NCBI GenBank assembly: GCA_964507055.1
Contig: CAZDOJ010000001.1
Coordinates: 206,793-270,792 of the forward strand
DNA from: an uncultured Gammaproteobacteria bacterium
Lineage (GTDB): Bacteria; Patescibacteriota; Microgenomatia; Levybacterales; UBA12049
Direction of reading: 5' to 3'
DNA: 64,000 nucleotides
Shown here: in pieces, positions 1 through 64,000 of the stretch
Position numbering within the stretch: the stretch's first letter is position 1
Layout of the letters: the number at the start of each line of letters is the position of its first letter
Notes under the pieces: model-generated
What the model was told of the DNA's origin: nothing
What the model saw: only the letters and a program-made list of their open reading frames with translations
Databases searched by the model: none
Made by a program: the position numbers and the translations under genes

Positions 1-482
1 ATTTCAGTAGGTTTCACTGTCACAGATGGATTCTCTACTCCTGCAAGTTTGAGATTGGTTTTATCTGCTAAGCCATTGATATATGCCTGAATTCCTGCTG
101 TTGCCTGGGGATTTGCCTGTGAAGTTGTAATATCAATTTGATATTGTGGTGGATCACTTTCTCTTGTTTGCACTTCAATAATGCCAGCCAGATTACCTTG
201 CTTAATCTTATTTTCAAGTTGCTCTTGTGAAGCTTCTTCAAGTTTTACGTAATGCTGCTGCTTAATTGTTTGTACAATTGGATTATTTTGATCGCTTCCT
301 GATGGGATACCTAGTGCAAGTTGGGGTGTGTTATTTCCAATAAATCCAAAGACACTGATAAAAACTATTGGGAAAAGGAAACCAAATGCAAACGTAGCAG
401 GGTTTCTTGTCTGTGCCAAAAAGAAATACTTCATCATTGTGATGAATGCTCGAAATTGATTTTGTGGTTTATAATTTTTCAT
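1..482 (-). CDS. ABC-2 type transporter permease (partial; C-terminal part lies beyond the window start)
   Basis: Minus-strand frame running off the window edge (not in ORF track because truncated). Hand translation from the ATG at ~480-482: MKNYKPQNQFRAFITMMKYFFLAQTRNPATFAFGFLFPIVFISVFGFIGN..., i.e. a short cytoplasmic N-term then a TM helix. It lies immediately downstream of and co-oriented with the ABC ATPase gene. Confidence 0.55.
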   Translation of the reverse strand, partial: MKNYKPQNQFRAFITMMKYFFLAQTRNPATFAFGFLFPIVFISVFGFIGNNTPQLALGIPSGSDQNNPIVQTIKQQHYVKLEEASQEQLENKIKQGNLAGIIEVQTRESDPPQYQIDITTSQANPQATAGIQAYINGLADKTNLKLAGVENPSVTVKPTE

Positions 483-497
483 AGTAATGCGTCTGAT

Positions 498-1274
498 TTA
501 AGCTTCACGTAACTGCCTTCCGGTTAAATTCAAAAATACATCTTCAAGGTTTGCTGGTTCTGGTTTGACTTCTTTTTTGAACCCAGATTTCAATAAATCT
601 TTAATAAATGAATTTGGGGTTCCGGTTTTCATGATCTTTCCATGATCCATTATCGCCAACCTGTCACAAAGCTGTTCTGCTTCATCCATATAGTGGGTTG
701 TAAGAACGATAGTGACTCCTGACTTATTTACTTTACGTACCATTTCCCAAAGATGGATTCGTGCTTGGGGATCAAGTCCTGTTGTTGGTTCATCGAGGAA
801 GATTACTTTTGGTTTGTTAATTAATGTGGATGCAATTGAGAATCGTTGCTTTTGTCCACCTGAAAGCTGTTTGACATAATTCTTTGCTTTATCTTCGAGT
901 TCTACTTCGCGGAGCATTTCCATAGGATTGATGTGGACATCATACATGGCGGCAAACATATCGAGAAGTTCAACGAGGGTCAGTTCTGGGTAGAATGCAC
1001 TTGATTGGAGCTGAACTCCAATTCTTCTTTTTACTTCCCATGGATGTTCTTTAACATCAATTCCATCGATAAGGACTTCTCCACTCGTTAAGTCTTTGAG
1101 TGTCTCCATGATTTCAAGTGTTGTGGTTTTGCCTGCTCCATTAGGTCCGAGGATTCCGAAGATTTCACCAGGCTTTACTGAAAAACTTATACCATCAACG
1201 GCTGTAAAATTTCCATATCTTTTTATGAGGTCTTTTACAATAATTATGTCTTTCATAATTTTAAATTGTAGCAC
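498..1274 (-). CDS. ABC transporter ATP-binding protein
   Basis: Walker A GPNGAGKTTT, ABC signature LSGGQKQR, Walker B IFLDEPTTGLD, H-loop region; 258 aa. Confidence 0.9.
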   Translation of the reverse strand: MLQFKIMKDIIIVKDLIKRYGNFTAVDGISFSVKPGEIFGILGPNGAGKTTTLEIMETLKDLTSGEVLIDGIDVKEHPWEVKRRIGVQLQSSAFYPELTLVELLDMFAAMYDVHINPMEMLREVELEDKAKNYVKQLSGGQKQRFSIASTLINKPKVIFLDEPTTGLDPQARIHLWEMVRKVNKSGVTIVLTTHYMDEAEQLCDRLAIMDHGKIMKTGTPNSFIKDLLKSGFKKEVKPEPANLEDVFLNLTGRQLREA

Positions 1275-1312
1275 CGGCTTCGGTGTAAAAGTAGTAGTAA
1301 CTTTTAGGAAAG

Positions 1313-1675
1313 TTACATATCTTCAGGCATTGGAGTCATGAGTTGGAAGTAATTTCCATCTGGATCTGCAAATGTCGCTATTGAGCCTTCTTCTCCATTG
1401 TCAGGCTCCTTAATAATATGTGCTCCGATCTTTTTTATTCTTTCAAATTCTTCATTAATCTCTTTTGTTTCAAGATTAAACATAATTCGAGCAGAATCAT
1501 TATTCTTACCATGTACTTCACTGTGAGGACCAATTGTGATGAAGCCACTACCTACTGGAAAAGTCGTATAGCCATCGCCTTCCCAAGCTGGCTTTACATC
1601 AAAAACTTGTTTGTAAAATGCCGCGAGTACTTCAGGTTTCTCAGAAAAAACTAAAATAGAATTAAAATTTAACAT
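1313..1675 (-). CDS. VOC/glyoxalase-bleomycin-resistance family protein
   Basis: Small beta-alpha-beta-beta-beta type sequence (FSEKPEVLAAFYKQVFD...GPHSEVHGKN...ATFADPDGNYFQLM). The track ORF extends to 1765 but overlaps pyrE; the internal Met (MLNFNSILVF) at ~1675 is the likely start. Confidence 0.55.
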   Translation of the reverse strand: MLNFNSILVFSEKPEVLAAFYKQVFDVKPAWEGDGYTTFPVGSGFITIGPHSEVHGKNNDSARIMFNLETKEINEEFERIKKIGAHIIKEPDNGEEGSIATFADPDGNYFQLMTPMPEDM

Positions 1676-1718
1676 AATTTTGATTATATGCTTGCTATTG
1701 TATAAAGTATGTATGAAT

Positions 1719-2357
1719 CTAAGCAAGCAAGGTCTTTTTACTCTCTTCGACAAATTTTTTCCCATGACCTACCGATGTATTCACAAGTATACCTTTTGCA
1801 CATAATGGACAATCTGCTTCATCAAAAGTTTCAGTTTTCAGTTCAGCAAGCCATCTGAGTGGTGCTCCAACTAATTCACTTGTTACTTCTTGCGGGTTCT
1901 TATTTACCATGACACTCACGCCAACGACATTTCCACCGATTGCCTTAACACTTTCAACGACTTTCTTTACTGAGCCGCCGGTGGTTGTGAGATCTTCTAT
2001 AACCAAAACATTTTTGCCTGTTACGAGCCTGTCGTAGCCTCTTGTGAATACTTGGTTTTTGTCTGGAGTTTTTTCCGTATAGATTCCAAGCACTTCTTTC
2101 CCTTTGAGCTTACTCAAGTGATACGCTGTCCACGTTGATAGGATGATTCCTCCAAGTGCTGGAGCTGCGACGACATCTACATCAAGATCTTTGTTTTGTT
2201 CTGCAAAAAGTTCTCCCATTTTCGAAGTTGCCTCGGTGTGGGGATACAAGGCGTCTTTGTTAATATATGTTGCCATATGTCGGCCTGATGTTCCCACAAA
2301 ATGATCGTCTGTGAGGACTGCTTTGGTTTGTTTTAATAGTGCAAGTGCTTCATTCAT
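1719..2357 (-). CDS. pyrE: orotate phosphoribosyltransferase
   Basis: PRTase PRPP-binding motif VLVIEDLTTTGGS; ~210 aa; directly downstream of and overlapping pyrF by 4 nt (operon). Confidence 0.8.
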   Translation of the reverse strand: MNEALALLKQTKAVLTDDHFVGTSGRHMATYINKDALYPHTEATSKMGELFAEQNKDLDVDVVAAPALGGIILSTWTAYHLSKLKGKEVLGIYTEKTPDKNQVFTRGYDRLVTGKNVLVIEDLTTTGGSVKKVVESVKAIGGNVVGVSVMVNKNPQEVTSELVGAPLRWLAELKTETFDEADCPLCAKGILVNTSVGHGKKFVEESKKTLLA

Positions 2358-3208
2358 AGTCTATATTTATTTATCTCATCTCTTAGTTTTTGCGTTTCTT
2401 CGCGTGCTTTCTCTGCAAAGTCATTGCTGTCTGATGCAAAGATAATACCTCTTGAAGAATTAATAAGAAGTCCAGCAAATTCTGCATTGAGACCAGCTGC
2501 GACAAATGACTCGATATCTCCACCTTGGGCTCCAACACCCGGAACAAGAAATGTCATATTCCCTACTATCTCACGGATTCTTGTCAATTGTCCGGGGTAT
2601 GTTGCTCCCATAAACATCATTGCATTGGGATTCTTTCCGTGTTGCTTGACGAGCTCTTCGGCGACTACTTCATAAAGAGGCAAGCCATCCTCCATGATGA
2701 GTTCCTGAAATTCTTTTGCACCAGCGTTTGAGGAATGGCAACCTATAATAACGCCCTTCCCTTCACGTTCAAAAAAGGCATCAAGTGACTCAATACCCAT
2801 GTATGGCATAACAGTTATTGCGTCTGCACCGAAATAATCAAAAACGAGTTTTGCATATCCTTCATTGGTGTGTCCTATATCCCCTCTTTTGGCATCAATG
2901 ATAATTGGGATTTCTGGATATGTTCCATGAATGTATTCACAAGTCATTTTGAGTTCTCGTATCCCGACATCACCCCGAGCTTCATAAAAAGCAGGATTTG
3001 GCTTATATACCGCAACAAGATCATGTGTTGCATCAATTATAGCTTTATTAAATTCAAACTGAGGATTATCGAGTTTTTTAATATGCGCAGGAAGCTTATC
3101 GACATCTGAATCGAGTCCGACACACACAAGAGAATTATTTTGTTTTATCAGGTTAGTGAGTTTTGTGTGAAAATCCATAAATTGGAGCGATAACTCTTGC
3201 TTTTGCAA
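2354..3208 (-). CDS. pyrF: orotidine 5'-phosphate decarboxylase (long/type-2 form)
   Basis: OMPdecase motifs VCVGLDSD and IIIDAKRGDIGHT (Asp-Lys-x-x-Asp); 284 aa. Confidence 0.8.
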   Translation of the reverse strand: MQKQELSLQFMDFHTKLTNLIKQNNSLVCVGLDSDVDKLPAHIKKLDNPQFEFNKAIIDATHDLVAVYKPNPAFYEARGDVGIRELKMTCEYIHGTYPEIPIIIDAKRGDIGHTNEGYAKLVFDYFGADAITVMPYMGIESLDAFFEREGKGVIIGCHSSNAGAKEFQELIMEDGLPLYEVVAEELVKQHGKNPNAMMFMGATYPGQLTRIREIVGNMTFLVPGVGAQGGDIESFVAAGLNAEFAGLLINSSRGIIFASDSNDFAEKAREETQKLRDEINKYRL

Positions 3209-3260
3209 AAAGTTTCTTACCTACAATACCAAGGAGTTCGTTTCTGGTCAAGATAGAAGT

Positions 3261-4148
3261 TTATAATGTCTTATTAGGACCGTCCGTATCATTTTTTCCC
3301 GCCCAATCAATATCAAGTTTATCAAGATCTACCGGTTCAACTAAATCCGGCACACTATATAAATATCCCATTCCCCAAACTTTTTCGCTATCATTTGTTA
3401 TAGTTGATGATTTACCTGCAAATTCTTCTGTTGTTTGGTTTTCCTGAATTTTTCTAACTTTCTCTGCTGCTGTATCTATCACTTCTGTACTTTGTGGTTG
3501 GTCTTTTTGAATGGCTTCCTCTAATTGGAAATATTCGTTTGTGCGAATTGGAAGTTTTCCATCATTAGCCCCATGCCGTATATCAAAGAATTTTGTACGG
3601 CGTCCTGAGAGCATTGTTCTGAATGTTGCAAAGGCAATTTCATCGATATCTATACCTCTTCCCTCGATACGTCTTTCGTTTGCGATTGCAATTTCCCTTG
3701 CTAATCGTGCGTCTTCTTCTGCAATTAATGTAAGAAGTGGATCTGCTTTCCCTTCATATTTTTCTTGTTCCCTAAAACTCACTAGAGTAACGCCATCCTC
3801 TTGGTCGCTTCTTCCCGTTTTTTCTCTTGCATCCAATTCTCTTTTTCTCTCACTCGTCAGTGCAAATTCTGCCATTCCAGCACCTGATTTGGCAAAATCA
3901 ATTTGATGTGGAACTGCCTCAAATGCGTTGGGTAAAATAATCTTCCCATGAAAAGAATGTCGTTGCATTCCATCCTCATCTCTCGTGTGAAGCTCTAGCC
4001 CTCCTATTGTTCCCTCCGGGAGAATAACAAACTTACCAGGTACTTGTTGTGCTTGTACAGCTGATGCTCCATCTAATCGGCTTTTGAAACCCATAGCATC
4101 ACGTCCTGATTTCACAAATTCTTCAAATTTATTCATAATAGTTGACAA
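3261..4148 (-). CDS. hypothetical protein, paralog 1 of a trio with a conserved C-terminal peptide (...DIDWAGKNDTDGPNKTL)
   Basis: 295-aa ORF with no signal peptide or TM. Shares an internal core with the 5383-6618 product (LP.G..GLEL / ..PHQI....KSG[AS]GMA / R[RK]...RGI.[IV]DE). The acidic Trp-containing tail is shared with both downstream paralogs. Confidence 0.6.
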   Translation of the reverse strand: MSTIMNKFEEFVKSGRDAMGFKSRLDGASAVQAQQVPGKFVILPEGTIGGLELHTRDEDGMQRHSFHGKIILPNAFEAVPHQIDFAKSGAGMAEFALTSERKRELDAREKTGRSDQEDGVTLVSFREQEKYEGKADPLLTLIAEEDARLAREIAIANERRIEGRGIDIDEIAFATFRTMLSGRRTKFFDIRHGANDGKLPIRTNEYFQLEEAIQKDQPQSTEVIDTAAEKVRKIQENQTTEEFAGKSSTITNDSEKVWGMGYLYSVPDLVEPVDLDKLDIDWAGKNDTDGPNKTL

Positions 4149-4232
4149 TTTTATCAGAAATTAAAAAGTATATCAAATTATATCTTTTATCTCTTTGGCT
4201 CAAAGTTGCTGGATTGATCATAATCTCATAGA

Positions 4233-5363
4233 TTATAAAGAAGTACGTGGTCCACTTTCGCTTTCATTTTCTCCCGCCCAATCAACCTGTATTGCCTCTA
4301 TCGGAGCATCCAGGTCTTGGAAGTTTGGCATCTTCTTATTATCATAGAGATCGAGTATTCTCTGTGGTATTTTGTCTACAATCGTTGCTGCGTATTCATA
4401 AACAATTGGTCTTTGTGTCCCATCTGCCCCCGGCATTTTATGGATAGCTGGACACGATCCTTGGGTAAATACTGTTGTTTCTAAGGTCTTTCGTTGTTCG
4501 TCAAGTGGTTTTCCTTCTAATTCGATTGGATGTTGCTCCGCAAAATCATGGAGATGCGTACGCATAAGCTGGAATCCTACTCCATCACGATCTAAGAATT
4601 CATGTCTTACAGCTGCGGGAATGTCTTCTCCTGTCTCTGCAGCCTCTGTCACTACTTCTTGGAGAAACTTTCGGAAAGTTCCTATCCCAGTTGCAGCAAA
4701 GTACGTTCGTGTAAGAGATTTATGGGCTATAAAACCATGATTATCAAATGCTGCAAGGTTGCCAATTACATTAACCTGACTTTGAGGGAATGTATATGAT
4801 GTTTCTTCTAACGCACTTGCTAAGATCTCTTGTGTGTTCTCAAAATATCCATCGAGTGAATATATTTCATCATCAGGTATATCCGTGAGAGCCGTTGCTA
4901 CCTGCGGGAGTGCTCTTTCCATTTTCTCAGCATGAATTTTTCTATATGTTCCTCGAAACAGAGGATGGTGTATAAATAATGCTGCAAGTGTTGTTGTCCG
5001 TATATTGCTTTGGCGATAATGTTCTTGCCTCATGTCAAATCGGTCTCCATCTGATCTATATTTTGATTCTTCTGCACGAAGTTCTAAGCCATGATCTAAT
5101 AGCTCAGTTGCTGCTGCAAAAAAAAGGTCTTGTTCTGAATGCGAATCTTGTTCCTGGCTCGTAGATGGGTCTTTCCGATATTTTCCCTCGAGTCCTTTAA
5201 AGAATTGTAAGTCGTCTTTGTGTATCGTATCGAATTTGGGTGCATATCTCTTATACTCCTTGGGTAATAACACATGACCAAATCGTGGAATTGGTTCAGA
5301 TTTCACTGTATTAATCTTTTTCGCTGTTGGTGTTATTGGTTGTTCACTTTCAAAAAGTCTCAT
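4233..5363 (-). CDS. hypothetical protein, member 2 of the trio (C-terminus ...IQVDWAGENESESGPRTSL)
   Basis: Track ORF 4233-5405. The first 14 codons are the reverse reading of the upstream gene's tail, so the internal Met (MRLFESEQPITP) at ~5363 is preferred. The body is unrelated to the neighbours, but the last ~18 aa are conserved and the last 29 nt are identical to the 3' end of gene 5383-6618. Confidence 0.55.
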   Translation of the reverse strand: MRLFESEQPITPTAKKINTVKSEPIPRFGHVLLPKEYKRYAPKFDTIHKDDLQFFKGLEGKYRKDPSTSQEQDSHSEQDLFFAAATELLDHGLELRAEESKYRSDGDRFDMRQEHYRQSNIRTTTLAALFIHHPLFRGTYRKIHAEKMERALPQVATALTDIPDDEIYSLDGYFENTQEILASALEETSYTFPQSQVNVIGNLAAFDNHGFIAHKSLTRTYFAATGIGTFRKFLQEVVTEAAETGEDIPAAVRHEFLDRDGVGFQLMRTHLHDFAEQHPIELEGKPLDEQRKTLETTVFTQGSCPAIHKMPGADGTQRPIVYEYAATIVDKIPQRILDLYDNKKMPNFQDLDAPIEAIQVDWAGENESESGPRTSL

Positions 5364-5382
5364 ACTATCTCCTTTTAAACAT

Positions 5383-6618
5383 TTATAAAGAAGTACGTGG
5401 TCCACTTTCGCCTTCGTCCTCTCCAGACCAATCTATATCTGCTGAGAAAAGTGTGTCAGATAGTGCATCAGGTAATTGATACTGATCCGTTTCTGGCTTT
5501 TGGAATGCTTCCGAGCTGTCTCCAGGAGCACTGGCGTGTGGTGAGTTCGATCGTTCAGAACGTCGTGAACTCTTTCCCTCCACCTGTATCCCAAGTCCAC
5601 CCGGGAGTATTATGCTAATACCGTTGTCTGTAACATCGATATTTGGTACATATCCAGTATTTTCCGGCATGGGTCTTGGTTGATGATTTCCCCACCGTCT
5701 TGTACGTGTTGTATGTCCTTCAGATTGTTCAATATCAAATGCAGGTTCTTCTCCTGTGGCATTTATCCTTGCAGTAGCAATACCTTTAGAAAATTCTTCT
5801 AATACCTTTGCATGATCTTCTTTTGTAGTAACATATACTTCTTCAAGATCGTCAGTGTAAACAGGTAAATCTCCACCTCGACGTAAATCAACTATTCGTT
5901 TTCGTTCTCCTTGGATACCTATTACAAGATAAACTTTTGATACTTCATCAACTCTGATTCCTCTCGCTTCAAATTTCTTCTTATGAGGAGCTAATAGTCG
6001 TTGTGCTTCATATCGTTCATTCTTTTCGACAGTATCTTTATATAGGGGCTGTTTTTCTTCTAAGTTGTCGAATGCATCTCGATTTATTACTCCACCACCT
6101 ACAAAGCCTGGTGTTCCTTCAATTCTTGTAAACATTCCTAATCTTCCATAAAGTCGACTTATATTTAGCTCTGCTTCACGTAAGTGTGGATTAGATGGCA
6201 CAAGCAGTGCCATTCCAGAACCCGATTTATCCATAGAACTTATTTGATGCGGACTAACTTCAATTTCTCTGGGAAGTGTAATGATATTTGTTAGAGGTTG
6301 CGTTCTCTGTCCAGGATATTCGAGTAACAATCCAACACGAGTTTGAGGTGGAAGTAACAAGTACCGACCTTGTCTCCCTGCCCGTTGGACAGATGTTGCG
6401 TCAATTAAGCTTGGATTGGTACTTTCATGAAAGCTTCTTAAAGCTCGCTCAGCAAAATTTTGTCCGTTGGTTGGTTTTGGATTTGGTGCTCGATACTTCC
6501 CATACCTTGTGTACCAAGTGTGATCAACGGCTCCAACTGCTATAAATTCCGGAGCATGCTTCTCCATGAACCCTTCATGAATATCGGGAGCTTGTCTATC
6601 TATTTCTCGTCTTGCCAT
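5383..6618 (-). CDS. hypothetical protein, paralog 3 of the trio (C-terminus ...DIDWSGEDEGESGPRTSL)
   Basis: 411-aa ORF. Central region is homologous to the 3261-4148 product. A long S/E/P/R-rich low-complexity linker precedes the conserved C-terminal peptide. Confidence 0.6.
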   Translation of the reverse strand: MARREIDRQAPDIHEGFMEKHAPEFIAVGAVDHTWYTRYGKYRAPNPKPTNGQNFAERALRSFHESTNPSLIDATSVQRAGRQGRYLLLPPQTRVGLLLEYPGQRTQPLTNIITLPREIEVSPHQISSMDKSGSGMALLVPSNPHLREAELNISRLYGRLGMFTRIEGTPGFVGGGVINRDAFDNLEEKQPLYKDTVEKNERYEAQRLLAPHKKKFEARGIRVDEVSKVYLVIGIQGERKRIVDLRRGGDLPVYTDDLEEVYVTTKEDHAKVLEEFSKGIATARINATGEEPAFDIEQSEGHTTRTRRWGNHQPRPMPENTGYVPNIDVTDNGISIILPGGLGIQVEGKSSRRSERSNSPHASAPGDSSEAFQKPETDQYQLPDALSDTLFSADIDWSGEDEGESGPRTSL

Positions 6619-6667
6619 AATGGGGCATTATAACAAATAAATAGAGGCAGGACAAACTTATGGGACG

Positions 6668-7732
6668 TTACTTTTGGGATTTAATTTCCTGTGCCATCAA
6701 TGGGTTCCACATAGCACCGGTTGCAGACATGACTGCATCAGCACCAGATTTGCGGAATTGTTCATAATCATCAACCGTTGTTACTCCTCCAACTCCTATT
6801 AATGCAAAATCTAAATCATTTTCATCTCGAAGACGCTTGAGTCTTTCGATCATTTCGATTCCCGCCCATTTAATGGGAGCTCCACAAACACCACTAATTG
6901 CTCTTCCTGCTCCTGGCAGTGCTTGTTTGCCTTCTTTATCAATAATTTTTGATGGGATAGTATTTATTGCGGAAATACCTTGGATGAGCTTTCCGACTGC
7001 GTCAATAAGGTTGATAAGTTGCTCTTGTTCTTGAAAATATGCAATCTTTATTATTAATGGTGTGTCTCCAATTTCGTCCTTTATTGCTGTAACAACTTGT
7101 TGTGTTCGCTCTAAGTCAAAACAAAGAAGATGTGCAGTGCCTTCATTTGGGCAACTTAGGTTTACCTCAAGTACTTTAGCACCTGTTTCTTTCACTAATC
7201 TTGCAGCGTCTGCAAAGTCTTTAATATATGCTTTGATATTACCATCAGCATTGGTCGTCCCCTGAAAACTTCCAACGACCACTTGTCCAGTCTTTGCATA
7301 TGCTACTGTTTCTTGCAAATCTTTTTGCCAAAAATCAGGATCAAATGAGGGTACGCCGAATGAATTAGTAATTGCCAATGGCTGTTCATAATTATGATCC
7401 GCAACCAATCCCATTGCTCCTTTTTCTGGTGTGAGATCGCCTTCAACTTTGACTGCTAAAACATTTGGCCATGGTGCACACGTATATTTTTGTGTGCGGA
7501 CCGTTTTATACACTGGGATATCAAAACCTTTGTCTAAAGCAGCTTTCACAAATTTTCCATTCACTAATGGACCGGCTGGTATTCCAAATGGTGTAAAGAC
7601 TTTCTGACCCAAAAAATCAAATTGAGGTTTACCTTTTTGCTCGTAAACTTTACCATCGGTAAAAGCTCCAAAAGGTCCTTCATTAAAATTCTCTTCGTAG
7701 GATTTTTCCGGGTCGTAGAAGGGAGTGTTCAT
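6668..7732 (-). CDS. pyrD: dihydroorotate dehydrogenase, class 1-like (catalytic Cys)
   Basis: Active-site motif LEVNLSCPN (Cys base = class 1), FMN-binding C-terminal GGV..VDDYEQF..GA.AV; N-terminal FTPFGIPAGP. 354 aa, so a DPD/PreA-like relative cannot be excluded. Confidence 0.7.
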   Translation of the reverse strand: MNTPFYDPEKSYEENFNEGPFGAFTDGKVYEQKGKPQFDFLGQKVFTPFGIPAGPLVNGKFVKAALDKGFDIPVYKTVRTQKYTCAPWPNVLAVKVEGDLTPEKGAMGLVADHNYEQPLAITNSFGVPSFDPDFWQKDLQETVAYAKTGQVVVGSFQGTTNADGNIKAYIKDFADAARLVKETGAKVLEVNLSCPNEGTAHLLCFDLERTQQVVTAIKDEIGDTPLIIKIAYFQEQEQLINLIDAVGKLIQGISAINTIPSKIIDKEGKQALPGAGRAISGVCGAPIKWAGIEMIERLKRLRDENDLDFALIGVGGVTTVDDYEQFRKSGADAVMSATGAMWNPLMAQEIKSQK

Positions 7733-7797
7733 ATCTTCTGAATGTACAAGGTTTAGCTTTAGTTGTCAATTGCTACGTACCATGTTAAAATTTCCTC

Positions 7798-8058
7798 ATG
7801 GCATCGAAAGAATTTGAGCAGTCACAAGAAATGGTTGCAGTTGTGAGAAAAGAATTAGCTGCATTAAAAGAAGCAATTAAAAAAAGCGAACTCCCTCATG
7901 AAGAAAAGACTGCAATCTTGAATTCTCATGAAGTTATAGAACTCTTTATCGAAAAGAAAGACGATGCAACGCAGCAGGCAGTTGCTTTTGAAAAGGGAAA
8001 AAAGCCGACGCAACCACTTGATGTTACTCCAGGAGATCACACTGTAGTTGAACTCTAA
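7798..8058 (+). CDS. hypothetical small protein (86 aa)
   Basis: Intact ORF in an intergenic position between divergent genes; charged and helical-looking with no recognisable motif. Confidence 0.35.
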   Translation: MASKEFEQSQEMVAVVRKELAALKEAIKKSELPHEEKTAILNSHEVIELFIEKKDDATQQAVAFEKGKKPTQPLDVTPGDHTVVEL

Positions 8059-8110
8059 CGATTCAGTCATTGTTTTCTATTTTTAGAAAATCTATAATAA
8101 AATAAGAAAA

Positions 8111-9091
8111 ATGGCAAATACAGTCCCCTTTTTAGATCTCAAATCAGAAATTATCCAGAAAATTAAGAAAAATGGTGGTTGGGTCAATGCACATGCACAT
8201 TTAGATAGAGCATACACAATTACCCCGGAAAAGTTCAAGCAAGCCAATGCATTACGAGAAGAAAAATGGCAGCTCAATGCCGAACTTCGTAAGACTTCAA
8301 CGGTTAATCAGATTTATGATCGGATGGCCAAAGCAACCGAATTACTTTTGTCGCAAGGAGTTGTCGCCACCGCGTCATTTATCGATGTCGATCCGGATGT
8401 GAAAGACAAAGCAATTAAAGCTGCACAAAAAGTTCGAGAGAAATTCAAAGGCCAAATGGAATATAAGTTCATCAATCAGTCCAGTTATGGAATTCTTACT
8501 AAAGAAACACGTGAATGGTATGAGATTGGAACAGAGTTTGTCGATATCATCGGTGGATTACTTAAATCCGCTCATCCGAAAGAGAATGAATATTTAGATA
8601 TCCTTATGGAATCAGCGAAAAGTAAAAAGAAAATGATTCATATCCATATTGATGAAAATAATATCCCTGAAGAGAAAGAAACAGAATTTGTAGCAAGAAA
8701 AACGATTGAGCATGGATTGGAAGGTAAAGTCATTGGCATTCATGGGATATCAATCAATACACATCCTAAAGAGTATCGTGAAGAAGTCTATGATTTGATG
8801 GTCAAAGCGAAAATCATTATGGTTGCTTGTCCTATTTCATGGGCAAATGCTCGACGAAATGAAACACTCGCACCAATCCATAATGCTGTCACTCCACTTG
8901 ATGAGATGGCTCCTCGTGGCATTCCAGTCGCAGTTGGGATCGATAACCTTTATGACATCTTCATGCCGTTTAATGACGGAAATATATGGAATGATTTACG
9001 TTTACTTATGGAAGCAAATAGATACTATGATATTAATGCAATGGTAGAAGTTGCTACAACCAATGGACGTAGAGCTTTGGGAATAAAGTAG
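8111..9091 (+). CDS. amidohydrolase-superfamily protein, cytosine-deaminase-like
   Basis: N-terminal metal-ligand HxH (VNAHAHLD), mid His (MIHIHIDE), later His (GIHGISINTH) and C-terminal Asp region (VGIDNLYD). Overall order matches CodA-type deaminases. Confidence 0.5.
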   Translation: MANTVPFLDLKSEIIQKIKKNGGWVNAHAHLDRAYTITPEKFKQANALREEKWQLNAELRKTSTVNQIYDRMAKATELLLSQGVVATASFIDVDPDVKDKAIKAAQKVREKFKGQMEYKFINQSSYGILTKETREWYEIGTEFVDIIGGLLKSAHPKENEYLDILMESAKSKKKMIHIHIDENNIPEEKETEFVARKTIEHGLEGKVIGIHGISINTHPKEYREEVYDLMVKAKIIMVACPISWANARRNETLAPIHNAVTPLDEMAPRGIPVAVGIDNLYDIFMPFNDGNIWNDLRLLMEANRYYDINAMVEVATTNGRRALGIK

Positions 9092-9111
9092 AGATTGCTG
9101 TACCGTTTGAT

Positions 9112-9942
9112 TTAATTTTCCCAGCCTTCCTCTAGAACATTGGTAAGGCAATGCGGGCCCCCTCCGGATTTCATGAATTCGCCCATTTCCACTTCAACTG
9201 ATGTATAGCTCAAGTCTTCAATCTTTTTCTTAAACGTAGGGTTGCCTGATTGATGGACTACATGATGATCTGTCACAACCGAGTTGGCTGCAAAGCCATT
9301 TGCTTCTTCTTGTGTGAACTCAATAAGATTTGGCACTAATTTTTTGAGCACTTCCCTACTCTTTTCTGAAAATGCAGGCGGATAGTAAAATGCGGTGTCA
9401 TTATTTAACGGTAAAAATCCGACATCTAAGTGGTAGAACTTTGGATCAACTATTTCAATTGGAATAACTTCGATGTTGAGAAGTTTACTGACCGCATCAC
9501 AGGTTTCTTTATTGGCTCGATATCCAAGTCCAACTAATAATTTATCTCCCCAAAAGAATGAATCTCCATTACCTTCGAGGTAAATATCATCAGGAAGATG
9601 TTTAATAGTGTATCCATTATTTCGAAACCACTGCTCGTAGTGTGGGGTCTCGCCTTTGCGTTCATCACACCAAAATCTGCTTAGTAAAACTGTTTTATCT
9701 TTTACGATTCCCTGATCTGTCGCAAAAACCATATCTGGAACACCTCTCTGTTGTTTGATGACTTCGACTTCTATGTCTTGGGATTCATATGCTTTGACAA
9801 GATCGTTCCACTCGTTCATAGCTTTTTTACCATTAATAGTGCCGGGTTTCATCCAAGGATTGATGGAATAATCGAGGGTATCAAAGTACGTAGGTTCGCA
9901 CATCAGAACCTTTTTGATGAGTTTGTGTTTCATAGCCGCCAA
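9112..9942 (-). CDS. amidinotransferase-superfamily enzyme (DDAH/arginine-deiminase/amidinotransferase fold)
   Basis: C-terminal catalytic-Cys motif GGGPHCLT; FYHLDVGF; ~276 aa. Confidence 0.6.
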   Translation of the reverse strand: MAAMKHKLIKKVLMCEPTYFDTLDYSINPWMKPGTINGKKAMNEWNDLVKAYESQDIEVEVIKQQRGVPDMVFATDQGIVKDKTVLLSRFWCDERKGETPHYEQWFRNNGYTIKHLPDDIYLEGNGDSFFWGDKLLVGLGYRANKETCDAVSKLLNIEVIPIEIVDPKFYHLDVGFLPLNNDTAFYYPPAFSEKSREVLKKLVPNLIEFTQEEANGFAANSVVTDHHVVHQSGNPTFKKKIEDLSYTSVEVEMGEFMKSGGGPHCLTNVLEEGWEN

Positions 9943-9946
9943 TTAA

Positions 9947-11560
9947 TTATACTCTTGCTGCCTGAAGTTTGTTAACAAAATCCTGGGCAACGGGGACACT
10001 TGTGATGAGATGGGTGTTATGTTCTATAGCTTTTTGGCGAATTATTTTGCCATCTGTTTGAGTCTTTTCTCGTTCCATAGGGACATTAATAATTAAATCA
10101 AAGCGCTCAACATTCATAAGATCTCCAAGATTTGGCTTCAAATGAGGCTCTGAAATTTTGTGGACTGCAATTGCTTCAATAGCATTTGTCTTAAGGAACT
10201 TATGAGTTTTGTATGTTGCGTAGATCTTGTAACCCATATCCTGAAGCTTTTTCACAGTTGGAAGCAATTTTACTTTATTTGACCGTTTACCGACTGAAAT
10301 AAGTACTGTTTTCTCTGATCGTTGTGCAAGTTTCATCGGAAGTGTATAGAATTCTATGAAGCCTGCTGAAGCGTTTTGGTTGAGGCCTTCGGAAACCATG
10401 AACGTGGCAAGCTTTTCATCAAAAATTGTATTGGGTGTTTCAAGTGCCATGACTTGTACAACACCTTTGTATAATTTGAGTGTCACTTTACCTGTAACCT
10501 TTTGATTGACGTTATCAATGAATGCATTTAAGTCATTCATCAATGGTTCGTACCAAAGTGCACCGTAACAAAGATATGCCCACTTGGCATCAACAGTCGC
10601 TTTAAATTCATTCTCAGTTCGTGTACAAACATAATGTTCAAGCTTTTCATGAGCTGAGATAATAATTTCAGCAGCCGGTGCTTCAAAGACATCTCGGATC
10701 TTCATACCAATGACACGATCTTCTATGTGAATATTGATACCTACTCCATGCTTTCCTCCTATGCCGTTTAGTTTCATAATCAGATCAGCAAGTTTCATTT
10801 GATCTCCATTGAGTGCAACGGGGATACCTTTTACAAATTCAAGCGTTAACATTTCTGGTTTATCGGGAGCTTTTTCAGGAAGCGTGCTTACAACAAGAAT
10901 TTTCTCAAGTGGTGGAATTTTTGATGGATCTTCTATCTCTCCCCCTTCGCCTGATGATCCCCACATATTCTCATCGTATGAGTAAGGTTTATCAACTGTA
11001 TGAGGGACAGGGATGCCATGTTCTTTTGCATATGCAAGCTCTTCAAGTCGTCCCATACTCCATTCTCGGATTGGTGCGATTATCTTGATATCAGGATTCA
11101 ATGCAAGTGCTGAACCCTCGATACGGATTTGATCGTTACCGCGACCTGTGCATCCGTGGGCGATTGCGTCAGCACCTTCCATCGCAGCAATTTTCACTGC
11201 CCATTTCGCGAGAAGTGGGCGGCCAATTGCTGTTGCGAGTCTGTATTTATGTTGATAATTTGCATTTGCTTTGATTCCTTTGGAAATATATTCGTTGGCA
11301 AATTCTTCTTTGGCATCGATAACATATGTTTTAACTGCACCGAGTTTGATAGCTTTTTGTTTGATTGCTTCAAGATCATCGACTACCTGTCCAATGTCTA
11401 TTGTGAGTGCGACAACTTCTGCTTTGTATTCTTCTTGGATCCATTTGAGAAGTACTGAGGTATCGAGTCCGCCGGAGTAAAGTAGTACCACTTTCTTCAC
11501 TTCACCTTTTTTACCTTCATATGAAGCGACTTTATGGTATGTAGAGTTATTTTTATCCAT
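9947..11560 (-). CDS. argG: argininosuccinate synthase fused to a C-terminal MGS-like domain
   Basis: N-terminal PP-loop VVLLYSGGLDTS and the ArgG body. The extra ~130 aa C-terminal segment (TVLISVGKRSNK...YKIYATYKTHKFL...) resembles the methylglyoxal-synthase-like domain seen in CarB and PurH. Confidence 0.8.
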   Translation of the reverse strand: MDKNNSTYHKVASYEGKKGEVKKVVLLYSGGLDTSVLLKWIQEEYKAEVVALTIDIGQVVDDLEAIKQKAIKLGAVKTYVIDAKEEFANEYISKGIKANANYQHKYRLATAIGRPLLAKWAVKIAAMEGADAIAHGCTGRGNDQIRIEGSALALNPDIKIIAPIREWSMGRLEELAYAKEHGIPVPHTVDKPYSYDENMWGSSGEGGEIEDPSKIPPLEKILVVSTLPEKAPDKPEMLTLEFVKGIPVALNGDQMKLADLIMKLNGIGGKHGVGINIHIEDRVIGMKIRDVFEAPAAEIIISAHEKLEHYVCTRTENEFKATVDAKWAYLCYGALWYEPLMNDLNAFIDNVNQKVTGKVTLKLYKGVVQVMALETPNTIFDEKLATFMVSEGLNQNASAGFIEFYTLPMKLAQRSEKTVLISVGKRSNKVKLLPTVKKLQDMGYKIYATYKTHKFLKTNAIEAIAVHKISEPHLKPNLGDLMNVERFDLIINVPMEREKTQTDGKIIRQKAIEHNTHLITSVPVAQDFVNKLQAARV

Positions 11561-11650
11561 TTTTAATAATTTAAAGAAAATTTACTAAAATTATGCATTT
11601 TAAAGCAGAGTTTTATTCAAATTTTTCTTTATTATGGTAATAATATAGAA

Positions 11651-11692
11651 AAATGAATATTGTGTCAACAGGTGAATTGTAATAATTTGTCA
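11651..11692. promoter_or_regulatory. two adjacent imperfect ARG-box-like TGAAT half-site pairs in the divergent argG / amidinotransferase intergenic region
   Basis: aaTGAATATTGTGTCAac and ggTGAATTGTAATAATTt, starts 20 nt apart (typical ArgR operators are two 18-bp boxes separated by 2-3 nt). Match to consensus TnTGAATwwwwATTCAnw is partial. Confidence 0.25.
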
Positions 11693-11711
11693 TATTTAGT
11701 ACACTTGCGCT

Positions 11712-12638
11712 ATGAAGCAATCGGCCGACACAATTGTCATGGTTTCACCTGATCACTTTGGCTTTAATCCCCAAACTGCTGCGACTAATCCATATATGCA
11801 TACACCCGAGTCTATGCATAAGAGTGCTCAAGATATTCGCAATCTTGCTTTAAAAGAATTTGATCAAATGGTTGCTGTTCTTCGTGCAAAAGGTATTGAT
11901 GTACTAGTTTTGCCAAGTCGATCGGATGTTGTTACACCTGATGCAGTTTTTCCAAATAATTGGTTCTCTCACCATGAAGATGGACGTTTGGTCCTTTATC
12001 CTATGCTGACGCCAAATCGAAGACAAGAGCGACAATGTGATGCTCTTGTTGAATTGCTCCGAAGTGCACAGATAGAGCATCCAGCAATTGTTGATTTGAG
12101 TGTAAGTGAAGAACAAGGATTAATTCTTGAATCAACAGGAAGTATGGTTTTGGATCGAGTTCATAAGGTTGTCTTTGCTATGGCATCTCCGCGAACCAAT
12201 GAAGAGTTATTTCAAAAATGGTGCACACAAATGGGATATGAAGGCATATATATAAAAACGCCAAAAAGTCATCGTAATGAGGTTTATCATACAAATCTGC
12301 TTATGAGTATCGGAACAGAGTTTGCAGTGGTTTGTCTTGAAGTTATTGAAAATGAAACGGAACAAAAGCATGTACGAGAAAAACTTGAAAGTTTGGACAA
12401 AGACCTGATCGAGATTTCTCTTGAGCAAGTCTATTCCTATTGTGGAAATATTCTTGAAGTTCGTTCAAAGAGTGGGCAAACATATATTGTTATGTCCAAG
12501 ACTGCTGAATCTGTATTTACTGTAGATCAAAGAGAACATTTGGAAAAGTATGGCGAGATTATTCGTTTGGATATTCCAGTTATTGAAGAAGTCGGTGGCG
12601 GTGGTGTCCGTTGTATGATGGCAGAAATTTTTGTTTAA
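11712..12638 (+). CDS. arginine-deiminase-related amidinotransferase-superfamily hydrolase (citrulline-forming or citrulline-utilising type)
   Basis: N-terminal MVSPDHFGFNP, C-terminal GGGGVRCMMAEIF (catalytic Cys); 308 aa. Confidence 0.6.
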   Translation: MKQSADTIVMVSPDHFGFNPQTAATNPYMHTPESMHKSAQDIRNLALKEFDQMVAVLRAKGIDVLVLPSRSDVVTPDAVFPNNWFSHHEDGRLVLYPMLTPNRRQERQCDALVELLRSAQIEHPAIVDLSVSEEQGLILESTGSMVLDRVHKVVFAMASPRTNEELFQKWCTQMGYEGIYIKTPKSHRNEVYHTNLLMSIGTEFAVVCLEVIENETEQKHVREKLESLDKDLIEISLEQVYSYCGNILEVRSKSGQTYIVMSKTAESVFTVDQREHLEKYGEIIRLDIPVIEEVGGGGVRCMMAEIFV

Positions 12639-12653
12639 TTGTTCAGGCAAAAA

Positions 12654-13601
12654 TTACTTCTCAGAGGAGTACTTTAATGGGAAATATGAAGCATTTTCAG
12701 TTTGGGATTTTGATTTGAAATTGAGACTGATCAATAAATCTGCTAAGAACCCTGTAAAGAATGTCTGCAATCCTCCAAGCATAAGAAGAATACTAAAGAG
12801 AAGAAGTGGCCTATCCCCTATTGATTGCCCACCAAACCAAATGACTGTGAGATATCCAAAGATAATCACGCCAAGTAGGAACATCAATCCACCCACGAAT
12901 CCAAAGAAATGTAATGGACGCTTACTAAATTTTAAAAGAAAGATAATCGTAAAAAGATCTGGAAGGTTTTTAAATACTTTGGAGAATCCATACTTTGAAT
13001 AACCGAACTTCCGTGTATCATGCTCTACAACAACTTCTTGTACAAGATATCCTTGTTGTTGCAAAAGCAAAGGAATAAATCGGTAGAGCCCTCCGTAAAT
13101 ATGGATATTCTTTGCTGCGTCTTTGGTAAAGAGTTTGAAACCACAATCGATGTCATGAAGATTGAGGTTGAATAAAACATGATTCAACCAGTTAAAGAAC
13201 TTTGATATCACAACCATTTTGGATTTATCTTTGCGGTGCTTTCTCCAACCGACAACAACGTCTGCACCTGTTTCTTTATGATGCTTGATAAATTTGTGTA
13301 ATTCAGTCGGTTTGTCTTGGAGATCAGCATCCATTGTAAAGATGAAATCACCTTCTGCCTTTGCAAAGCCTAGCATCAAAGCATCAGCTTTTTGGCGGTT
13401 ACCTTTGAAAGAATAGACTTTGACATTTTTATCCTTCTTGGCGATCGTCTTCATGACTTCCAATGTGTTGTCATTCGAACCATCATCAACAAAAACGATT
13501 TCGTAGGATTTATCAAGTTTGGGAAGATATTTTATTGTTTCCTTATAAAAAGCCTGCAAGCCTTCTTCTTCATTGTACGCAGGTACGACCACACTTATCA
13601 T
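12654..13601 (-). CDS. GT2 polyprenol-phosphate glycosyltransferase (GtrB/DPM1/ArnC-like)
   Basis: VVVPAYNEEEGL, FVDDGSNDNT, and a DAD motif in MDADLQDKP; two C-terminal TM helices. Confidence 0.8.
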   Translation of the reverse strand: MISVVVPAYNEEEGLQAFYKETIKYLPKLDKSYEIVFVDDGSNDNTLEVMKTIAKKDKNVKVYSFKGNRQKADALMLGFAKAEGDFIFTMDADLQDKPTELHKFIKHHKETGADVVVGWRKHRKDKSKMVVISKFFNWLNHVLFNLNLHDIDCGFKLFTKDAAKNIHIYGGLYRFIPLLLQQQGYLVQEVVVEHDTRKFGYSKYGFSKVFKNLPDLFTIIFLLKFSKRPLHFFGFVGGLMFLLGVIIFGYLTVIWFGGQSIGDRPLLLFSILLMLGGLQTFFTGFLADLLISLNFKSKSQTENASYFPLKYSSEK

Positions 13602-13632
13602 ATTGAGGAGATTATAACATAATGACCTTATG

Positions 13633-13657
13633 TGCTACTTAGCCGCCAAGTAGCACA
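13633..13657 (-). terminator. perfect 9-bp stem hairpin (gtgctactt-agccgcc-aagtagcac) downstream of the UDP-glucuronate decarboxylase gene
   Basis: Inverted repeat read directly. No clean T-tract follows on the minus strand, so intrinsic-terminator status is uncertain. A TATAAT-like box follows, just upstream of the GT2 start. Confidence 0.3.
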
Positions 13658-13729
13658 AGCTCTCGGCAAAAATTGTGCTCAAATTGCCGAAAACATTTTT
13701 TGTATATGTTTAAATGTAATGAGGTACGT

Positions 13730-14692
13730 TTAATTTTTGAAGTATTCTATTATTTTCTTGAGACCTTCTTCTAGAGGTACTTTGGATTCCCAATCCAATA
13801 ATTTTTTTGCTTTTGTGGTATCTGCTTTTCGTTTTAGTGGATCATCGAGTGGTAAATCTTCACTAAAGACAATTTCACTTGAGGAATTTGTCAGTCTTTT
13901 AATGATCTCAGCATATTCATGTACCGTATGCTCGCCGGATGAACCGATGTTTACGATCTCCCCTTTAGTATTTGGATAAAACATCAATCGCATCATTCCT
14001 TCGACCGTATCATCGACATAACAAAGCGATCGAGTTTGTTTACCGTCACCAAATACTGTGATTGGTTCCCCAGCCAATGCTTGATTGATGAAATTTACAA
14101 TCATGCGTTTATCCGCTTCTTGCATGTTTGGTCCATATGTATTGAAGATTCTGATAATTCTTGTGTCAACATCTTTATCACGTTCATAATATGCGGTAAG
14201 TGTTTCTCCAAATCGTTTTGCTTCATCGTAGACAGATCTTGGGCCGGTCGTTGATACATTACCTCGATATTCTTCTCTTTGTGGATGTTCCAAAGGATCT
14301 CCATATGCTTCAGATGTGGAAGCGAAAAGGAATTTTGCTTTGTGTGCTTCAGCTAATTTGAGCATTTCATGTGTTCCGACAGTATTTACCATCATTGTTT
14401 CCATCGGAAGTGCGTGATAACTTAACGGACTATGATGATTTGGTGAAGCTGGTGATGCGAGATGGAAGATTGCATCAAGCTTGGGAATTTCATATTTTTC
14501 AGTATTGATTGGTTGTGTGACGTCATGTTTGATGAAGTGAAAATTTGCATTGGATTCTAAATCACTTATATTTGATTCGGAGCTTGTAATCAATGTATCA
14601 ACACAATAGACACTATGACCTTCATCAATAAGTCTACGCGAAAGATGCGATCCTATGAATCCTGCACCGCCAGTTACAAGTACGTTTGCCAT
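13730..14692 (-). CDS. UDP-glucuronate decarboxylase (UDP-xylose synthase), SDR family
   Basis: Rossmann motif VLVTGGAGFIGSH; UXS-typical STSEAYGDPLEHPQREEYRGNV; catalytic Y..K in YDEAKR. Confidence 0.8.
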   Translation of the reverse strand: MANVLVTGGAGFIGSHLSRRLIDEGHSVYCVDTLITSSESNISDLESNANFHFIKHDVTQPINTEKYEIPKLDAIFHLASPASPNHHSPLSYHALPMETMMVNTVGTHEMLKLAEAHKAKFLFASTSEAYGDPLEHPQREEYRGNVSTTGPRSVYDEAKRFGETLTAYYERDKDVDTRIIRIFNTYGPNMQEADKRMIVNFINQALAGEPITVFGDGKQTRSLCYVDDTVEGMMRLMFYPNTKGEIVNIGSSGEHTVHEYAEIIKRLTNSSSEIVFSEDLPLDDPLKRKADTTKAKKLLDWESKVPLEEGLKKIIEYFKN

Positions 14693-14741
14693 AGAAGTAT
14701 GGTATCACAATTAGTTTGCTGCAACAATATAAAAGAAGAAT

Positions 14742-15599
14742 TTATTCGAGGTTTTGTTTCTCAGTAGCTGTCACAAGTGTATCCATAAGCATGGCGACAT
14801 TTACTGGACCAACTCCTTTTGGTGTGGGAGTGTAAAAAGAAGCTACATCCTCAATCTCGGCTTCAATATAGTCTCCGTGAAGTTTCTTGCCCTCACCTTG
14901 TGACATGCCTACACCGATAAGGATGACTCCCTTTTTTAACGTGTGAGCTTTAATAATTGCAGGTTTTCCCACAGCTGATATTACGATATCTGCATCTTGC
15001 AAAATGTTTTCTGGAGATGGCGTCTTACTATCTATGATTGTTGGTTCGATGTTTTGTTTTCGTAGGTATTCAATGATTGGTTGTCCACCAGTTGTACCTT
15101 TGCCCAAAACCACAATTGATTGTAGTCGCAACCAATTAAGTATATTGTCATGCTGATGTTCTGGACGATATTTTAGGTAAATATAATCCAGTATTCGCAT
15201 CACCGCTAATGGTAACGGAAGTGTATATGGTGAATCTGGATGGAATCCATCGATATCTTTTTCAGGATCTGTAAGTAATTCAAGTTTCTTTTCGTCGACG
15301 TGTTCTGGCAGTGGTCGTTGGATGAGAATCCCGTGAACATAGGGATCGTTGTTTAGAAGAGTAATCTTCTCTTCAAGTTCTTTAGTAGTTACTTCGCGAG
15401 AAAACTTCATTACAGTTACCTTTGCTCCAATTGCTTCAGCTTTTTTCTCTTTCTGTTTGATATATGCAGCAGATGAAGGATTATCTCCGACGAAAATCAC
15501 CACCAGATGTGGCATAATATTTCTTTTTTGTAATTCCCCTACTCGTTCACGGAGATTTACAAAAATATGATCGACGATGGCTGTGCTGTCAACTTTCAT
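14742..15599 (-). CDS. folD: bifunctional methylenetetrahydrofolate dehydrogenase/cyclohydrolase
   Basis: FolD-typical N-terminal (VGDNPSSAAYIKQKEK) and C-terminal NAD(P)-binding (VVLGKGTTGGQP, PKGVGPVNVAML); 285 aa. Confidence 0.85.
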   Translation of the reverse strand: MKVDSTAIVDHIFVNLRERVGELQKRNIMPHLVVIFVGDNPSSAAYIKQKEKKAEAIGAKVTVMKFSREVTTKELEEKITLLNNDPYVHGILIQRPLPEHVDEKKLELLTDPEKDIDGFHPDSPYTLPLPLAVMRILDYIYLKYRPEHQHDNILNWLRLQSIVVLGKGTTGGQPIIEYLRKQNIEPTIIDSKTPSPENILQDADIVISAVGKPAIIKAHTLKKGVILIGVGMSQGEGKKLHGDYIEAEIEDVASFYTPTPKGVGPVNVAMLMDTLVTATEKQNLE

Positions 15600-15631
15600 A
15601 AAGTTATTATACCTGAGAGGCGTTGGGAAAA

Positions 15632-15958
15632 CTATGCTTCAGCTCTTCTGAAAAGTGAAACGATGAGGCCGAGAATGATTGCCAAGACCAAAAGGCTTGG
15701 CAATCCAATCCCTGCGATACTGAGGATACCTAAAACTGCAAGAATCCAGAGAATTAAAAGAACTCCGGATATCTCTCTAAATGGACTTGGTAATAAGCTT
15801 ACGGCTGTTGCAACTAAGGCAAGGATGAGTAAATCAATAATACTAATTACTTGTCCATTAATTGTAAAAAGCGATGTGTCAGGAATATTCAGTCCTTCGA
15901 TGTTGATATATCCGAAGAACCAAAGAATTGCTAATATAACGATTAATGCTGCTATCAT
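15632..15958 (-). CDS. small integral membrane protein (3-4 TM helices)
   Basis: Highly hydrophobic 108-aa product; preferred over the overlapping plus-strand ORF 15567-15986, which is hydrophilic and low complexity. Confidence 0.4.
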   Translation of the reverse strand: MIAALIVILAILWFFGYINIEGLNIPDTSLFTINGQVISIIDLLILALVATAVSLLPSPFREISGVLLILWILAVLGILSIAGIGLPSLLVLAIILGLIVSLFRRAEA

Positions 15959-16102
15959 AAGTTTCTATGAGAATTTTTACCTTTAAATTCTCGTTTGTTT
16001 ATATGTCTAGTATGAAGCTCAACTGTAAGGTGCGTTTAAAGTTGAGGTAAGAGTTCTGTAAACAGATTCTGGTTTTTTACTTCTTTGTGTATAATAGTAG
16101 AG

Positions 16103-16720
16103 ATGTTTCTTTTTAAGAATTCTAAATATCTCATCATCGCAGGTTTTGCTCTCATTGTCATTTTGCTTCTCGTCTATTTTGTTTCACCAGGACAGAGTAA
16201 ATATACAGTCAATTTAAGCTCCCAAACAGTCATTAAGCAGATGGAATCACTGAATCGTATCGAAACTGCTTCATATACACTGGAGAAGATTATCGATGTC
16301 CAGACTTCGGGCACTTCATTACAGAAGCTTCTTTATGGTGATAGGATTCTTCTTATTGCTCATGGACAAGTAATTGCTGGTTTTGATTTGTCCAAGATTC
16401 AAGATGATCAAGTACAGGTGGAGGGAAAGAAGTTAAAAATAACTTTGCCAAGACCAGAGATCTTAGTGACAAAATTGGATAATGAACAAACGCGAGTCTA
16501 TGATCGTGATCAAGGTATTTTGACCAAAGGTGATCGTGATCTTGAATCTGAGGCAAGAAAAGAAGCTGAAATGGTAATCAAAGATGCTGCATGCAAAGGT
16601 GGAATTCTTGAAGAAGCATCTAAGAATGCGAAGAACCAAATGACGACACAGTTCAAGAGTTTAGGATTTGAAGAAGTGACGATTGAGATCCCTGAAGGTA
16701 ATTGTGGAAGTGAGTCATAA
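16103..16720 (+). CDS. DUF4230-like membrane-anchored protein
   Basis: N-terminal TM (YLIIAGFALIVILLLVYF) followed by the pattern typical of the DUF4230 family (...LEKIIDVQTSG...IAHGQVIAGFDLSKI...). The internal Met MFLFKNSKY is preferred as the start. Confidence 0.45.
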   Translation: MFLFKNSKYLIIAGFALIVILLLVYFVSPGQSKYTVNLSSQTVIKQMESLNRIETASYTLEKIIDVQTSGTSLQKLLYGDRILLIAHGQVIAGFDLSKIQDDQVQVEGKKLKITLPRPEILVTKLDNEQTRVYDRDQGILTKGDRDLESEARKEAEMVIKDAACKGGILEEASKNAKNQMTTQFKSLGFEEVTIEIPEGNCGSES

Positions 16721-16763
16721 AACTAGCTTTCTCTACGTTGACTGCTAAGTCGCGAGGTAAAAC

Positions 16764-19385
16764 TTAGGCTTTGGTTTGTTCTGGGGCTTTTTCTGGTCCT
16801 GGTTGATCCTCAATGCATGTTGCACTTGCTACACCATCAGATGTGTGTGAAAATCTCATCAAGATAACACCTTGTGTGTCTCGAGAAAGCTTCGGGATCT
16901 GATTGATTGGTAACTTCACAATCTGGCCCTTCTTACTTGTGATGATCACTTCTTCACTCTTTGCTGGGATAACTTGTGCCACGACAACTGAACCGGTTCT
17001 ATCAGTTACCTTTGCAACTTTCACACCTTGACCACCTCTTCCCTGTTGTGGGAATTGTGCAACTGGAGTTTTCTTTCCGAGACCATTTTCCATGATTGCC
17101 AAGACGTCTGGGTTATCTCCCTTTGAAATAACGTCCATGCCGATGACTTGATCTTTACTATCAATCTTAATTCCTCGAACACCCGTTGTTGCTCGGCCGA
17201 GTGGTCGGACTGAATCTTCGGAGAATTTGATTGATTTACCGCCACGTGTGATGATGAGGATGTCACTCTTACCATCAGTGATATTACTCCAAACCAATTC
17301 ATCTCCAGTATCAAGTTTGATCGCGATCATACCGTTTCTTCGGATATTTTCAAATTCTTTGATATGCGTCTTCTTTACAGTACCGTTTCTTGTGGTAAGG
17401 AAAACGTATCCGTCTTTAACAGCTTTGTTATGAACGATGAATGATTCAACTTTTTCACCTGATTCTATATTAAGTAAGTTCACAATAGCTGATCCTTTAC
17501 TTGTTCGTGAGCTTTCTGCAATTTCATATGCTCTCAATTGGTATGCTTTTCCTTTGTTGGTAAAGAAGATTATATTGTCGTGCGTTTGTGCCGAGCGGAT
17601 GTGGAAAATACCATCTTCGTCTTTGACATTCATACCTGTGATACCTTTTCCTCCCCGATGTTGTGTATGGAATGCATTCATTGATTGTCTCTTGATATAA
17701 CCAGTATTGGTCAATGTAATAACAGTTGGTTCATTAGGGATCAAATCTTCTTCTGAGAATTCATCAACCTTACTCTTGTAGACTTTGGTTCGTCGTGGAT
17801 CTGCGTACTTTTCTCGGAGTTTCAATAATTCGTCTTTGATAACAGTCATAATTTTTTCGCCATGAGCCAAAAGATCTTCGAGGTATGCGATATTGTCTTT
17901 AACCATCTTTAATTCATCTTCAATCTTTTGTCGTTCCAATGCGGCAAGTCTTCGAAGCTGCATATCTAAGATTGCAACAGATTGGAGTTCACTCAAAGTG
18001 AACTTTGACATCAAGTTCTGCTTCGCATCTTCCTGATCTTTAGAAGCACGGATTGTTGCGATGACTGCATCGATATGGTCGACTGCGATCTTCAAACCTT
18101 CAAGGATATGAAGACGTGCCTTTGCAACCTTGAGTTCATATTCGGTTCTCTTGGTGATGACGATGTATCGGTGCTTGAGATATTCTTCAATGATAAGTTT
18201 CAAATTCAATGTCTGAGGTGTTCCATCGACAAGTGCTACCATATTGCACGGGAAAGATGTTTGGAGTGCTGTTTGCTTGTACAAATTGTTAAGTACTTTC
18301 TTTGGTGTCGCATCTCTCTTAAGTTCTACATAGATTCTGAGTCCTCGTCGGTCAGATTCGTCTCGAAGATCTGAGATACCATCAAGCTTTTTATCTTTTG
18401 CGAGATCAGCAATTCTTGCGATAAGGTTTGCTTTATTAACCTGATATGGAAGTTCGGAGATGATGATTGCTGATTTTCCATTGCCTACCTCTTCGATCTC
18501 TGTCTTTCCTCTGATGATGATCTTACCTCGTCCTGTTACATAAGCATTTCGGATTTCAGTGATGTCATAAATAGAACCTGCTGTTGGGAAGTCTGGACCT
18601 TTTACAAATTCGAGAAGTTCATCGATGGTCACGTCACATGTGAGTACTGCTGGTTCTTCAGCAAGAGATGTTGTCTCAGCAGCATTTGTTACAACTTCTG
18701 GTGCTTGGCCATTGTGTTCAAGTTCACGATTTGCGAGATCTTGTACAGCGGTTGTATTTGTTGCTGATGCGTCTAATGCAGTTCTTGTCTTACCAATTGT
18801 GTAAACGATCGCGTCAATAACTTCACCCAAATTATGTGGTGGAATCTTGGTCGCCATACCAACAGCGATACCTTCTGCTCCCATAAGTAAAAGATTTGGA
18901 AGCTTTGCAGGTAGGTAAAGCGGTTCGTGTTCTGATCCGTCAAAGTTTGGTCCGAAATCGACTGTTTCTTTATCAATATCAGTCATAAGTTCTGAGGTGA
19001 TTGCCTGCATGCGAGCTTCGGTGTAACGCATATGTGCTGGTGAATCTCCATCAATTGAACCGAAGTTACCTTGACCATCAACGAGTGGATATCGCATTGA
19101 AAAGTCTTGTGCCAAACGAACAAGTGAATCATAGATAGGTGCGTCACCATGAGGGTGATATTTACCCATAACTTCTCCAACAATCTTTGCACTCTTTGTA
19201 TATTTTGCAGAGTGAGTAAGATTCATATCATGCATACCGTAGAGAATTCTTCGGTGTACAGGTTTTAATCCATCGCGGACGTCAGGAAGAGCACGTTGGA
19301 CGATAACAGACATCGCATAATTCAAATACGATTTCTTCATTTCCTCAGTGATGTTAATTAATTGTAGTTTTCCGATATCACTCAT
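16764..19385 (-). CDS. gyrA: DNA gyrase subunit A
   Basis: [26 protein letters not shown] (catalytic region), GyrA-box-containing C-terminal beta-pinwheel repeats. Carries a ~50-aa T/A/E-rich insertion before GPDFPTAG. Confidence 0.95.
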
Positions 19386-19397
19386 ATAAGGTGTAAA

Positions 19398-19934
19398 TTA
19401 GAAGCCCTCTTTGTTGAAGCGTTCGATGCATTCATTGATGATGCCCTTTGCTTCTTCAACGTCTCCCCAACCAAGTACTTTGGTTGTTCCTGGTTTTTTC
19501 AGATCTTTATAATGTGCAAAATGGAATTCGATTTGTTGCTGCCATCTTTTACCAAGGTCATCAAGTGTGTTGACACTATCACCTGTATGTCGATCATCAG
19601 CTGGAACGCAGACGATCTTGTAATCCATTTCTCCGTCATCTTCAAAATTGAAAATACCGATGACTTTGGACTTAACGAGGACGCCTGTTGGAATTGGTTC
19701 ATGACATACAAGAAGGACGTCCAATTCATCACCATCTTCATCTTTGGTTGCTGGGATAAATCCGTAATTGACTGGCTTTGCAAAGATCGCTGGTTCTGCT
19801 CGATCAAGCATAAAAATGCCATGTTCTCGATCGTATTCAATTTTTAATGAGGATCCTTGTGGGATATCAACAATTGCATTAACCCATCCTTCATTTGGGC
19901 TCCCTGGTGTAAGTATTTTATTAAAATCTGGCAT
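19398..19934 (-). CDS. ppa: inorganic pyrophosphatase (family I)
   Basis: DELDVLV, KIVCVPADD and HFFAHYKDL-type motifs. Track ORF extends to 20072 (TTG) but overlaps gyrB; the internal ATG (MPDFNKIL) is preferred. Confidence 0.85.
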   Translation of the reverse strand: MPDFNKILTPGSPNEGWVNAIVDIPQGSSLKIEYDREHGIFMLDRAEPAIFAKPVNYGFIPATKDEDGDELDVLLVCHEPIPTGVLVKSKVIGIFNFEDDGEMDYKIVCVPADDRHTGDSVNTLDDLGKRWQQQIEFHFAHYKDLKKPGTTKVLGWGDVEEAKGIINECIERFNKEGF

Positions 19935-19959
19935 AGTTTTCTTAAAAATTATTATAACA

Positions 19960-21963
<2,004 letters not shown>

Positions 21964-22139
21964 CTATTATACATAACCAATGAATAATAGCAACACCTTT
22001 ATTTTTACGATAGGATTTCTGAGTCATGAGAGCTTTTCTGAGGGCTTCTTTTTAGACATTTGACCGATTGATATACCCTTTTCTTTCTGGATGCTCTGAG
22101 GGTTTTGCAAAATAAGACTTTAGGTATATAATAGTCCAT

Positions 22140-22499
22140 ATGTATAAAGACATAATTATAAAAATTCTTGAAGCGACTGAATATAAAGGTGATCAAAACG
22201 AATTCGTTGATGACTTTATGCGTGTGATTAGTTCACAAGCTTTAGTTAATTTGGTCCAAACACTTTCTGAGGATCAGCAATTAGAAGCAGATAAGAAGAT
22301 TGCTGCTGCAGGCAGTCAGGAAAAATTTGCAAAAGCTGTTAGCGAATACTTTGATGACGAGCAAGTTGCAAAAGCAGTTGACGAAGCTTCTCAGAAAGCT
22401 ATCTCTGAATGGCTCCGTTCTGTAGCTCCAACACTCAATGATGATCAGCGAGGGAAACTACTAGTTTTGTCTGAAGAACTCCAAAAATTGGTAAAGTAA
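22140..22499 (+). CDS. hypothetical protein (119 aa, acidic, helical)
   Basis: Intact ORF with its own upstream AT-rich region; no recognisable motif. Confidence 0.4.
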   Translation: MYKDIIIKILEATEYKGDQNEFVDDFMRVISSQALVNLVQTLSEDQQLEADKKIAAAGSQEKFAKAVSEYFDDEQVAKAVDEASQKAISEWLRSVAPTLNDDQRGKLLVLSEELQKLVK

Positions 22500-22548
22500 T
22501 CAAATTAAATATTATATTATCTTCATTGTTCTTAATCAGTAGTAGCTG

Positions 22549-23160
22549 TCAGACTGCTTCATTAATCTCTTTTTTCATTGCTTCTACAAATTGCATCATG
22601 AATTCATATCGAGGTTGGCCTAGTTCTTTGGCCTTTGCTGTATACAACATATCGTACCATGTGGTTCCCAATATAATAGCTTCATGAGTTGTCTGAATAT
22701 TATAGTAGTCCACTTGGGTCGGAAATATTTCATCACCGATGTAGTCAGGCCTATTCCAATGTGAAATGAACGTACGCTCAATTCCTACTGCTCCGAGCCC
22801 ATCAAGTTTGTCAGCATCCTGTACTATATGATTGAGCTCCCCTTCTGTTGTTGGATCACTGTGGACATAAATCGATTGAACAATTCTTTCTTTCGCTTCA
22901 TCAGAAAGTCTTGGATAGTCTCTCAATAGCTCTTTGGCAATTGGTGCTCCCGCGTGTGCATGGGTTTCTCCCTTGAGATCTTTGATTGTTCTTCCTACAT
23001 CATGAAGTAGTCCTGCGACTTCTGCTTCGTGTATGTCATATCCTTCAGCTTGTGCAATTTGTCGTGCATATTTACTGACACGAAGTACGTGTTTGTAATC
23101 GTGTGCTGGTGCGTGATATTCGTCAAAAAGTGCTTGGACTTTTGTATAGAGGTCTTCCAT
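22549..23160 (-). CDS. HD-domain phosphohydrolase
   Basis: H...HD motif (YKHVLRV...AGLLHDVGRT) and downstream D (VQDADKLD). Confidence 0.75.
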   Translation of the reverse strand: MEDLYTKVQALFDEYHAPAHDYKHVLRVSKYARQIAQAEGYDIHEAEVAGLLHDVGRTIKDLKGETHAHAGAPIAKELLRDYPRLSDEAKERIVQSIYVHSDPTTEGELNHIVQDADKLDGLGAVGIERTFISHWNRPDYIGDEIFPTQVDYYNIQTTHEAIILGTTWYDMLYTAKAKELGQPRYEFMMQFVEAMKKEINEAV

Positions 23161-23179
23161 TGATACTTTTGATTATAGC

Positions 23180-24457
23180 ATGATACGCAAAGTAGAGGTA
23201 CAATATGGGCATATGCATAGGATAAAACGCTTTTTCAAAAAGCACTGGCGTTTGGTCGCTTTTGATTCTGTTGGCGGAATACTTATTATTTTTCTTATAG
23301 CATTTGCTATCTCCTACTCCCTCCAATCAACATCGTTAAAGTTACAATTAGGGGCTGCGAATACTGAAAAAACTACATTAGCAAAAAACCTTGATGACAC
23401 CAAACAATCTCTCAAAGATACCGAAGCAAAGTACGTCGCATTAAAAAATGAAGATCAATACAAGATCAATGAACAACTGAAAAAAGATATAGAACAGACA
23501 CACAATTCATATAAAACTTCTATCGAAGTCTACGAAAAGATTCAAGATTTAAAGGTTAAAAAGCAGAAAACGGATGCAATGGAACTTTCCTATGCTGCGG
23601 CAGTAAAACAGCTTTCTGATCTTAATTTTGCATCAGGTGATGCACAACTGGCACAAGTAAACACTGAAATTAAAAAGGTAAATGATGCACTTGCAGCAGC
23701 AGCGGCGGCAGAAGCTGCAAAAGCAGCGGGTTTGAAGAATCCTCCGACAACTGTCAATAATACGCCTCCAGGAAGTGGCTTTAGTTATCAATTGGTTAAG
23801 ACTGATATTGGGGACTTTGCCGTAAGTATTGTCTCTGCTGATTTGGGTTCCACAAGAGTGATTGTGGATACTGCAACCGATGGAGATTGTCGAGATAATT
23901 GTCCAGTCTTATCACTGGGTGATTATGTCGCAAGAAATGGTGCGTTTGCGGGGATTAATGGATCATACTTCTGTCCTGCATCGTACCCAAGTTGTGCAGG
24001 GAAAACGAATTCATTTGACACACTTGTCATGAATAAAAATAAGAAATATATTAATTCAGATAATAATGTGTACAGCAATGTCCCTGTTGCAGTTTTTGGT
24101 TCTGGCTATGCACGTTTCCTTGGTGCCTCATCCGGTTGGGGGCGAGATACTGGTGTGAATGGTGTAATTGCCAACCAACCACTGCTCCTTTCCGGTGGTA
24201 ATATCGCTTTTGGTGGAGGCTCTGATCCAAAGCAAGGAAGTAAAGGTTCACGAAGTTTTGTCGGGAGTCGTGGAAGTACTGTTTATATCGGTGTAGTATC
24301 TAACGCTACAGTTGCCGAAGTTGCTATTGTCCTTAAAGCAATGGGACTGGAGAACGCACTTAATTTGGATAGTGGAGGCTCAACTGCTCTGTGGTCTGGT
24401 GGATATAGAGTTGGCCCAGGAAGAAATATCCCGAACGCTATTCTGTTTGTACGATAG
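23180..24457 (+). CDS. membrane-anchored phosphodiester glycosidase family protein
   Basis: N-terminal TM, then a coiled-coil/Ala-rich linker. C-terminal domain carries the family-typical LNLDSGGSTAL motif. Confidence 0.55.
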   Translation: MIRKVEVQYGHMHRIKRFFKKHWRLVAFDSVGGILIIFLIAFAISYSLQSTSLKLQLGAANTEKTTLAKNLDDTKQSLKDTEAKYVALKNEDQYKINEQLKKDIEQTHNSYKTSIEVYEKIQDLKVKKQKTDAMELSYAAAVKQLSDLNFASGDAQLAQVNTEIKKVNDALAAAAAAEAAKAAGLKNPPTTVNNTPPGSGFSYQLVKTDIGDFAVSIVSADLGSTRVIVDTATDGDCRDNCPVLSLGDYVARNGAFAGINGSYFCPASYPSCAGKTNSFDTLVMNKNKKYINSDNNVYSNVPVAVFGSGYARFLGASSGWGRDTGVNGVIANQPLLLSGGNIAFGGGSDPKQGSKGSRSFVGSRGSTVYIGVVSNATVAEVAIVLKAMGLENALNLDSGGSTALWSGGYRVGPGRNIPNAILFVR

Positions 24458-24460
24458 CGT

Positions 24461-25429
24461 TTACTCGATGCAGAACCTTTGGTAATTTTCTTGAGGGGTT
24501 GATTTTGATTTATAGGCGAAAGTTTTATATTCGGTATCGGCACCTGGGCCTATATGTATAAGCTTGGTTATTCCAACATTGAACGTAACTTGCGATGGCA
24601 TCTCATATTTTCCTGAGTAACATCCAGAAGCTGCAAAATACTTAATTCTGTGAGCACCTTTTGTAAGCAAGTGCCTCATCAGTGGACCTTCTCCATCGAT
24701 CTGGACGCCACCAAATGTGCCATCAGAGTTATAATCACTTACAACTTCGTATTCTCCATCTTCAGGGACATTTACTGTAGCGTCAATTATAAACGAATTC
24801 TTATTTGCGGATTCAGTGATGTCTGTAATTGTAATTGCTTCTAACTTCTCTCTTCTATTGTTGTCGGTATTGATCATAGAAAAATATTGATACGTTAAAA
24901 TTGAGACTAGGCCTAAAGAAATGCAGCCTAAAATAAGTGGAATCTTAAATTCTTCTGTTATAACTCTTTTGGTACTTTTTGCGTAGATGAAATGTGCAAA
25001 TTTGAAGCATATATATATAAACGAAAAAAAGATTGCGATAGATACTATCCAGGGGTCCAAGATAAATAGTAGTTGTACAGGTACGTTTGGTATTGAACTA
25101 AGAGTAGTCCATGCAAACGATCCAAAATTAAAACCAAGATATACTCCAAGGATAATTCCAGGAAGCTCTACCCATAGTGGGTAGCCTGAACGCTTATCAA
25201 TACGATATGAAATATAAAAAGATAAAGGAATTATAGTTAGACATAATATAGCAAAGGTTGCTCCAATTATTGTCAATGCTAAAAATCCGCCCAAGCCTTG
25301 GTACATCTCGAGAGGAATCTTCTGTATAACAAGAACAGTACCTACACAGATAAGAATGAATCCAACTAGGAGACTGTAAAGTAGCGTAGAGCGTTTACGA
25401 GTTACTGGTGGCTGTGCTTCATTTTCCAT
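24461..25429 (-). CDS. hypothetical polytopic membrane protein with C-terminal soluble domain
   Basis: About 6-7 predicted TM helices in the N-terminal 200 aa, followed by a ~120-aa Cys-containing beta-rich tail. Confidence 0.45.
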   Translation of the reverse strand: MENEAQPPVTRKRSTLLYSLLVGFILICVGTVLVIQKIPLEMYQGLGGFLALTIIGATFAILCLTIIPLSFYISYRIDKRSGYPLWVELPGIILGVYLGFNFGSFAWTTLSSIPNVPVQLLFILDPWIVSIAIFFSFIYICFKFAHFIYAKSTKRVITEEFKIPLILGCISLGLVSILTYQYFSMINTDNNRREKLEAITITDITESANKNSFIIDATVNVPEDGEYEVVSDYNSDGTFGGVQIDGEGPLMRHLLTKGAHRIKYFAASGCYSGKYEMPSQVTFNVGITKLIHIGPGADTEYKTFAYKSKSTPQENYQRFCIE

Positions 25430-25477
25430 TTATTAAGATTAGTATCTCAATCGATAAGACTTATTGTCAATAAATGT

Positions 25478-26692
25478 TTATTTAAAGAACTTTTTTCCTT
25501 TGAGTTTTTCAGGCAAATGAGACAATCCTTCCTTAATTCCAACTTTTCCCTCTTCCCAAGTGTAACCTTTGGCATAATCGAGATTCTTCATCAGTTTTGT
25601 TGGTGCATTTCTCAGATGCAAAGGAATTGGTTCGTTGGGAAATTCGTAGACAGCTTGTTTGGCTCGACTCAATGCATCGACAACTGCTCTTGATTTCTTT
25701 GCACTTGCTAAGTAAATGACAACGTGGGCTAAAGTTAGTTGTGCTTCTGGCATTCCAATTTTATTAACTGCTTCAAATGCTTGGTTTGCTTGAATCAGTG
25801 CTCCGCGATCTGCCATACCGATATCTTCTGATGCAAAGATTATCATTCTTCGTGCGATGAATTTGGGATCTTCTCCATTCTCTAGCATTCGGGCCAAATA
25901 ATAGAGTGCTGCATCGACATCAGATCCTCGCATCGATTTGATGAAGGCTGAGATGATGTTGTAATGCTCATCAGCTTTTTTATCGTAGATTCCTGCAGAT
26001 TTCGTTTGAAATACTTCTTTAACGATTTCCGCTGTGAGCTTTTTCTCTGCATGTGTTGTAACAGCAAGTTCCAAGGCATTGAGCATAATTCTTGCATCAC
26101 CGCCTGAAAGTCTTATTAAGAGTTCTTTTGCTTCTTTATTTATACTTTTTTTAAATCCCCCTACTCCCCTTTCTTTATCTTTGAGTGCTCTATCAATTAA
26201 TGATCCGAGTTGTTCTGGTTCTAAGCTTTTGAGCACAAAAACTCTTGATCGTGAAAGAAGTGCAGAGATAACTTCGAATGACGGATTTTCTGTTGTTGCA
26301 CCGATGAGTGTAAGCAGACCTGATTCTACTTGTGGAAGAAGAGCGTCTTGTTGTGCTTTATTCCATCGATGGATTTCATCAATAAAAAGTATCGTACCTT
26401 TTTTATCGAGTCGATTATAATTTTTCCTTGCTTCATCAATGACTTTCATAAGATCTGCCTTACCGCTTGTGACACCTGATAATTGGAAAAATTCCGAATC
26501 CGAGGCTTTGGCTATGAGATGTGCAAGAGTGGTTTTCCCTGATCCTGGAGGTCCCCAAAAGATCATTGATGAAAGATGTCCTGTCTCAATCATCTTCCGT
26601 AGGATTTTATCAGCACCAACGAGCTGCTCTTGTCCGACGTATTCTGCAAGTGATTGTGGACGCATCCGTGATGCCAGATTTGAGGGATTCAT
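25478..26692 (-). CDS. rarA: replication-associated recombination protein A (AAA+ ATPase, MgsA/RarA)
   Basis: Walker [10 protein letters not shown], Walker [10 protein letters not shown], sensor residues, C-terminal MgsA helical domain. Confidence 0.9.
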
Positions 26693-26722
26693 GGGGTCAT
26701 TGTAGCATAGACGGGAGAAGGA

Positions 26723-28021
26723 TTATTCTTTATTTTGAGGTTGATTTGGTATATATGTTTTTACAAGCTCTGAGGCATCTGCAATAACTTCTTTTCGATC
26801 TTCGATGATTTTTGCAAGAAATACAATCGCTCCCAATGCCACAGCAAAAAAGAATGGTGTGTATTGTAATGCAAAGTCCACTGAGAAGATTTTTACATAA
26901 GCTGCGAAGATGAGAATACTTGTAACTCGTCCAATGTTTAGTACCATTTCAAGATCAAAAACATACATATACTTATTGTCCTGGTTTACATTCTCGCGAT
27001 CTACGAGATCCAGGATGACAGAGTTTGTCTCTGCAAAAAGTAGCTGCTGAGCAAGTGTCAAAAAGGCAATGAAGATGAAAATTCCGGTTGGATTAAAGTA
27101 AAAAGCCAATGAAGCAGCGGCAAGTACGAATAAAGCTATACTCAGAGCAATTACATGGAGACGATACTTTGTATTTAATGATCGTGCCACAGAATACATG
27201 ATAACCCCTGAAATGATCGCCGATACTGACTGCACAATTCCTAAGGCATCTTCCTTACCCACGTAAATCAATACGATGATAATGGGAAGAAACATCGACA
27301 TACCTGTTAACAACCCGAGCAATGCAGTAATGCCACGGGCACAATTCCATTGATGAGTGCCATTCTGTAAGACAATATTTGATATGACTGGTGTTTTGAT
27401 ATGAATCTTTTTAATAAGTGATCCTATGTAGAATGAGATGAGTATCATTCCCACTGCCACGAGATTGTATCCTTGCTGTGCTGAATACAGATTATGATTC
27501 ATTCCAAAGACAAGCAATGCCCCAATAGTCAAAGGAATAATAATATTACTTATTGTTTGGGTAATAAAATCAATGCTTGAGAAATACATTCTATTTGATG
27601 AATTCGTCAGTTCTATAGTCAAAAGATTTTTATTGGAAAAAAATACTCCCGAACTCAATCCAAACCCAAGCCCAAAAAGTACGACCGAAAGTTGATCAAC
27701 AATCGGAAAAAAGATGAGAAGTCCTGCAAATCCAGCTCTCAGTACCGTTCCGAGAAAGTATAGTCGTTTGACTGACAAGTGTTTGAGCAGTTGTCCATTG
27801 AAATAAAAACCAATTGGAAGTGAACTGAAATACGCTAAATTAAATAATGCGACGATCATCACATCTTGTGTTTCTCGCCAGAGAAATGCATTGATAAAGA
27901 TTGCAGCAATAGGATGAATGATATTGTAGAGGAAAACAGATAAAGCAAATTTTTGTCCCTGATTACTTAATCGTTGAAACTGTTTATGTTCATTCTTGAA
28001 GAGTAATTTTAAAGGTCCCAC
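26723..28021 (-). CDS. MFS-type transporter (paralog A)
   Basis: 12 predicted TM segments; clearly paralogous to the neighbouring gene (N-terminal ...LYN.I.P...IF.NAFLWR.TQD...). The MFS assignment is tentative; no D-R-x-G-R-[KR]-type loop motif was checked. Confidence 0.55.
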   Translation of the reverse strand: MGPLKLLFKNEHKQFQRLSNQGQKFALSVFLYNIIHPIAAIFINAFLWRETQDVMIVALFNLAYFSSLPIGFYFNGQLLKHLSVKRLYFLGTVLRAGFAGLLIFFPIVDQLSVVLFGLGFGLSSGVFFSNKNLLTIELTNSSNRMYFSSIDFITQTISNIIIPLTIGALLVFGMNHNLYSAQQGYNLVAVGMILISFYIGSLIKKIHIKTPVISNIVLQNGTHQWNCARGITALLGLLTGMSMFLPIIIVLIYVGKEDALGIVQSVSAIISGVIMYSVARSLNTKYRLHVIALSIALFVLAAASLAFYFNPTGIFIFIAFLTLAQQLLFAETNSVILDLVDRENVNQDNKYMYVFDLEMVLNIGRVTSILIFAAYVKIFSVDFALQYTPFFFAVALGAIVFLAKIIEDRKEVIADASELVKTYIPNQPQNKE

Positions 28022-28052
28022 TCATCCATGCTAATTGGTTTCAAGGTTGAAA

Positions 28053-29285
28053 TCAAGCCTGAGGTCTTTCAATCGATTTTGCCAAAAGGACGAGGAGTAA
28101 AGGTGCGAGAGCGAAAATAATTGGAGTATATCTGAGTGCGAATGCATCACCTACGATAAGGACCAATACCATAAATGTAAAGATTGCAGTATTTCTTCCA
28201 ATATTAAAAAAGACTTCAATATCACATAAATGTGCATAGTGCACGCTCGTATCTTTATTCTTATCAATAAGATCCATGCTTAATGATTGCATAGCAATCC
28301 ATAAAAGTGGGTTGATGAGGATTTGTGTCACATAAAATACCATTACCCCAATGCTCGAAAAGAAAATACTAAAAAAGCTTGCACCTAATAATCCGATAAT
28401 AAAAGTTGCTTTAAGAAGGAGTAATCGTTTTCCAATATCAAATGATTTACCCACATAATACACAGCAGCGGTTGTAATTATTGCTGCAACTGTTTGCACA
28501 GTTCCAAGTGTTTCTTCTTTACCAAGATATGATAGTACAAGTAAGGTAGGAATAAGTATCGTGATACCATTGAGGAATCCTCTGATAATCTGAATTAAGC
28601 GGTATTTATTCCAAGTTGGACTGCTTGTCTTTAAGGTCAACTTCGCTGGTGCGGTGATCTCTACAGTAAGAGTTCGTAATAGTAATCCTACTGCTCCTGC
28701 AACCAACAACATCACAATACCAATCAATTGGTATGCTTGGATTTCTGAATAAAGATTGATCTTACTTCCTAAGACGATATACCAACCCACAATGATTGGG
28801 ATAATGATTTCAAAGATATTTTTGGTCACAAGTTCCATACCTGTGAAATAGATTCGATTATTCGACTCTGTAGTTTTTAAGGTGAGAAGGTTTCTATTGG
28901 ACCAGAAAAGACCTGAACTGATTCCGTATATTAATCCAAAAATTGCTAAGGATTCGTAGTTTAATCGAGGGAGAAATGTAAGTGAAACTACAACTATACA
29001 GCTGATAGATAATCCAAGTACGAAAAGAACTTTCGATTGCAACTTTCGTAACAATAATCCATTTATATAAAATCCCAAGGGAATTCCGAAGAAAAGTGCC
29101 AGATTGAAAAAAGCTACAAGTGCAAGGTCTTGTGTCTGTCTCCAAAGAAATGCATTGACGAATATACCAAAAATTGGATTGATGACATTGTATAAATGAA
29201 TAGCAAGCAACAACTGTTTACTCTGTGGATTAAGTCTTTTGAGATGCTCTGTTTCTTTCTGAATTATACTGCGGATCCAATGCAT
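28053..29285 (-). CDS. MFS-type transporter (paralog B)
   Basis: Same architecture as paralog A; tandem duplication. Confidence 0.55.
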   Translation of the reverse strand: MHWIRSIIQKETEHLKRLNPQSKQLLLAIHLYNVINPIFGIFVNAFLWRQTQDLALVAFFNLALFFGIPLGFYINGLLLRKLQSKVLFVLGLSISCIVVVSLTFLPRLNYESLAIFGLIYGISSGLFWSNRNLLTLKTTESNNRIYFTGMELVTKNIFEIIIPIIVGWYIVLGSKINLYSEIQAYQLIGIVMLLVAGAVGLLLRTLTVEITAPAKLTLKTSSPTWNKYRLIQIIRGFLNGITILIPTLLVLSYLGKEETLGTVQTVAAIITTAAVYYVGKSFDIGKRLLLLKATFIIGLLGASFFSIFFSSIGVMVFYVTQILINPLLWIAMQSLSMDLIDKNKDTSVHYAHLCDIEVFFNIGRNTAIFTFMVLVLIVGDAFALRYTPIIFALAPLLLVLLAKSIERPQA

Positions 29286-29297
29286 CTATTTATTTTA

Positions 29298-29993
29298 TCA
29301 GAAGCTGAGCTGCAGGAGTGTATCCTCTATCGCAAAGCGTGGATTCGCGTTGGTTGTCTTTAACGCCGTATGAAGCTTTTGAAAAGACTTGAGTGTATAA
29401 ATCTTCCAAGTCATTTGATCTTCATTTGATTGCACACTCTCGATGGTTTGCTCTCGCAAAACAATCATAAGTTTTTCGATCCATGCCAAAGCTTTGTCTT
29501 TATCTTTTGCGAGAAGTTCTGCTTTTTTCAATCTGTCTCCTACTGAAAGATCAGGAAGGTTTGCTATAAATTCTAGGAGATCGGATTTTTGTTTCTCTGT
29601 AAGTTTCTGAGCTGATGTTTCGAGTTCTATTATTTGGCATCGGGAAAGGATTGTCGGTAGCAGTGCTTCTTTGGTATCTGCTCCCAAGATAAGAATCGTA
29701 TTGGACGGTGGTTCTTCAAGCACTTTGAGTAATGCATTTTGTGCTTCGGTTGTCAGTAGGTGTGCGTCTTCTATAATGACAGCTTTAAAGTCGCTCTTCA
29801 TTGGTTTGAAAAAGATCTTCTTTTGCATATTTTTGACTTCTTCAATACCGATGCTTTGCGTTGTAGTTTTTGCAGAAGTGTCCTTTTCAATAAGAGTTAT
29901 ATCAAAGCGATCAATGTTCTGTTTGGCACAAAGTTGTTTTGCGTGTTCGATGCGTTTGTCTTTATCTTTTGCTGCAATAAGGAAGCTAACCAT
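29298..29993 (-). CDS. holB: DNA polymerase III delta-prime-like clamp-loader subunit (short form)
   Basis: AAA+-like core with EEPP box (ALLKVLEEPP) and SRC motif (LSRCQ); 231 aa. Confidence 0.65.
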   Translation of the reverse strand: MVSFLIAAKDKDKRIEHAKQLCAKQNIDRFDITLIEKDTSAKTTTQSIGIEEVKNMQKKIFFKPMKSDFKAVIIEDAHLLTTEAQNALLKVLEEPPSNTILILGADTKEALLPTILSRCQIIELETSAQKLTEKQKSDLLEFIANLPDLSVGDRLKKAELLAKDKDKALAWIEKLMIVLREQTIESVQSNEDQMTWKIYTLKSFQKLHTALKTTNANPRFAIEDTLLQLSF

Positions 29994-30061
29994 AGCGGTA
30001 TTGCTTATTATACTCCATTCTTTTCTTGACTTGCCTGAGCTTATTTCATACTATTAGACTA

Positions 30062-31801
30062 ATGCCTGATTTACCCAATAATCCGCCTGCTATAGATAAT
30101 TCCGGTGAAGGTGGAAGTCTCATTGATGTACTCCGTGCTGATGGATCAATAACTGATGATCAATATGAATCAATAAAAGTTAAATCCGTTACTGATGGTC
30201 AATCTGATGTCGATATCCTCCGTTCGATGAATATCGTCTCTGATGCAAAAATTGCCGAGACACAAGCACAAGTTTTGGGAATTCCATATATCTCTCTTTC
30301 CACAGTTTCATTTTCTCCACAAGCATTGAGTTTGCTTCCTCGAGCTGTTGTTGAACGCTTTTCTTTGATTCCCTTTATGTATGAAGAAAAGGAAAAAACT
30401 CTTTCTATCGCAATGGCCAATCCAATTGATCTTGATGCCTTGGCATTCGTCCGTCAAAAGACAGGACTTACTATTAAATCATTTGCTGCAGATCCCCAAG
30501 AAGTAGCAGATGCTATCGATCAGCAATATTCGCAAGAGCTTGTCGGTGAAGTGGGTGAAGCGATCAAAGAGACTGAAGAATTTACCCAGCAACGCACAGT
30601 CGACAGCAAACAAATTGCACAGATTATTCAGGAAGCTCCAATTGCTAAGATCGTTTCAACCATTTTGGAATATGCAGTAAATAGTCGTTCTTCTGATGTT
30701 CACATTGAACCGCTCGAAGATAAAGTTCGCGTACGCTATAGAATAGATGGTATTTTGTATGATAAGTTAAGTTTGCCAAGAAATGTACATGATGCGTTGA
30801 CTTCACGTATCAAGATCCTTTCCGCTCTCAAAATTGACGAACATAGAGTCCCGCAGGATGGACGATTTAATTTCAAAATTGATTCTCAAGAAGTTGATAT
30901 CCGTGTTTCTATCCTCCCAACCGTTCGTGGAGAAAAAATTGCTATGCGTTTGCTCCATAAAAGCGGAGGCATCCCTACCCTACAGGATTTGGGACTCAAT
31001 GGGATCGCATTAAAAGTGCTTGAAACAGCGGTCCTGAGGCCTCATGGGATTATCCTGGTTTGTGGTCCGACCGGTTCTGGAAAGACGACGACTTTATATG
31101 CTGTACTTTCCCGATTGAATACGACAAGAGTAAATATCGCGTCTCTCGAAGACCCTGTCGAATATGAAATTCCAGGTGTGAATCAAGTTCAGATTAATCC
31201 GGCTGTTGGTTTGACATTTGCATCAGGTCTTCGTTCTTTCCTCCGACAAGATCCAAATATCATTCTCGTGGGAGAAATTCGTGATAAAGAAACAACAGAT
31301 TTAGCTATCCAGGCTGCATTAACAGGCCATTTGGTTTTCTCTACGCTGCATACATCAAAAGCATCTGGTGCTCTTCCACGTTTGGTCGACTTGGGTGCTG
31401 AGAGTTTTCTTCTCGCTTCCACTGTGAATGCAATTGTCGGCCAACGTATCGTCCGAAGAATTTGTCCACACTGTAAAGAATCATTCGATCCACCAGCACA
31501 ACTCGTTGAAGAGATGAAAGCAGCATTAGGAAATCTTTTTCCCGCAGGTCAGGTCAAACTTTACAAAGGTAAAGGCTGCAGTGAATGTGGTGATCTTGGA
31601 TACATCGGACGTATCGGTATCTATGAAGTGATGGCAGCTTCTGAGTCGATCTCTCGTTTGATGCTTGAGCGGACGGATGAAGCAACAATTGAAAAGCAAG
31701 CAGTCAGCGAAGGAATGATTACAATGAAACAAGATGGCTATCTCAAAGCATTACAAGGTGAAACGACGATCGAAGAAGTCTTGCGTGTCGCTCAAGAATA
31801 A
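30062..31801 (+). CDS. pilB: type IV pilus assembly ATPase PilB (GspE family)
   Basis: Walker A GPTGSGKTTT, Asp/His boxes, C-terminal tetra-Cys Zn motif CPHCKES...CSECGDLGY, N-terminal GspE_N-like domain. The ATG at 30062 is preferred over the TTG at 30026. Confidence 0.9.
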   Translation: MPDLPNNPPAIDNSGEGGSLIDVLRADGSITDDQYESIKVKSVTDGQSDVDILRSMNIVSDAKIAETQAQVLGIPYISLSTVSFSPQALSLLPRAVVERFSLIPFMYEEKEKTLSIAMANPIDLDALAFVRQKTGLTIKSFAADPQEVADAIDQQYSQELVGEVGEAIKETEEFTQQRTVDSKQIAQIIQEAPIAKIVSTILEYAVNSRSSDVHIEPLEDKVRVRYRIDGILYDKLSLPRNVHDALTSRIKILSALKIDEHRVPQDGRFNFKIDSQEVDIRVSILPTVRGEKIAMRLLHKSGGIPTLQDLGLNGIALKVLETAVLRPHGIILVCGPTGSGKTTTLYAVLSRLNTTRVNIASLEDPVEYEIPGVNQVQINPAVGLTFASGLRSFLRQDPNIILVGEIRDKETTDLAIQAALTGHLVFSTLHTSKASGALPRLVDLGAESFLLASTVNAIVGQRIVRRICPHCKESFDPPAQLVEEMKAALGNLFPAGQVKLYKGKGCSECGDLGYIGRIGIYEVMAASESISRLMLERTDEATIEKQAVSEGMITMKQDGYLKALQGETTIEEVLRVAQE

Positions 31802-31820
31802 ACTACTATTTAACTAGACC

Positions 31821-32888
31821 ATGGATATTCAGGAATTACTTACACTCACAATTAAGAACAAGGCATCCGATTTGCATTTGCTTGTTGGGTTGCCTCCGAC
31901 GTTTCGTATCGACGGTGCGTTGCGTTATCTGACGACATATCCCGCATTAAAGCCTGATGATCTTGAAACAATGATCTTTTCTCTTTTGACACCAGAGCAA
32001 AAGGAGATATTACTCTCCAATAAAGAATTAGACTTCTCCTTCGGTTATAAGGGCAAAACTGCAACAGATGTCGGACGTTTCCGTATTAATGCATACTTCC
32101 AAAAGGGTTCATTGTCAGCAGCTTTTCGTTTCCTTGCTCCTGGTGTTCGTACGTTGGAAGATCTTGGTTTGCCAAAGGTCGTTCATGACTTTGCCAAAAT
32201 GAAACAAGGTATGGTACTTGTAACCGGTCCAACAGGTCATGGAAAGTCGAGTACACTTGCTGCAATTATTAATGAAATTAACGTCAACAAATCTTGTCAC
32301 ATCCTGACAATTGAAGATCCTATCGAGTATGTCTATCCAAAGGGTAATAGTATTATCTCCCAGCGTGAAATGGGAATTGATACGCATTCTTGGGCACTTG
32401 CCCTTCGTTCATCGCTTCGTGAAGATCCAGACGTTGTGCTTATCGGAGAAATGCGTGATCCAGAAACAATGCAAGCCGCTATTACACTTGCTGAAACAGG
32501 CCATTTGGTTCTTTCGACATTACATACCAATTCAGCAGCACAAAGTATTGATCGTATCGTCGATGCTTTTTCGGCTGATCAACGCTCTCAAATCCGAATT
32601 CAACTTGCAGCGACACTTAAAGGAATCGTTTCTCAGCGTTTGATCCCAAAGATTGGTGGCGGTCGTGTCCCAGCAGTTGAAGTTCTTTTGGGGACGCCAG
32701 CTGTTTCAGCAAATATCCGGGATGGGAAATCTCATTTGATAGATTCAGTCATTCAGACTTCAAAAGACTTGGGTATGATTACTATTGATGAATCATTGGC
32801 CCAACTTGTAAAGAACGGTATTGTTACTATGGATGACGCGAAGGCATATGCTTTGCGTGAAACTGAATTGGCACGATTAGCCGGTTAA
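31821..32888 (+). CDS. pilT: twitching-motility retraction ATPase PilT
   Basis: Walker A GPTGHGKSST, shorter PilT/PilU-type N-terminus (ASDLHLLVG), His/Asp boxes; 355 aa without a Zn finger. Confidence 0.9.
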   Translation: MDIQELLTLTIKNKASDLHLLVGLPPTFRIDGALRYLTTYPALKPDDLETMIFSLLTPEQKEILLSNKELDFSFGYKGKTATDVGRFRINAYFQKGSLSAAFRFLAPGVRTLEDLGLPKVVHDFAKMKQGMVLVTGPTGHGKSSTLAAIINEINVNKSCHILTIEDPIEYVYPKGNSIISQREMGIDTHSWALALRSSLREDPDVVLIGEMRDPETMQAAITLAETGHLVLSTLHTNSAAQSIDRIVDAFSADQRSQIRIQLAATLKGIVSQRLIPKIGGGRVPAVEVLLGTPAVSANIRDGKSHLIDSVIQTSKDLGMITIDESLAQLVKNGIVTMDDAKAYALRETELARLAG

Positions 32889-32899
32889 ACAGAATATGT

Positions 32900-34105
32900 A
32901 TGAGACTTTATTACAGAGCAGTAACGCAAGACGGTAAGACAATTCGCGGCCTTATTGAAGCACGTGATATTAAAGAAGCTGCAACGTATCTGCGCAAGCA
33001 CCAACTTGTCCCAGTCAAAATTATCCCTGAAACCAAAACTGGTGTTGCAAAATATTTCCCTTTTTTGAGTAGAACCTCATCGAATGATCTGGTCTTTTTT
33101 ACGAGGCAGCTTTCTTCGATGATTACTTCTGGATTGACACTTATTCAGGCTTTAACCATTTTGAAAAATCAAATGCAAAGCTCTGCAATGACTGAGATTG
33201 TCCAAGCCATTATCTCTGATGTAGAAGATGGAAAGAATTTATCACATGCTTTATCGAAGCATCCACATACATTTTCTCCAATTTATATTGCATTGATCAA
33301 AACTGCTGAATCTTCAGGTCTTTTGGATAAAGTATTGCAACGGTTGGCTGATAATTTAGAAAAAGAACAGCGTTTACAACGAACTATTCGCGGTGCCCTT
33401 CTCTATCCGGTCATTATTTTAATTATGATGTTTGTTGTGACTATTGTGATGATGATTTTCGTTGTGCCACAACTCACAACTATGTATACCAATCTTAATC
33501 TCGAACTTCCAATCACAACACTTATCGTTATCGCGATGTCTGATTTTATTACCAATTATTGGTATATTGTGCTCACGATTATTGCGGCTTCAGCTTATGG
33601 TTTGCATAACTGGTATAAAAAGCCTGCGGGTCGAAAAACGGTTGATGGATATATGCTCAAAACTCCCGTCTTTGGTAAGCTGATGAGTCAAAGCATGATG
33701 GCAGAATTCACACGGACACTTTCTCTTCTTATTACATCAGGGTCGTTAGTTGTGGAATCTCTAAATAAAAGTGCAGACGTGGTCACCAATGTTTTATATA
33801 AAGATGCAATCAATCTTGTCGCCAAACGAGTTGAAAAAGGTATTGATATCGGTGATGCTATGGAAGCGAGTCCACTTTTCCCTCCAATGGTTATCGAAAT
33901 GGTCAAGATTGGCGAACAGACTGGTAAATTGGATGATTCATTGCTCAAAGCTTCAGAGTATTTTGAACGTGAAGTTGAAGAGTCTGTAAAAGTTATGACC
34001 ACACTGCTTGAACCAATTATCATGATTATTCTTGCTTTGGGTGTAGGGTTCTTGATTATTGCGATCATCACTCCGATCTACAATCTTATTTCTTCAATTA
34101 GTTAG
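32900..34105 (+). CDS. pilC: type IV pilus inner-membrane platform protein PilC (GspF family)
   Basis: Duplicated T2SF domain (conserved L..GLTLIQAL and L..G..L..SL segments), three TM helices; 401 aa. Confidence 0.9.
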   Translation: MRLYYRAVTQDGKTIRGLIEARDIKEAATYLRKHQLVPVKIIPETKTGVAKYFPFLSRTSSNDLVFFTRQLSSMITSGLTLIQALTILKNQMQSSAMTEIVQAIISDVEDGKNLSHALSKHPHTFSPIYIALIKTAESSGLLDKVLQRLADNLEKEQRLQRTIRGALLYPVIILIMMFVVTIVMMIFVVPQLTTMYTNLNLELPITTLIVIAMSDFITNYWYIVLTIIAASAYGLHNWYKKPAGRKTVDGYMLKTPVFGKLMSQSMMAEFTRTLSLLITSGSLVVESLNKSADVVTNVLYKDAINLVAKRVEKGIDIGDAMEASPLFPPMVIEMVKIGEQTGKLDDSLLKASEYFEREVEESVKVMTTLLEPIIMIILALGVGFLIIAIITPIYNLISSIS

Positions 34106-34487
34106 CAGGTTGCGTTTCTGAGAGGTATTTTTTAACCTGTTCAATAAGGTCTGCAGGTGTAATATCAGCCTTGATTAAAAATGCGGTAGCTCCTTTTTTC
34201 AACGCGTCTTGTACAAGCGGTTCGTGGTCGAGATTGGTAAGCATGAGAATTGGTCCATTAGGAACAGGTGGCGGGGTTGCCTTGAGTGCATCCATAACAC
34301 CGAGACCATCAATCTTTGGCATCATTATATCCAGAAGGATCATGTCGTAACCGCCTTTGAGGAGTTTATCGAGAGCTTCTTGTCCGTTCACAGCAGTATC
34401 GACATCAAATCCCTCAGTCTTGAGGACTTCTTCGTAGAGCTCCCGGATATACAAATCGTCATCAATAACGATAACTTTTTTTGCCAT
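34098..34487 (-). CDS. stand-alone response-regulator receiver domain (CheY-like)
   Basis: DD...D phospho-acceptor pattern (VIVIDDD ... ILLDIMMPKIDG ... K in LIKAD). No output domain. The internal ATG (MAKKVIV) is preferred. Confidence 0.8.
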   Translation of the reverse strand: MAKKVIVIDDDLYIRELYEEVLKTEGFDVDTAVNGQEALDKLLKGGYDMILLDIMMPKIDGLGVMDALKATPPPVPNGPILMLTNLDHEPLVQDALKKGATAFLIKADITPADLIEQVKKYLSETQPAN

Positions 34488-34632
34488 GTCAACCTGATTA
34501 TCAGGAAATCTGACATTAAAGTCAATAGGACAGTTAAAACGCACAGTTTTGAGGCTACTAATTCTAAGTCAATGTGTAGCGATGAGGTATATTGGTAATT
34601 CTTTTAACATGGTATACTTTACTGTATTTATG

Positions 34633-36021
34633 ATTTTAGACTTTCCCAATAAATTTAAATTTGGAGTGGCGGATGCTGATTTGCAAGTTATAGGAGAAAA
34701 GAATACGCGGCAATACGAAGATTCTGAGCCAACCATGTGGAACGATTTTGCTCGAACATCAGGTAAATGCTATCAAGATGAAACACCCGATATTGGTATA
34801 GATAGATATCATAAATGGCAAGATGATATTGAGATCATGAAAAAGATTGGTATAAAACACTATAGAACATCTGTTTCTATGTCACGTCTACTTACGCGAA
34901 ACGGCGATGTGAATACAAAAGCAGTGCAATGGTATAAGAAATACTTTCGTTCATTATCTCAAGCAGGAATCAAAATTTATGTCACTTTATATCATTGGGA
35001 ACTCCCACAATATCTGAACGAAAAAGGTGGATGGAAAAATAGAGCGACCATTAATGCTTTGCTTAATCATTCTCAATGTGTTGCGGAAAACCTCGGAGAA
35101 TTTATAGAAGAGTATTTCATTCTTAATGAACCAAGGTGCAGTTCTTTGGTAAGTTTCTATTTAGGTGCTCATCCTCCTGGTGAAACAAATTTAAAAAGTG
35201 CTTTACTCGCGGCACATAACTTACTCTTTGCTCAGGGGGTTATTGCAAATTCTCTGATTTCAAAGTACCCAAATATTAAACTTAGTACAGCTATAAATGT
35301 CGGCCCTCGTTATCCTGCTAGTCTTGATGCGAAAGATATTGATGCTGCAAAATTTGTTGATGGACAAAAGAATCTATGGTTTCTGGATCCAATTTTTCTT
35401 GGGAAATATCCAGAATATGTAGTAGATATATACGGCAAAAATATGCCTGAAGTTTCAAGAGAAGATATGGAAATAATCAAAATTGGAAATAAGCTTCATA
35501 GTCTAGGCCTAAACTATTATCGAGGAGACACAGTTAAATATAATTCTAAAAAAGATTTCAATGTGGAAATAATAACAAATAAAAAAGGAGTTTTTAATGG
35601 GTTAGGTTGGCCTGTCTATATGAAACCTCATTATCCTGAAGGATTTTACGATATTCTTTCGCAAGTATATTTCTCCTATAAAGACTACGGGCTAAAAAGA
35701 ATATATATTACTGAGAATGGAATGGCTGAAGAATCCTCATGGGATGGTAAAAGTAAGATTGTTAAAGATGAGAAGCGAGTATTCTATCTGCAGGAACATC
35801 TAAGGCAGATGCATGAAGCACTACATCGCGGAATACCAATCGAAGCATATTTTGCTTGGACTTTGATGGATAATTATGAATGGGCTGAAGGATATAAACC
35901 AAATTCTGCTTTTGGTCTAATTTATATTGATCGAAAAACACAAAAGCGCATATGGAAAGAGAGTGCACATTGGTATAGCAACTTAATTAAGTCAGAAAAA
36001 TTAAACTTAAAGTCTATTTAG
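34633..36021 (+). CDS. glycoside hydrolase family 1 beta-glucosidase/beta-galactosidase
   Basis: GH1 acid/base region LNEP (YFILNEPRC), nucleophile I-T-E-N-G (IYITENGMAEE), TLYHWELPQ. Start chosen at the internal ATG; the track start is a TTG. Confidence 0.8.
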   Translation: MLDFPNKFKFGVADADLQVIGEKNTRQYEDSEPTMWNDFARTSGKCYQDETPDIGIDRYHKWQDDIEIMKKIGIKHYRTSVSMSRLLTRNGDVNTKAVQWYKKYFRSLSQAGIKIYVTLYHWELPQYLNEKGGWKNRATINALLNHSQCVAENLGEFIEEYFILNEPRCSSLVSFYLGAHPPGETNLKSALLAAHNLLFAQGVIANSLISKYPNIKLSTAINVGPRYPASLDAKDIDAAKFVDGQKNLWFLDPIFLGKYPEYVVDIYGKNMPEVSREDMEIIKIGNKLHSLGLNYYRGDTVKYNSKKDFNVEIITNKKGVFNGLGWPVYMKPHYPEGFYDILSQVYFSYKDYGLKRIYITENGMAEESSWDGKSKIVKDEKRVFYLQEHLRQMHEALHRGIPIEAYFAWTLMDNYEWAEGYKPNSAFGLIYIDRKTQKRIWKESAHWYSNLIKSEKLNLKSI

Positions 36022-37261
36022 TACCTTCTATATCTTCCCAAGTTTGACTATTGGGTTGAGATATAAATTGTTGTTTCCCATTCTCTAGGATTACTTCCCA
36101 CTTCTTCATAATAAAAGGTAAAGCATTTACACGCTTTTCGTTATTTCCTGCCCAGTCATTAAGAGACTGCTCCAATATTTCTGGGCCTTGCATAAAGAAT
36201 ACAGCTGGAAGAATAGTTTCAGAATGTTCTTTACTTAAATCAGCGATTTGATGTACCCCCCAAACATATCGTTCTAGCTGTTTTGCTCGTGCCTCGACTG
36301 TAGCTGGACTATATCTCCATGTATATGCTTCCGTAGCAGTCTTTACTTGTTTGCCATCCACAATAGCATTTACCCCAAGTGCAAAATCATCTAATACGAC
36401 ATGAGGTATACCTACATCTTTAACCCATTTTGTATCCCAAGCCATTAAGGCTCCAATTACGACAAGATTTGATTTATTTGTATAACTTGGAAGTAACTCT
36501 CTTGGCGTCATACCCATAATTATCTCTTCAGTTTCTGTATGATCTTTATATCTACCTGATACAACAGCCGTCCCATCTTCTTCTTCAACAATACCTTTAT
36601 ACGCCTCTTTATATAGTTCTGCTATAGCTTTTGGTGTTGGAAAAGAGTTTGCATCGAGACACATACTAATTGGATGGTTATAATAATTTGCTACATCGTT
36701 TCCAATAGTTAAGGCATTTGTTTTTCCAGGCGTAGGAGTATTAATGTGAATAAAACGCATATTATCACTTTCTGTTACAGCATAGTTTTGATCAACTTGC
36801 TTGTCAGAAATATCCTCAGGTAAAATCCCTTCTCGAGATATTCTTTCCTGTACTGCTCCTTGCGTTTGCATGAAATTTCTAACAATTTGCTCACTTGCTC
36901 CACCATCAGTGCAACCATTTGTTACCAATATTATAACTACGTCAGCTTCTGATGGGATGTCTGCTAAAGCTAATGTACCTAATGTTGATTCAAGAAAATT
37001 CTTTTCATTATGAATTGGCATAATAATTGAAAAATGACTGTCCTTGGCTTTAATACCTGTCGTTCTTTCCCATTTATCATTCTGTTCCTCTTTTGCAATC
37101 ACCGCAATGTCTCTTTGACACACTTTTTCACCAGAGATTAATCGATTATTTATTCGATGTGTTACAGCTTGTAAAGAATGTTGCGTCTCTGTTAAGCTTG
37201 CCTCTTTCCATCCGGGAGGATTCTTAGAAAGAAAATATACTGGTGCTGTTTCTTTATTCAT
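36014..37261 (-). CDS. GT2-like glycosyltransferase-domain protein (divergent)
   Basis: N-terminal FSIIMPIHNEKNFLESTL ... VVIILVTNGCTDGG resembles the GT2 NDP-sugar-binding region. The C-terminal half is unassigned. Confidence 0.4.
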   Translation of the reverse strand: MNKETAPVYFLSKNPPGWKEASLTETQHSLQAVTHRINNRLISGEKVCQRDIAVIAKEEQNDKWERTTGIKAKDSHFSIIMPIHNEKNFLESTLGTLALADIPSEADVVIILVTNGCTDGGASEQIVRNFMQTQGAVQERISREGILPEDISDKQVDQNYAVTESDNMRFIHINTPTPGKTNALTIGNDVANYYNHPISMCLDANSFPTPKAIAELYKEAYKGIVEEEDGTAVVSGRYKDHTETEEIIMGMTPRELLPSYTNKSNLVVIGALMAWDTKWVKDVGIPHVVLDDFALGVNAIVDGKQVKTATEAYTWRYSPATVEARAKQLERYVWGVHQIADLSKEHSETILPAVFFMQGPEILEQSLNDWAGNNEKRVNALPFIMKKWEVILENGKQQFISQPNSQTWEDIEGTK

Positions 37262-37374
37262 ATTTTATTTGATTAAAATCTTTGTGAGAAATAGTATTTA
37301 TTACATCTGTAAGATACTGTTAAACAAGAACCCGCTCAATGTGTAACGGTGAGGTAATGTCTCAGAATTTTCAT

Positions 37375-37662
37375 TTATGTTATCGGTATATATAAACCGT
37401 AATAAGAGCTTTCATTTCTTTTTGGAAGCCCAAGTCTTATTCTATGTGCTGCCAAACTATTAATAAGCTCGCGTATTCTGTTTTGTCCTTTACTAATATA
37501 GATGTCATCAATATATTCATATCCCCTACTTGGAGATGTTTTCGGGCTTAATGTAGTATCAAAAATCATATTCGTGTGAATATACATATCGAACATTAGC
37601 ATTGTACTTTGGGTATTTGGGCTTTTCATTGACAGGTGAGTCAATGCTCTTTCTGAGTGCAT
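37375..37662 (-). CDS. small protein, paralog A of a three-member family (IFDTTLSP...RGYEYIDDIY...IRLGLPKRNESSYYGLYIP)
   Basis: Shares motifs with products 39100-39327 and 39345-39575. The true start is likely an internal Met (~75-80 aa). Divergent from the HTH/GAF gene. Confidence 0.45.
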   Translation of the reverse strand: MHSERALTHLSMKSPNTQSTMLMFDMYIHTNMIFDTTLSPKTSPSRGYEYIDDIYISKGQNRIRELINSLAAHRIRLGLPKRNESSYYGLYIPIT

Positions 37663-37704
37663 AAATTAGAATCTAAGTTGTAAGCAGATTATCTGCTTGT
37701 TATA

Positions 37705-38535
37705 ATGCAAAAAATGAATCACTTAGCGTCTGCGTTAAAAGATTACTATACGAAAAGAGACGGTAAGATTATTTTTATAAATAACTGTTCTCTTAATAGA
37801 CTCGCGTTATTGATGTGGGAAGAGCTTCATTTTAGTCAGATCGATGCGAGTGTCCTTTCCAAAGTAATTAACGGCAAAAGACTCTTTACAAATACACAGC
37901 TTGAGGCATTTTGCAAAGTATTAGATATCCCTTCAAAAGAAAAATCTTATTTGTTTTATTGCCTAAATCAAGATTATTGTGATCGATACAATATTTCTTT
38001 GGATGATTACTTCTTATCTAAGGATTCTGTTTTGGAGCTTTTGAGGAAATGTTTGAATGAAATGGTTCAGACGAAACCTATTTTTGATACCCAATTGCCG
38101 CAAATAATTGAATCATTTACGAAGAATATTACTGACACATCTATGAATAGTGTCTATGAAAAAAATGTTTTTGAAGTTCTTGGAACATCGTTATTCTTTA
38201 AGGCGAAACGATTAATTAATTTTAAGCACGGCTCGTTATATATTGCTGATGATGGTACGCTTGCTCGTGTATATGCTTCATCGCCTGTTTTATATAAAGT
38301 CTTTCCAAGACAAACCGGAACTACGATGAGTGTATACAAGCAACAACGTACCTTTACTTTTCCAGCGGATTATATACTGAATTTCCATCCTGAATTAAAT
38401 CAATTATCTATTGGCTCGGATTTGGTGATACCACTTATATACAAACAGAAGACATTTGGAGTTCTTTCGATGCTGTCGGATAAAGATACTACATTTACCA
38501 AAAAGGACATCACTACTCTACAAAATTATCTTTAG
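37705..38535 (+). CDS. putative regulator with weak HTH-like N-terminus and GAF-like C-terminal domain
   Basis: N-terminal ...SVLSKVINGKRLFTNTQLEAFCKVLDI (XRE-like helix pattern, weak). C-terminal ...GSLYIADDGTLARVYASS...VIPLIYKQKTFGVLSM (GAF-like). Confidence 0.35.
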   Translation: MQKMNHLASALKDYYTKRDGKIIFINNCSLNRLALLMWEELHFSQIDASVLSKVINGKRLFTNTQLEAFCKVLDIPSKEKSYLFYCLNQDYCDRYNISLDDYFLSKDSVLELLRKCLNEMVQTKPIFDTQLPQIIESFTKNITDTSMNSVYEKNVFEVLGTSLFFKAKRLINFKHGSLYIADDGTLARVYASSPVLYKVFPRQTGTTMSVYKQQRTFTFPADYILNFHPELNQLSIGSDLVIPLIYKQKTFGVLSMLSDKDTTFTKKDITTLQNYL

Positions 38536-38536
38536 T

Positions 38537-39103
38537 TTATTCTATGGACTCCGTAGCCAAACCTTTTTCCACAAGTTGTCGTATATAAACTGATTTTGGA
38601 AGATTTTTTTTCTTAGAGATGATATTAAGCTTATTTACCATCTCTGTCGGAAAAAGCACATTATACTTTTTATATTTCTGGATGGGATTACATACTAAAG
38701 CTTCCTTCAAAATCTTAAAAAGCGTTTCTTCAGTATATTCGTATATATAGATGTTTTTGTGTAGGTTCAATTGATCTGAAATTAAAACATCTGGTAAAGC
38801 ATCTTTTGATTTAAGCATAATAATCTCCTTTCCTTGTTGTATTGCATTGGATATCTCAAAACCAACATGTACGCTTGGAAATGTGCATTCTGCTATAACA
38901 ATATCGCACTTTCCTAATTTTTTATAAAAGGTATTAAAATATTCGTTTCTCTTCTCGGCTGTCCATGTAACAAGGGTGTTAGCTGTAACAGAAAGTGCAT
39001 GAGTCACAGTATGATCTGAAGATGTTAAAAAATCGATGATATGTGTTAATTCTTGTTTTCTTTGGACATCTATTTCAAGGGGTGCAAGAAAAGCAATTTT
39101 CAT
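38537..39103 (-). CDS. nucleoside 2-deoxyribosyltransferase-like (NDT/DNPH1/SLOG-like) domain fused to C-terminal ribbon-helix-helix DNA-binding domain
   Basis: N-terminal MKIAFLAPL...CDIVIAECTFPSVHVGFEISNA resembles the NDT/DNPH1 active-site D..G..FE.G.A pattern. C-terminal NVLFPTEMVNKLNIISKKKNLPKSVYIRQLVEKGL has an RHH (CopG-like) pattern. Overlaps upstream small paralog B by 4 nt. Confidence 0.45.
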   Translation of the reverse strand: MKIAFLAPLEIDVQRKQELTHIIDFLTSSDHTVTHALSVTANTLVTWTAEKRNEYFNTFYKKLGKCDIVIAECTFPSVHVGFEISNAIQQGKEIIMLKSKDALPDVLISDQLNLHKNIYIYEYTEETLFKILKEALVCNPIQKYKKYNVLFPTEMVNKLNIISKKKNLPKSVYIRQLVEKGLATESIE

Positions 39104-39327
39104 AAATTTGATTCCTTCATTGGGATATATAGTCCGTAGAATGAACTTTCATTTCTTTTCGGCATTCCTAGTCGGATTTCGTTTACTTCCAGAATTTGTA
39201 AAAATTCTCTTGAGCTGTGTCGTCGTTTATCAAGGTATATATCATCAACATATTCAAATCCCCTCTTTTGAGCAGTTGAAGGGCTCAATGTTGTATCAAA
39301 AATAGTATTTGTACTCAATATATTCAT
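39100..39327 (-). CDS. small protein, paralog B (75 aa)
   Basis: MNILSTNTIFDTTLSPSTAQKRGFEYVDDIYLDK...IRLGMPKRNESSFYGLYIP. Translationally coupled to the NDT-RHH gene. Confidence 0.5.
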   Translation of the reverse strand: MNILSTNTIFDTTLSPSTAQKRGFEYVDDIYLDKRRHSSREFLQILEVNEIRLGMPKRNESSFYGLYIPMKESNL

Positions 39328-39344
39328 CCTATTGGATTGTTATA

Positions 39345-39575
39345 TTATTTTTGTTTTGAGCAATACAAACCAAAATAATGTTTTGATGTTTTTTTCGGAG
39401 AACCTATTTTATATCCTTGAGTATTTGCGAATTCTAAAAGCTCTAGAAGTGTTTGGTATAAATTTGGAATATCTTCTATGTGCTGATAACCTTTTTTCAA
39501 TGCGTTTGAAGGAGTAAGCGATGCATCAATCACATCAAGTTCATTCTTTGCAATAATCTGTTCACAGAGACACAT
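39345..39575 (-). CDS. small protein, paralog C (76 aa, more divergent)
   Basis: Same motif order (..D.SLTPSNALKKGYQHIEDI....Y.IGSPKKTSKHYFGLY); sits between the XRE regulator and paralog B. Confidence 0.4.
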   Translation of the reverse strand: MCLCEQIIAKNELDVIDASLTPSNALKKGYQHIEDIPNLYQTLLELLEFANTQGYKIGSPKKTSKHYFGLYCSKQK

Positions 39576-39637
39576 ATCCTGTGAAATTTATATCAAAAGA
39601 ATTTATTTCTGTCAAGTATTTGATAACAAATAATTGA

Positions 39638-40438
39638 TTAAGATGAAAAAAGTTTCTCAGTATTCTTATCGGCAGGATGGTACATAACTAGTTGAAATCT
39701 AGGGTCATTTATAACCTTTGCTGTAGAGACGTGAAAGCTTAGTGTTTGATATTTACCATTATAAGTATCTTGCATCGTTTTATATTCATAATCAAATAGT
39801 TTTTTCCCATAGGTTTCTTGATTTACTTCTGGCCAGAGTTTTCTGAATTCCTCAAATTGCATCAAATCTTTAACCAGATTCTTGTACCATTTTTCATTTT
39901 GATATTGCTCATTTTCTCCTTTAAATGCGGCTATTTGTGCTATCGCAAATGATTTTAAACTATTTTGATCTTCACCTTTCTTAACAATTACAGAAAATTG
40001 TTCTTTAGGAAAAAAAGGAAATGATAAAAAGCTAGGCTTATTTTCGATGATCCATGATAATTGGTTTGGATTCATTTTTGCAGTAAAAAGAGTATGTTTA
40101 TTTGCATATAGCCATCGGAAGCTAAAATCCATTAAATAAGCCGGATATCTCCATGTATCAATTTTTTCTTTAGTTTCTTCTAAAATATTACTGATTTCTT
40201 GTTCTGTCGGTAAATATCCTCCAACGAGTAAAAAATGACCTTTTTCTTGATGTGTTAAATTTAAAGCATTGATAATTCTTTCGGCAGTATCTCTGTTGGG
40301 TTTTCCTACTCGTCCTTGCTCAATCTTTGAGAGACGGCTTGTGTCTTTCCAACCCAAACTTAGTGATAAATCAACTTGAGAAAGCCTTTTCCTTAGCCGA
40401 TAGTCTTTAATTAATCCTCCTAATGTTGCAGTCATCAT
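39638..40438 (-). CDS. XRE-family HTH transcriptional regulator with ~200-aa C-terminal domain
   Basis: N-terminal LGGLIKDYRLRKRLSQVDLSLSLGWKDTSRLSKIEQGRVGKP = canonical XRE helix-turn-helix; 266 aa. First gene of the minus-strand string XRE-C-B-NDT/RHH. Confidence 0.65.
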   Translation of the reverse strand: MMTATLGGLIKDYRLRKRLSQVDLSLSLGWKDTSRLSKIEQGRVGKPNRDTAERIINALNLTHQEKGHFLLVGGYLPTEQEISNILEETKEKIDTWRYPAYLMDFSFRWLYANKHTLFTAKMNPNQLSWIIENKPSFLSFPFFPKEQFSVIVKKGEDQNSLKSFAIAQIAAFKGENEQYQNEKWYKNLVKDLMQFEEFRKLWPEVNQETYGKKLFDYEYKTMQDTYNGKYQTLSFHVSTAKVINDPRFQLVMYHPADKNTEKLFSS

Positions 40439-40487
40439 ATAGCAGCATTATACCTTTTTATAGGTACAAGCACAAATTAAGTGTTTA

Positions 40488-41588
40488 TTGATATTTTTAA
40501 TGCTATTAAATTATACTTATATAGTTATGACAGATAGAGAACCACATGGAGTCGCTATTGAGGGACGGCATAGAATTAAAGAAACTCCAGGTATTGAAAT
40601 AGAAATAAATACAAGTAGTAGAGATCTTTCATTAGCTATTGCGAGTTCGACAATGCTTTTAAAAGAGGTATTTGCTGATGCAGATTCTCAGCTCCCGTGG
40701 CTAAAACAGAAAGAGAGCAATGACCAATTTAGTTCAGACGCCGATATAAAACTTCGGCATGTTCATGGATTGCTCGATGCATATAGTGCTATACACAAAA
40801 GAGATGCCCCCACAAAAAATAGGTTTACAAGTAACTGGGGAATGCATTCGGATTATCTTGAAGCAAGAATCAATCAAATTGACGCAAATGTGGAAGCACA
40901 ACAAGAGAAGCTTTATGAAGAATCTACTAATTGGACCACTCAAGATGAAAGAAAAGTGGTCCGCGATGCTCATAAATTTGCAGCAAATTTAACAAAGGAT
41001 CAAAAAGATATTCTTTATTCTTCAACAGGTTTGTCTCCCGAAAAGGTTAAAGAAAAATTAGGTCGTTGGGGAATTACGGTTGGTGCTAATGTTGCCTCAA
41101 CATATGCATTAGATGGAACTGCAGTCATCGCTGGGCTTGCTTTGACAAAAACAGGTATACAAGAACATGTTAGTACAGAAACACTTATCGGTTTCTTAGC
41201 TGCCAGTTATGGTGTTTGGTTTAAAGGATTATACGAGAACGTGAAAGAAAATTGGAAGCTATTAGAAGAGCAGGGAGTAAGTACGAGTGCTTTATCAAAA
41301 GCGTTCCATGACTATTCTAAGTCTAAAGGGTGGAGTGAACGCTCTCAAAGACTTGCAACGGCTGCCGGTTACGTAGGTTTAGAAATAGCGAAAGAACTTC
41401 CTTTTTATCTTGGAGCATTTGGATCAGCAACATTTTTTGAGGGGATTTCAGATAAGGATGCAATAACTTTCCTTGCAGGTGCGAATATTGGTGGAGGATT
41501 TTATGAGTATACACTTGCAAAAGGTACTAAAATGGCTCGCAAGTGGATGGGGCGAAGAACTCAAAAACCTGAAAGGCCTAGTCGTTAG
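40488..41588 (+). CDS. hypothetical protein with Gly/Ala-rich amphipathic C-terminal half
   Basis: Intact 366-aa ORF divergent from the XRE regulator; no motif recognised. C-terminal ~170 aa rich in G/A/small residues (WGITVGANVASTYALDGTAVIAGLALTKTG...). Start may be the internal MTDREPHG. Confidence 0.4.
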   Translation: MIFLMLLNYTYIVMTDREPHGVAIEGRHRIKETPGIEIEINTSSRDLSLAIASSTMLLKEVFADADSQLPWLKQKESNDQFSSDADIKLRHVHGLLDAYSAIHKRDAPTKNRFTSNWGMHSDYLEARINQIDANVEAQQEKLYEESTNWTTQDERKVVRDAHKFAANLTKDQKDILYSSTGLSPEKVKEKLGRWGITVGANVASTYALDGTAVIAGLALTKTGIQEHVSTETLIGFLAASYGVWFKGLYENVKENWKLLEEQGVSTSALSKAFHDYSKSKGWSERSQRLATAAGYVGLEIAKELPFYLGAFGSATFFEGISDKDAITFLAGANIGGGFYEYTLAKGTKMARKWMGRRTQKPERPSR

Positions 41589-41589
41589 C

Positions 41590-42177
41590 TTATGCGGCTT
41601 TATCTAATTCAATAAGATATTTTGAAATTATTCCTTCTTCAATGTATATCGCTTTAGTATCAGGATCTAATTGTTTAAATCCTTCAATTGTTCCTCTACA
41701 CATAGGGCTTCCACATTGACATTGGAGGCCTTCTGCTACTGGATCATATTCCATAGCTGCATAATCTACTGAAACTTCATCCCCTTTAGGCATATCTTTT
41801 CTTGCAACAACTTCAATTCTGCCCGTGGTCTCTCCTTCTTCTCTTTCAACAATACGAATATATGCAGTTGGATCACAAGAATGGTTGGTAAAATGCCCAA
41901 AACTTGGTGTACCATCAGGATTTTTTGGATCAAGATGCTCAGTTGGACCATATTGGAATGTATATACTGTTGGGTGGTCAAGTATTGGACCGGTGATTGT
42001 GAAGATAACATCGCCTTTATTGATGGGTTCTTTTGCAATAGTACCAAATTGGCCTTCAACCATATTACTCTTAACAACCGTGACAATACCATTATCAGGA
42101 AGCACTCTTTCGGGTGTTCTGCGTTGTTCAGTTAGCTGTGCTGGCTTAGCACTGATTCCTCTTTCAGTCATGAGCAA
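41590..42177 (-). CDS. SET-domain protein (putative lysine methyltransferase)
   Basis: SET signature FTNHSCDPT (NHSC), EVSVDY (ELxxDY-like), post-SET Cys cluster CQCGSPMCRG; 195 aa. Confidence 0.8.
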   Translation of the reverse strand: MLMTERGISAKPAQLTEQRRTPERVLPDNGIVTVVKSNMVEGQFGTIAKEPINKGDVIFTITGPILDHPTVYTFQYGPTEHLDPKNPDGTPSFGHFTNHSCDPTAYIRIVEREEGETTGRIEVVARKDMPKGDEVSVDYAAMEYDPVAEGLQCQCGSPMCRGTIEGFKQLDPDTKAIYIEEGIISKYLIELDKAA

Positions 42178-42183
42178 ATTATA

Positions 42184-43308
42184 CTATAAGATATTAATAT
42201 TTGCAATATGCAAAATAGGTTTGGGAATGGCATGATAATTAGAGTATAGAGAAAACGTATATGCACCGACATTTCTAAAAATAAGCTTATCTCCTGCCTG
42301 TAAGTCTGAAGGCAGAGAAACACGCACAGCTAAAGTATCGTCGGGGTCAAGTGTATTACCTGATATACTAAAAGTTTCTTTTTTACCTGACTTGAAATAC
42401 TCTATGGGATAATTTAATTTACCTCTACTTTCAAGGATTTCAATAAGCCCATGATAAACTCCCATGTCAACAAATAACCATTTATTTTTTATTCGCTGAA
42501 CTTTCCTAGTAATAGTAGTCACAAGCGTTACTGCATCTGCAACAATTATTCTTCCCGGCTCAACCCAAAAAGAAATACCTTTTGGAAATTCTTTGATCTC
42601 TGTGTTTACTACTTCAGCTATATCTTCAATTGGAGGAGATTTTAAAGATTTATATTTAACTGGGAAACCACTTCCGATATTCATAATTCGGAAAGTTGGT
42701 AACGAGTTATAATATCTCCTAAAAATAGCATTACAATATTTAAGAGTAGCTTTCCAGGGCTCAAGTGACATTGTTTGAGAGCCTACATGAAAACTCATGC
42801 CGTAAATATCAATTTTATTTTCAACTGCATAATTTAAAATAACTTCAATATCTTGACTTGATGCTCCAAACTTATCAATATACTCATAGAATGTACCTTC
42901 TGCTGGTGGAAGAATTCTTAAGAAATATTTTTTATTTTGAGCATATTTCATAAGCATTTGAAGTTCCTCTAGTGAATCAAACGTAAAATTTTCTACTCCA
43001 AACTCAATGGCTGACTTAACTGTTGATGGGGTTTTAATGGGATGTGTTAAAAGCACTTTATTTGTATTAATACTTAAGGATTTTAGTATTTTAACCTCTC
43101 CTATAGTAGCCGCATCAAAGAAGCTCCCTTGATCTGCAACTGTCTTTAATATATCGATTTGTGGATTAGTTTTAACGGAGTAGAAAGTTTTAAACTTAGG
43201 AAATAGCTTTTTAAAAGCAGAATAATTACTGTTAATCTTGTTAAGATTCAGTATATAAAAAGGAGTTTTTTTATCCCTAATAAAAGCCGCGAGCTCCTGC
43301 GACGCCAT
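42184..43308 (-). CDS. PLP-dependent decarboxylase of the Orn/Lys/Arg/DAP-decarboxylase (alanine-racemase-fold) family
   Basis: PLP-Lys motif FYSVKTNP, FHVGSQ, EPGR. The expected C-terminal G-P-T-C-D motif reads SGNTLDPDD, i.e. Asn at the usual catalytic Cys position. Confidence 0.65.
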   Translation of the reverse strand: MASQELAAFIRDKKTPFYILNLNKINSNYSAFKKLFPKFKTFYSVKTNPQIDILKTVADQGSFFDAATIGEVKILKSLSINTNKVLLTHPIKTPSTVKSAIEFGVENFTFDSLEELQMLMKYAQNKKYFLRILPPAEGTFYEYIDKFGASSQDIEVILNYAVENKIDIYGMSFHVGSQTMSLEPWKATLKYCNAIFRRYYNSLPTFRIMNIGSGFPVKYKSLKSPPIEDIAEVVNTEIKEFPKGISFWVEPGRIIVADAVTLVTTITRKVQRIKNKWLFVDMGVYHGLIEILESRGKLNYPIEYFKSGKKETFSISGNTLDPDDTLAVRVSLPSDLQAGDKLIFRNVGAYTFSLYSNYHAIPKPILHIANINIL

Positions 43309-43405
43309 TTTTGTAGTATATCTTATATTCTTTCAAAATAAAATATAGTATATTGACATTTATTATGAAAAAGGGAACAATGAGTTTAGTCTTATTCTTT
43401 AAAGT

Positions 43406-44212
43406 ATGCATCTTACAAAGGTTGCTAAATTTGTTTTAGGTTATTATATTTTTATCCTCATTTGGTGGACTTATTCCTATTTCTTTAATCTGCACGAAAA
43501 TCCATATAGCTTTATCTATCAGTTTGCATTTGGTTTAATTCCTTTGTTAGGAGGAATTGCAGGAATAATAAGATCAGCGAAATGGGGAATGTTTAAAAGT
43601 AAAGTTGGAATGGCATTATTTTTCATTTCTATGGGTCTCATAACTTGGGGCATTGGGCAAATGTTTTGGTCACTTTATTATAATTGGCTTATGCAAATTG
43701 AAATACCATATCCCTCACTGGCAGATGTTGGCTACATACTTAGCTGGCCTCTATGGACTATTGGTACTATAAATTTGTCTTATGCAACAGGTGCGAAGTT
43801 CTCTTTAAAAAATATTAGAGGAAAAGTACTTCTTTTTACTTTACCTGTTCTACTTATATCTCTTTCATATTACCTTCTTATTATTGTTGCTCGTCAAGGT
43901 TTATTAAGCGATTTTGAAGGTGGGGCATTTAAAGTATTTTTTGATCTTGCTTACCCAATTGGAGATGTTGTTATACTTGCTCTTGCTGTACTCGTTTATG
44001 GTCTGTCTTTCAACTATATTGGGGGAAAGTTTAAATGGCCAATAATAATGATTTTAGTGGGTTTTCTTGTAAATTATATTGTTGATTTTTCGTTTTCTTA
44101 TACAACTACCAATGGAACTTATTTTAATGGTCATTGGGTTGATATACTTTTCCCAACAGCAATGGCTTTAATTGCCTTTGGTGTTAATAGCTTTGATACT
44201 AAAGATAGTTAG
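43406..44212 (+). CDS. hypothetical polytopic membrane protein (about 8 TM)
   Basis: Very hydrophobic 268-aa ORF with aromatic-rich helices; no soluble domain. Confidence 0.45.
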   Translation: MHLTKVAKFVLGYYIFILIWWTYSYFFNLHENPYSFIYQFAFGLIPLLGGIAGIIRSAKWGMFKSKVGMALFFISMGLITWGIGQMFWSLYYNWLMQIEIPYPSLADVGYILSWPLWTIGTINLSYATGAKFSLKNIRGKVLLFTLPVLLISLSYYLLIIVARQGLLSDFEGGAFKVFFDLAYPIGDVVILALAVLVYGLSFNYIGGKFKWPIIMILVGFLVNYIVDFSFSYTTTNGTYFNGHWVDILFPTAMALIAFGVNSFDTKDS

Positions 44213-44257
44213 ATGAGGTTGATAATTCTCCCAAATCTGATATAAAAGAAGCGAGGC

Positions 44258-44542
44258 GTGGATATGGATATATATTCGGAATTAGCAAAAAAAATAATAA
44301 GAGAACAAGAATCTATAATAGGTCCTGTAGCTTTAGAACAAGCTCGTAAAGTTAGTGGACTTATTATTGATGGTGATGCTGAAAATATTACATTTAATGG
44401 CAATAAAAAAGAGATTATAGAAAATTTAGTAAAGCAGTATGAACATCTTTTTGGGCTAACTTCTGTAGAAGTTTGCCGAGAAGCAGTAAAAAGTCTTATT
44501 TCTCAGGCACCAAAAGATGATGTTCCACAAGTACTTCTGTAA
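44258..44542 (+). CDS. hypothetical small protein (94 aa)
   Basis: Intact ORF between the membrane protein and the histidine kinase, same strand; no motif. Confidence 0.3.
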   Translation: MDMDIYSELAKKIIREQESIIGPVALEQARKVSGLIIDGDAENITFNGNKKEIIENLVKQYEHLFGLTSVEVCREAVKSLISQAPKDDVPQVLL

Positions 44543-44569
44543 AAAGAAAAATTCTGCTACATTTAATAT

Positions 44570-46018
44570 ATGAATTTTATTGATTCTTTAAGGACTTTCC
44601 TTGGTTTTTCTACGGTTACTAATAAAGATCAAGCATCTGATGAGTTGTCTCATATAAATCAAGAGATGTACAAGAAGAGTGCTGAGCTATCCGAAAAAAA
44701 TAAAACCTTATCATTGTTACAAAATATTAACGGCCTTATTTTAAGTTCTATTACACATCCAGATGAAATTGCAACTCAAGTTACAAAGGTGCTTGTAACA
44801 GAGACTGACTTCAACATTGCATCTATTTATCTCTATGAGAAAAATAGTAACTCTTTAAAACGACTTGCACGAGCATACCTTGATATTAACAATACGCTTT
44901 ATTCCCAATCGGCATCTAAACTTGAGTTGCGACTCGATAATACTGAAAACTTAGTTATACAATCAATCACAAAAAGAGAAGTACTTTATTCTAACTCTCT
45001 TGATCGGATAGTAATTGAAAAAATTGAAGAGAATGTAGATATAAAAACTGTATTTATATCCCCACTGATAGTAAGAAAAGATCTAATAGGTGCCATTGTT
45101 ATCGGTATGAATGATCCACAAGAAACGATTTCTGAATATAGACATGCTTTATTGAGTCAACTAGCTGAGTTAGTAGGTATTGGTATTGATAATTCTTTGC
45201 TCTATAATGAGGTACAAAACGCTAATGAGAAATTGAAGGAATTGGATTTGTTAAAGAATGAATTCGTTTCTGTGGCTTCGCATGAACTTCGTACACCTAT
45301 GACCGCTATCAAATCATATCTCTGGATGGCACTAGAGGATCGTGGAGGGAAGTTAAATGAGAAACAACGGTATTACATCCAACGAGGATATAATTCTGTC
45401 GATCGATTAATACGCTTGGTCAATGACATGTTGAATATCTCTCGTATTGAAGCTGGTCGTATCACAGTAAATATGCAAGCCGTGGATCTTGAAGCATTGG
45501 CTCAGGAAGTTGTTGATGAAGTCCAACCTCGTGCCAAGGAAGTTGGTGTTACTGTCACCATCTCCAAGCATGAAGCGTTGCCTCACGTGCTTGCTGATCC
45601 CGATAAGATAAAAGAAGTGTTCTTCAACTTGATTGGTAATTCCATCAAATTTACTCCGAAGGATGGGACAGTGGTTGTTAATTTCACTGAAAAAGATGGA
45701 TTTATCGAAACACAAATTGTCGATACTGGAAGTGGTATTGAGGCTGAAGATATTGGAAAGCTTTTCCAAAAGTTTGGGCTTATGCCTGGATCATATACAA
45801 CTAATCAACCAGCCATGGGTACTGGACTTGGTTTGTACATCTGCCGCTCAATTGTGGAACTCCATCAAGGAAAAATCTGGGCGGAATCTGATGGACGAGG
45901 AAAAGGGGCGACATTTACTTTCCAGTTAAAGAAGTTTACCAAGGCTGATCAAGAGCAATATAACCAAAGCACTGCAAATAGTAAAGAAGACGTTGGATTG
46001 ATCCACAGTGAAATTTGA
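44570..46018 (+). CDS. cytoplasmic GAF-domain sensor histidine kinase
   Basis: GAF-like N-terminal region (...IASIYLYEKNSNSLKRLARAY...LIGAIVIGMN), H-box FVSVASHELRTPMTAI, N/G1/G2 boxes (LIGNSIKFTP, IVDTGSGI, GTGLGLYICRSIV); no TM. Confidence 0.85.
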   Translation: MNFIDSLRTFLGFSTVTNKDQASDELSHINQEMYKKSAELSEKNKTLSLLQNINGLILSSITHPDEIATQVTKVLVTETDFNIASIYLYEKNSNSLKRLARAYLDINNTLYSQSASKLELRLDNTENLVIQSITKREVLYSNSLDRIVIEKIEENVDIKTVFISPLIVRKDLIGAIVIGMNDPQETISEYRHALLSQLAELVGIGIDNSLLYNEVQNANEKLKELDLLKNEFVSVASHELRTPMTAIKSYLWMALEDRGGKLNEKQRYYIQRGYNSVDRLIRLVNDMLNISRIEAGRITVNMQAVDLEALAQEVVDEVQPRAKEVGVTVTISKHEALPHVLADPDKIKEVFFNLIGNSIKFTPKDGTVVVNFTEKDGFIETQIVDTGSGIEAEDIGKLFQKFGLMPGSYTTNQPAMGTGLGLYICRSIVELHQGKIWAESDGRGKGATFTFQLKKFTKADQEQYNQSTANSKEDVGLIHSEI

Positions 46019-46060
46019 TGCACAAGAGTTCGATATCTGCTATAGTTTGTATATAGTTAG

Positions 46061-46085
46061 ATCCTTCGACTTCGCTCAGGATGAC
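46061..46085 (-). repeat. copy 1 of a short intergenic repeat gtcatcctgagcgaagtcgaaggat (read on minus strand); overlaps the pilD ATG
   Basis: Same 25-mer, with a 10-nt GAA-pentamer-like insertion, recurs on the plus strand at 60538-60580. Confidence 0.4.
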
Positions 46086-46929
46086 ATATATGATAATTCC
46101 GTTCTACCTCTTTATTTTCCTTTTAGGTACAATAGTCGGAAGTTTTCTTGGAGTTGTCGCAGACAGAGTAGCCAATAACGAATCTATATGGCGAGGACGT
46201 TCTCATTGTGATCATTGTCGACATAAGTTGGCTTGGAATGATCTTATCCCACTTGTTTCTTTCCTGATGTTGAAAAGACAATGCAGATATTGCCACAAAA
46301 AACTTGATTGGAATTACTTTATCATTGAAGTCATCACAGGAGTATCTTTTGTGCTTGCGACATATGCTCTCTTTCAAGATAGTTTGGCGATTTTCTTTGG
46401 ACTCCAATATATTTTGGTACTCCTCTACTACTTCGCAATTATTAGCTCTTTAATTGCAATTGCATTCACTGATCTAAAATATGGCATTATTCCTTTTAAA
46501 GTTGTAGCCGTTGCAGTGGCTATCGCTGTCTTTTGGTTTTTCCTTTTTCCTGGATTGTATATTACACCACTCGAAGCGACAGCACTTGGTTTGCAAACTG
46601 ATATTTTGAATTTAATCGCTTCAGGATTTGGGGCTGCACTGTTCTTTTTTGCATTGTTTTATATTACTAAAGGGAGAGGGTTGGGTTTTGGGGATGTAGT
46701 ATATGCCTTCTTGATGGGACTTATTTTAGGTTTTCCAAAAGTAATTCTCGCACTGTACTTAGCTTTTGTAACTGGTGCGATTGTTTCACTTGTACTCATC
46801 CTTGCCAAAAAGAAAAAATTTAAAGGTGGAACAATTCCTTTTGGCCCCTTTCTTGTTACAGGGACGATTATTAGTTTGCTTTGGGGAAATATGATTATCG
46901 ATTATGCGAGGCGATTTGTGGGATTGTAA
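46081..46929 (+). CDS. pilD: prepilin peptidase / N-methyltransferase (A24 family)
   Basis: N-terminal Zn-binding CxxC...CxxC (CDHCRHKL...CRYCHKKL), catalytic Asp-containing TM core, 8 TM. Confidence 0.9.
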   Translation: MTYMIIPFYLFIFLLGTIVGSFLGVVADRVANNESIWRGRSHCDHCRHKLAWNDLIPLVSFLMLKRQCRYCHKKLDWNYFIIEVITGVSFVLATYALFQDSLAIFFGLQYILVLLYYFAIISSLIAIAFTDLKYGIIPFKVVAVAVAIAVFWFFLFPGLYITPLEATALGLQTDILNLIASGFGAALFFFALFYITKGRGLGFGDVVYAFLMGLILGFPKVILALYLAFVTGAIVSLVLILAKKKKFKGGTIPFGPFLVTGTIISLLWGNMIIDYARRFVGL

Positions 46930-46965
46930 GTTACGAGTTGAAATTTCATACGTCAGGTGCACATA

Positions 46966-47484
46966 ATGAAGTATATGCAAAAAGGATTTACATTGGTCGA
47001 AATGCTTATCGTTCTTGGGATCGTAGGAATTGTGGCGACGATGCTCATTGTTGGTATCAATCCGCTCGATCAGATCCGTAAATCAAGTGATACAGATCGT
47101 AAGTCAGATATCGCACAATTACAAAAAGCATTGGAGTTATATTATCAGGACAACGGTAGTTATCCTCCTTCATCAGCAGATTACAAATTATATATCGGGA
47201 CAACAACATTGGCGTGGGGTACCGCTTCATGGCTTCCGTATATGAGTAAATTGCCAAAAGATCCTAGCCCACAGCGTTCGTATGTATATTATGTCCCAGC
47301 GTCATCAAATGGACAAACCTATTATATTTATAGTAGTTTAGAGAGAGGGGCAAAGGATCCACAAGTATGTAACGCTGGCAACGCTTGTGTTAGCATCACA
47401 GCTGGTGTGGCTGGATTCCCCACTGCAGCAGCATGTGGATCAACATGTAATTACGGAGTTTCGAGTCCAAATGTTTCACCATGA
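46966..47484 (+). CDS. type IV pilin (class III signal peptide)
   Basis: Leader MKYMQKG followed by FTLVEMLIVLGIVGIVA (G|F cleavage site, Glu+5); C-terminal Cys pair. Confidence 0.8.
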   Translation: MKYMQKGFTLVEMLIVLGIVGIVATMLIVGINPLDQIRKSSDTDRKSDIAQLQKALELYYQDNGSYPPSSADYKLYIGTTTLAWGTASWLPYMSKLPKDPSPQRSYVYYVPASSNGQTYYIYSSLERGAKDPQVCNAGNACVSITAGVAGFPTAAACGSTCNYGVSSPNVSP

Positions 47485-47924
47485 GAAATATATTTAAACA
47501 ATCAAAAGGCTTTACACTCATTGAACTCTTAATTGTGTTGGCAATTATCGGTACGCTGACATCAATTATTATGGTGAACTTTTTGAGTGCTCGAGAACGT
47601 GGGCGTGATGGAGAGCGAAAGACTGAACTTCGACAACTTCAGACAGCATTTGAGTTATATCGCGCAGATGTTGGGACATATCCACCAGCACCATTGCCTA
47701 CATGTGATACTGCTCTTGCAAGTGGTGGGACTACATACATTCAGAAAATTCCATGTGATCCCACAAATTCCGGGCAACATGTTTATACATATACAACGAC
47801 TGGAACAACATATACACTCTTTTCATGTCTTGAGAATGAAAAAGATTCACAAAAAGATAAAATAAATAATGCAAGCTATTGTACTGGTACCACTAATTGG
47901 TCTTTTACGCTGACAAATCCATAG
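47481..47924 (+). CDS. type IV pilin
   Basis: MRNIFKQSKG|FTLIELLIVLAIIG; C-terminal Cys residues. Confidence 0.8.
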   Translation: MRNIFKQSKGFTLIELLIVLAIIGTLTSIIMVNFLSARERGRDGERKTELRQLQTAFELYRADVGTYPPAPLPTCDTALASGGTTYIQKIPCDPTNSGQHVYTYTTTGTTYTLFSCLENEKDSQKDKINNASYCTGTTNWSFTLTNP

Positions 47925-47963
47925 AGTTGAAACTTGTGAGCAGAACGATGATAATGGACATAG

Positions 47964-48455
47964 ATGAGAAAACTGTCCATACATACATACACTTCTTCAC
48001 TGCAAAAAGGTTTTACTCTCATTGAGCTACTTATCGTTATTGGTATCGTCGGGGCACTTACTTCAATCGGACTTGCATCATATTCAAGCTATACGACAGG
48101 GCAAGCAATCCAAACCGCAACCGCTGAAATGGTTCACATGTTAAATCGTGCCAAATCGAGTTCAATTTCTCAAGTAAAACAGCCACAATGTGGAACTTCT
48201 CCAATTACTGGCTATCAAGTCTCTTTCACGCCTCCTGGTCCTGTTTATACAATGTCTGTTCGGTGCAATAACACAACATATCCTGTGACCTCGAAAGAGT
48301 TACCTACAGGTGTTACATTGGCAGCAGGATCTACAAGCCCAATTTTCTTCCCAGTATCAAAAGGGACGAGTTCCCCTGCAACGATTACATTGAATGGTCC
48401 GTCTAAGACAAAAGTGATTACAATCACAGCGACCGGTAATATCATGACGAATTGA
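47964..48455 (+). CDS. type IV pilin / minor pilin (long leader)
   Basis: ...SSLQKG|FTLIELLIVIGIVGAL. Confidence 0.75.
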   Translation: MRKLSIHTYTSSLQKGFTLIELLIVIGIVGALTSIGLASYSSYTTGQAIQTATAEMVHMLNRAKSSSISQVKQPQCGTSPITGYQVSFTPPGPVYTMSVRCNNTTYPVTSKELPTGVTLAAGSTSPIFFPVSKGTSSPATITLNGPSKTKVITITATGNIMTN

Positions 48456-48456
48456 T

Positions 48457-48936
48457 ATGAAATTTTTACAAAGAAATAATTTACAAAAGGGTGAAACACT
48501 CATTGAAGCGTTAGCTGCTCTCGCTTTGGTAGCTATTGTTATTACTGCAATTACGACATTAATTACGACCTCGTTAAGTAATGCGACATATAATGAGAAT
48601 CAGACCCTTGCAACGAAATTTGCCCAACAAGGGATTGAATCCGTCAGGCAAATCAGGAATGCGAATTATGTCGCTTTCCGTAGCTTTAATGGTTTATATT
48701 GTCTTGGCAAAGGACAATCGACGCTTGGAACGCCACAGACAGCATGTGCATCACCTAACACTGATAGTTTTATTCGGTCTGTGACAATCGAGCAGTCCCC
48801 AGGATGTGCGACAAATGTGGCTCGTGTGACCGTCAATGTCGCTTTCACCGATGGAAAATGCACAAACAATGCCTACTGCCATGTCCAAACGCATACATCG
48901 TGTCTCTCAACAGTTAATCCCAACGGTTCACTATGA
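48457..48936 (+). CDS. pilin-like protein with atypical +1 residue (QKG|ETLIEAL)
   Basis: Class III signal-peptide pattern with Glu at +1 and +5; four Cys in the C-terminal domain. Confidence 0.6.
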   Translation: MKFLQRNNLQKGETLIEALAALALVAIVITAITTLITTSLSNATYNENQTLATKFAQQGIESVRQIRNANYVAFRSFNGLYCLGKGQSTLGTPQTACASPNTDSFIRSVTIEQSPGCATNVARVTVNVAFTDGKCTNNAYCHVQTHTSCLSTVNPNGSL

Positions 48937-49451
48937 CAAAGTTACAATTACAAAAAGGGTATACACTTATTGAACTCTTAACCGTGATCGGTATTTTGAG
49001 TGTGATCGGAGTGATCGTTGTCACAGTGATTACAATTAGTTTGCGTGGTTCGCAAAAATCTGACAAACTTGAAATTGTACGACAAGGCGGCGACACTGCT
49101 TTGTCACAAATGGTTCGCAGTATTCGCTATGCCAAGACGCTCAATGCTCCAGCATCTTGTGTGCCTGCAACCAATGTCTCATCAATCACAATTACATCAC
49201 TTCAAGATAATGGACAGACAACATATAGCTGTAGTTCTGGTACAATCGCTTCAAATAGTGCCTCACTTTTGGATACCAATGCTGTTATCGTCAATGCGTG
49301 TTCATTTACTTGTTCCCAACAACGAGTGAGTGATCCCCCAACTATTCAAATTCAGTTTTCCTTGAGTGCAAAGAATGAAAGTAGCTTTAGCGAAACAAAA
49401 GCTACAATCCCCTTTCAAACAAGCGTAACTTTGCGTAATTACGCTCGCTAG
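48933..49451 (+). CDS. pilin-like protein (minor pilin)
   Basis: LQKG|YTLIELLTVIGILSVIG. Confidence 0.7.
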   Translation: MTKLQLQKGYTLIELLTVIGILSVIGVIVVTVITISLRGSQKSDKLEIVRQGGDTALSQMVRSIRYAKTLNAPASCVPATNVSSITITSLQDNGQTTYSCSSGTIASNSASLLDTNAVIVNACSFTCSQQRVSDPPTIQIQFSLSAKNESSFSETKATIPFQTSVTLRNYAR

Positions 49452-49496
49452 CCGATTGACACTACCTCTACAGCTTGTTACGATAAATACGGAGCA

Positions 49497-50318
49497 TTGT
49501 ATTTACGAATGGAATATCAAAGAGGTCAAGTTTTACTTATCGTTGTATTGGTTATGGTCACTGCATTAACTGTCGGTTTATCCGTCGCCGCCCGCACAAT
49601 TACAAATATCCGAACTTCTCAAGAAGCTGAAAATTCTGAGAAAGCGTTTTCTGCTGCAGAAGCTGGTATCGAACAATCGTTAACAAACGGTGTGCCTGTA
49701 ACAGGGAGTTTCTCCAATAAATCTTCCTACCAGACAACAGTCAGTACTATTTCTGGAATTGAATTTCCGTTAAATAATGGTGTACCTGTTCTCAAAGATG
49801 ATTCCCTTGATCTTTGGTTATCAACCTACCCAGCTTATTCCAATCCATGGAGCGGGACACTGACATTGTATTGGGGAGAAACTTCAAATACTTGTACACC
49901 ATCAGAAGCTACCAATAGTATGGCTGCACTTGAAGTCATCGTTATGAACGGTACGAAAAATAATCCACAAACGACTCGATATGCATTGGATCCGTGCTCG
50001 CAGCGGAGTTTGAGTAATAAGTTCGAATTCATCTCACCGGGTGGCGGAACAATTGCTGGGAAGACGTATGCTTTTCGCCGGACATTAACAATTAGCTCTG
50101 GTATGTTCGTCCGTATTATTCCGTTGTATTCGCCGACAAATATTGCGGTACGAGGTTGTGACGCTGCCAATACAACATGTAACGCACTTCCTTCCCAAGG
50201 AACGGTCGTTGAAGCTGTCGGAACAGCTGATAACACTACGAGAAAACTTGTGAGTTTCCGAAGATATCCAAAACTGCCCACAGAACTTTTCCCATATAGT
50301 TTTTTTGCACCGCAATAA
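49497..50318 (+). CDS. PilX-like minor pilin / pilus assembly protein
   Basis: N-terminal QRGQVLLIVVLVMVTALTVGLSVAA resembles PilX N-termini; large C-terminal domain. Confidence 0.5.
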   Translation: MYLRMEYQRGQVLLIVVLVMVTALTVGLSVAARTITNIRTSQEAENSEKAFSAAEAGIEQSLTNGVPVTGSFSNKSSYQTTVSTISGIEFPLNNGVPVLKDDSLDLWLSTYPAYSNPWSGTLTLYWGETSNTCTPSEATNSMAALEVIVMNGTKNNPQTTRYALDPCSQRSLSNKFEFISPGGGTIAGKTYAFRRTLTISSGMFVRIIPLYSPTNIAVRGCDAANTTCNALPSQGTVVEAVGTADNTTRKLVSFRRYPKLPTELFPYSFFAPQ

Positions 50319-50319
50319 T

Positions 50320-51354
50320 ATGAAAAGTAATGCTTTTGGATTAGACATAGGAACAAACTCGATTAAGGTCGCGTGGCTCAATCGTGACAATGATGTCATT
50401 TCATATGCGACGTCACATGTTGTTCCTACTCCTGCACAGGGAATGCAATCAGAGTCTCCTTTTGACCATCAAGAAATGGCACAAGTAATTAATAAAATGG
50501 TTATTGATGCCAAGATCAGTACCAACAATGTCAACATTGCACTTCCAGAGAATCATGCATACACCAAAGTAGTTGAAATGCCAAATCTTTCTGACAAAGA
50601 ACTTTCGAGTGCGATTTATTGGGAAGCAGAACAATATATTCCCGTGCCATTGGATACGGTGACACTTGCCTGGAGTAAGTTGCGTCCTATCAAAAGTGCT
50701 ATCGGAGAAGATCGTATGCAAGTATTGTTGGTTGCTGCTCCGAAGGATCTGATTAAACGCTATCAAAATATTCTTGATCTAGCGGGATTATCGATCGTTT
50801 CAGTTGAAACAGAAATTCTTTCAGTGATTCGTGGAGTCATCCCACAAAGCAACAATCCAACGTCGATTATCGCCAATATCGGTGCGATGGGTACGACCTT
50901 GGGAATTGTGCAGAATGGTATCATTATTTTTAATTATTCCGTTCCACTTGGCGGCGTTGCATTAACTCGAGCAATTGCGTCAGATTTCGGTTTGCCTTTG
51001 GATCAGGCAGAAGAATACAAGAGAGTCTACGGACTTTCCGATAAGAACTTTGGAGGAAAGGTTGGTCAGGCGATCTCCCCAATCCTTACCGCATTACTCA
51101 GTGAAGTCAAAAAAGCGTTAACTTTTTATACGGATAAGTATAAAAACGAAACGCCAATCAATCAAATCCTTTTAACTGGAGGTGGAGCAACACTTCCAGG
51201 TCTTGCGATCTACTTCGCACAAAACATCGGACTTGAGGCTGTTATTGCCAACCCTTGGAGCATGCTCAATATCCAAGGGGTTCCTGCAGGAATTGAAGCA
51301 AAAGGTCCTGAATATGCTGTCGCGGTTGGACTCGCAATGAAAGAATATGAGTGA
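50320..51354 (+). CDS. pilM: type IV pilus assembly protein PilM (actin-like ATPase fold)
   Basis: FGLDIGTNSIKVAWL phosphate-1 motif; PilM-typical C-terminal LLTGGGATLPGL. Confidence 0.85.
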   Translation: MKSNAFGLDIGTNSIKVAWLNRDNDVISYATSHVVPTPAQGMQSESPFDHQEMAQVINKMVIDAKISTNNVNIALPENHAYTKVVEMPNLSDKELSSAIYWEAEQYIPVPLDTVTLAWSKLRPIKSAIGEDRMQVLLVAAPKDLIKRYQNILDLAGLSIVSVETEILSVIRGVIPQSNNPTSIIANIGAMGTTLGIVQNGIIIFNYSVPLGGVALTRAIASDFGLPLDQAEEYKRVYGLSDKNFGGKVGQAISPILTALLSEVKKALTFYTDKYKNETPINQILLTGGGATLPGLAIYFAQNIGLEAVIANPWSMLNIQGVPAGIEAKGPEYAVAVGLAMKEYE

Positions 51355-51886
51355 GGGAATTAATCTTCTAGATCCAAATAAAAAAAATGAAAACCTGCTT
51401 CCTGCAAAACGGATGCAATTCATGAACTATTTTGCGATTGGATTGCTATTTATCGTTTCGGTTTCGTCGGTGACGCTTTTCATTCTTATTTCATTGTCTC
51501 CATTGCCTGAGTTGAAGAGACAAGAGCAAGGACTTCGAAATACGCTTGCACAATCAAGTGAAGATATGGCCAAGTTGGCATTACTTGATGAGCGGACTGG
51601 TGCGATTGCAGATCTTTTGGAGCAGCGTACATCGTATGATAAAACGATTGAATTGCTTCAGAATAAGTTGCCAAGTAACGCAGCAATCAGTTCTATCCGC
51701 GTTGATCAAAAGACATTGGTTGTTACTGTCGAGAGTAATTCATTACAATCATTAGATACCTTTCTCAATGGCATGATCGGTTATGTTCAGGGGAAGGAAG
51801 CTTTTTCTCAAGTGACTATGACAAGTCTTTCAACCGATGCTGAAACCAATGGCTATTCATTGACCGTGAGTATGGTGATGTTATAA
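51347..51886 (+). CDS. pilN: PilN-like bitopic pilus assembly protein
   Basis: INLLP-type N-terminus (GINLLDP), single TM, periplasmic coiled-coil; overlaps pilM by 8 nt. Confidence 0.65.
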   Translation: MSEGINLLDPNKKNENLLPAKRMQFMNYFAIGLLFIVSVSSVTLFILISLSPLPELKRQEQGLRNTLAQSSEDMAKLALLDERTGAIADLLEQRTSYDKTIELLQNKLPSNAAISSIRVDQKTLVVTVESNSLQSLDTFLNGMIGYVQGKEAFSQVTMTSLSTDAETNGYSLTVSMVML

Positions 51887-51888
51887 CT

Positions 51889-52632
51889 ATGAGTAAAGAA
51901 ACATGGGTAGGCAAAAAAGGCCTACGATATTGGTATTACAAATATAGAGATTCAGAATATTTTTCTCTGGGCTTTACAGCTCTCACTGTGGTGGGATGTG
52001 TTATTTTGCTATTCTATATTATTATTCCTCAAGTTACGAGTTGGTTCTCTATCCGTGATGAAATAGTCGCAACGCGTGAACGTATTAATATCCTTCAGGA
52101 CAATATCAATTTCATGAACAATCTCGATAAGGGGCAGATGAATAGCCAGATGCAAACCGCAGCCGGTGCCCTTCCACCTGAAAAGGATTTTGGTGCCATG
52201 CTTGATGTGCTCTCAAATGCTGCCGTAACATCCGGTGTCTCTCTCAATGACTTTTCATTCCAAGTTGGTAATGTCGCCTCTTCGTCTGGGCTGGTTCTTG
52301 ATTCACGACATAAAAATATCGCGTCTGTAAAGATAACTGTCGTTGCACTTGGAACTGTGAGTGAAGTGAAGAAGTTTATTAATGTTGTCCAAAATAGTGT
52401 CCCAATTTCGGAGGTCGTAAATATTGATGGGAGTGGCCAGACAATTTCGGTAAGTATCCAGTTCTATCAAAAGAATCTCAAGGATATTAAGATTCAAGAG
52501 GATCAGCCTCTCAAACAACTGTCTGCTGAAAAATTTGCTCTGCTTCAGCAATTGAATACATGGAAGAAGAGTCAGCCCGGAGTAAATTTGGATGGTCCAG
52601 AAGCGAGTGGCCCAGCTTTGCCTTTGTTCTAG
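51889..52632 (+). CDS. pilO: PilO-like bitopic pilus assembly protein
   Basis: Single TM after a short N-terminus, coiled-coil, then ferredoxin-like C-terminal domain; position after pilN. Confidence 0.55.
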   Translation: MSKETWVGKKGLRYWYYKYRDSEYFSLGFTALTVVGCVILLFYIIIPQVTSWFSIRDEIVATRERINILQDNINFMNNLDKGQMNSQMQTAAGALPPEKDFGAMLDVLSNAAVTSGVSLNDFSFQVGNVASSSGLVLDSRHKNIASVKITVVALGTVSEVKKFINVVQNSVPISEVVNIDGSGQTISVSIQFYQKNLKDIKIQEDQPLKQLSAEKFALLQQLNTWKKSQPGVNLDGPEASGPALPLF

Positions 52633-52634
52633 AT

Positions 52635-53330
52635 TTATTTCTTTAAGAGGTCGGGGCGGAATTTCTTTGTTTTCTCCAATGCTTTTTCATATCTCCAGTC
52701 GTTGATCTTTTTATGATCTCCTTGCAAAAGAACTTCGGGTACATCTTGTCCATCGTAGGAACGAGGTTTGGTGTAGTGTGGATATTCGAGGAGGATTTGT
52801 CCTGCTTGAGAAAATGATTCATCTTCAGTAGCACCTTGGGTAATAACGCCATCAATAAGCCTGGTGATACTATCAGTTATGAGCATGGCAGGGATTTCTC
52901 CACCGGTCAGTACGAAATCTCCAATCGACACTTCTCCATCAACATATTTCATGATGCGGTCATCAAATCCTTCATAGTGTCCGCAGATGATGATGAGATG
53001 ATCAAGCTGAGAATATGCTTTGGCATGTGTTTGCTTATACGTCTCGCCTCCTGCTGCTGTCAAAAGGATTTTCCTCTTTACTTCACCATCTGATTTGAAG
53101 TTCGCCTTTGCCTTTTCAATTGCTTGATGAACGACATCAACTTTCAAAACCATCCCAACTCCCCCACCATATGGCGTGTCATCTACCATCTGGTGTGACC
53201 CGATCCCGAATTCACGGATGTCGATGAGTTCTATCTCTACGAGTCCTTTCTCCTGAGCCCGTTTCACAATAGATTCAGTAAATGGCCCAGTGAACATTTC
53301 AGGAAATAACGTAAGAATGCTTATTTTCAT
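52635..53330 (-). CDS. trmD: tRNA (guanine37-N1)-methyltransferase
   Basis: SPOUT knot motifs: ILTLFPEMF, DDTPYGGGVGMV, LICGHYEG.DDR. Confidence 0.9.
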   Translation of the reverse strand: MKISILTLFPEMFTGPFTESIVKRAQEKGLVEIELIDIREFGIGSHQMVDDTPYGGGVGMVLKVDVVHQAIEKAKANFKSDGEVKRKILLTAAGGETYKQTHAKAYSQLDHLIIICGHYEGFDDRIMKYVDGEVSIGDFVLTGGEIPAMLITDSITRLIDGVITQGATEDESFSQAGQILLEYPHYTKPRSYDGQDVPEVLLQGDHKKINDWRYEKALEKTKKFRPDLLKK

Positions 53331-53435
53331 AGGTGTATTGTATCAAATTTAAGAATATTGCTAAATAGCGTTCGGCTTATATAAATAGTCAAAAACAAAA
53401 AGTTTAGAGTATAATATGTTTAGAAATAAAACACT

Positions 53436-54800
53436 ATGATTATCAGGCCAAGACTAAATGATTACTACAACTTGCCATTAAGACAAGAGAATGTTGATTT
53501 TGCAATTCCATTTTTAGATGAAGACATACCTCTCTATTTAGATCCTTTTTTGCTATGGAAAAGTCCTTCTCAAATGGATAACGGTATTCACTCAATGATT
53601 ATGAACGCCTTTAATTACATAGGGCACTTGTATTTGAAAGATAGCGAAGAAGCTATTAAAATTCTGATAGATTTATCTGAATGCAATGAGGTCGGATTGG
53701 GTGATTCAAAAAGTAAAAATGGGAAAAAAATAGGAATAGATTTTGCAAGAAAAATATTATCTCCATTCGCAGACATACCTCAAGTTAACCTTCAGGGCTT
53801 TACTCATTTTGAGATACTTCAGATTTTAGTTGAAGGTTTCTCGAAAGATCGAGTTAGCGATATATCATGCAACTTAATTAAGTCTTTTTTAATTGACTAT
53901 ACAATACAAGAAGCACAAAAATATAAAATTCCTATGGAAATGACGGAAGTTAGCATTTTTGATGTTAAAAAATCTAAAATTGTAGTAGAGAGAAATAATC
54001 TTCCACTAAACCCTGACACTAAGCAGCCGATACTTTTTGTCCCTAAAAGATGGTTACGTTTTGTTCCCTGGATTAATTTTGAAAACTACTATAATGAATA
54101 TATTGCTGCCTCTCAAAAAATATTATCTGGGCAAGTGATACCTAGAGTTGAAATTTTAGAATTTAATAGAAGAAATTATGACCAAGTAGAAGCATATGTA
54201 AAAAGGAAACAACTTGAACAAAAAGATTGTAAAAATGATCCTCTATTTACACAGATACCAATTCTTTCTTCAAAAAGAAAAAAAAATACGATATTGAAAT
54301 TACCTACTGGGAAAGAAAATAATGCAGATAAACAATATGAAGATAATTTATCTCCACTTTTAGCTTCTATATTATATCCTGAATTAGATTTTGCAAAAAC
54401 TCAAAGCCGAACTGTTTCAGGTATCCTAATTCGAGATTTAATATTTTATAATAATATCTCTGATCCATTACTTAAAGAACTTCACGAGAACTATAATTCT
54501 AAGCAACTTGTTTTTGAATTAAAAAATGTTAAAGAATTAAATTCTGATCATATTGATCAATTAAATCGTTATCTAAATAATGAATTTGGTCAGTTTGGAA
54601 TTATATTTACAAGAAATTCCCCGCCCAAAAGTGTTTTTAAGAATACAATCGATTTGTGGGCAGGGCAGAGAAAATGTATATTAATTCTTGATGATAAGGA
54701 TCTTGAATTAATGTGCAGAGTCTACGATAATAAACAAAGAAAACCATTAGACGTAATTAATATGAAGTATAGAGAGTTTATAAGAGCATGCCCATCGTAG
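53436..54800 (+). CDS. hypothetical protein with C-terminal PD-(D/E)xK-like nuclease motif
   Basis: 454-aa AT-rich ORF. C-terminal YPELDF ... ILIRDLIFYNN ... QLVFELKNVKEL fits E / hhhhD / hhE-h-K spacing of restriction-endonuclease-fold enzymes. N-terminal ~300 aa unassigned. Confidence 0.5.
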   Translation: MIIRPRLNDYYNLPLRQENVDFAIPFLDEDIPLYLDPFLLWKSPSQMDNGIHSMIMNAFNYIGHLYLKDSEEAIKILIDLSECNEVGLGDSKSKNGKKIGIDFARKILSPFADIPQVNLQGFTHFEILQILVEGFSKDRVSDISCNLIKSFLIDYTIQEAQKYKIPMEMTEVSIFDVKKSKIVVERNNLPLNPDTKQPILFVPKRWLRFVPWINFENYYNEYIAASQKILSGQVIPRVEILEFNRRNYDQVEAYVKRKQLEQKDCKNDPLFTQIPILSSKRKKNTILKLPTGKENNADKQYEDNLSPLLASILYPELDFAKTQSRTVSGILIRDLIFYNNISDPLLKELHENYNSKQLVFELKNVKELNSDHIDQLNRYLNNEFGQFGIIFTRNSPPKSVFKNTIDLWAGQRKCILILDDKDLELMCRVYDNKQRKPLDVINMKYREFIRACPS

Positions 54801-54801
54801 T

Positions 54802-55179
54802 ATGAATAAACAAGAAGTTGATATTTTTTTGAAATTAAAACCGCAATTAAAAAGTGCTTATGAAGAGTTAAGTCTTCTATCTAAAAAAGCACCTACTGAG
54901 GAAATTAATAAATTTAAGCTTAAATTTATTAATAGTATAATTTTAAGAGCAAATAAGATTCTGGATAAACCATATATGCCGTTCCCAGAGGAATTTGAAT
55001 TATTTGACGAAAATGAAATGCCTAATAATAGTGATGTAGTATTTATTCTTTCTCATTATTTAACATCTTTAGAGAAATTGAGATGTGATAATATTAGTAC
55101 GGAAAATGACTATACATGGTATTGGATTATAAATGGAAGTTTAACTGATCAAGTAACAGATCCACCTACAATTAAATAG
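54802..55179 (+). CDS. small hypothetical protein (125 aa), paralog of the next gene
   Basis: Shares PNNSDVVFILSHYLTSLEKLR / PTYSDVVLIISQYETAMEEFKK and N-terminal patterning with 55187-55591; start 2 nt after the upstream stop. Confidence 0.45.
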   Translation: MNKQEVDIFLKLKPQLKSAYEELSLLSKKAPTEEINKFKLKFINSIILRANKILDKPYMPFPEEFELFDENEMPNNSDVVFILSHYLTSLEKLRCDNISTENDYTWYWIINGSLTDQVTDPPTIK

Positions 55180-55186
55180 TACGATA

Positions 55187-55591
55187 ATGGATAAGAGTCA
55201 AAAAAAATTTCACTTAAAAGCAAATATTGATAGTTATCTATTACTAAGAGACATGCTATTAGTCCAAAAAAGAGAATTTGGTAATTTTTCAAGTAAAAAA
55301 GCTGATGGACAACTTAATTTAACAAAAGTTAATATTGTGAATAGAGTACTTGAACCCCTTAAGGAAATTTTAAAAGAAGAACCTTCTTACAAATTTTTAG
55401 ATATACTTAATTCGGATGAGTTGCCTACTTATAGTGACGTTGTATTAATTATAAGTCAATATGAAACAGCCATGGAAGAATTTAAAAAACATAATTACTT
55501 AAAAGATGAATATAAATCCACACATTATAGTGATGTGTATAGATGGATGACTTTAGAAAATCCGCCAGATTTTTATAAAAACCGTCGTTAA
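55187..55591 (+). CDS. small hypothetical protein (134 aa), paralog of the previous gene
   Basis: See previous entry; ends 2 nt before the convergent KH gene. Confidence 0.45.
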   Translation: MDKSQKKFHLKANIDSYLLLRDMLLVQKREFGNFSSKKADGQLNLTKVNIVNRVLEPLKEILKEEPSYKFLDILNSDELPTYSDVVLIISQYETAMEEFKKHNYLKDEYKSTHYSDVYRWMTLENPPDFYKNRR

Positions 55592-55592
55592 C

Positions 55593-55835
55593 TTATTCCT
55601 TATCCAATTCAGCGAGGGAGATTTTTATTCTTAGGTTGTATTTCATTGCTTTGATCTTCATGATGTTTCGGATACTTCGGATGACTTTACCTTCTTTTCC
55701 GATAACCTTACCCATATCATCTTTATCAACAGTGATAGTGAAGATATTCATACCATCCTCTTCATGCTCGTCGATTTGCACGGCATCAGGTTGGTCTACA
55801 ATAGCTGAAACAATAAAGTGGAGTGTGTCTTTCAT
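55593..55835 (-). CDS. KH-domain RNA-binding protein (YlqC/UPF0109-like)
   Basis: KH GxxG loop (VIGKEGKVIRSIR); conserved position after rpsP. Confidence 0.75.
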   Translation of the reverse strand: MKDTLHFIVSAIVDQPDAVQIDEHEEDGMNIFTITVDKDDMGKVIGKEGKVIRSIRNIMKIKAMKYNLRIKISLAELDKE

Positions 55836-55858
55836 TCTTTAGTTTAAAACCGATAAAA

Positions 55859-56086
55859 TTATTTAGTTAACGCTTGAACAGTTGCTGAAGGTTGTGCACC
55901 TTGACCCAACCAATAATTGTATCGTTCCATGTTAACCTGTTTTTTACTATGATCTGTTGATTTTTCGTACCAACCAAGCATATCGATGAATCCGCCATCT
56001 CGCTTGCTGCGTTTTTCTTTCACAACAATGCGGAATTTGCGTTCGCCCTTTTTGCCTGTTCTTGTTAATCGAATTACTAATGCCAT
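55859..56086 (-). CDS. rpsP: 30S ribosomal protein S16
   Basis: MALVIRLTRTGKKGERKFRIVV... canonical bS16 N-terminus; 75 aa. Confidence 0.9.
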   Translation of the reverse strand: MALVIRLTRTGKKGERKFRIVVKEKRSKRDGGFIDMLGWYEKSTDHSKKQVNMERYNYWLGQGAQPSATVQALTK

Positions 56087-56102
56087 AGTGAGTATTGTAC
56101 CA

Positions 56103-56765
56103 TTATTTACCTATCTTCTCAAGAGCCTGTTCTGCTGCGTGTTCTTCAGCTTCCTGTTTGGATTTTCCACGGCCTTCGCCCTTCAAATCATCGCCTACAT
56201 AGACACCAATGGTGAATTGCTTGGCATGTGCTGGACCTTCTTCATGAAGTACTTTGTAAACGGGAGAGTTTTGCTTCTTTGATTGGACATATTCCTGCAA
56301 CAAACTCTTTGGATCTTTAAAGACTTTCTTTTCGACAAAGATAGCGATGTGCGGGATGATCACGACATGTAAGAACTTTTTCACTTCATCAATACCCTGA
56401 TCCATGAAGAGAGCTCCTATGACGGCCTCAAAAGTATTTGCGAGGATTGATTCGTTTTCGCGTCCTCGTGAATCTTCCTCGCCTTTTGAAAGCATCAGAT
56501 GATCTCCGAAATGGAGTTCTCGAGCTGTTTTGGCAAGACTTTTAGTATTCACGACTAAGGATCGAAGATTGGTGAGAATTCCTTCATCGAATTCAGGATA
56601 GGTTTTATATAAGTGCTCCGAAACGACGAATGACAAGATACTGTCGCCAAGAAATTCCAATCGTTCATTGGATTCGACTGGTTCTTTGGATTCATTCAAA
56701 TATGATCGATGAATGAAGGCCTGTTGATATAATTTTTCGTTTTTAAATGTTGGTAAGTTATTCAT
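56103..56765 (-). CDS. rnc: ribonuclease III
   Basis: RNase III signature ERLEFLGDSIL, C-terminal dsRBD (GPAHAKQFTIGV...GEGRGKSKQEAEEHAAEQAL). Confidence 0.9.
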   Translation of the reverse strand: MNNLPTFKNEKLYQQAFIHRSYLNESKEPVESNERLEFLGDSILSFVVSEHLYKTYPEFDEGILTNLRSLVVNTKSLAKTARELHFGDHLMLSKGEEDSRGRENESILANTFEAVIGALFMDQGIDEVKKFLHVVIIPHIAIFVEKKVFKDPKSLLQEYVQSKKQNSPVYKVLHEEGPAHAKQFTIGVYVGDDLKGEGRGKSKQEAEEHAAEQALEKIGK

Positions 56766-56768
56766 AAT

Positions 56769-57182
56769 TTATTTTTTTCCTTTAATAATATTTCCCAAGA
56801 CCCCATTGATAAATGATGGACTGGTCTCATTGGCAAACTCTTTTGCTAATTCCACTGCCTCATCTATTATGACATTTTGTGGTGCCTTTTTGTCTATAAG
56901 TAATTCATAAATCGCGAGCCGTAAGATTGCTAAATCAACTTTATTGATCTTTTTAACAGGGAAATCTGGTGCCGCTTCCTGAACTTTAGCATCAAGAAAT
57001 TCGATATTCTTAATGATTTCGCGGCTTTCTGGACTGACGTCTTGCGTAAGGAATTGCGTACTGAAAAGTTCTTGGACAAGATGTTGTCTACGTTTGTGTC
57101 TAGGATCGTGTGAAGTCTTCATTTGGTACGAATGCCTGTGCTCTGATTCGTACTCATTAGTATGGAGATTGCCTTGCGACAA
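56769..57182 (-). CDS. nusB: transcription antitermination factor NusB
   Basis: DLAILRLAIYEL, INGVLG motifs. N-terminal ~20 aa (His-rich) may be spurious; an internal Met at ~57122 is possible. Confidence 0.75.
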   Translation of the reverse strand: MSQGNLHTNEYESEHRHSYQMKTSHDPRHKRRQHLVQELFSTQFLTQDVSPESREIIKNIEFLDAKVQEAAPDFPVKKINKVDLAILRLAIYELLIDKKAPQNVIIDEAVELAKEFANETSPSFINGVLGNIIKGKK

Positions 57183-57199
57183 TGCTTACATGCGAATTA

Positions 57200-57406
57200 T
57201 TACGAATTTGCTGCTGCAGTTTTTGGTTGCTTAACCTTGATTACTTGCTGTCCTTTGTAGAAACCGCATACTTCACAAACAGTGTGTGAAATCTGTGGTG
57301 CACTACAGTTTGGGCAAACAATTGATTTATTGACTGCCAGATGGATAGCATTTCGTCTTTTTCCTTGACGTGCTCGTGAATGTCTTTTCTTTGGTTCGTG
57401 TGCCAT
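57200..57406 (-). CDS. rpmF: 50S ribosomal protein L32
   Basis: MAHEPKKRHSRARQGKRR... with CPNC...CEVCG zinc-ribbon; 68 aa. Confidence 0.8.
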   Translation of the reverse strand: MAHEPKKRHSRARQGKRRNAIHLAVNKSIVCPNCSAPQISHTVCEVCGFYKGQQVIKVKQPKTAAANS

Positions 57407-57482
57407 GGATGTATTTTACCTCATTTAGGCTTAGCTTGCAAGAACCCATTGTCTTTTTGATAAAAACAATTAGTATAGTGCT

Positions 57483-57848
57483 ATGCAATCATATATTTTC
57501 ATCGCTGGAGGGATTGGGATTACGCCTTTTCGAAGTATAATTCATGATTTATTGGATAAAAAGAAGAAAGTTCCGATTACATTGTTTTATCAAGTAAATA
57601 ATAAAGATGAGATCTTGTTTTATGAAGTTTTTGAACAAGCGGAAAAAGAATTGGGTTTACAAATCATTTCTATTATTGGAGAAAAACTTTCAAAAGAGCA
57701 CATTATAAAAAATGCCCCAAACTTTAAAGAAAAGATCTTTTATATCTCAGGTCCACAAGGAATGGTTGAAGACTATCGAACAATGATCGAAAGCATGGGT
57801 GTACCATTTGAGCAAATCAAAACTGATCTGTTCACAGGGTACGCGTAA
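57483..57848 (+). CDS. stand-alone FNR-like NAD(P)-binding domain protein (likely remnant of a two-domain oxidoreductase)
   Basis: IFIAGGIGITPF (FNR-type NAD-binding GGxGxxP) and C-terminal FYISGPQGM. Only 121 aa, with no FAD/FMN-binding domain upstream; rpmF on the opposite strand leaves no room for one. Confidence 0.45.
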   Translation: MQSYIFIAGGIGITPFRSIIHDLLDKKKKVPITLFYQVNNKDEILFYEVFEQAEKELGLQIISIIGEKLSKEHIIKNAPNFKEKIFYISGPQGMVEDYRTMIESMGVPFEQIKTDLFTGYA

Positions 57849-57850
57849 GG

Positions 57851-58138
57851 TTGACAGCATTGAGAAAAAAGCGTTACACTAATGTTGTTATGGATGCTCC
57901 TCAACAAAATCCTTATATCGTTCCTCCGCCTGTACCGGAAAAAGGCCGCACCACTCGCAAACCAATCACGAATACTTTAATAATCGCCGCTGTTATTTTA
58001 GTTGGTGGATTTATGACCTTCAATTTTGTGGGCACAAGCTTGACGCAACTTGCAGGGGAATCAGTTTCAGTTTCACCTACAGAAGTTCCAACACCTACCC
58101 TTTCGCCGACACCTACTGACGTGTACTTCGACCGTTAG
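57851..58138 (+). CDS. hypothetical small membrane-anchored protein, Pro/Thr-rich tail
   Basis: 95 aa; one TM (LIIAAVILVGGFMTF) followed by a PT-rich segment. Confidence 0.35.
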   Translation: MTALRKKRYTNVVMDAPQQNPYIVPPPVPEKGRTTRKPITNTLIIAAVILVGGFMTFNFVGTSLTQLAGESVSVSPTEVPTPTLSPTPTDVYFDR

Positions 58139-58472
58139 TCATTTACCCCTGAGCTATTTTTTTACTTCTTTATCTCCTGCCTGGGATTTTGTCCGAGTTT
58201 GTCTTCCACCTTTTGAGCCAACCATTTTTGTCGTTTCAATTGGTTTGGTACTGTAAAAATGATAAATGGTTAAAAAAGAATTCAAATACTTGTAATGTTG
58301 TCTGTGTATCACTGCAAAATTCACCTCCTTCCCGAATAAATAGCGCCTATTCTATTTATCCTATGACTTGAGCTGATGACACTTTATCGTATTAGCTTCA
58401 ATTGAGCTTGACATGGAGACAGCCAGTTATCTGACAGGAACCGAACAAAAATTGGCTTCGGAACAAGGTTGA

Positions 58473-60512
58473 TTAATCGGGTGAAATAGTTTCATCGAGG
58501 CTATTTTGTAGCTTTCCTTGAAGAGTTGCGTACTCTGACAAATGCGGAAAGACTTCATCTGCTGCATGTTTGGCTTTTTGAATTAATTCTGTATCGGAGA
58601 ATGATGCGGCTTTAAGCTTTGGTACTCCATGTTGTGCTGTGCCGTAGAGATTTCCTGCACCGCGGAGTTTCAAATCGAGTTCTGAAAGTTCGGCACCGGA
58701 ATAAATTGTTTCCAATGCTTTGAGTCGGATGCTTGTCTGATCATTTTTACTTTCGGTAAAGAGCAGACAATATGATTGTTTGTCTCCCCGACCGACTCGA
58801 CCGCGAAGTTGATGCAATTGTGCCAAACCAAATCGTTCGGAAGCTTCAATCATAATCACCGTCGCATTGGGAATATCGATACCGACTTCAACGACTGGTG
58901 TTGCGACAAGGATGTCATACTTTTTCTCTCGGAAATCATTCAAGACAGCTTCTTTTTCTTTGGCTTTTAATTTCCCATGCAACAATGCCAAACGCAAATC
59001 TGGATAGACTTCTTTACTCAATCGTTCATATTCTTGAGCAACTGCTTTTACCGTAGTCATGGATTCAGAAGGTTCGATGAACGGACAAACGATAAAGACT
59101 TGCGAACTGGTTTCGACAACTTGTTTCTTAATCCAATCATATGCCCCATCACGTTTTTCAGGTGGGACAAGCCATGTCTTTACTCTTTTTCGTCCGTGAG
59201 GCATTTCATTGAGATAGGATAAATCCAGATCTCCATACATTGTTAAAGCAACAGTTCGTGGAATTGGAGTTGCTGTCATAGTGAGCAAATGGGGATTGTC
59301 TCCTTTTTCCCTGATCATTCCTCGTTGAGCGACACCAAAGCGTTGTTGCTCATCGATACAGACAAGTCCAAGTTTGTTAAATGTGATCTTCTCAGAAAGT
59401 ACTGCATGGGTTCCGATGAGTACATCCAGATTGACGTCATCACGGATTGTCTTTTTGCTTCCAGTGGCAAGTTCGACTGTAACTCCCAACGGTTCAAGTA
59501 ATTTCTTAATCCCTTCATAATGTTGTGTTGCAAGGATTTCTGTTGGTGCCATAAGCACGGATTGGTAGCCATTTAAAAATGCTGCGTACATACTGATTGC
59601 TGCGACAATTGTTTTACCACTTCCCACATCTCCTTGGAGCAATCGGTTCATTGGCTTATCTTTTTGCATATCGTCAAAGATACTATTGATCGCCATTTGT
59701 TGTGCCTTGGTCAATGTAAATGGCAGTGAGCCGATGCAGTTGGCAATTTGCTTCTCAAACTTTGTGATCTCCATTGGTAAGCCTTTTTGCTTATCTTTCC
59801 AATCCGATCGTCTTTTATTACTTTTCAATTGCATTAAGAAGAGTTCATCAAATGCCAAGCGTTCTCGTGCTTTCTCTGCTGTTTCCAAAGACTGGGGATA
59901 ATGAATTTCCTGCATTGCCTCTGGAAATGGCATGAAACCATATTTCTTCACCACATCCTCTGGCATATATTCTTTGATAAGGTCCTTGTGCTCCGTAAGT
60001 AAACTATGAATTTGTCGTCTGAGCCATTTAGAGGTAACGCCTTGGGTTTCAGGATACACGGGCACAAGCCTTCCAGTATGGATTCCATTGCCGTCAAATG
60101 AGAGCACTTCATATTGTGGTGCTTGAATTGTAAGCTTGTTACTTCTGCCAAATGTATTGACTCTCCCCGAAACTGAAAGCAGAGCGTTGGGTAAGATCGA
60201 TTTGGTGAGGAAAGGTTGATTGAACCACGTTAATTCAATTGTTCCTGTGCCATCTGCAATGAGTGCTTTTTGCATGTTCTTGATTCGCGAACCACGCATA
60301 TAATTGGTTTTCATTTCCAGAACTTGTCCCTGGATAGTTACGGTTTCTCCTAGTCGGATGTCCGCAATTTTAGACACGACAGAATAATCTTCATAGCGGC
60401 TTGGCAAGTGAAAAAGGAAATCCATGTAAGTAAAGATTTCAAGCTTCTCAAGTCGTGATGCGTACATTTTGAGTGAGCGATTGCCTGTGGTTATGCGGGA
60501 TTGAAGATCCAT
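58473..60512 (-). CDS. recG: ATP-dependent DNA helicase RecG
   Basis: N-terminal wedge/OB domain, SF2 motifs LQGDVGSGKT (I), DEQQRFGV (II), TATPIPRT (III), QLRGRVGRG (VI); 679 aa. Confidence 0.9.
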   Translation of the reverse strand: MDLQSRITTGNRSLKMYASRLEKLEIFTYMDFLFHLPSRYEDYSVVSKIADIRLGETVTIQGQVLEMKTNYMRGSRIKNMQKALIADGTGTIELTWFNQPFLTKSILPNALLSVSGRVNTFGRSNKLTIQAPQYEVLSFDGNGIHTGRLVPVYPETQGVTSKWLRRQIHSLLTEHKDLIKEYMPEDVVKKYGFMPFPEAMQEIHYPQSLETAEKARERLAFDELFLMQLKSNKRRSDWKDKQKGLPMEITKFEKQIANCIGSLPFTLTKAQQMAINSIFDDMQKDKPMNRLLQGDVGSGKTIVAAISMYAAFLNGYQSVLMAPTEILATQHYEGIKKLLEPLGVTVELATGSKKTIRDDVNLDVLIGTHAVLSEKITFNKLGLVCIDEQQRFGVAQRGMIREKGDNPHLLTMTATPIPRTVALTMYGDLDLSYLNEMPHGRKRVKTWLVPPEKRDGAYDWIKKQVVETSSQVFIVCPFIEPSESMTTVKAVAQEYERLSKEVYPDLRLALLHGKLKAKEKEAVLNDFREKKYDILVATPVVEVGIDIPNATVIMIEASERFGLAQLHQLRGRVGRGDKQSYCLLFTESKNDQTSIRLKALETIYSGAELSELDLKLRGAGNLYGTAQHGVPKLKAASFSDTELIQKAKHAADEVFPHLSEYATLQGKLQNSLDETISPD

Positions 60513-60537
60513 GAGTCATGGATATTATAGCACTGCG

Positions 60538-60580
60538 TTGTCATCCTGAGCGAAATGAAATGAAGTCGAAGGATCTCTCA
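60538..60580 (+). repeat. copy 2 of the intergenic repeat: gtcatcctgagcgaa[atgaaatgaa]gtcgaaggatctc
   Basis: Matches the 46061-46085 element (opposite orientation) apart from a 10-nt insertion; lies between recG and tyrS. Confidence 0.4.
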
Positions 60581-60621
60581 TTTGTCGGAATTTCTTTACG
60601 CTGCGGGCTGATTATCGAACT

Positions 60622-60726
60622 TTAGAGAAGAGCGAGGTATGGGAGGAAGGATGTTGTGATCAAAGCAACTGCTGCGACTATGACTACAACTTTCCAGAAG
60701 ATTTTATGTCGATCGAACATTTCCAT
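60622..60726 (-). CDS. possible small hydrophobic peptide (34 aa: MEMFDRHKIFWKVVVIVAAVALITTSFLPYLALL)
   Basis: Hand-translated from the recG-tyrS intergenic region; single TM helix; not in the ORF track (below size cut-off). Speculative. Confidence 0.2.
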   Translation of the reverse strand: MEMFDRHKIFWKVVVIVAAVALITTSFLPYLALL

Positions 60727-60765
60727 AACAATAAGTATAAATGATTTTAGGCTTAGGATAAAGTG

Positions 60766-61950
60766 CTATTTTCCTTTTACTTTAACAAATCGTCTTTTAC
60801 CTGCACGCAATAACTTTTCTTTATCAAGCTTTATCACACTATTTGGATCTTTCATTGCTTCATTATCAATTGAAACTCCACCTTGGGCGATTAAACGTCG
60901 TGCTTCTGATTTACTTGAAGCAATTCCCGTTACCATGATGAGTTCAGTCAAAGTTATTTCTTTATTCTCTAAAACATGTTCTTTAATTTCTTCAGGTAAT
61001 TCATTCCCTTGAACTCTTTTTTCAAATGCATCTTTGGCAGCCAGTGCGTCTTTGGCGGATGTTAATTCCTCAACAATTGTTAACGCCAATTCTTTTTTGA
61101 TATGCATCGGATGCTCACCTTTCTTCAAAGCTTTTTCGGCTTCTGCAACAGTTTCAAGTGATGCATTGGTCGCAAGTGTATAGTATTGGGTTATTAATTC
61201 ATCTTTGATCGCCATTACTTTGGCATACATATCTTCGGCTGTATCATCAAGCCAAATCGCATTGCCCCATGACTTACTCATTTTTCGTCCATCAGTTCCT
61301 TCAAGAAGAACGCTGGTCATAACAAAACTATCTTTCTGGCGAAGATCTTTTTGCAGAGTTCGACCGGCTTGCATATTAAATGTTTGATCTGTTCCCCCGA
61401 TTTGGATATCTGTATCGAGATGATAACTGTCATATCCTTGCATGACTGGATACAAAAATTCGTGGAGCCCTACTCGTTTGTTTTGACTTAATCTTTTACG
61501 AATCAATTCACGTCCGACGAAATCTCCCACTGCAAAGTGTTGTGTGAGCTTCACAATATCTTCAAATGATAACTTCTTCAACCAATCGCTATTGTGAACG
61601 ACTTTTACTTTCTTAAAATCGACAACTTTTTCTGCCTGTTTTTTATAGGTTTGGAAATTCTTTTCGATTTCCTCTTTAGTCAGGACTGGGCGTTCTGTAT
61701 CCTTATCTGATGTGTCTCCGATGAGAGAGGTGAAATCTCCGATCAAGAATGTGACATTATGTCCAAGCTCTGCGAATGCATTGAGTTTGCGTAATTGTAC
61801 GGCGTGTCCCAAATGGATTTTGGTGCTTGTGGGATCGATGCCAAGATAAATATTTAATTTCCTCCCTGATTCAAGGGTTTTGCGGAGTTCTGATTTATTG
61901 GAAATGATATTTGCGACACCCCGTGTCAAAAGTTCTTCAATCTTGTCCAT
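60766..61950 (-). CDS. tyrS: tyrosine--tRNA ligase
   Basis: HIGH-class motif (TKIHLGHAV), KMSKS (RKMSKSWGNAI), C-terminal S4-like domain; 394 aa. Confidence 0.9.
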   Translation of the reverse strand: MDKIEELLTRGVANIISNKSELRKTLESGRKLNIYLGIDPTSTKIHLGHAVQLRKLNAFAELGHNVTFLIGDFTSLIGDTSDKDTERPVLTKEEIEKNFQTYKKQAEKVVDFKKVKVVHNSDWLKKLSFEDIVKLTQHFAVGDFVGRELIRKRLSQNKRVGLHEFLYPVMQGYDSYHLDTDIQIGGTDQTFNMQAGRTLQKDLRQKDSFVMTSVLLEGTDGRKMSKSWGNAIWLDDTAEDMYAKVMAIKDELITQYYTLATNASLETVAEAEKALKKGEHPMHIKKELALTIVEELTSAKDALAAKDAFEKRVQGNELPEEIKEHVLENKEITLTELIMVTGIASSKSEARRLIAQGGVSIDNEAMKDPNSVIKLDKEKLLRAGKRRFVKVKGK

Positions 61951-61968
61951 ATCATTATTTTAGCAGAA

Positions 61969-62439
61969 TTATCTGAAGTTTTTATACTTATCGGTTTGGA
62001 GTAATGCTTCGATATCTTTTTTGATTTCTTCGAGATCACTTTCATTTAATGGCTCAAACTTGTCATAAAACCCTGTGTCCAAATGTGGAAGTGAGATCGC
62101 TTCACCATATTTTTGCATTGTTGCGTCTACGGATCGTCCAAAGACATGCGTATGCACGGTAGGACCTTCTGGTTTGAAAACGCTCCAATTCCCCATCTCT
62201 TGGTAATTCACGATTCCGATTTCGATGCCTTGACGTTTCATCGCAGAAACCAATGCTTCGCCAGCAATCATCGTAAGTTTCATGTACTCAATTGCTTGTG
62301 TCCCTGACATTTGTGTTCTGTCACGCAAAGGATATTTTGATTTTACTTGAAGATGTCCCCCTTCCTTGCGACTGATATAAACATGTGGCTTTTCTGCGGA
62401 TTTAATAACGAAGTTATCTGTTTCAAAAATGATTGCCAT
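61969..62439 (-). CDS. HIT-like hydrolase family protein (divergent)
   Basis: GPTVHTHVFGR approximates the histidine-triad H-x-H-x-H-x-x motif; 156 aa. Confidence 0.45.
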   Translation of the reverse strand: MAIIFETDNFVIKSAEKPHVYISRKEGGHLQVKSKYPLRDRTQMSGTQAIEYMKLTMIAGEALVSAMKRQGIEIGIVNYQEMGNWSVFKPEGPTVHTHVFGRSVDATMQKYGEAISLPHLDTGFYDKFEPLNESDLEEIKKDIEALLQTDKYKNFR

Positions 62440-62489
62440 AAGGCTGAGTATAGCAAATTTGGGGATGTGTTTTAAGAGTTTAGTTTCGC

Positions 62490-63497
62490 TTAGTTACCTC
62501 GTTTGCTGCCTTTGACTCTGGTGTTTCGGGCAATTCCTCGGTCTCCTCCATGAGTTCTAGAGATATGTGAATCAATTTGACTTGGGCCTTGTCCTTGTGG
62601 ATGAGGTTCTTTCATTGTAATAGGCTTTTTCGCAACCCATTGCGGAGCCATGTAATCCTTTAAAGGTGTGTTCAATACTACTTTTTCGGGACCAGTTGTC
62701 GGTGCAAATGCAGGAATCATTGCTGGTTCGAAGACAGGTACAACTACTGGTACAGGCACTTCCACTCCATTGCATTCTGAAGTAACAATATCTTTGTGTC
62801 CACGAAGTGTCACATCAACTCCTCTATTATCCCCAAACATTGTGTCAAGCATTGTAACTGTATCTTCAGGGACCGGTCCATCCAAGATTCCATCGTATCG
62901 ATCTTGCAATACTTGTGGTGCAATTCCATGTTTCAAACTCATTTTTGTTAACTCATCAATCTGATCAGGAGTAAGCAAAATTTCTTTATGTTCGCCATAC
63001 AGTGTTGGGATTTCAGTAAGTCCTGCTTTATCAAGTGCTGGTCCTAGTGTGTCTGTACCATATGTTTCTGCACGTTTTGTGGCAAGTGCTTTATTTCTCC
63101 CTTGTGCTTGTTCAATTCCAAATCCTCCAGTTCTTTGACCATTTGCATCTCGTGTATCATCATCATCAGATGCTTTCCCTGCAACTTCGATAGTTACATC
63201 TTTGTATCCTGTCGCAATCATATTGGATGTTTCTGCTACGACGACTTTTGTATCACCTTCATTAACGACTTGAGGTACAGTAGCACTGTTTTCAAAGAGT
63301 CGAGCATATGGCTTATTGACAGGAATTTGCAGTTCTTTGTATTGTCTTGTCACCGCTGGAGGAGTACATACTTCTATCTTGGGTGCAGTTCCTGTTTCAT
63401 GGAGCATTCCGTTTGCAGCAAGAGTTGCTGCAACTGAAAGTGCAGTTGTTGCGACTGGGCGTGTTTTAAAACCGATAAATCTTTCTGTGTTTGGCAT
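62490..63497 (-). CDS. hypothetical protein, Thr/Pro/Val-rich C-terminal region
   Basis: 335-aa ORF. N-terminal hydrophobic stretch (ATTALSVAATLAANG) may be a signal/anchor. C-terminal PVPVVVPVFEPAMIPAFAPTTGP low-complexity segment. Confidence 0.4.
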   Translation of the reverse strand: MPNTERFIGFKTRPVATTALSVAATLAANGMLHETGTAPKIEVCTPPAVTRQYKELQIPVNKPYARLFENSATVPQVVNEGDTKVVVAETSNMIATGYKDVTIEVAGKASDDDDTRDANGQRTGGFGIEQAQGRNKALATKRAETYGTDTLGPALDKAGLTEIPTLYGEHKEILLTPDQIDELTKMSLKHGIAPQVLQDRYDGILDGPVPEDTVTMLDTMFGDNRGVDVTLRGHKDIVTSECNGVEVPVPVVVPVFEPAMIPAFAPTTGPEKVVLNTPLKDYMAPQWVAKKPITMKEPHPQGQGPSQIDSHISRTHGGDRGIARNTRVKGSKRGN

Positions 63498-63621
63498 AGT
63501 TTGAATCCTATAGCATTATAGCAGAGTTTTGCTCTAATGCAAGTTTAGATTGATTCTACAGAAGAATTGGAGATACAACTTTATAAAAAAATTACAGCTA
63601 ACTGATAATACCTTACAAAAA

Positions 63622-63652
63622 TTGACAACAGCCATATTGTATTTGGTATAAT
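63622..63652 (+). promoter_or_regulatory. putative sigma70-type promoter (TTGACA - 19 nt - TATAAT) upstream of the PBP gene
   Basis: ttgaca at ~63622-63627 and tataat at ~63647-63652, with the ATG at 63667, giving a very short leader. Confidence 0.3.
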
Positions 63653-63666
63653 AGACTCCACTTCTA

Positions 63667-64000
63667 TGGCTTTTAAAACTTCCAGAAGATTGCGAACAGG
63701 GAAAAAAGGTTTCTCCTTCGACGCTCGCAAAATGTTCACTGTCAGTAAGTTGATGAAATGGGGATTTTTCGCATTTCTCGCTTTGCTCCTTATTGTCCCG
63801 GCATTATTTCTCTGGTACAGTCGTGACCTTCCAACTCCTGGTAAATTGATTACTTCCAAATATAACGAAGCAACTCGTATCTATGATCGAAAAGGAATTT
63901 TACTTTACTCAGTTTTTGAAGATGAAAATCGTACATATGTGACATTAAATAAGATTCCAAAAGAACTGCAAGAAGCGACAATCGCTACTGAAGATGAAAC
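63667..64000 (+). CDS. class A penicillin-binding protein (transglycosylase domain; 5' partial, continues beyond window)
   Basis: Hand translation: MAFKTSRRLRTGKKG...FFAFLALLLIVPALFLWY (TM anchor) ...LNKIPKELQEATIATEDE (GT51 motif region). Not in the track because it is open-ended. Confidence 0.7.

Follow-up and report, generated by a model that had tools for sequence, protein, structure and literature searches.

HicAB systems consist of a small first gene, encoding about 60–90 residues, coupled to a larger α/β protein that carries a C-terminal ribbon-helix-helix (RHH) or XRE-HTH fold. The HicA toxin is defined by a dsRBD-like α-β-β-β-α fold. In toxin-antitoxin (TA) operons generally, the antitoxin gene usually comes first. 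RHH regulators can also be fused to enzyme or ligand-binding domains, as in PutA and NikR. In DNPH1/Rcl, a 2′-deoxynucleoside 5′-phosphate N-hydrolase, the segment YFCGSIRGG supplies the N-terminal catalytic tyrosine and the Gly-rich loop that binds the 5′-phosphate. In abortive-infection (Abi) type proteins, domains related to nucleoside 2-deoxyribosyltransferases (NDT) have been suggested to serve as toxin modules (PMC3710099), and the effector of retron Ec86 (Retron-Eco1), which has an NDT-like domain, reportedly depletes adenine derivatives (bioRxiv 10.1101/2023.08.16.553469).

The locus described here lies in a 64-kb stretch of DNA (the window) and consists of two small genes, C and B, followed by a gene for a 188-aa protein. 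Like HicAB, HigBA and MqsRA, it has a small first gene translationally coupled to a larger α/β protein with a C-terminal DNA-binding fold, and, as in HicAB, that fold (RHH or XRE-HTH) is interchangeable between loci. The N-terminal domain of the 188-aa protein resembles DNPH1/Rcl and the nucleoside 2-deoxyribosyltransferases (PF05014), since the family profile matches DNPH1 in the PDB over positions 4–102 (E 2.2e-6). It differs from DNPH1/Rcl in that the YFCGSIRGG segment is not conserved, the score is under the Pfam gathering threshold, and a C-terminal RHH is joined to the domain within a small-protein operon (7 of 8 arrangements). With the retron Ec86 effector and the Abi-type modules, the locus shares an NDT-superfamily domain in a multi-component module, here known from its genes, whose partners could restrain a nucleotide-degrading activity; however, a reverse transcriptase, msDNA and an AbiJ-type N-terminal domain are all lacking, and nothing matched PADLOC. 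Finally, the joining of an RHH to a metabolite-handling domain recalls PutA, NikR and MetJ and by analogy would imply metabolite-responsive autoregulation, but the RHH here is C-terminal, its partner domain is DNPH1-like, and those regulators have nothing that corresponds to the obligate-looking small proteins encoded alongside it.

Genes of the module and their neighbours

All open reading frames (ORFs) of the initial annotation are present at the coordinates and on the strands it gave. Small protein C (39345..39575, minus strand, ORF of 76 aa) belongs to a C-type subfamily and matches the family profile with E 4e-24, while small protein B (39100..39327, minus strand, 75 aa) belongs to a B-type subfamily. 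The relationship proposed between these two and a third small gene, A, holds far beyond chance in tblastn comparisons: A and B match with E 2e-24 at 61% identity (nucleotide identity 70% over 194 nt), and B and C with E 2e-8 at 28% identity. The window holds no further copy. Gene A (37375..37587, minus strand, in an ORF that extends to 37662) is monocistronic, and a terminator-like hairpin found by consensus scan lies just downstream of it (37332..37349, minus strand). Its start is probably M26 (70 aa) or M32 (64 aa) rather than that of the 95-aa form, both the 64-aa and the 95-aa forms being present in the database. A is a duplicate of B (59–61% identity) particular to this lineage, and the related locus L001 lacks it; an A–B dN/dS of about 0.21 indicates that purifying selection maintains it.

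As read from the sequence, the genes for C, B and the 188-aa protein form one translationally coupled operon with its own promoter. A spacer of 17 nt separates C from B, and B overlaps the 188-aa gene by 4 nt, as originally described, with stop and start combined in ATGA. The genes are therefore adjacent, apparently co-transcribed and overlapping, as in type II TA systems. A predicted sigma-70-type promoter, TTGACA-17 nt-TATAAA, is found at 39587..39615 (minus strand), and AGGA stands just ahead of the C ATG. The 26-nt promoter block TTATTTG[T/C]TATCAAATACTTGACAGA (39608–39633) is near-identical in L007, where the proteins are only 56–69% identical. The module region is AT-rich, as first remarked, with a GC content of 0.32–0.35 compared to about 0.39 for the window.

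The 188-aa protein (38537..39103, minus strand) has an N-terminal DNPH1/Rcl-like domain (residues ~1–140) and a C-terminal RHH (~147–188). Its annotation as an NDT-like::RHH fusion is supported by profile matches to DNPH1, Nuc_deoxyrib_tr and RHH_3. Nuc_deoxyrib_tr is matched by 10 of 18 homologs (E ≤ 0.1, best 6.2e-5) and RHH_3 by 9 of the 18 (best E 0.001, which does not reach the gathering score); the window protein itself scores 14.6 bits against PF05014, under the gathering cut-off of 28.8. Like DNPH1 and NDT enzymes, it has a flavodoxin-like domain with the Glu of a G-[YF]-E motif and an upstream Asp. The motif AEC-x-PS-x3-G[YF]EI aligns with the Rcl segment around GYELG, and the longer D...AE-x2-PS-x3-G[YF]E with DVVVAEVTQPSLGVGYE of Rcl. 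Among homologs, E72 is invariant and D67 and E83 are nearly so; the exceptions in the alignment are one protein with Gln at the GYE Glu and another with Glu at the Asp, and the L017 homolog has Gln instead of the GYE-motif Glu. Positions aligned to the YFCGSIRGG segment read AF-L-A-[PS]-I-E. Catalysis by the 188-aa protein is therefore uncertain, given Gln for the GYE Glu in two homologs together with the altered residues of this segment. The RHH is the most conserved part of the protein, nearly invariant, and gives sub-threshold matches only (RelB-like E 0.078; CopG_antitoxin/HicB_lk in 2 of 18 homologs). Matches of the protein or its homologs to ThsB/TIR-like models are weak (ThsB E 0.028, noise level). 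In phage, plasmid and IMG/VR collections, the family was not found except for one weak plasmid match, to an ordinary NDT gene (E 3e-4).

The genes around the module do not belong to it in the same way. An HTH-GAF regulator gene (37705..38535, plus strand) is transcribed away from A and towards the 188-aa gene; the GAF part of its initial assignment is supported by GAF_2 (E 5.6e-7), whereas the match to an HTH is weak. None of the related loci contains a homolog, and the proposed pairing with A is not conserved. The perfect 17-bp palindrome AAGCAGAT-A-ATCTGCTT at 37682..37698, in the intergenic region between A and this regulator, is a candidate operator, and falls within the predicted HTH-GAF promoter (promoter-like site 37678–37706). 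Upstream of C, in a separate transcription unit, lies a gene for an XRE-HTH protein (39638..40438, minus strand) with an uncharacterised C-terminal domain of about 200 aa; the XRE-HTH assignment is confirmed by HTH_31 (E 2.7e-8). Its homologs occur near the module in L007 (68%) and L008 (36%) without adjoining small genes, and none is present in L001. The suggested pairing of C with this gene fails on both counts, as the TTGACA-17-TATAAA promoter lies between the two and the arrangement is not conserved in relatives. A match of the XRE protein to Cas11a/Csa5 (E 8.7e-6, residues 38–97) was rejected, falling partly on the HTH and far below the NCBIfam cut-off. The divergently placed 366-aa ORF (40488–41588) is Gly/Ala-rich, but only modestly (17% overall, 24% in the C-terminal half), and it is unrelated to the module, beside which it is not conserved.

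A protein family of CPR/Patescibacteria and its gene contexts

Small genes A, B and C are members of an undescribed protein family of CPR/Patescibacteria. The initial annotation did not recognise the family, and profile and structure searches bear this out: its domain of about 65 aa is without a match among the models of Pfam, NCBIfam, PADLOC and PHROGs, which gave no homology to toxin, antitoxin, Abi or defence families. An exhaustive HMMER search of 1.84 billion representatives recovered only 75 clusters, with a narrow taxonomic range, as no sampled group other than CPR/Patescibacteria contains the family. It is also absent from phage, plasmid and IMG/VR viral-contig collections. The ordered motifs first noticed in A, B and C are those of the family signature, D-x2-L-[TS]-P-x-N-A-x2-[KR]-G-Y-x-Y-[IV]-D-D, then G-Y-K-L-G-x-P, then G-L-Y-x-P, in which conservation falls on polar and aromatic residues (D, N, K, Y, Y, DD, K, Y). 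The AlphaFold (AF2) model of B is confident (pLDDT 83, pTM 0.71) yet has no structural neighbour and no toxin fold, and the fold that defines HicA (PF07927) was not found in the small protein. Tandem fusions of two or three domains make up 21 of the 75 clusters (~28%), which argues for a pair of domains as the working unit.

Gene order in relatives supports the link between small genes and the DNPH1-like::RHH gene. A profile-confirmed small gene lies upstream of the DNPH1-like gene in 7 of 8 arrangements with DNA (the window, L001, L007, L009, L010, L017 and the first L008 copy). Six of the seven are directly adjacent, with overlaps or gaps of 1–4 nt; in L009 an HTH gene stands in between. The eighth, a second DNPH1-like::RHH copy in L008, is intact and has no adjoining small gene, and in a ninth place a gene of 81 aa, putatively of the small family, overlaps by 4 nt. 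Junctions of 1–4 nt like those of the C-B-188 operon recur in L001, L007, L009, L010, L018 and L019. C orthologs head the trio in L001 (63%), L007 (56%) and L017 (39%), B orthologs are present in the same loci (49%, 46% and 42%, respectively), and separate C-type and B-type orthologous groups persist in four genomes. Nearby genes include several of nucleotide metabolism (thymidylate kinase, HD and NUDIX in L001; NUDIX and ThyA in L007; MazG and PurE in L010), although these are few and partly non-independent, L001 and L007 being syntenic. In L008, TauD-like and hydrolase genes separate a DNPH1-like ORF from a separate RHH ORF, in what looks like a metabolic operon.

Small genes also occur without a DNPH1-like partner, which indicates that their role is not tied to DNPH1 alone. 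They are paired with a stand-alone XRE-like HTH protein of about 105 aa in L018, L019 and L020, and lie beside helical proteins in L012, L014 and L020. Divergent neighbours include HTH-NB-ARC, HTH-SBP and AAA-Trans_reg_C regulators. L021 retains an intact small domain with the HTH reduced to a remnant. Small genes stand alone in L022, L024 and, as A, in the window; that of L023 also lacks a partner, but only ~250 bp of contig lies upstream of it. Orphans are found in an amino-acid kinase/VanY-like interval, in an EamA/Mur ligase interval, and upstream of response-regulator and PilC genes, the last two being within a few kb of several small-gene loci. The recurrent pairing with a DNA-binding partner that was initially proposed therefore stands for the RHH fusion, the XRE-like HTH and the regulators, but is tempered by the frequency of orphans and tandem fusions.

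The trio sits in a variable island of about 10 kb inside a type IV pilus cluster, and holds the same chromosomal locus across genomes. It has been co-retained while all other genes of the island were replaced. Its proteins diverge ~4–20 times faster than flanking genes (dN 0.22–0.48 for the module compared to 0.02–0.07 for the flanks). No mobile-element genes were seen among the genes scanned, and the window contains no tRNA. Fast evolution and the island setting agree with a conflict system no less than with a regulatory role.

Possible functions of the module

The module was initially taken for a TA or abortive-infection module, which is a possible reading: the tight 1–4-nt coupling, the variable island and the fast evolution agree with it, while the lack of homology to toxin, antitoxin, Abi or defence families does not. 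For TA function, which is doubtful, the argument comes from architecture. One version, rather unlikely, is a reverse-order type II system like HicAB or HigBA, in which the small protein or proteins would be the toxin and the downstream DNA-binding protein the antitoxin and autorepressor (the DNPH1-like::RHH protein in the window and several relatives, the ~105-aa XRE-like HTH protein elsewhere). A small first gene overlapping an RHH or HTH gene, several small paralogs per genome, the divergent island and the narrow taxonomic range are consistent with this, as is the interchange of DNA-binding folds between loci, which is typical of TA families. It has to be set against this that no toxin or antitoxin model or toxin fold was matched, that tandem fusions at such frequency are unusual for toxins, that two distinct paralogs are conserved together, that intact orphans (A, L022, L024) and the small domain beside the L021 remnant persist, that the supposed antitoxin retains enzyme-like conserved residues, and that phage, plasmid and viral collections lack the small family. 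The roles could also be reversed, with the DNPH1/NDT-like N-glycosidase as a toxic effector that depletes nucleotides or nucleobases, C and B as its inhibitors or sensors, and the RHH as autoregulator. This is quite unlikely, despite the precedents of NDT-like toxin modules (PMC3710099) and the retron Ec86 effector (bioRxiv 10.1101/2023.08.16.553469), the conservation of positions aligned to Rcl's D, S and E motifs, the island location with fast evolution, and the weak ThsB/TIR-like matches. The small-gene-first order would likewise agree with the customary antitoxin-first layout. Nevertheless, no component has a defence-system match in PADLOC-DB 2.0 above noise level, the second L008 copy is intact without a small gene, small genes occur without any DNPH1-like gene, two homologs carry Gln for the GYE Glu, the chromosomal locus is constant with no mobile-element genes among those scanned, and the lone plasmid match is weak and to an ordinary NDT gene. 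It is similarly improbable that the 65-aa domain is a new fold defining a new class of CPR conflict module, in which a C–B hetero-pair would restrain the N-glycosidase::RHH effector and the domain, recurring with XRE-HTH and NB-ARC partners, would be a sensor or inhibitor module of general use.

Two further explanations concern the small proteins themselves. They may act independently, in ligand binding or in structural or pilus-related roles, with adjacency reflecting inherited gene order in small CPR genomes. Orphans in unrelated gene contexts, conserved polar and aromatic residues that suggest a ligand site, and the proximity of several loci to response-regulator and PilC genes are compatible with this, but it is unlikely, since stop/start overlaps with the downstream gene are conserved at only 40–70% protein identity and the co-retention of the trio points to a functional link. 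The presence of three tandem or nearby small paralogs, together with 5 of 53 members that match Nif11 weakly (best E 0.008), might instead suggest ribosomally made peptide precursors with Nif11-like leaders. This is extremely improbable, and the conservation pattern of the family effectively refutes it: conservation extends over all 65 aa of a domain predicted to fold (pLDDT 83), with no hypervariable core or Gly-Gly cleavage motif, no modification-enzyme or transporter gene is present nearby, and the scores against Nif11 fall far short of the threshold.

The explanation tentatively favoured over a TA role is a regulatory, nucleotide-linked complex. In its favour are the operon structure, the small-gene/DNPH1-like neighbourhood in 7 of 8 arrangements, the persistence of separate C-type and B-type groups, the tandem fusions, the DNPH1/NDT membership of the 188-aa protein with its conserved PS and GYE positions and nearly invariant RHH, the promoter block shared with L007, the nucleotide-metabolism neighbours, the metabolic-looking L008 operon and the purifying selection on A. 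Against it stand the altered residues at the YFCGSIRGG segment, the Gln of two homologs, the small genes with other partners or none, the small number of nucleotide-metabolism neighbours, and the fast evolution in a variable island. The C-B-188 operon would encode a protein complex specific to a Patescibacteria clade (Levybacteria and relatives). In this complex, the 188-aa protein may be a dimeric nucleotide N-glycosidase or nucleotide sensor whose RHH binds an operator at the operon promoter, giving autoregulation. C and B, paralogs of probably ancient divergence with an α/β domain that has no recognisable fold relative, would act as a pseudo-heterodimer equivalent to the two-domain unit that other family members carry within one tandem-domain chain. 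Such a unit may bind the DNA-binding partner and modulate its activity or DNA binding, with A, a presumably recent extra copy of B, acting in trans or alone. The module would then serve local nucleotide-linked regulation in the type IV pilus variable island rather than post-segregational killing.

Relevance to CPR/Patescibacteria

CPR/Patescibacteria have small genomes rich in unannotated genes, and are thought to depend on scavenged nucleotides. A conserved, folded 65-aa domain with a nucleotide-hydrolase-like DNA-binding partner in a pilus/DNA-uptake locus offers a concrete way into the biology of this lineage. Control of a nucleotide N-glycosidase by the module, if real, would bear on nucleotide salvage in these organisms. 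Should the module instead turn out to serve addiction or defence, the TA and defence catalogue would gain both a small-protein fold and an NDT-type effector arrangement that are new to it. Whichever reading holds, the small-protein family merits a database entry and a structure.

Three paralogous small genes and their family

The open reading frames (ORFs) named in the initial annotation are all present in the sequence, and the paralogy proposed there for three small minus-strand genes is borne out by tblastn. Genes A (37375-37587, or to 37662 with the longer start) and B (39100-39327) match at E 2e-24 with 61% identity, and B and C (39345-39575) match at E 2e-8 with 28% identity. At the DNA level, A and B share 70% identity across 194 nt, and tblastn found no fourth copy in the 64-kb window. 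Gene A probably starts at M26 or M32, which would give a product of 70 or 64 residues; the N-terminus of B aligns from M26, and a 64-residue form is on record. A terminator-like hairpin lies behind A, and its dN/dS of about 0.21 relative to B indicates that A is a maintained gene. Two palindromes near A are candidate operators: a perfect 17-bp one, AAGCAGAT-A-ATCTGCTT (37682-37698), falls within the promoter predicted for the HTH-GAF gene (37705-38535, plus strand), and CATTGAC-N6-GTCAATG (37627-37646) lies upstream of the likely A start.

C and B are separated by 17 nt, with AGGA preceding the ATG of B. The 4-nt overlap reported between the B stop and the start of the gene for a 188-aa protein (38537-39103, minus strand) is seen as ..TTTATGAAA.., and the region is indeed AT-rich, with a GC content of 0.32-0.35 over 36-44 kb vs about 0.39 for the window.

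A, B and C all failed to match any model in Pfam, NCBIfam, PADLOC or PHROGs. A Pfam search of 53 family members returned nothing beyond sub-threshold Nif11 matches in five of them, which were dismissed as partial helix-plus-GY similarity. A profile search of the family against PDB sequences gave chance "KGYxYVDDI" matches to Cas7fv (E 0.08) and nothing else. The extent of the family is visible only by exhaustive HMMER, which found 75 clusters at E <= 1e-3 among 1.84 billion representatives; a word-indexed search of 5.8 billion proteins recovered the window's own three proteins, one relative and no others. Genome and metagenome scans, which used a single narrow peptide pattern, yielded one and five loci, respectively. 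The domain, of about 65 residues, is near-invariant at L14, A19, G23, Y24, D29, G54, G65, L66 and Y67 and strongly conserved at D11, P16, N18 and [KR]22, while isoelectric points range without bias from 4.4 to 9.9. Two or three tandem copies per polypeptide occur in 21 of the 75 clusters, and the extra regions of multi-domain members (P0070, P0085, P0089 and others) contain no Pfam domain.

The 188-aa partner and the conserved operon

Residues 63-97 of the 188-aa protein match DNPH1/Rcl in phmmer, with CDIVIAECTFPSVHVGFEIS aligned to ADVVVAEVTQPSLGVGYELG. With a profile built from 18 homologs, positions 4-102 match DNPH1 at E 2.2e-6, and CMP N-glycosidase is matched at 3e-3. Individually, 10 of the 18 homologs match Pfam Nuc_deoxyrib_tr and nine match RHH_3, other ribbon-helix-helix (RHH) families being matched sporadically; the protein is hereafter termed DNPH1-like::RHH. 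Its homologs conserve the positions aligned to Rcl's Asp, PS and GYE motifs, and in two of them Gln replaces the GYE-motif Glu, the catalytic nucleophile in Rcl. Positions aligned to the N-terminal YFCGSIRGG segment of Rcl, which carries the catalytic Tyr and the phosphate-binding loop, are unconserved. The best-conserved stretch is the C-terminal segment KKYNVLFP..MV.KLN.ISKKKNLPKSVYIRQLLEKGL, and a conserved operator is therefore predicted. All 24 homologs come from metagenomes or metagenome-assembled genomes, and two of them carry a taxonomic name (Levybacteria and Patescibacteria).

The order C-type gene, B-type gene, DNPH1-like::RHH gene (the C-B-188 trio) is found in the window and in three related loci from other genomes (L001, L007 and L017). 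C-type and B-type genes form distinct orthologous groups: identities to the counterparts in other loci are 63%, 56% and 39% for C and 49%, 46% and 42% for B, against at most 33% across types. Variants of the operon also occur. L010 has one small gene followed by a short (161-aa) DNPH1-like form; L009 has a small gene, a 111-aa XRE-like HTH gene and a DNPH1-like::RHH gene joined by successive 4-nt overlaps; and on the contig of protein P0017, a putative small-family gene of 81 aa overlaps a DNPH1-like gene by 4 nt. L008 carries two copies. In the first (89-2888), DNPH1-like and RHH are separate ORFs, a natural "split" of the fusion protein: a small gene is followed on the same strand by genes for a DNPH1-like protein without RHH, a TauD-family dioxygenase and an alpha/beta hydrolase, and then by a 54-aa RHH ORF. 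The second is a DNPH1-like::RHH gene without a small gene.

It had been proposed that each small protein is partnered with a DNA-binding protein. This holds for about half of the independently found loci, but the pairings suggested for A and C do not stand. No related locus encodes a homolog of the HTH-GAF protein suggested as the partner of A. The XRE protein (39638-40438, minus strand) assigned to C is encoded close by in L007 and L008 and is missing from L001, and a separate promoter for the C-B-188 operon, TTGACA-17-TATAAA (39587-39615), follows the XRE stop. A 26-nt block including the -35 box of this promoter is near-identical in L007.

Genomic neighbourhoods and the pilus-cluster island

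In other loci, the gene for an XRE-like HTH protein of about 100-111 aa (FAELFKKYRLRAEF...) overlaps the small gene just downstream of it (L009, L018 and L019) or lies one gene further downstream (L020). In L021 the small domain carries a fused remnant of this protein, and the same HTH domain heads divergently transcribed NB-ARC ATPases (L017, L020) and an SBP_bac_3 protein (L007). This HTH family may act on a composite cis-element, with the consensus ~TAYCAAAT-N4-TGTCAGATTTTCTGACA-N5-TGTCATGG (an inverted repeat with an additional, third half-site), as its operator. Copies of this element precede small-family genes, and some other genes, in related CPR loci (L007 3193-3209; L008 32-48 and 3807-3823; L012 66-82 and 3138-3154; L017 1602-1618; L019 870-886; L020 2176-2192 and 3114-3130; L021 917-933; L023 ~210-245). 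A degenerate copy on the minus strand of the window (34499-34515), just upstream of the response-regulator start, is insignificant alone (32/100 shuffles).

Helical proteins of about 100-135 aa adjoin small genes in L012 (1600-2010), L014 (478-879) and L020 (2486-2779), and a similar region is fused to the small domain at the N-terminus of P0089. They have no Pfam match and share the motif [VIM]S-x2-[EK][LF], their relationship being suggested by our own alignment alone. L001 has a divergent AAA-like/Trans_reg_C protein. Just upstream of a triple-domain family member, L012 encodes a 157-162-aa protein of extreme Gly/Ser/His/Cys richness (276-764). Directly downstream of a tandem-domain member, a large ORF in L014 (2039-4705), the sole defence-type neighbour seen, resembles by eye a type IIG / N6-methylase restriction-modification enzyme. 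Small genes stand as orphans among unrelated genes in L022 and L024, as does A in the window, and in L023, which has a short contig stretch upstream, the small gene lies directly upstream of response regulator and PilC genes.

The trio lies in a hypervariable island (window 34500-44900 vs L001 4600-13000) within a highly conserved type IV pilus cluster. Between the window and the L001 genome, the pilus proteins encoded in the flanks show 81-98% identity (PilB-like ATPase 98%, response regulator 96%, PilC 93%, prepilin peptidase 88%, pilins 81-95%), whereas the trio alone, at 49-69% identity, is common to both in the roughly 10 kb that separate the genes for the response regulator (~34.5 kb) and the histidine kinase (~44.9 kb). 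dN is 0.22-0.48 for the trio vs 0.02-0.07 for the flanking genes. Saturation of dS extends to the flanks as well, so that fast evolution and allele replacement are indistinguishable and dN alone differs.

Other island genes in the window encode GT2, HTH-GAF, XRE, 366-aa and SET-domain proteins, an ornithine-decarboxylase-like protein (named by analogy with L007) and a putative beta-glucosidase-like protein; those in L001 encode NUDIX, HD, thymidylate kinase, DUF1846 and HbpS-like proteins. The SET-domain gene of this CPR bacterium (41590-42177, minus strand; E 8e-12) adjoins the ornithine-decarboxylase-like gene. The 366-aa ORF (40488-41588, plus strand), which may actually begin at the ATG of M14, is unmatched in four libraries and without counterpart in related loci; its C-terminal half has a moderate Gly/Ala content (24%) and weakly hydrophobic stretches. 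No tRNA or Rfam RNA was found in the window, and no mobile-element genes among the scanned genes near the module. Both families are absent from IMG/VR contigs and phage records. The small family is unmatched in plasmid records; the sole plasmid hit is weak (E 3e-4) and pairs an ordinary NDT gene with the 188-aa protein.

Possible functions of the C-B-188 module

The region had been read as a toxin-antitoxin (TA) or abortive-infection cluster, a reading in keeping with its architecture, its island position and its rapid evolution. NDT-like domains have precedents as toxic effectors: they have been proposed as Abi toxin modules (PMC3710099), and one is present in the effector of retron Ec86, which is reported to deplete adenine derivatives (bioRxiv 10.1101/2023.08.16.553469). 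However, the proteins are homologous to no toxin, antitoxin or defence family, the small family is rich in tandem-domain fusions, two distinct paralogs (C-type and B-type) are kept together, and intact orphans occur of the small gene as well as of DNPH1-like::RHH. In addition, the split operon in L008 encloses metabolic genes, nucleotide-metabolism genes are nearby in L001, L007 and L010, and the module occupies a fixed chromosomal locus through inheritance. A reverse-order TA system with the small protein as toxin is unlikely, and an NDT-type effector held back by the small proteins is more doubtful still.

Because of these points against TA or defence, a regulatory, nucleotide-linked complex is tentatively favoured. 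In this model C and B together would correspond to a tandem-domain protein and would bind and modulate DNPH1-like::RHH, itself acting as an autoregulator. That the small proteins instead have an independent function is rather improbable, and that the small ORFs are RiPP precursors is highly implausible.

Literature searches found the family and operon undescribed, the NDT-like effector precedents being the sole finds. To the extent covered by the profile libraries and by searchable publications, neither the small family nor the operon joining it to DNPH1-like::RHH has been described before, although the layout of C-B-188 is like that of known modules of a small protein plus a DNA-binding partner. 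The small proteins constitute a well-defined, lineage-specific family, possibly with a new fold.

Follow-up and report, generated by a model that had tools for sequence, protein, structure and literature searches.

The gene under study occupies positions 38537 to 39103 of the window, by which we mean the whole 64,000-nt stretch of DNA analysed here, and its 188-aa product contains both peptides that had been quoted in the first-pass annotation. It closes a run of minus-strand genes, whose order is a 266-aa XRE-type HTH gene, a 76-aa ORF, a 75-aa ORF and the DNPH1-RHH gene itself, and it carries an SD-like AAGGA 9 nt 5′ of its ATG. The locus and its surroundings comprise the following features.

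38537–39103, minus strand: the DNPH1-like + RHH gene, a 188-aa ORF with an ATG start and its stop codon at 38537–38539
38693–39103, minus strand: N-terminal DNPH1/NDT-fold domain (aa 1–137), assigned by homology, fold and residue mapping
38555–38668, minus strand: C-terminal ribbon-helix-helix (RHH; aa 146–183), with a KYNVLFP strand and helices at 153–166 and 170–187
39100–39327, minus strand: 75-aa small ORF, whose stop overlaps the start of the DNPH1-RHH gene (ATGA, 39100–39103); a gene call in public assemblies
39345–39575, minus strand: 76-aa small ORF, paralogous to the 75-aa ORF; first gene of a presumed three-gene operon
37375–37662, minus strand: third paralog of the small ORFs, called as 64 or 95 aa, with a likely start at 37569 that gives 64 aa
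39638–40438, minus strand: 266-aa XRE-type HTH protein (Pfam HTH_31/HTH_3), directly upstream
39587–39640, minus strand: promoter-like site and candidate operator, with TTGACA at 39615–39610, a 17-nt spacer and TATAAA at 39592–39587
37705–38535, plus strand: 276-aa protein, HTH (weak) at the N-terminus and GAF domain at the C-terminus, convergent with the DNPH1-RHH gene, with 1 nt between the stop codons
30026–34544: pilB-pilT-pilC and response-regulator block

The 266-aa HTH protein has a homologue nearby in three of five subfamily loci (68% identity in locus L010, 36% in L003); we attribute its weak match to Csa5/Cas11 to noise arising in the HTH region. The convergent 276-aa HTH+GAF gene was not found beside the DNPH1-RHH gene in the loci of other species. 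Divergent from the XRE-HTH gene is a 366-aa ORF (40488–41588, plus strand) with no match in Pfam, NCBIfam or PADLOC, and a SET-domain protein (41590–42177, minus strand; Pfam SET, E = 8e-12), here in a Patescibacteria-like genome, adjoins an ornithine/DAP decarboxylase gene. Farther out, the window holds pilB, pilT, pilC, a response regulator, a GH1 glycosidase and a GT2 glycosyltransferase, together with this SET-domain protein, the ornithine-decarboxylase-type enzyme and a GAF histidine kinase. The pilB-pilT-pilC and response-regulator block lies 2.6 to 4 kb from the DNPH1-RHH module in three genomes (the window; L001, 10358–12538; L003, 9157–12527), and the genes that intervene are different in each: GH1/GT2 in the window, Tmk/HD/NUDIX/DUF1846 in L001 and a RimK-like gene in L003. 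Comparison of seven neighbouring proteins with PADLOC, NCBIfam and Pfam assigned none of them to a toxin or defence family.

Taken singly, the 188-aa protein shows NDT and RHH similarities that are genuine, yet each is weak on its own. Single-sequence Pfam searches place Nuc_deoxyrib_tr at aa 47–101 (E = 0.038) and RHH_3 at aa 147–179 (E = 0.009), both sub-threshold; the score against PF05014 is 14.6 bits versus a gathering threshold of 28.8; a RelB-like antitoxin model of NCBIfam falls on the tail at a sub-threshold E of 0.078; and PDB entries of DNPH1/Rcl match aa 63–97 at E = 0.003. Family-level profiles extend these similarities. With a profile of 123 sequences, rat Rcl and human DNPH1 are hit over ~135 residues, at E values between 1.4e-24 and 4e-20; Pfam recognises Nuc_deoxyrib_tr in 93 of the 123 relatives (best 3e-11), RHH_3 in 18 and RHH_1 in 13; and the profile of the C-terminal ~48 residues matches the CopG repressor (2cpg, 1b01) at E = 5e-4, with KRLTITLSESVLENLEKMAREMGLSKS aligned opposite the family's kRFtllLppelvayLdkvSkkkkipKS.

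The AF2 model of the 188-aa protein (24-sequence alignment, mean pLDDT 80.8, with low confidence at aa 106–108, where the counterpart of DNPH1 Ser128′ would lie) has a Rossmann-like beta-alpha core, after which come two C-terminal helices, and the N-domain presents a flavodoxin-like alpha/beta fold with the motif segment D.[VI].AE...PS.G.G.E.G.A. The tail follows the RHH pattern of an alternating polar/hydrophobic strand (K146-Y-N-V-L-F-P), helix, tight turn with a Ser/Thr/Asn N-cap and second helix; the monomer model leaves the strand without structure. The AF2 and Foldseek comparison that the first-pass annotation had proposed ranks DNPH1 structures first (E ~ 1e-6, target TM 0.7–0.86). TIR/ThsB and SLOG/LOG matches are clearly weaker than those to NDT/DNPH1, and membership in TIR/SLOG was rejected for this reason; a TIR fold is not the best structural match, and neither ThsA/SLOG nor other defence-system partners lie nearby. 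The N-domain is thus a member of the NDT/DNPH1 superfamily at the levels of both fold and sequence, the tail is an RHH of CopG/Arc type, and the family profile, the fold and the CopG match together confirm the architecture that had been claimed.

By sequence and by fold alike, the N-domain has its nearest homologue in DNPH1/Rcl (2′-deoxynucleoside 5′-phosphate N-hydrolase 1; PDB 2khz, 4fyh, 8os9), with which it shares, at the profile E of 1.4e-24 over ~135 aa, the motifs ADxVxAE...PS.GVGYE and the nucleophile Glu. The window protein differs from DNPH1 in lacking the equivalents of Tyr24 and Asp80 and the Ser-x-Arg-Gly loop and in possessing an additional C-terminal RHH, and many of its relatives also lack the nucleophile. 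With respect to the NDTs and the MilB/BcmB CMP N-glycosidases (PF05014), the protein scores below threshold, its catalytic Tyr and Asp are gone, and a DNA-binding domain is fused to it. The RHH resembles those of CopG, Arc and Mnt in its strand-helix-helix layout (KRLTITL...L..MA...G.SKS in CopG, KYNVLFP...L..IS...LPKS here), but those are stand-alone proteins of ~45 aa or N-terminal modules, whereas here the RHH is C-terminal, behind a 137-aa domain.

The DNPH1-RHH fusion is a large, uncharacterised family of at least 416 clusters, found so far only in Patescibacteria. A sequence search returned 23 homologues at 39–74% identity, both halves being present in all 23, and the named members among them are all Patescibacteria (Levybacteria, “Patescibacteria group”). 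When the profile of these 23 plus the 188-aa protein was scored against 1.84 billion cluster representatives (50% identity), 1248 proteins passed a cut-off of E ≤ 1e-3, and 416 of E ≤ 1e-10. Of the 150 top matches, almost every one has a length of 183–207 aa and aligns across profile positions 1–185, thus over both domains. The architecture had been supposed to be undescribed. This holds for the literature searched, whose coverage is incomplete and in which we found incidental co-mentions of NDT/DNPH1 and RHH and no description of the fusion (domain databases could list it), but with 416 representatives the fusion is not rare. As for its being a widespread annotated family, which the first-pass annotation had itself weighed against the claim, the family is widespread but not annotated: its members are currently labelled “hypothetical,” “RHH domain-containing,” or with automatic enzyme names. 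A phage or plasmid origin was rejected, as the viral contigs, phage records and plasmids searched yielded no relative.

DNPH1 and the NDTs share three conserved catalytic residues, Tyr24, Asp80 and Glu104 (human DNPH1 numbering): Glu104 is the essential nucleophile of DNPH1, Asp80 its proposed general acid/base, and Tyr24 is hydrogen-bonded to the nucleophile (PMC10483697). The 5′-phosphate is held in DNPH1 by the backbone of Ile29-Arg30-Gly31 and Gly100, plus Ser98 and Ser128′ (PMC10483697). Mapping by ungapped profile alignment to DNPH1, with column counts in relatives, gives the following correspondences.

Tyr24 of DNPH1: Ala4 of the window protein
Ser28 of DNPH1: Pro8 of the window protein
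Gly31 of DNPH1: Ile11 of the window protein
Asp80 of DNPH1: Phe59 of the window protein
Ser98 of DNPH1: Ser77 of the window protein
Glu104 of DNPH1: Glu83 of the window protein

Two of the three catalytic residues are therefore lost, as is the phosphate loop (Pro8-Leu-Glu-Ile11 in place of Ser28-Ile-Arg-Gly31), whereas the nucleophile Glu83 and the phosphate-contacting Ser77 are retained, along with Asp67 and Glu72. These losses are shared by the close relatives: none of the 24 subfamily members has Tyr or Phe at position 4, all have Phe or Tyr at position 59, and 22 keep Glu83 while the other 2 have Gln there. The Asp80 column is hydrophobic family-wide, with Asp in none of the 24 close relatives and in none of the 126 full-length members from metagenome loci. 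The nucleophile itself is kept in 84 of 123 remote representatives (replaced in 39) and in 30 of the 126 metagenome-locus members, with Leu, Ile or Val in the other 96; this latter set is skewed to one clade because clade-specific patterns were used for its retrieval. Some automatic pipelines name family members 2′-deoxynucleoside 5′-phosphate N-hydrolase or deoxyribosyltransferase. Given that two of the three catalytic residues are absent, such names are unwarranted for the window protein, and the nucleotide-modifying or nucleotide-depleting activity envisaged for it in the first-pass annotation is doubtful.

Conservation is distributed unevenly over the protein. The RHH is its best-conserved part (mean majority fractions of RHH and N-domain: 0.84 and 0.64 in the close set, 0.53 and 0.42 in the wide set), with Arg/Lys146, Asn/Thr148 and Arg175 near-invariant. 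Within the N-domain, the pocket-forming segment, aa 63–98, is the best-conserved stretch (0.75), and Asp67, Glu72, Ser77 and Tyr123 are invariant or nearly so across relatives. Among 123 remote relatives, the phosphate-contact positions remain Ser8 in 85, Ser77 in 102 and Gly11 in 70. Catalytic decay, combined with retention of the pocket and phosphate contacts in most members and with constraint on the RHH, is the pattern expected of a pseudo-enzyme ligand module in a transcription factor.

It could be argued from the same residues that the N-domain has kept N-glycosidase or transferase activity on some nucleotide or nucleoside, with Glu83 as nucleophile, and that the RHH links its occupancy to transcription in the manner of PutA or PyrR. 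This is the idea of the first-pass annotation stripped of its toxin-antitoxin setting. The near-constancy of Glu83 in the close relatives, the retention of Asp67, Glu72 and Ser77, the well-conserved pocket segment and the 26 of 123 remote relatives in which Tyr/Phe4, Ser8, Gly11, Ser77 and Glu83 occur jointly all point in this direction, and with these four acidic and serine positions intact the window protein may have some non-canonical activity. However, the Tyr24 and Asp80 equivalents are missing throughout the subfamily, the latter in all relatives examined; a Tyr-to-Phe change alone costs rat DNPH1 280-fold in kcat/KM (PMC10483697); and Glu83 gives way to Gln in two close relatives and to hydrophobic residues in most of the clade-biased metagenome set. 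We consider such a trigger enzyme unlikely.

A different reading of the decay dispenses with the ligand: the DNPH1-derived domain would merely di- or tetramerise an RHH protein that acts as a constitutive repressor or as a nucleoid- or segregation-type protein. The dimer of DNPH1 is obligate and its active site is shared (PMC10483697), the catalytic residues decay freely, and arrays of paralogs, described below, could yield hetero-oligomers. A bare scaffold would not, however, be expected to keep its phosphate-contact positions as strongly as observed despite loss of the nucleophile, or to conserve Asp67, Glu72 and Tyr123, or to have in its pocket segment the most conserved part of the domain; these features lead us to expect a binding site, and we hold a purely structural role to be improbable.

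The small ORFs upstream of the DNPH1-RHH gene represent a novel module of ~65 aa with the pattern L.P..A..KGY.Y..DI...GYKLG.P....YGLY. No match to them was found in Pfam, NCBIfam or PADLOC, and no fold match was obtained (AF2 pLDDT of 83 for the 75-aa ORF). The module is tandemly duplicated within one polypeptide in proteins P0234 and P0235, and a 194-nt direct repeat of 70% identity connects the third paralog with 39119–39312; for the rest, a search for repeats in the locus recovered chiefly the coding repeats of these small ORFs, plus inverted repeats attributable to chance. Small ORFs of this family are confined to the vicinity of genes from the close DNPH1-RHH subfamily. Two copies precede the DNPH1-RHH gene in the window and likewise in L010 and in L001/L011, orthologues of the 76-aa ORF holding the same position in L001 and L010; L004/L012 have one copy, together with an HTH-like gene of 111 aa. 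The L003 locus holds a 157-aa paralog of the DNPH1-RHH gene (2352–2825) whose RHH core is deleted in frame, with ...QKFKKYNI and EKGLKNEL retained; its start is overlapped by a preceding small ORF (2098–2355), and a full-length copy lies 3 kb off in the same locus. From this RHH-deleted paralog and from the distribution across subfamily loci, we conclude that small-ORF pairing follows the N-domain, not the RHH.

A conserved element, TTATTTGTTATCAAATA, lies 5′ of the TTGACA-N17-TATAAA site, which is bracketed by an inverted repeat, TATCAAA/TTTGATA. The string TTATTTGYTATCAAATAYTTGACAGA, which contains the −35 box, recurs upstream of the orthologous modules of L010 (about 3890–3950) and L003 (5735–5790), and in the window and L003 it is flanked by inverted arms, TTATCAA/TTGATA(A), whose spacing differs (23 versus 31 nt). 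Positions 39587–39640 can therefore be put forward as a candidate promoter/operator, a guess made from three loci. A scan of 37300–40700 for sigma-70 promoters and terminators revealed no excess of sites over shuffled sequence, and it skipped the TTGACA-N17-TATAAA site owing to its −10 rule.

A profile scan of GTDB genomes returned only three loci, too few for operator discovery; the neighbourhoods of the wider family are those of 80 metagenome loci, which were gathered with a clade-specific alignment and are biased towards one clade. Their context is chromosomal and housekeeping. In 23 of the 80, a family member follows recR in a recR cluster, and in 12 to 15 it precedes a ~260-aa membrane-anchored protein, pilM, pilN, pilO, khpA and rpsP. 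At least two family paralogs are present in 37 of the 80 loci, with up to six head to tail in L039, L079 and L027 (arrays of four to six, on other Patescibacteria contigs, at L039, 1179–3966; L079, 1746–5570; L027, 3215–7607; and L060, 4322–7247). Members from WWE3 adjoin a gene for an HhH-GPD glycosylase, ahead of genes for a dehydrogenase, a thioredoxin reductase and mnmA. None of the 80 loci has the small ORF.

The first-pass annotation had placed the gene in a toxin-antitoxin-like cluster, a suggestion that the analysis does not support: no neighbour has a match to a toxin or defence family, relatives sit beside recR and pilMNO, and none turned up in the phage and plasmid records searched. 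We accordingly give very little credence to a toxin-antitoxin or defence system in which the small-ORF product or the NDT/TIR-like domain would be toxic (e.g., by nucleotide or NAD+ depletion) and the RHH protein would be its autoregulating antitoxin, since the translational coupling of a small gene to an RHH protein, the pairing of small ORF and N-domain in five loci (one with the RHH deleted) and the weak ThsB/TIR and RelB-antitoxin matches are countered by the lack of any recognisable toxin, of the pairing in the wider family and of a mobile or defence context.

What is directly established, namely, which domains are present, which residues are lost, how large the family is, how conservation is distributed and in what order the genes lie, is in our judgement best read as the signature of an RHH one-component regulator whose DNPH1-derived pseudo-enzyme domain serves for sensing and oligomerisation and which autoregulates a three-gene operon; we put the probability of this reading at roughly 55%. 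That the protein binds DNA, senses a ligand, controls its own operon and interacts with the small proteins is our inference. The CopG/Arc-type RHH would bind DNA as a dimer. The N-domain would have descended from a DNPH1-type nucleotide N-glycosidase and turned pseudo-enzyme while keeping the fold, the pocket segment at aa 63–98 and probably the DNPH1-like dimer contact, so that its most likely role would be to sense a small molecule, mediate oligomerisation and thereby adjust binding to the operator, its ligand being presumably nucleoside- or nucleotide-like. A plain dNMP is disfavoured for the close subfamily because the phosphate loop is degenerate. The regulator would be the last gene of an operon (76-aa ORF, 75-aa ORF, regulator) transcribed from the putative TTGACA-N17-TATAAA promoter, and it probably controls its own operon through this conserved site. 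In the close subfamily, the regulator gene is translationally coupled to the small-ORF gene by the ATGA overlap, and the N-domain is the likely partner of the 75-aa and 76-aa proteins. What counts against this reading is the RHH-less derivative in L003, which is still paired with a small ORF and shows that the N-domain can be of use where no DNA is bound.

Regulators of this general kind are known. NikR joins an RHH to a metal-sensing ACT-like domain and PutA joins one to enzyme domains, the RHH being N-terminal in both; by analogy, the likeness would reside in an RHH controlled by an attached oligomeric domain that is ligand-binding or enzyme-derived, although the sensor folds are unrelated, the domain order is opposite, and there is no sequence relation to the window protein. 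PurR of B. subtilis senses with a phosphoribosyltransferase fold that has lost catalysis, and PyrR has likewise reused a fold of nucleotide metabolism. The parallel, again one of analogy, would be the recruitment of a nucleotide-metabolism enzyme fold as the sensing module of a regulator, but the fold there is that of a phosphoribosyltransferase, the nucleic-acid-binding domains are others, and no homology to the window protein exists. As such, what is new in a DNPH1-RHH regulator would be not the one-component principle but an enzyme-derived sensor domain of DNPH1 type.

The genomes of Patescibacteria (CPR) are very small, encode few proteins that can be recognised as transcription factors and lack de novo synthesis of nucleotides. 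We know of essentially no work on the control of nucleotide salvage and DNA uptake in these bacteria, and to our knowledge the DNPH1/NDT superfamily is otherwise known only as enzymes. The DNPH1-RHH family, with hundreds of clusters and tandem amplification near pilus and recombination genes, thus offers a testable candidate for nucleotide sensing, and within its superfamily it would add a clean example of the transition from enzyme to sensor. The claim for the window gene itself is more modest, that of a diverged member with two uncharacterised small partner genes. The significance would be greater if the paralog arrays beside pilus and recombination genes formed a nucleotide-sensing regulatory network. 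In this extended form, which we regard as speculative and would not expect to hold, the family would comprise Patescibacteria-specific nucleotide-sensing repressors, with pockets remodelled in each paralog for different (deoxy)nucleotide, nucleoside or modified-base signals, that control functions in DNA uptake and recombination (type IV pilus pilMNO/pilBTC, recR), and the 65-aa proteins would be new co-regulators docking on the pseudo-enzyme domain.

Two further observations concern single records. In P0065, a 401-aa protein known from one metagenomic gene call, two N-domains flank an XRE-like HTH; this HTH shares 45% identity with the 111-aa protein of L004 (5669–6004), whose gene sits there between the small ORF and the DNPH1-RHH gene; this one gene call suggests that the DNPH1-like domain has also been joined to a second type of DNA-binding module. 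Finally, L011 (OZ246394.1, a 1.61-Mb chromosome) encodes PilC, PilT and a response regulator that are 93–97% identical to those of the window; its record is titled “uncultured Gammaproteobacteria bacterium,” probably a taxonomic mislabel, the family being otherwise restricted to Patescibacteria.

What the first reader, a model, noticed from the sequence alone, without database searches (positions are those of the whole stretch)
41590..43308. SET-domain methyltransferase immediately downstream of a PLP decarboxylase whose catalytic-Cys position is Asn
The two genes are co-oriented and 7 nt apart. The SET protein has NHSC, EVSVDY and a post-SET Cys cluster, and bacterial SET proteins are rare. 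The upstream type-III PLP decarboxylase (FYSVKTNP, FHVGSQ, EPGR) reads SGNTLDPDD where Orn/DAP decarboxylases have G-P-T-C-D with the catalytic Cys. Together they could form a small-molecule module, for example a methylated amine, or the SET protein could target a host or partner protein.
Basis: partly seen in the sequence, partly recalled or inferred. Interest (0 to 1): 0.55.

Follow-up and report, generated by a model that had tools for sequence, protein, structure and literature searches.

The report
Decarboxylase–SET methyltransferase amine-making gene pair
Two adjacent genes in a tiny uncultured (Patescibacteria-type) bacterium encode a vitamin-B6 decarboxylase that has lost its usual catalytic cysteine and a SET methyltransferase; they always travel together, are fused in some relatives, and probably make a methylated amine next to a membrane sensor and kinase inside the pilus gene cluster.

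Summary
The two genes are real, on the same strand, and 6 or 12 nt apart depending on the start codon. One detail is wrong. In alignments to solved Orn/Lys decarboxylases the catalytic Cys column is Leu320; Asn318 replaces the preceding Pro. Eighteen of 20 critical ODC residues are kept. The two changed ones, Cys360→Leu and Phe397→Tyr, both lie at the Cα/CO2 site and are invariant in the clade.

Every Leu-type decarboxylase with enough context has a SET gene adjacent or fused (13 lineages, two fused subclades). None of 47 Cys- or Gly-type relatives with adequate flanks does.

The pair sits next to a Patescibacteria-wide trio: an 8-helix membrane protein that looks like a 7TM receptor, a ~91-aa protein, and a sensor histidine kinase, often inside type IV pilus clusters. 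All five trios sampled without bias had a neighbouring decarboxylase, of three unrelated folds across all loci. Three had a methyltransferase, either SET or GntF-like.

This favours a small-molecule methylated-amine pathway over protein or host methylation. The product is unresolved: an N-methylated diamine is favoured, and DMSP-amine by the BurB/BurI route is the rival. I rate it a new variant of a known kind.

The parts
42184..43308 (-). Fold-type III PLP decarboxylase, Leu-type clade (374 aa). Keeps K46 (Schiff base), D65, E71, R131, H174, S177, G212-G214, E250, R253, D281, D321, D324 and Y350. Leu320 is in the Cys360 column, Asn318 in the Pro column, and Tyr358-His359 are in the Phe397-Asn398 columns.
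   Evidence: list of 20 critical ODC residues from PMC5518511
41590..42177 (-). SET-domain methyltransferase (195 aa from TTG 42177; 193 aa from ATG 42171). It has NHSC, the Tyr139 of VDY, the post-SET C153-x-C155-x4-C160 cluster, and a family-specific C-terminal helical tail (GFKQL...EEGIISKYL).
   Evidence: AF2 model pLDDT 89.5; Foldseek MLL1 E 2e-9 and BurB E 1e-8
42178..42183 (-). 6-nt spacer between the decarboxylase stop codon (TAG 42184-42186) and the SET TTG start; the spacer is 12 nt if ATG 42171 is the start. This is operon-like spacing with no terminator between the genes.
43309..43405 (.). 97-bp divergent intergenic region between the decarboxylase-SET operon and the membrane-protein/kinase operon. 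It is the likely shared control region; the promoter-like hexamers there are consensus matches only.
43406..44212 (+). 268-aa, 8-helix membrane protein from a family that is very widespread in Patescibacteria. Its fold resembles 7TM receptors. The same domain is fused to the N-terminus of the neighbouring histidine kinase in L091 and L094, so it is inferred to be a sensor input module.
   Evidence: gene tables
44258..44542 (+). 94-aa protein with no family match. It always sits between the membrane protein and the kinase (91-97 aa in relatives).
44570..46018 (+). Sensor histidine kinase with no predicted membrane segment (GAF - HisKA - HATPase_c, 482 aa).
40488..41588 (+). 366-aa protein with no family match and a hydrophobic C-terminal half, convergent with SET. 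It is conserved only in the nearest relatives (L007, L008, L091; 28-32% identity). Possible accessory; role unknown.
39638..40438 (-). HTH_3/HTH_31 regulator (266 aa). A similar regulator (HTH_3 plus a weak MLTR_LBD match) lies next to the module in L007.
34098..34544 (-). Single-domain response regulator (148 aa). It is the candidate partner of the kinase by position only; the same arrangement is seen in L093, L176 and L178.
30026..34105 (+). Type IV pilus ATPase and platform genes (PilB-, PilT- and PilC-like) flanking one side of the module.
   Evidence: (L001 gene table)
46081..51354 (+). Prepilin peptidase, five pilin-like genes, a 273-aa ORF (49497-50318, no family hit) and a PilM-like gene, flanking the other side of the module.

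Best explanation
The two genes form an operon for a two-step small-molecule pathway.

The SET enzyme transfers methyl groups from SAM to the side chain of a free cationic or cation-forming amino acid. L-lysine or ornithine N-methylation is the most likely case; methionine S-methylation, as in BurB, is the alternative.

The PLP decarboxylase is a specialised derivative of Orn/Lys decarboxylases. It keeps the whole PLP site and both Asp residues that hold a distal positive charge. It has swapped the Cα proton-donor Cys for Leu and the CO2-pocket Phe for Tyr. It removes the carboxylate to give a methylated amine, such as an N-methylated cadaverine or putrescine, or alternatively dimethylsulfonio-propylamine. 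The order of the two steps could be reversed.

The amine is inferred to serve a conserved signalling cassette encoded divergently from the pair: a 7TM-receptor-like membrane protein, a ~91-aa protein, a GAF/PAS histidine kinase and a CheY-like regulator. In many Patescibacteria this cassette is embedded in the type IV pilus cluster.

Shown: gene adjacency and fusion; strict co-variation of the Leu substitution with SET; retention of the catalytic apparatus in both enzymes; recurrent attachment of decarboxylases and methyltransferases to the trio.

Inferred: that the substrate is a small molecule; the identity of substrate and product; the order of steps; Tyr358 or His359 as the substitute proton donor; the link to signalling and pili.
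For: (1) Fusion and adjacency. P0011, P0012, P0014, P0015, P0057, L098 and L179 are single Dec-SET polypeptides. The genes are adjacent in the window, L007, L008, L091, L093 and L094. An NJ tree shows one monophyletic Leu clade with two separate fused subclades.

(2) Co-variation. All Leu-type enzymes with context have SET; 0 of 47 Cys- or Gly-type relatives with adequate flanks do.

(3) Both enzymes look active. 18 of 20 critical ODC residues are kept. NHSC, the Tyr of DY and the four Zn-site Cys are invariant in SET, and the SET fold is confirmed.

(4) Displacement by unrelated enzymes at the same locus. L177 and L180 have a fold-III decarboxylase plus an NNMT/PNMT/TEMT-family methyltransferase that passes the NCBIfam cutoff for GntF, an amine N-methyltransferase (107-109 bits against a cutoff of 60). 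L135 has a decarboxylase plus a class-I methyltransferase. L010-L012 have an AdoMet_dc-family decarboxylase plus SET. L176 and L178 have an OKR_DC_1 Lys/Arg/Orn-type decarboxylase.

(5) All five trios retrieved through the membrane protein alone have a decarboxylase next to them.

(6) The SET family occurs in amino-acid-handling fusions, with an NRPS and with an ATP-grasp ligase. The only characterised bacterial small-molecule SET, BurB, methylates a free amino acid and works with the decarboxylase BurI (PMC7496086). Its B. pseudomallei counterpart malI is annotated as diaminopimelate decarboxylase, and I equate BurI with malI from memory of the bur and mal cluster naming.

Against: No biochemical data exist for any member.

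The SET protein is no closer to BurB than to eukaryotic KMT2 SET domains: 22% identity, similar E-values and TM-scores. Sequence therefore does not indicate a small-molecule substrate.

Loss of the Cα proton donor could mean a different reaction, or weak activity, rather than simple decarboxylation.

Synteny with the trio could partly reflect vertical inheritance within one Patescibacteria lineage. The trio is far more widespread than the pair (745+ hits against about 20).

The variants may not all make the same product: the GntF-like-coupled decarboxylases keep the Cys.

One Leu-type decarboxylase on a short high-GC contig (L097) shows no SET in the 600 bp available.
Confidence: 0.6

Rival explanations
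1. BurB/BurI-type sulfonium route. SET S-methylates L-methionine to S-methylmethionine, and the decarboxylase converts it to DMSP-amine (3-dimethylsulfoniopropylamine). That compound accumulates as the end product because no aminotransferase or aldehyde dehydrogenase follows.
For: BurB is a SET-domain Met S-methyltransferase that acts before the decarboxylase BurI. Its B. pseudomallei counterpart malI is annotated as diaminopimelate decarboxylase (I equate BurI with malI from memory of the cluster naming), and the Spartina SMM decarboxylase is an ODC paralogue. BurB aligns over more of the SET profile than any other PDB hit (positions 22-151 of 169, E 1.2e-13). The related SETs of L010-L012 and L015 are paired with AdoMet_dc-family enzymes, whose classic substrate is a sulfonium amino acid. 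Pfam PF01234 includes thioether S-methyltransferases. By inference, removing a nucleophilic Cys next to an alkylating sulfonium substrate would make sense.
Against: The SET protein is not specifically BurB-like (22% identity, equal to MLL1). No BurD/BurE-type aminotransferase or aldehyde dehydrogenase lies within 10 kb. At the same locus, variants without any methyltransferase carry Lys/Arg/Orn-type decarboxylases. The class-I methyltransferase variants match an N-methyltransferase (GntF), not an S-methyltransferase. I could not retrieve BurI or SMMDC sequences, so it is not known whether they lack the Cys.
Confidence: 0.22
2. SET is a protein-lysine methyltransferase that modifies a partner or host protein. 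The decarboxylase is an unrelated housekeeping polyamine enzyme that merely shares the operon.
For: Public annotation calls the fused protein 'SET domain-containing protein-lysine N-methyltransferase'. The best PDB sequence and fold matches are histone lysine methyltransferases. Patescibacteria are episymbionts and pilus genes lie nearby.
Against: Recurrent fusion with the decarboxylase, and strict co-variation with an active-site change in it, are hard to explain this way. SET is replaced at the same locus by small-molecule amine methyltransferases. I saw no obvious N-terminal signal peptide in the SET sequence (inspection of the translation; no prediction tool was run). The family-specific C-terminal tail lies beyond the region aligned with the histone methyltransferases, whose alignments end at profile position 136-142, while BurB aligns to position 151.
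Confidence: 0.08
3. Changed reaction specificity or a composite enzyme. Without the Cα proton donor, the decarboxylase holds the quinonoid intermediate. That intermediate is then either mis-protonated at C4' (decarboxylation-dependent transamination, giving an amino-aldehyde) or captured by the SAM methyl group supplied by the attached SET domain (decarboxylative C-methylation, giving an alpha-methyl amine).
For: Cys360 ensures correct protonation of the decarboxylation intermediate in ODC (PMC3253432). From my own knowledge, ODC C360A/S mutants mainly carry out decarboxylation-dependent transamination (Jackson et al. 2000). The Cys loss occurs only where SET is attached or fused. The second changed residue, Phe397 to Tyr, lies in the CO2/Cα pocket.
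Against: SET active sites are buried channels built for a nucleophile that enters from the face opposite to SAM; no known SET methylates a carbanion. Unfused pairs, including one on opposite strands (L094), work without a covalent link. The invariant Tyr358/His359 offer a simple replacement proton donor. No structural model of the complex could be made.
Confidence: 0.06
4. The decarboxylase homologue is a catalytically dead regulatory or binding protein of the antizyme-inhibitor type, and only SET is an enzyme.
For: The catalytic Cys is absent. The fused subclade P0057/L098 also replaces His197 with Met.
Against: The Schiff-base Lys, the phosphate loop, Glu274, Arg277, Tyr389 and both substrate-binding Asp are invariant or nearly so across 14 members at 38-66% identity. 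The replacement residues Leu320 and Tyr358 are themselves invariant, which points to selection on an active site rather than decay.
Confidence: 0.04

Closest known systems
BurB / BurI of the Burkholderia malleicyprol (bur/mal) cluster, and MSMT/SMMDC of Streptomyces mobaraensis: Met -> S-methylmethionine -> DMSP-amine
   Same: A small stand-alone SET-domain methyltransferase works with a decarboxylase (BurI; its B. pseudomallei counterpart malI is annotated as diaminopimelate decarboxylase, fold-type III) on a free amino acid to give a methylated cationic amine. BurB aligns with the window SET family from the N-SET region into the C-terminal tail and has a similar fold (TM 0.55/0.66).
   Different: Only 22% identity, no closer than MLL1. 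There are no downstream aminotransferase, aldehyde dehydrogenase or NRPS-PKS genes. Here the two enzymes are adjacent or fused, and the decarboxylase lacks the Cys. The genomic partner is a sensor kinase cassette in Patescibacteria, not a secondary-metabolite cluster. The substrate is unknown.
Bacterial and eukaryotic Orn/Lys decarboxylases of fold-type III (V. vulnificus L/ODC 2plj, Selenomonas LDC/ODC 5gjm, human and T. brucei ODC)
   Same: Best sequence matches (E 6e-49 to 1e-37). Same two-domain architecture. 18 of 20 critical ODC residues are kept, including both Asp that bind the distal ammonium.
   Different: Cys360 to Leu, Pro358 to Asn (Trp, Phe, Lys or Ala in relatives), Phe397-Asn398 to Tyr-His, and a clade-specific YHGLIEILES loop. 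It scores below the NCBIfam lysA cutoff (186 against 298 bits).
Eukaryotic KMT2/MLL, ASH1L and SETD2 SET domains (protein lysine methyltransferases)
   Same: SET fold, NHSC, Tyr of the (Y/F)DY motif, post-SET CxCx4C zinc cluster.
   Different: It is a single domain of about 190 aa with an extra conserved C-terminal helical tail. It is operonic or fused with decarboxylases, an NRPS or an ATP-grasp enzyme. No protein substrate is indicated.
GntF-like (NNMT/PNMT/TEMT family) amine N-methyltransferase plus fold-III decarboxylase pairs of other Patescibacteria (L177, L180)
   Same: Same genomic slot, immediately next to the same membrane protein / 91-aa / kinase trio, and the same logic of decarboxylase plus SAM methyltransferase.
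   Different: The methyltransferase fold is unrelated (class I). The decarboxylase keeps the catalytic Cys (GPSCD), so the order of steps or the substrate may differ.
Acid-resistance and polyamine decarboxylase modules (CadA/CadB/CadC type; own knowledge)
   Same: A basic-amino-acid decarboxylase genetically coupled to a membrane sensor. OKR_DC_1 decarboxylases and EamA exporters occupy the same slot in L176, L178, L100 and L107.
   Different: There is no APC-type antiporter. The membrane protein looks like a 7TM receptor, not a transporter. A methyltransferase is present. Regulation is by a histidine kinase rather than a ToxR-like activator.

Membership tests
Fold-type III PLP decarboxylases (Orn/DAP/Arg decarboxylase family, PF02784 + PF00278) | N-terminal TIM-barrel PLP domain plus C-terminal beta-sheet domain | tested here: met
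   Pfam 1.4e-45 and 4.1e-13, both above cutoff; full-length alignment to 2plj, 5gjm and human ODC
Fold-type III PLP decarboxylases (Orn/DAP/Arg decarboxylase family, PF02784 + PF00278) | Schiff-base Lys and PLP-binding residues (ODC K69, D88, E94, R154, H197, S200, G235-237, E274, R277, Y389) | tested here: met
   K46, D65, E71, R131, H174, S177, G212-S213-G214, E250, R253 and Y350 are aligned and are invariant or nearly invariant in the clade (residue list from PMC5518511)
Fold-type III PLP decarboxylases (Orn/DAP/Arg decarboxylase family, PF02784 + PF00278) | Catalytic Cys in the GP(T/S)C(D/E) loop (ODC Cys360), the Cα proton donor | tested here: not met
   Leu320 occupies the column. It is invariant in all 14 aligned clade members plus L179, L097 and L008. 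No invariant Cys occurs elsewhere
Fold-type III PLP decarboxylases (Orn/DAP/Arg decarboxylase family, PF02784 + PF00278) | Acidic residues that bind a distal cationic group (ODC Asp332, Asp361), which define the basic-amino-acid subgroup | tested here: met
   D281 (Asn in four fused members) and D321 (invariant)
Diaminopimelate decarboxylase LysA (NCBIfam TIGR01048) | Score above the curated equivalog cutoff | tested here: not met
   185.9 bits against a cutoff of 297.9
SET-domain methyltransferases (PF00856) | SET fold with the NHSC and (x)DY motifs | tested here: met
   Pfam 8e-12; N98-H99-S100-C101, D138 and Y139 are invariant; AF2 model pLDDT 89.5 matches MLL1 and BurB
SET-domain methyltransferases (PF00856) | Post-SET zinc cluster (Cys of NHSC plus CxCx4C) | tested here: met
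   C101, C153, C155 and C160 are invariant across 15 family members. Metal binding itself cannot be tested here.
SET-domain methyltransferases (PF00856) | Protein-lysine substrate | not testable with these tools
   Context argues against it: fusion to a decarboxylase, and replacement by GntF-like methyltransferases.
BurB/BurI-type methionine methylation pathway to DMSP | SET enzyme orthologous to BurB and specific for L-Met | tested here: inconclusive
   Homologous (phmmer 2.6e-5; profile 1.2e-13; Foldseek 1e-8; 22% identity) but no closer than KMT2A. Specificity cannot be tested.
BurB/BurI-type methionine methylation pathway to DMSP | Fold-type III SMM decarboxylase orthologous to BurI/SMMDC | not tested
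   BurI and SMMDC sequences could not be retrieved with the available collections. The only information is that malI, which I take to be the B. pseudomallei counterpart of BurI, is annotated as diaminopimelate decarboxylase and that BurI shares 24% identity with a plant DapDC.
BurB/BurI-type methionine methylation pathway to DMSP | Downstream DMSP-amine aminotransferase and DMSP-aldehyde dehydrogenase (BurD/BurE) in the cluster | tested here: not met
   Neither is present among the genes within about 10 kb on either side in the window / L001, or in L007, L089, L091, L093 and L094
Antizyme-inhibitor-like inactive ODC homologues | Loss of the PLP Lys and other cofactor-binding residues | tested here: not met
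   All cofactor-binding residues are retained

The most novel reading that the evidence does not exclude
Patescibacteria carry a self-contained 'biogenic-amine' signalling circuit. An amino-acid decarboxylase, with a SET or PNMT-family methyltransferase, synthesises a methylated amine. An EamA exporter releases it in some lineages. A 7TM-receptor-like membrane protein, coupled through a ~91-aa adaptor to a histidine kinase and a CheY-like regulator, senses it and controls type IV pili, and so attachment to hosts or DNA uptake. The SET-coupled decarboxylase with Cys replaced by Leu would then be a new enzyme subclass specialised for pre-methylated ('onium') amino acids.
Probability: 0.25. Interest if true: 0.85.

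Novelty: new variant of a known kind. Interest (0 to 1): 0.68.

Why it matters
It defines a coherent clade of fold-type III decarboxylases that lacks the cysteine usually treated as part of the catalytic apparatus. The clade compensates with a fixed Leu/Tyr pair and exists only in partnership with a SET methyltransferase. I found no description of it in the papers searched, and the public names seen were generic. It therefore offers a natural experiment on how PLP reaction specificity is controlled.

It would also be a second context, after BurB, in which a prokaryotic SET domain appears to act on a metabolite rather than a protein.

The wider pattern is that three unrelated decarboxylase folds and three unrelated methyltransferase types are recruited to one sensor-kinase cassette, often inside pilus gene clusters of Patescibacteria. 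This points to an amine made for signalling or surface function in organisms whose physiology and host interaction are largely unknown. It gives concrete, cheap experiments: two small soluble enzymes and a handful of candidate substrates.

Tried and rejected
(1) BurB and BurI sequences. I tried to obtain them for a residue-level comparison. PDB searches with the window SET, the profiles, P0069 and the NRPS-fused SET never placed BurB in the five alignments that are printed. A plasmid tblastn gave only unrelated SET genes. The Liao & Seebeck paper is not held. Whether BurI/SMMDC keep the Cys therefore remains unknown.

(2) Fold-III decarboxylase next to distant SET relatives: none in 80 GTDB loci. 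This looked at first like a refutation, until the upstream 124-149-aa ORFs in L010-L012 and L015 proved to be AdoMet_dc-family decarboxylases. The equivalent small ORFs in L016, L009 and L093 are not.

(3) Pfam at E<=10 and PADLOC on the membrane protein, the 94-aa protein and the 366-aa protein gave no hits. NCBIfam, run on the membrane protein and the 366-aa protein, also gave none. A defence-system reading has no support.

(4) Rfam on the whole window: nothing.

(5) Pseudoenzyme reading: rejected on conservation of the cofactor site.

(6) Literature searches for SET plus decarboxylase gene neighbourhoods, and for Patescibacteria polyamine and pilus links, found no prior description.

(7) The metagenome scan used generic motifs, so it returned mostly outgroup decarboxylases. 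These served as the negative set.
Full report
**What is there**

On the - strand, ORF 42184..43308 (374 aa) is a fold-type III PLP decarboxylase (Pfam Orn_Arg_deC_N 1.4e-45, Orn_DAP_Arg_deC 4e-13). ORF 41590..42177 (195 aa) is a SET-domain protein (Pfam 8e-12). The decarboxylase stop codon (TAG, 42184-42186) is followed after 6 nt by a TTG and after 12 nt by the ATG used in public gene calls. No terminator-like site lies between the genes.

The surrounding genes are type IV pilus genes, a glycoside hydrolase, a glycosyltransferase and regulators. Closest homologues of the neighbouring genes come from Patescibacteria (CPR) metagenome-assembled genomes.

**Correction of the key observation**

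HMMER alignments to solved structures place SGNTLDPDD against SGPTCDSVD (V. vulnificus Lys/Orn decarboxylase, 2plj), GGPSCDGID (Selenomonas, 5gjm) and WGPTCDGLD (human ODC). The Cys360 column is therefore Leu320.

I mapped the 20 residues listed as critical for ODC (PMC5518511) through the same alignment. Eighteen are kept: K46, D65, E71, R131, K146, G148, H174, S177, G212-214, E250, R253, D281, D321, D324, G348 and Y350. The two that differ are Cys360→Leu320 and Phe397→Tyr358, with Asn398→His359 next to it. Cys360 ensures correct protonation of the decarboxylation intermediate (PMC3253432), and Phe397 lines the CO2 pocket. Both changes therefore sit at the Cα/CO2 locus.

No Cys is invariant anywhere in the clade.

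**The substitution is a clade character tied to SET**

A homologue search found 13 proteins at 45-100% identity. All carry G-x-T-L-D-P-D-D, with x = Asn, Trp or Phe. Four of them (P0011, P0012, P0014, P0015) are single polypeptides made of decarboxylase plus SET. More distant fused members (P0057, L098, L179; x = Lys) also have the Leu.

Genomic look-ups show the two genes adjacent in L007, L008, L091, L093 and L094. The next relatives out have GP(T/S)CD or GPTGD.

In a metagenome sample, 45 outgroup loci had at least 1 kb on both sides. None of them, nor L177 or L180 (47 loci in all), has a SET gene. A neighbour-joining tree gives one monophyletic Leu clade that contains two separate fused subclades.

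The only unresolved case is L097, a 1.7-kb high-GC contig with GATLDPDD and no SET in the 600 bp that follow.

**Both proteins look like working enzymes**

The decarboxylase keeps its cofactor site and both Asp residues that hold a distal positive charge. The replacement residues are themselves invariant. This argues against an antizyme-inhibitor-like dead protein.

The SET protein keeps NHSC, the Tyr of DY and the four zinc-site Cys. Its AlphaFold model (pLDDT 89.5) matches MLL1 (E 2e-9) and BurB (E 1e-8) equally well, each at about 22% identity.

An exhaustive profile search shows a family of ~170-200-aa single-domain SET proteins that share a C-terminal tail (…CRGxIxGYKDLPxxxKxxYxxEGII…). 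Members are also found fused to an NRPS (C-A-PCP-TE-SET, P0046) and to an ATP-grasp D-Ala-D-Ala-ligase-like domain (P0040). Both are enzymes that handle amino acids.

**The wider system**

The pair is always encoded next to three genes: a ~268-aa membrane protein, a 91-97-aa protein and a sensor histidine kinase. In most loci these run divergently from the pair. In the window they are 43406-44212, 44258-44542 and 44570-46018.

The membrane protein belongs to a very large Patescibacteria family: 745 hits, the 120 listed at 51-100% identity. All five have a decarboxylase next to the trio:
- L176 and L178: an OKR_DC_1 (fold-type I, Lys/Arg/Orn-type) decarboxylase, with an EamA exporter in L176.
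- L177 and L180: a fold-III decarboxylase plus an NNMT/PNMT/TEMT-family methyltransferase. This methyltransferase scores 107-109 bits against the NCBIfam model for GntF (cutoff 60). NCBIfam names GntF as the guanitoxin-pathway N-methyltransferase; that it dimethylates a primary amine is from my own knowledge.
- L179: a Dec-SET fusion.

Other loci add further variants:
- L100 and L107: EamA plus a Gly-variant fold-III decarboxylase.
- L135: the same, plus a class-I methyltransferase.
- L010-L012: an AdoMet_dc-family (pyruvoyl) decarboxylase plus a SET 38-45% identical to the window's. All are beside the same trio.
- L015, a Verrucomicrobiota MAG: the AdoMet_dc plus SET pair without the trio.

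Three unrelated decarboxylase folds and three unrelated methyltransferase types therefore fill the same slot. This is the signature of non-orthologous displacement within one functional system. The class-I replacements are small-molecule amine methyltransferases. That is the main argument that SET acts on a metabolite here.

**The membrane protein as a sensor**

In the window, L093, L176 and L178 the whole unit lies inside the type IV pilus cluster, next to a single-domain response regulator. In L089, L094 and L180 it does not.

**Mechanism proposed**

- Shown: operon or fusion; co-variation of the Leu substitution with SET; intact catalytic sites; recurrent association of decarboxylases and methyltransferases with the sensor trio.
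- Inferred: SET methylates the side chain of a free amino acid. The specialised decarboxylase, with the nucleophilic Cys removed and Tyr358 or His359 as replacement acid, converts the resulting 'onium' amino acid to a methylated amine. That amine serves the adjacent sensor system.

*Product identity.* I favour Lys- or Orn-derived N-methyl diamines, for four reasons:
- Variants without a methyltransferase use Lys/Arg/Orn-type decarboxylases.
- The class-I methyltransferases resemble an N-methyltransferase.
- The fold-III enzymes keep both cation-binding Asp.
- Lysine N-methylation is the canonical SET reaction.

The serious rival is the BurB/BurI chemistry, Met → S-methylmethionine → DMSP-amine (PMC12542666, PMC7496086). 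The AdoMet_dc partners fit that route well.

*Order of steps.* Methylation first would explain why only the SET-coupled decarboxylases are remodelled, while the GntF-like-coupled ones keep the Cys. This is inference.

**Comparison with known systems**

The closest precedent is BurB/BurI. It uses the same two enzyme families working on a free amino acid. Membership is not established:
- BurB is no closer than KMT2 SET domains.
- The downstream BurD/BurE-type genes are absent.
- I could not obtain BurI to test orthology.

The decarboxylase belongs to the fold-type III family but fails one classic feature, the catalytic Cys. It scores below the LysA cutoff. I found no paper that describes SET-decarboxylase fusions or this Patescibacteria cassette. 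Public records call the fusion a 'protein-lysine N-methyltransferase', which is probably misleading.

**Verdict**

The 'small-molecule methylated amine' interpretation is the best supported, and the 'host or partner protein' alternative is not. I rate it a new variant of a known kind, with an unusual enzymological feature and an unexpected link to a conserved sensor-kinase and pilus locus. Interest is 0.68.

Noticed in passing
window 37375-37662, 39100-39327, 39345-39575 (all - strand): Three small paralogous ORFs (95, 75 and 76 aa) share a motif ...DTTLSP.T...RG(Y/F)EY(I/V)DDIY...RLG(L/M)PKRNESS(Y/F)YGLYIP. They lie between the regulator genes downstream of the module. They have no PADLOC hit, and Pfam was not run on them.
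   Followed up: partly
L091 4489-6777 and 11641-13935; L094 10755-12767: The 268-aa membrane-protein domain recurs as the N-terminal part of the adjacent histidine kinases (55% and 38% identity) and of an NB-ARC STAND NTPase (40%). This suggests it is a portable sensor input module.
   Followed up: partly
L010 9448-10507, L011 9613-10567, L012 9360-10477, L015 9594-10501: A conserved subfamily of ~125-aa AdoMet_dc-family (pyruvoyl) decarboxylases (motif FIETSNVVCH) sits immediately upstream of SET genes of the same family, in Paceibacteria, Zambryskibacteria, Saccharibacteria and a Verrucomicrobiota MAG. In L015 a stand-alone LPG_synthase_C-like gene (8625-9533) precedes the pair.
   Followed up: partly
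L100, L107, L135, P0018: A second clade of trio-associated fold-III decarboxylases has Gly in the catalytic Cys column (GPTGD). It is preceded by an EamA exporter rather than paired with SET. This looks like an independent loss of the Cys.
   Followed up: partly
P0057, L098 (fused Dec-SET subclade): His197 of ODC, which stacks on the PLP ring (window H174), is replaced by Met (SFMVGSQ) in two fused members. The third member of that subclade (L179) keeps the His.
   Followed up: no
window 40488-41588 (+): A 366-aa protein with no family match and a hydrophobic C-terminal half lies convergent with SET; the two ORF ends are one base apart. It is conserved (28-32% identity) only in the nearest relatives (L007, L008, L091).
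   Followed up: partly
P0035, P0036, P0040 (representative library): Very long proteins (1415-1479 aa) carry up to eight matched stretches to this SET family's profile (Pfam finds four or five SET stretches in the two that were scanned). P0040 also carries an ATP-grasp Dala_Dala_lig_C segment. Their origin is unknown.
   Followed up: no
L097 (1666-bp high-GC contig): A Leu-type decarboxylase (GATLDPDD) apparently from outside the low-GC Patescibacteria is followed by a 115-aa membrane ORF rather than SET. It may be an exception to the pairing rule, or SET may lie off the contig.
   Followed up: partly

Follow-up and report, generated by a model that had tools for sequence, protein, structure and literature searches.

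Why should a block of three AT-rich genes lie, on the opposite strand, within a ribosomal operon, and what might it do there? We addressed this question in a 64-kb stretch of DNA (the window), in which rpsP (55859-56086; Pfam Ribosomal_S16), a KhpA-like KH gene (55593-55835; Pfam KH_KhpA-B, E=5e-19) and trmD (52635-53330; Pfam tRNA_m1G_MT, E=6.9e-56) follow one another on the minus strand, with convergent pilus genes coming after trmD. The KH gene and trmD are the core genes on either side of the 2.2-kb block, which carries on the plus strand gene A (53436-54800, 454 aa), gene B1 (54802-55179, 125 aa) and gene B2 (55187-55591, 134 aa). The gap between the stop of A and the start of B1 is 1 nt and that between B1 and B2 is 7 nt. 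B2 and the KH gene are convergent, with 1 nt separating their stop codons, and neither a terminator nor a hairpin was found at this junction (terminator scan; hairpin test, z = 0.28). The coordinates, strands and sizes given for these genes in a sequence-only reading match the ORF calls, Pfam agrees for trmD, KH and rpsP, and rimM and rplS are, as that reading had pointed out, absent from the locus.

That reading had taken the trio for an insertion, a view that the same three genes at this site in all relatives would have contradicted. Comparison with relatives gave the opposite picture: rpsP-KH-trmD is contiguous in 11 related Patescibacteria genomes, all of which also lack rimM and rplS, so that the absence of these two genes is a lineage trait. 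In the closest relative, the sister genome L009, whose TrmD is 90% identical, the KH|trmD junction holds a different candidate defence gene, an AT-rich AAA_13/PDC-S06 gene in the same orientation, and sequence similarity to L009, followed upstream from trmD, gives out about 40 nt from its ATG. The three-gene cassette between KH and trmD is thus an insertion. That it is instead a conserved, lineage-specific housekeeping part of the ribosomal-protein operon might be suggested by its place within rpsP-KH-trmD and by its presence at this position in 13/13 contigs of the organism from several sequencing runs. The 11 empty relatives and the different gene in the closest one refute this idea, against which the opposite strand, the foreign composition and the close homologs in unrelated phyla and on plasmids also speak, and its probability is negligible. 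No convincing terminal repeats or target-site duplications were found at the cassette edges, no integrase at the site, and no tRNA or Rfam element nearby. The host chromosome is that of a small-genome member of the Patescibacteria (CPR).

The description of the cassette as markedly AT-rich was borne out by comparison with its flanks. All the other 2.2-kb segments of the 64 kb average 0.385 GC (sd 0.026), whereas the cassette has 0.287 (z = -3.8), which makes it the GC minimum of the whole window at this segment length, and GC3 is 0.17-0.22 in the cassette genes against 0.32-0.42 in neighbouring genes. The upstream edge of the inserted block (53366-53435, plus strand) holds a putative sigma70-like promoter, identified by a promoter scan and from the sequence, with a -35 box TAGTCA (53386-53391), an 18-nt spacer and a -10 box TATAAT (53410-53415) that lies 20 nt ahead of the A start codon and corresponds to the TATAAT-like box seen earlier near 53410. 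The segment 53386-53415 probably acts as the promoter of the cassette. No conserved operator was found 5' of A, the upstream regions differing across the loci compared. On the minus strand a putative trmD promoter (53337-53364; promoter scan), with a -35-like TTAGCA and an extended -10 TGaTACAAT, is presumably active and marks the trmD-side boundary of the insertion. Its -10 element ends 6 nt ahead of the trmD ATG, which would imply a leaderless or near-leaderless trmD mRNA.

A defence-system scan, which had been proposed for this locus, assigned all three proteins to the PADLOC candidate system PDC-M36. A matches PDLC04597 (PDC-M36A) with E=7e-217, residues 2-454 aligning with profile positions 3-457 of 457, and the two PDC-M36B models are matched by B1 (PDLC04599, E=6.6e-45) and B2 (PDLC04600, E=2e-33), the HMM matches being full-length for all three. 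PDC-M36 is defined as FAM_01399>>FAM_00303>>FAM_00303, a large gene followed by two B genes (Payne et al., bioRxiv 10.1101/2024.01.29.577857, supplement), and the cassette shows this gene order, A and then two adjacent B-family genes, with equal strand and protein sizes. Judged by these matches, the cassette is a full-length member of the candidate system. The Pfam family DUF8370 (PF28123) is given in precomputed annotation for the 100%-identical protein P0001 and for all 120 homologs listed; a local Pfam search of A gave no match to that model. The seemingly odd nuclease within the ribosomal operon can now be named precisely as part of a PDC-M36/DUF8370 trio. Since the block is already catalogued as a candidate anti-phage system, it represents a real insertion and no new kind of thing. 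When published, the PDC systems were a set of 145 candidates, all of them untested. PDC-M36 and DUF8370 are unnamed in the main texts of the literature searched, which yielded no report of an experiment on PDC-M36; in other studies 4/8 and 0/2 PDC/HEC candidates gave phage protection, M36 not being among those tested. The present analysis is a first structural and evolutionary description of this uncharacterised candidate family. The copy described here differs from PDC-M36 elsewhere in lying in a CPR chromosome within a ribosomal operon, and not within BREX, DISARM or type I RM loci, and in having a B2 without the acidic C-terminal tail found in most B2-type homologs (family alignment); structurally nothing differs.

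Protein A begins with an N-terminal domain that extends from aa 1 to roughly aa 210. A helical linker predicted with low confidence (aa 210-276) joins it to a predicted PD-(D/E)xK nuclease domain at the C-terminus (roughly aa 279-454, nt 54270-54797). The C-terminal domain has a restriction-endonuclease-like alpha/beta core, in the predicted model of which D334 and E361-x-K363 are placed on strands 2 and 3, and across 38 sequences (20-62% identity) D334, E361, K363 and Q375 show a conservation of at least 90%. The best structural matches were FokI, N.BspD6I/R.BspD6I, LlaBIII, AspBHI, MspJI and EcoT38I, and the domain classes as a FokI-type cleavage domain. Pfam PDDEXK_3 matched aa 356-391 only, at E=0.013 and 16.3 bits, below the 22-bit cut-off, an NCBIfam search gave no match, and no solved structure was matched significantly by sequence with A or B as the query. 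Fold and D...(D/E)xK motif together uphold the PD-(D/E)xK assignment first made from C-terminal peptides, which are found in the A translation. Protein A therefore has a nuclease fold with a conserved catalytic motif; it is presumably an active nuclease, and the cassette presumably expressed. The suggested resemblance to Shedu (SduA, DUF4263) stood in part: A shares the PD-(D/E)xK superfold and the domain order, with a variable N-terminal part ahead of the nuclease at the C-terminus, but not membership. Neither DUF4263 nor SduA matched at E<=1 (Pfam, PADLOC), structural similarity was weak, and the Shedu pattern of a single-gene system with a nuclease closest to SduA is not that of the cassette.

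The fold of the N-terminal domain was not recognised, and its near-invariant residues are D30, D36-P37, E82, G89, G96, D138 and S141-D142. The two B proteins are, as had been proposed, paralogs: B1 and B2 share 28% identity over 96 aa (BLASTP, E=1e-9) and align as one family, with 153 homologs for B2. The predicted fold of B1 is a three-helix bundle with a small three-stranded sheet. Pfam, NCBIfam, solved-structure and fold searches gave no informative homolog or fold match for the A N-domain or the B proteins, so that the roles assigned to them below are guesses.

The distribution of the trio points firmly to horizontal spread. Homologs at 56-76% identity are present in Gracilibacteria, Scalindua, Nitrospira, Desulfobulbaceae and Bacteroidota-like genomes, and also on a cyanobacterial plasmid, a Methylobacterium plasmid and 9 IMG/VR contigs; none was found among the phage records of INPHARED. 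The cassette is richer in AT than its flanks in 15/15 long loci. A is accompanied by exactly two B genes in 59/68 loci, and there is no conserved fourth gene, since 180 neighbouring proteins fell into 162 clusters. In one context the trio neighbours SIR2 and transposases and in another Mrr_cat and IS110; other neighbours are restriction enzymes, methyltransferases, ResIII, AAA_15/21, S_4TM, integrases and T4SS coupling proteins. At one locus (L176) two DNA methyltransferases lie upstream of the trio, and one distant A homolog sits between a Gabija-like pair and McrBC.

We consider it probable that about 53366-55592 is a horizontally acquired, self-contained A-B-B' operon of the PDC-M36 type, encoding a gated nuclease that restricts phage or other invading DNA, inserted between the KH stop codon and the trmD promoter, a junction that behaves as a variable cargo site: the sister genome has a different candidate defence gene there. 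An anti-phage function is what these features suggest. Transcription would be driven by the cassette's own promoter and the three genes would be translationally coupled. A would be the effector, its conserved N-domain recognising a target or signal and its FokI/BspD6I-like C-terminal domain (D334, E361-x-K363, Q375) cutting DNA, while the small helical paralogs B and B' would most likely form a hetero-complex gating or targeting the nuclease. In effect, phages and other DNA entering the cell would be restricted. Points against this reading are that distant A homologs do without B genes, that B2 in this copy has no acidic tail, and that many PDC/HEC candidates have failed to protect against phage. 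The cassette contains A, B1 and B2 only, with no cognate DNA methyltransferase, the flanking trmD encoding a tRNA methyltransferase, and no methyltransferase neighbour is conserved across loci; self-protection would therefore come from gating or target specificity and not from cognate methylation. Should PDC-M36 prove active, work on its mechanism could start from the D334/E361/K363 set and the B/B' pair.

The same tight coupling, with small partners downstream of a nuclease, could also describe a selfish addiction module of toxin-antitoxin (TA) type, in which A is a toxic nuclease neutralised by B/B', loss kills the cell and there is no meaningful phage protection. Such a module would account for the spread of the trio on plasmids, prophage-like contigs and transposon-rich regions, for the AT-richness of the cassette relative to its flanks, and for the failure of many PDC candidates in phage assays. 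However, there are distant A homologs with no B genes beside them, as would hardly be expected if A were an obligate toxin. TA pairs do not typically have two paralogous partners, nor a "toxin" of 454 aa with two domains and a strongly conserved N-domain, and RM and other defence genes abound around the trio. We regard this alternative as unlikely, and as not cleanly exclusive, since TA and abortive-infection defence overlap. Somewhat less likely still is a methylase-free type IV-like or type IIS-like enzyme, with an A N-domain that binds modified or foreign DNA directly, a FokI-like domain that cuts nearby, and B/B' as specificity or assembly accessories rather than a gate. The structural matches listed above, the lack of a methyltransferase and the order of N-terminal domain and C-terminal cleavage domain are all in keeping with it. 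The cassette differs from FokI and BspD6I in having no cognate methyltransferase, in a sequence identity of only 7-11%, in an N-domain not recognisably like their recognition domains and in its two small non-nuclease partners. It differs from the modification-dependent (type IV) enzymes MspJI and AspBHI and from Mrr-like nucleases in its extra B/B' genes and in that neither an SRA-like domain nor any other known reader was detected.

Neighbouring genes raise one further alternative, a DNA-damage or repair nuclease module working with Y-family (UmuC/DinB) polymerases and not in immunity. In three unrelated contexts the trio is immediately preceded by UmuC/UmuD/DinB genes, with GIY-YIG genes nearby in two of them, but this makes 3/87 in all, and two of these contexts are plasmids, which commonly carry umuDC. 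A UmuC/DinB-like neighbour was present in 0/80 metagenomic loci, which rules out the linkage as a general feature, and the copy in the window has none; this reading is very improbable.

A bolder form of the gated-nuclease reading is that PDC-M36/DUF8370 is a nuclease-based immune system of three components with a new mechanism, in which the A N-domain would be a new sensing or second catalytic module and B/B' a trigger sensor or gate, with KH|trmD as a hotspot specific to this CPR lineage. We put this forward tentatively. Cargo at KH|trmD would on this reading be tolerated because trmD has its own putative leaderless promoter. Defence hotspots are variable cargo between conserved core genes, as in E. 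coli and P. aeruginosa. The KH|trmD junction resembles them in that its candidate defence cargo differs between two sister genomes, PDC-M36 in the window and PDC-S06/AAA_13 in L009, and the 11 more distant relatives are empty; it differs in its lack of an integrase, tRNA or repeat, in having only two occupied genomes, and in core flanks that belong to the ribosomal-protein/trmD operon of a CPR bacterium. These observations suggest that reduced CPR genomes, thought to be poor in defences, exchange candidate defence genes at one constant position between KH and trmD. With two occupied genomes and a 595-bp gap in one relative, the junction behaves as a variable cargo site, and the layout TGnTAnAAT, 6 nt and ATG at the trmD start is also found in L009, L010 and L012.

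The cassette lies between the khpA-like KH-domain gene (55593-55835, minus strand; Pfam KH_KhpA-B) and trmD (52635-53330, minus strand; tRNA_m1G_MT), with rpsP (55859-56086, minus strand; Ribosomal_S16) and then rnc, nusB and rpmF beyond the KH gene. It comprises three plus-strand genes, A (454 aa, 53436-54800), B1 (125 aa, 54802-55179) and B2 (134 aa, 55187-55591), spaced 1 nt (A/B1) and 7 nt (B1/B2) apart. The ORF map agrees with the coordinates that the sequence-only reading had assigned to these cassette genes and to trmD, KH and rpsP. Its description of an AT-rich cassette with its own TATAAT-like box and two paralogous small genes also holds. GC content is 0.287; across all other 2.2-kb windows of the 64 kb it averages 0.385 (sd 0.026), which puts the cassette at z = -3.8, the minimum. 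GC3 is 0.17-0.22 in the cassette genes and 0.32-0.42 in neighbouring genes. A promoter-like site, TAGTCA-18-TATAAT, ends 20 nt 5' of the A start codon, and B1 and B2 are 28% identical over 96 residues (E=1e-9). B2 and KH converge, their stop codons separated by 1 nt (55589-55595) with no terminator-like structure found there, so the two sets of transcripts could overlap: cassette transcripts could extend antisense into KH and rpsP, and KH/rpsP transcripts antisense into the cassette.

That the cassette is an insertion was borne out by related genomes recovered with TrmD as a probe, which are Patescibacteria/Microgenomates-like by record titles and gene order, some records being mislabelled. 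Eleven of them (L010, L012-L019, L027 and L033) carry an uninterrupted rpmF-nusB-rnc-rpsP-KH-trmD order, with 7-102 bp between KH and trmD and the same convergent pilus genes after trmD. The absence of rimM and rplS, proposed as a peculiarity of the interrupted locus, was confirmed for this locus but is shared by all 11 contiguous relatives, and is thus a lineage trait rather than an effect of insertion. In the closest relative, L009 (a 1.61-Mb chromosome, TrmD 90% identical), a 2.5-kb gap separates KH from trmD and holds one AT-rich gene (GC 0.28-0.33; L009:3574-5913, minus strand), whose orientation relative to the operon matches that of the window cassette. Its 779-aa product is an AAA_13 ATPase (E=7e-40) that matches PADLOC PDC-S06 (E=2.4e-72) and, more weakly, mad3 and AriA. 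Since L009 holds this different cargo and the gap in a further relative, L011, spans 595 bp and contains a small ORF, the cargo at KH|trmD varies between sister genomes. Searches of the site for repeats, target duplications, an integrase, a tRNA or an Rfam element found none. Between the L009 AAA_13 gene and KH there is a GC-rich hairpin (ATCCTGAAC...GTTCAGGAT). L009 also has an additional NUDIX hydrolase gene (L009:6728-7261, plus strand) between trmD and the pilus genes, a second variable spot adjoining trmD; the window has no such gene, and 2 nt separate trmD from a 247-aa pilus-cluster gene. Because relatives have the site empty, the cassette cannot be a housekeeping or lineage feature.

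Classically, the genes from rpsP to trmD form one operon. An extended -10 box (TGnTAnAAT) ends precisely 6 nt upstream of the trmD ATG, both in the window (53337-53364, minus strand) and in its three closest relatives, L009, L010 and L012; more distant relatives such as L015 and L017, whose gaps measure 7-17 bp, have no room for it. This constant position suggests that trmD in this clade is transcribed from a promoter of its own, independently of read-through from rpsP. Judged by the spacing, the trmD mRNA is probably leaderless, and a dedicated promoter is a plausible reason for the tolerance of cargo at KH|trmD.

A PADLOC-DB scan, which the sequence-only reading had proposed, identified the cassette as the candidate anti-phage system PDC-M36. 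The match of protein A to PDC-M36A spans the whole protein (E=7e-217), and B1 and B2 each matched one of two PDC-M36B models (6.6e-45 and 2e-33). In the defining paper PDC-M36 is cassette CAS_00134, 'FAM_01399>>FAM_00303>>FAM_00303', a single large gene followed by two genes from one family, and one of 145 PDC candidates discovered through homologs embedded in BREX, DISARM or type I RM loci (bioRxiv 10.1101/2024.01.29.577857). A protein identical to A bears the precomputed Pfam label PF28123 (DUF8370), a PDDEXK_3 match at residues 356-391 is sub-threshold, and the N-terminal half matches a PHROG of unknown function; searches of Pfam, NCBIfam and PHROGs added nothing functional for the cassette proteins. 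The family is therefore already catalogued, and the window trio is a further member. No experimental test of PDC-M36/DUF8370 was found in the main texts of the literature searched; in two studies of other PDC/HEC candidates, 4 of 8 and 0 of 2, respectively, succeeded in phage tests. Modestly new are the structural assignment of effector A, the A-B-B' architecture, strict across the many loci compared, and the presence, in a CPR bacterium, of a site of variable defence cargo within the rpsP-KH-trmD operon, results useful to specialists but not surprising.

Protein A has a nuclease fold. In an alignment with 37 relatives (20-62% identity), D334, E361, K363 and Q375 of its C-domain are nearly invariant and, as aligned, form a D...ExK...Q nuclease signature. 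The PD-(D/E)xK-like motif proposed earlier stands, but not with D318 of 'YPELDF', which is not conserved. Residues D30, D36-P37, E82, G89, G96, D138, S141-D142, T156 and P203 are nearly invariant in the N-domain, which therefore has a conserved polar site of its own; searches against solved structures gave no recognisable relative of this domain. B1 is modelled as a three-helix bundle with a small sheet (pLDDT 90.9), with generic helical bundles as its only structural neighbours and no HEPN motif. Most B2-type homologs (P0242-P0357) end in a poly-acidic (D/E) tail of 5-25 residues, whereas window B2 ends in KNRR; such a tail might serve as a DNA mimic or in autoinhibition, and this copy would then have lost it.

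A word index gave 2778 homologs of protein A, the best 120 of which are ~454 aa long, 60-76% identical and come from Gracilibacteria, Scalindua, Nitrospira, Desulfobulbaceae and others; an exhaustive search gave 1577 clusters (50% identity) at E<=1e-3. The trio is present in every annotated context (A 442-454 aa, B 124-127 aa, B' 127-140 aa): Nitrospira, adjoining a SIR2_2 protein and two rve transposases; a Bacteroidota-like genome; a 1.8-Mb genome, adjoining Mrr_cat and IS110; a further small-genome bacterium; a Leptolyngbya megaplasmid; a 36-kb Methylobacterium plasmid; and nine IMG/VR contigs, of which one carries a portal gene, one a transposase, and two have a methyltransferase-rich cluster upstream of the trio. 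Of the 68 loci that extend at least 1 kb past A, exactly two B genes follow in 59, one in six, three in one and none in two, the last likely being ORF-calling artefacts. Three B-type genes follow A in L114 and L115 (135, 137 and 139 aa in L115). Clustering the 180 neighbouring proteins gave 162 groups, and hence no fourth gene that is conserved. Among the annotated neighbours are ResIII helicases, BsuBI/PstI restriction enzymes, type II/III methyltransferases, AAA_15/21 ATPases, a CBASS S_4TM effector, a Schlafen-like helicase and HNH, as well as integrases and T4SS coupling proteins, and the cassette is AT-richer than its flanks in 15 of 15 long loci. This spread, these contexts and the AT-richness are the signature of a mobile accessory module of defence type. 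The closely related loci L095, L097 and L103 share an upstream motif (GGGGAAnAnnGTGTTTTCnCCnCTnC...CGAAAACGA...TATAATC ATG, ~70 nt 5' of A) that is missing in the window and may be a subgroup-specific regulatory element.

In the reading that we favour, A would act as a nuclease effector with recognition supplied by its N-domain, B and B' would form a complex and gate or target it, and the module would act against phage. Because the cassette has no methyltransferase, self-protection would come from this gating or from target specificity. Gene coupling and mobility are also compatible with a toxin-antitoxin-like addiction module, an unlikely reading given the size and conservation of A and its stand-alone distant homologs. 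One of these, on a Bacillus mycoides plasmid (22% identity), is flanked by a Gabija-like TOPRIM+UvrD pair and by integrase+McrBC, and another, in Sinorhizobium, is Tn3 cargo; B genes are absent beside both, and a PADLOC scan of distant A relatives matched no model except PDC-M36A.

A type IV/IIS-like enzyme that works without a methylase and uses B/B' as accessories would fit the structural neighbours of A, but would leave the conservation of two B paralogs unexplained and lacks a recognisable reader domain, and we consider it quite improbable. UmuC/DinB/UmuD genes directly upstream of the trio in L090, L092 and L093 (a Bacteroidota-like genome and two plasmids), with GIY-YIG genes nearby in L090 and L093, would suit a role in DNA repair; this fails, as none of 80 metagenomic loci has a UmuC/DinB-like neighbour.

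Titles such as 'uncultured Gammaproteobacteria', 'Acidiferrales', 'Methylomirabilota' or 'Limnocylindrales' occur on several records, L009 among them, that are clearly Patescibacteria-like by gene content and synteny; these MAGs have probably been given the wrong taxonomic label. Another low-GC stretch, milder than the cassette (37000-44500; GC 0.30-0.32), holds three ORFs without a Pfam match and genes for GAF-domain, HTH_3, SET-domain and Orn/DAP decarboxylase proteins, and may be another accessory region.
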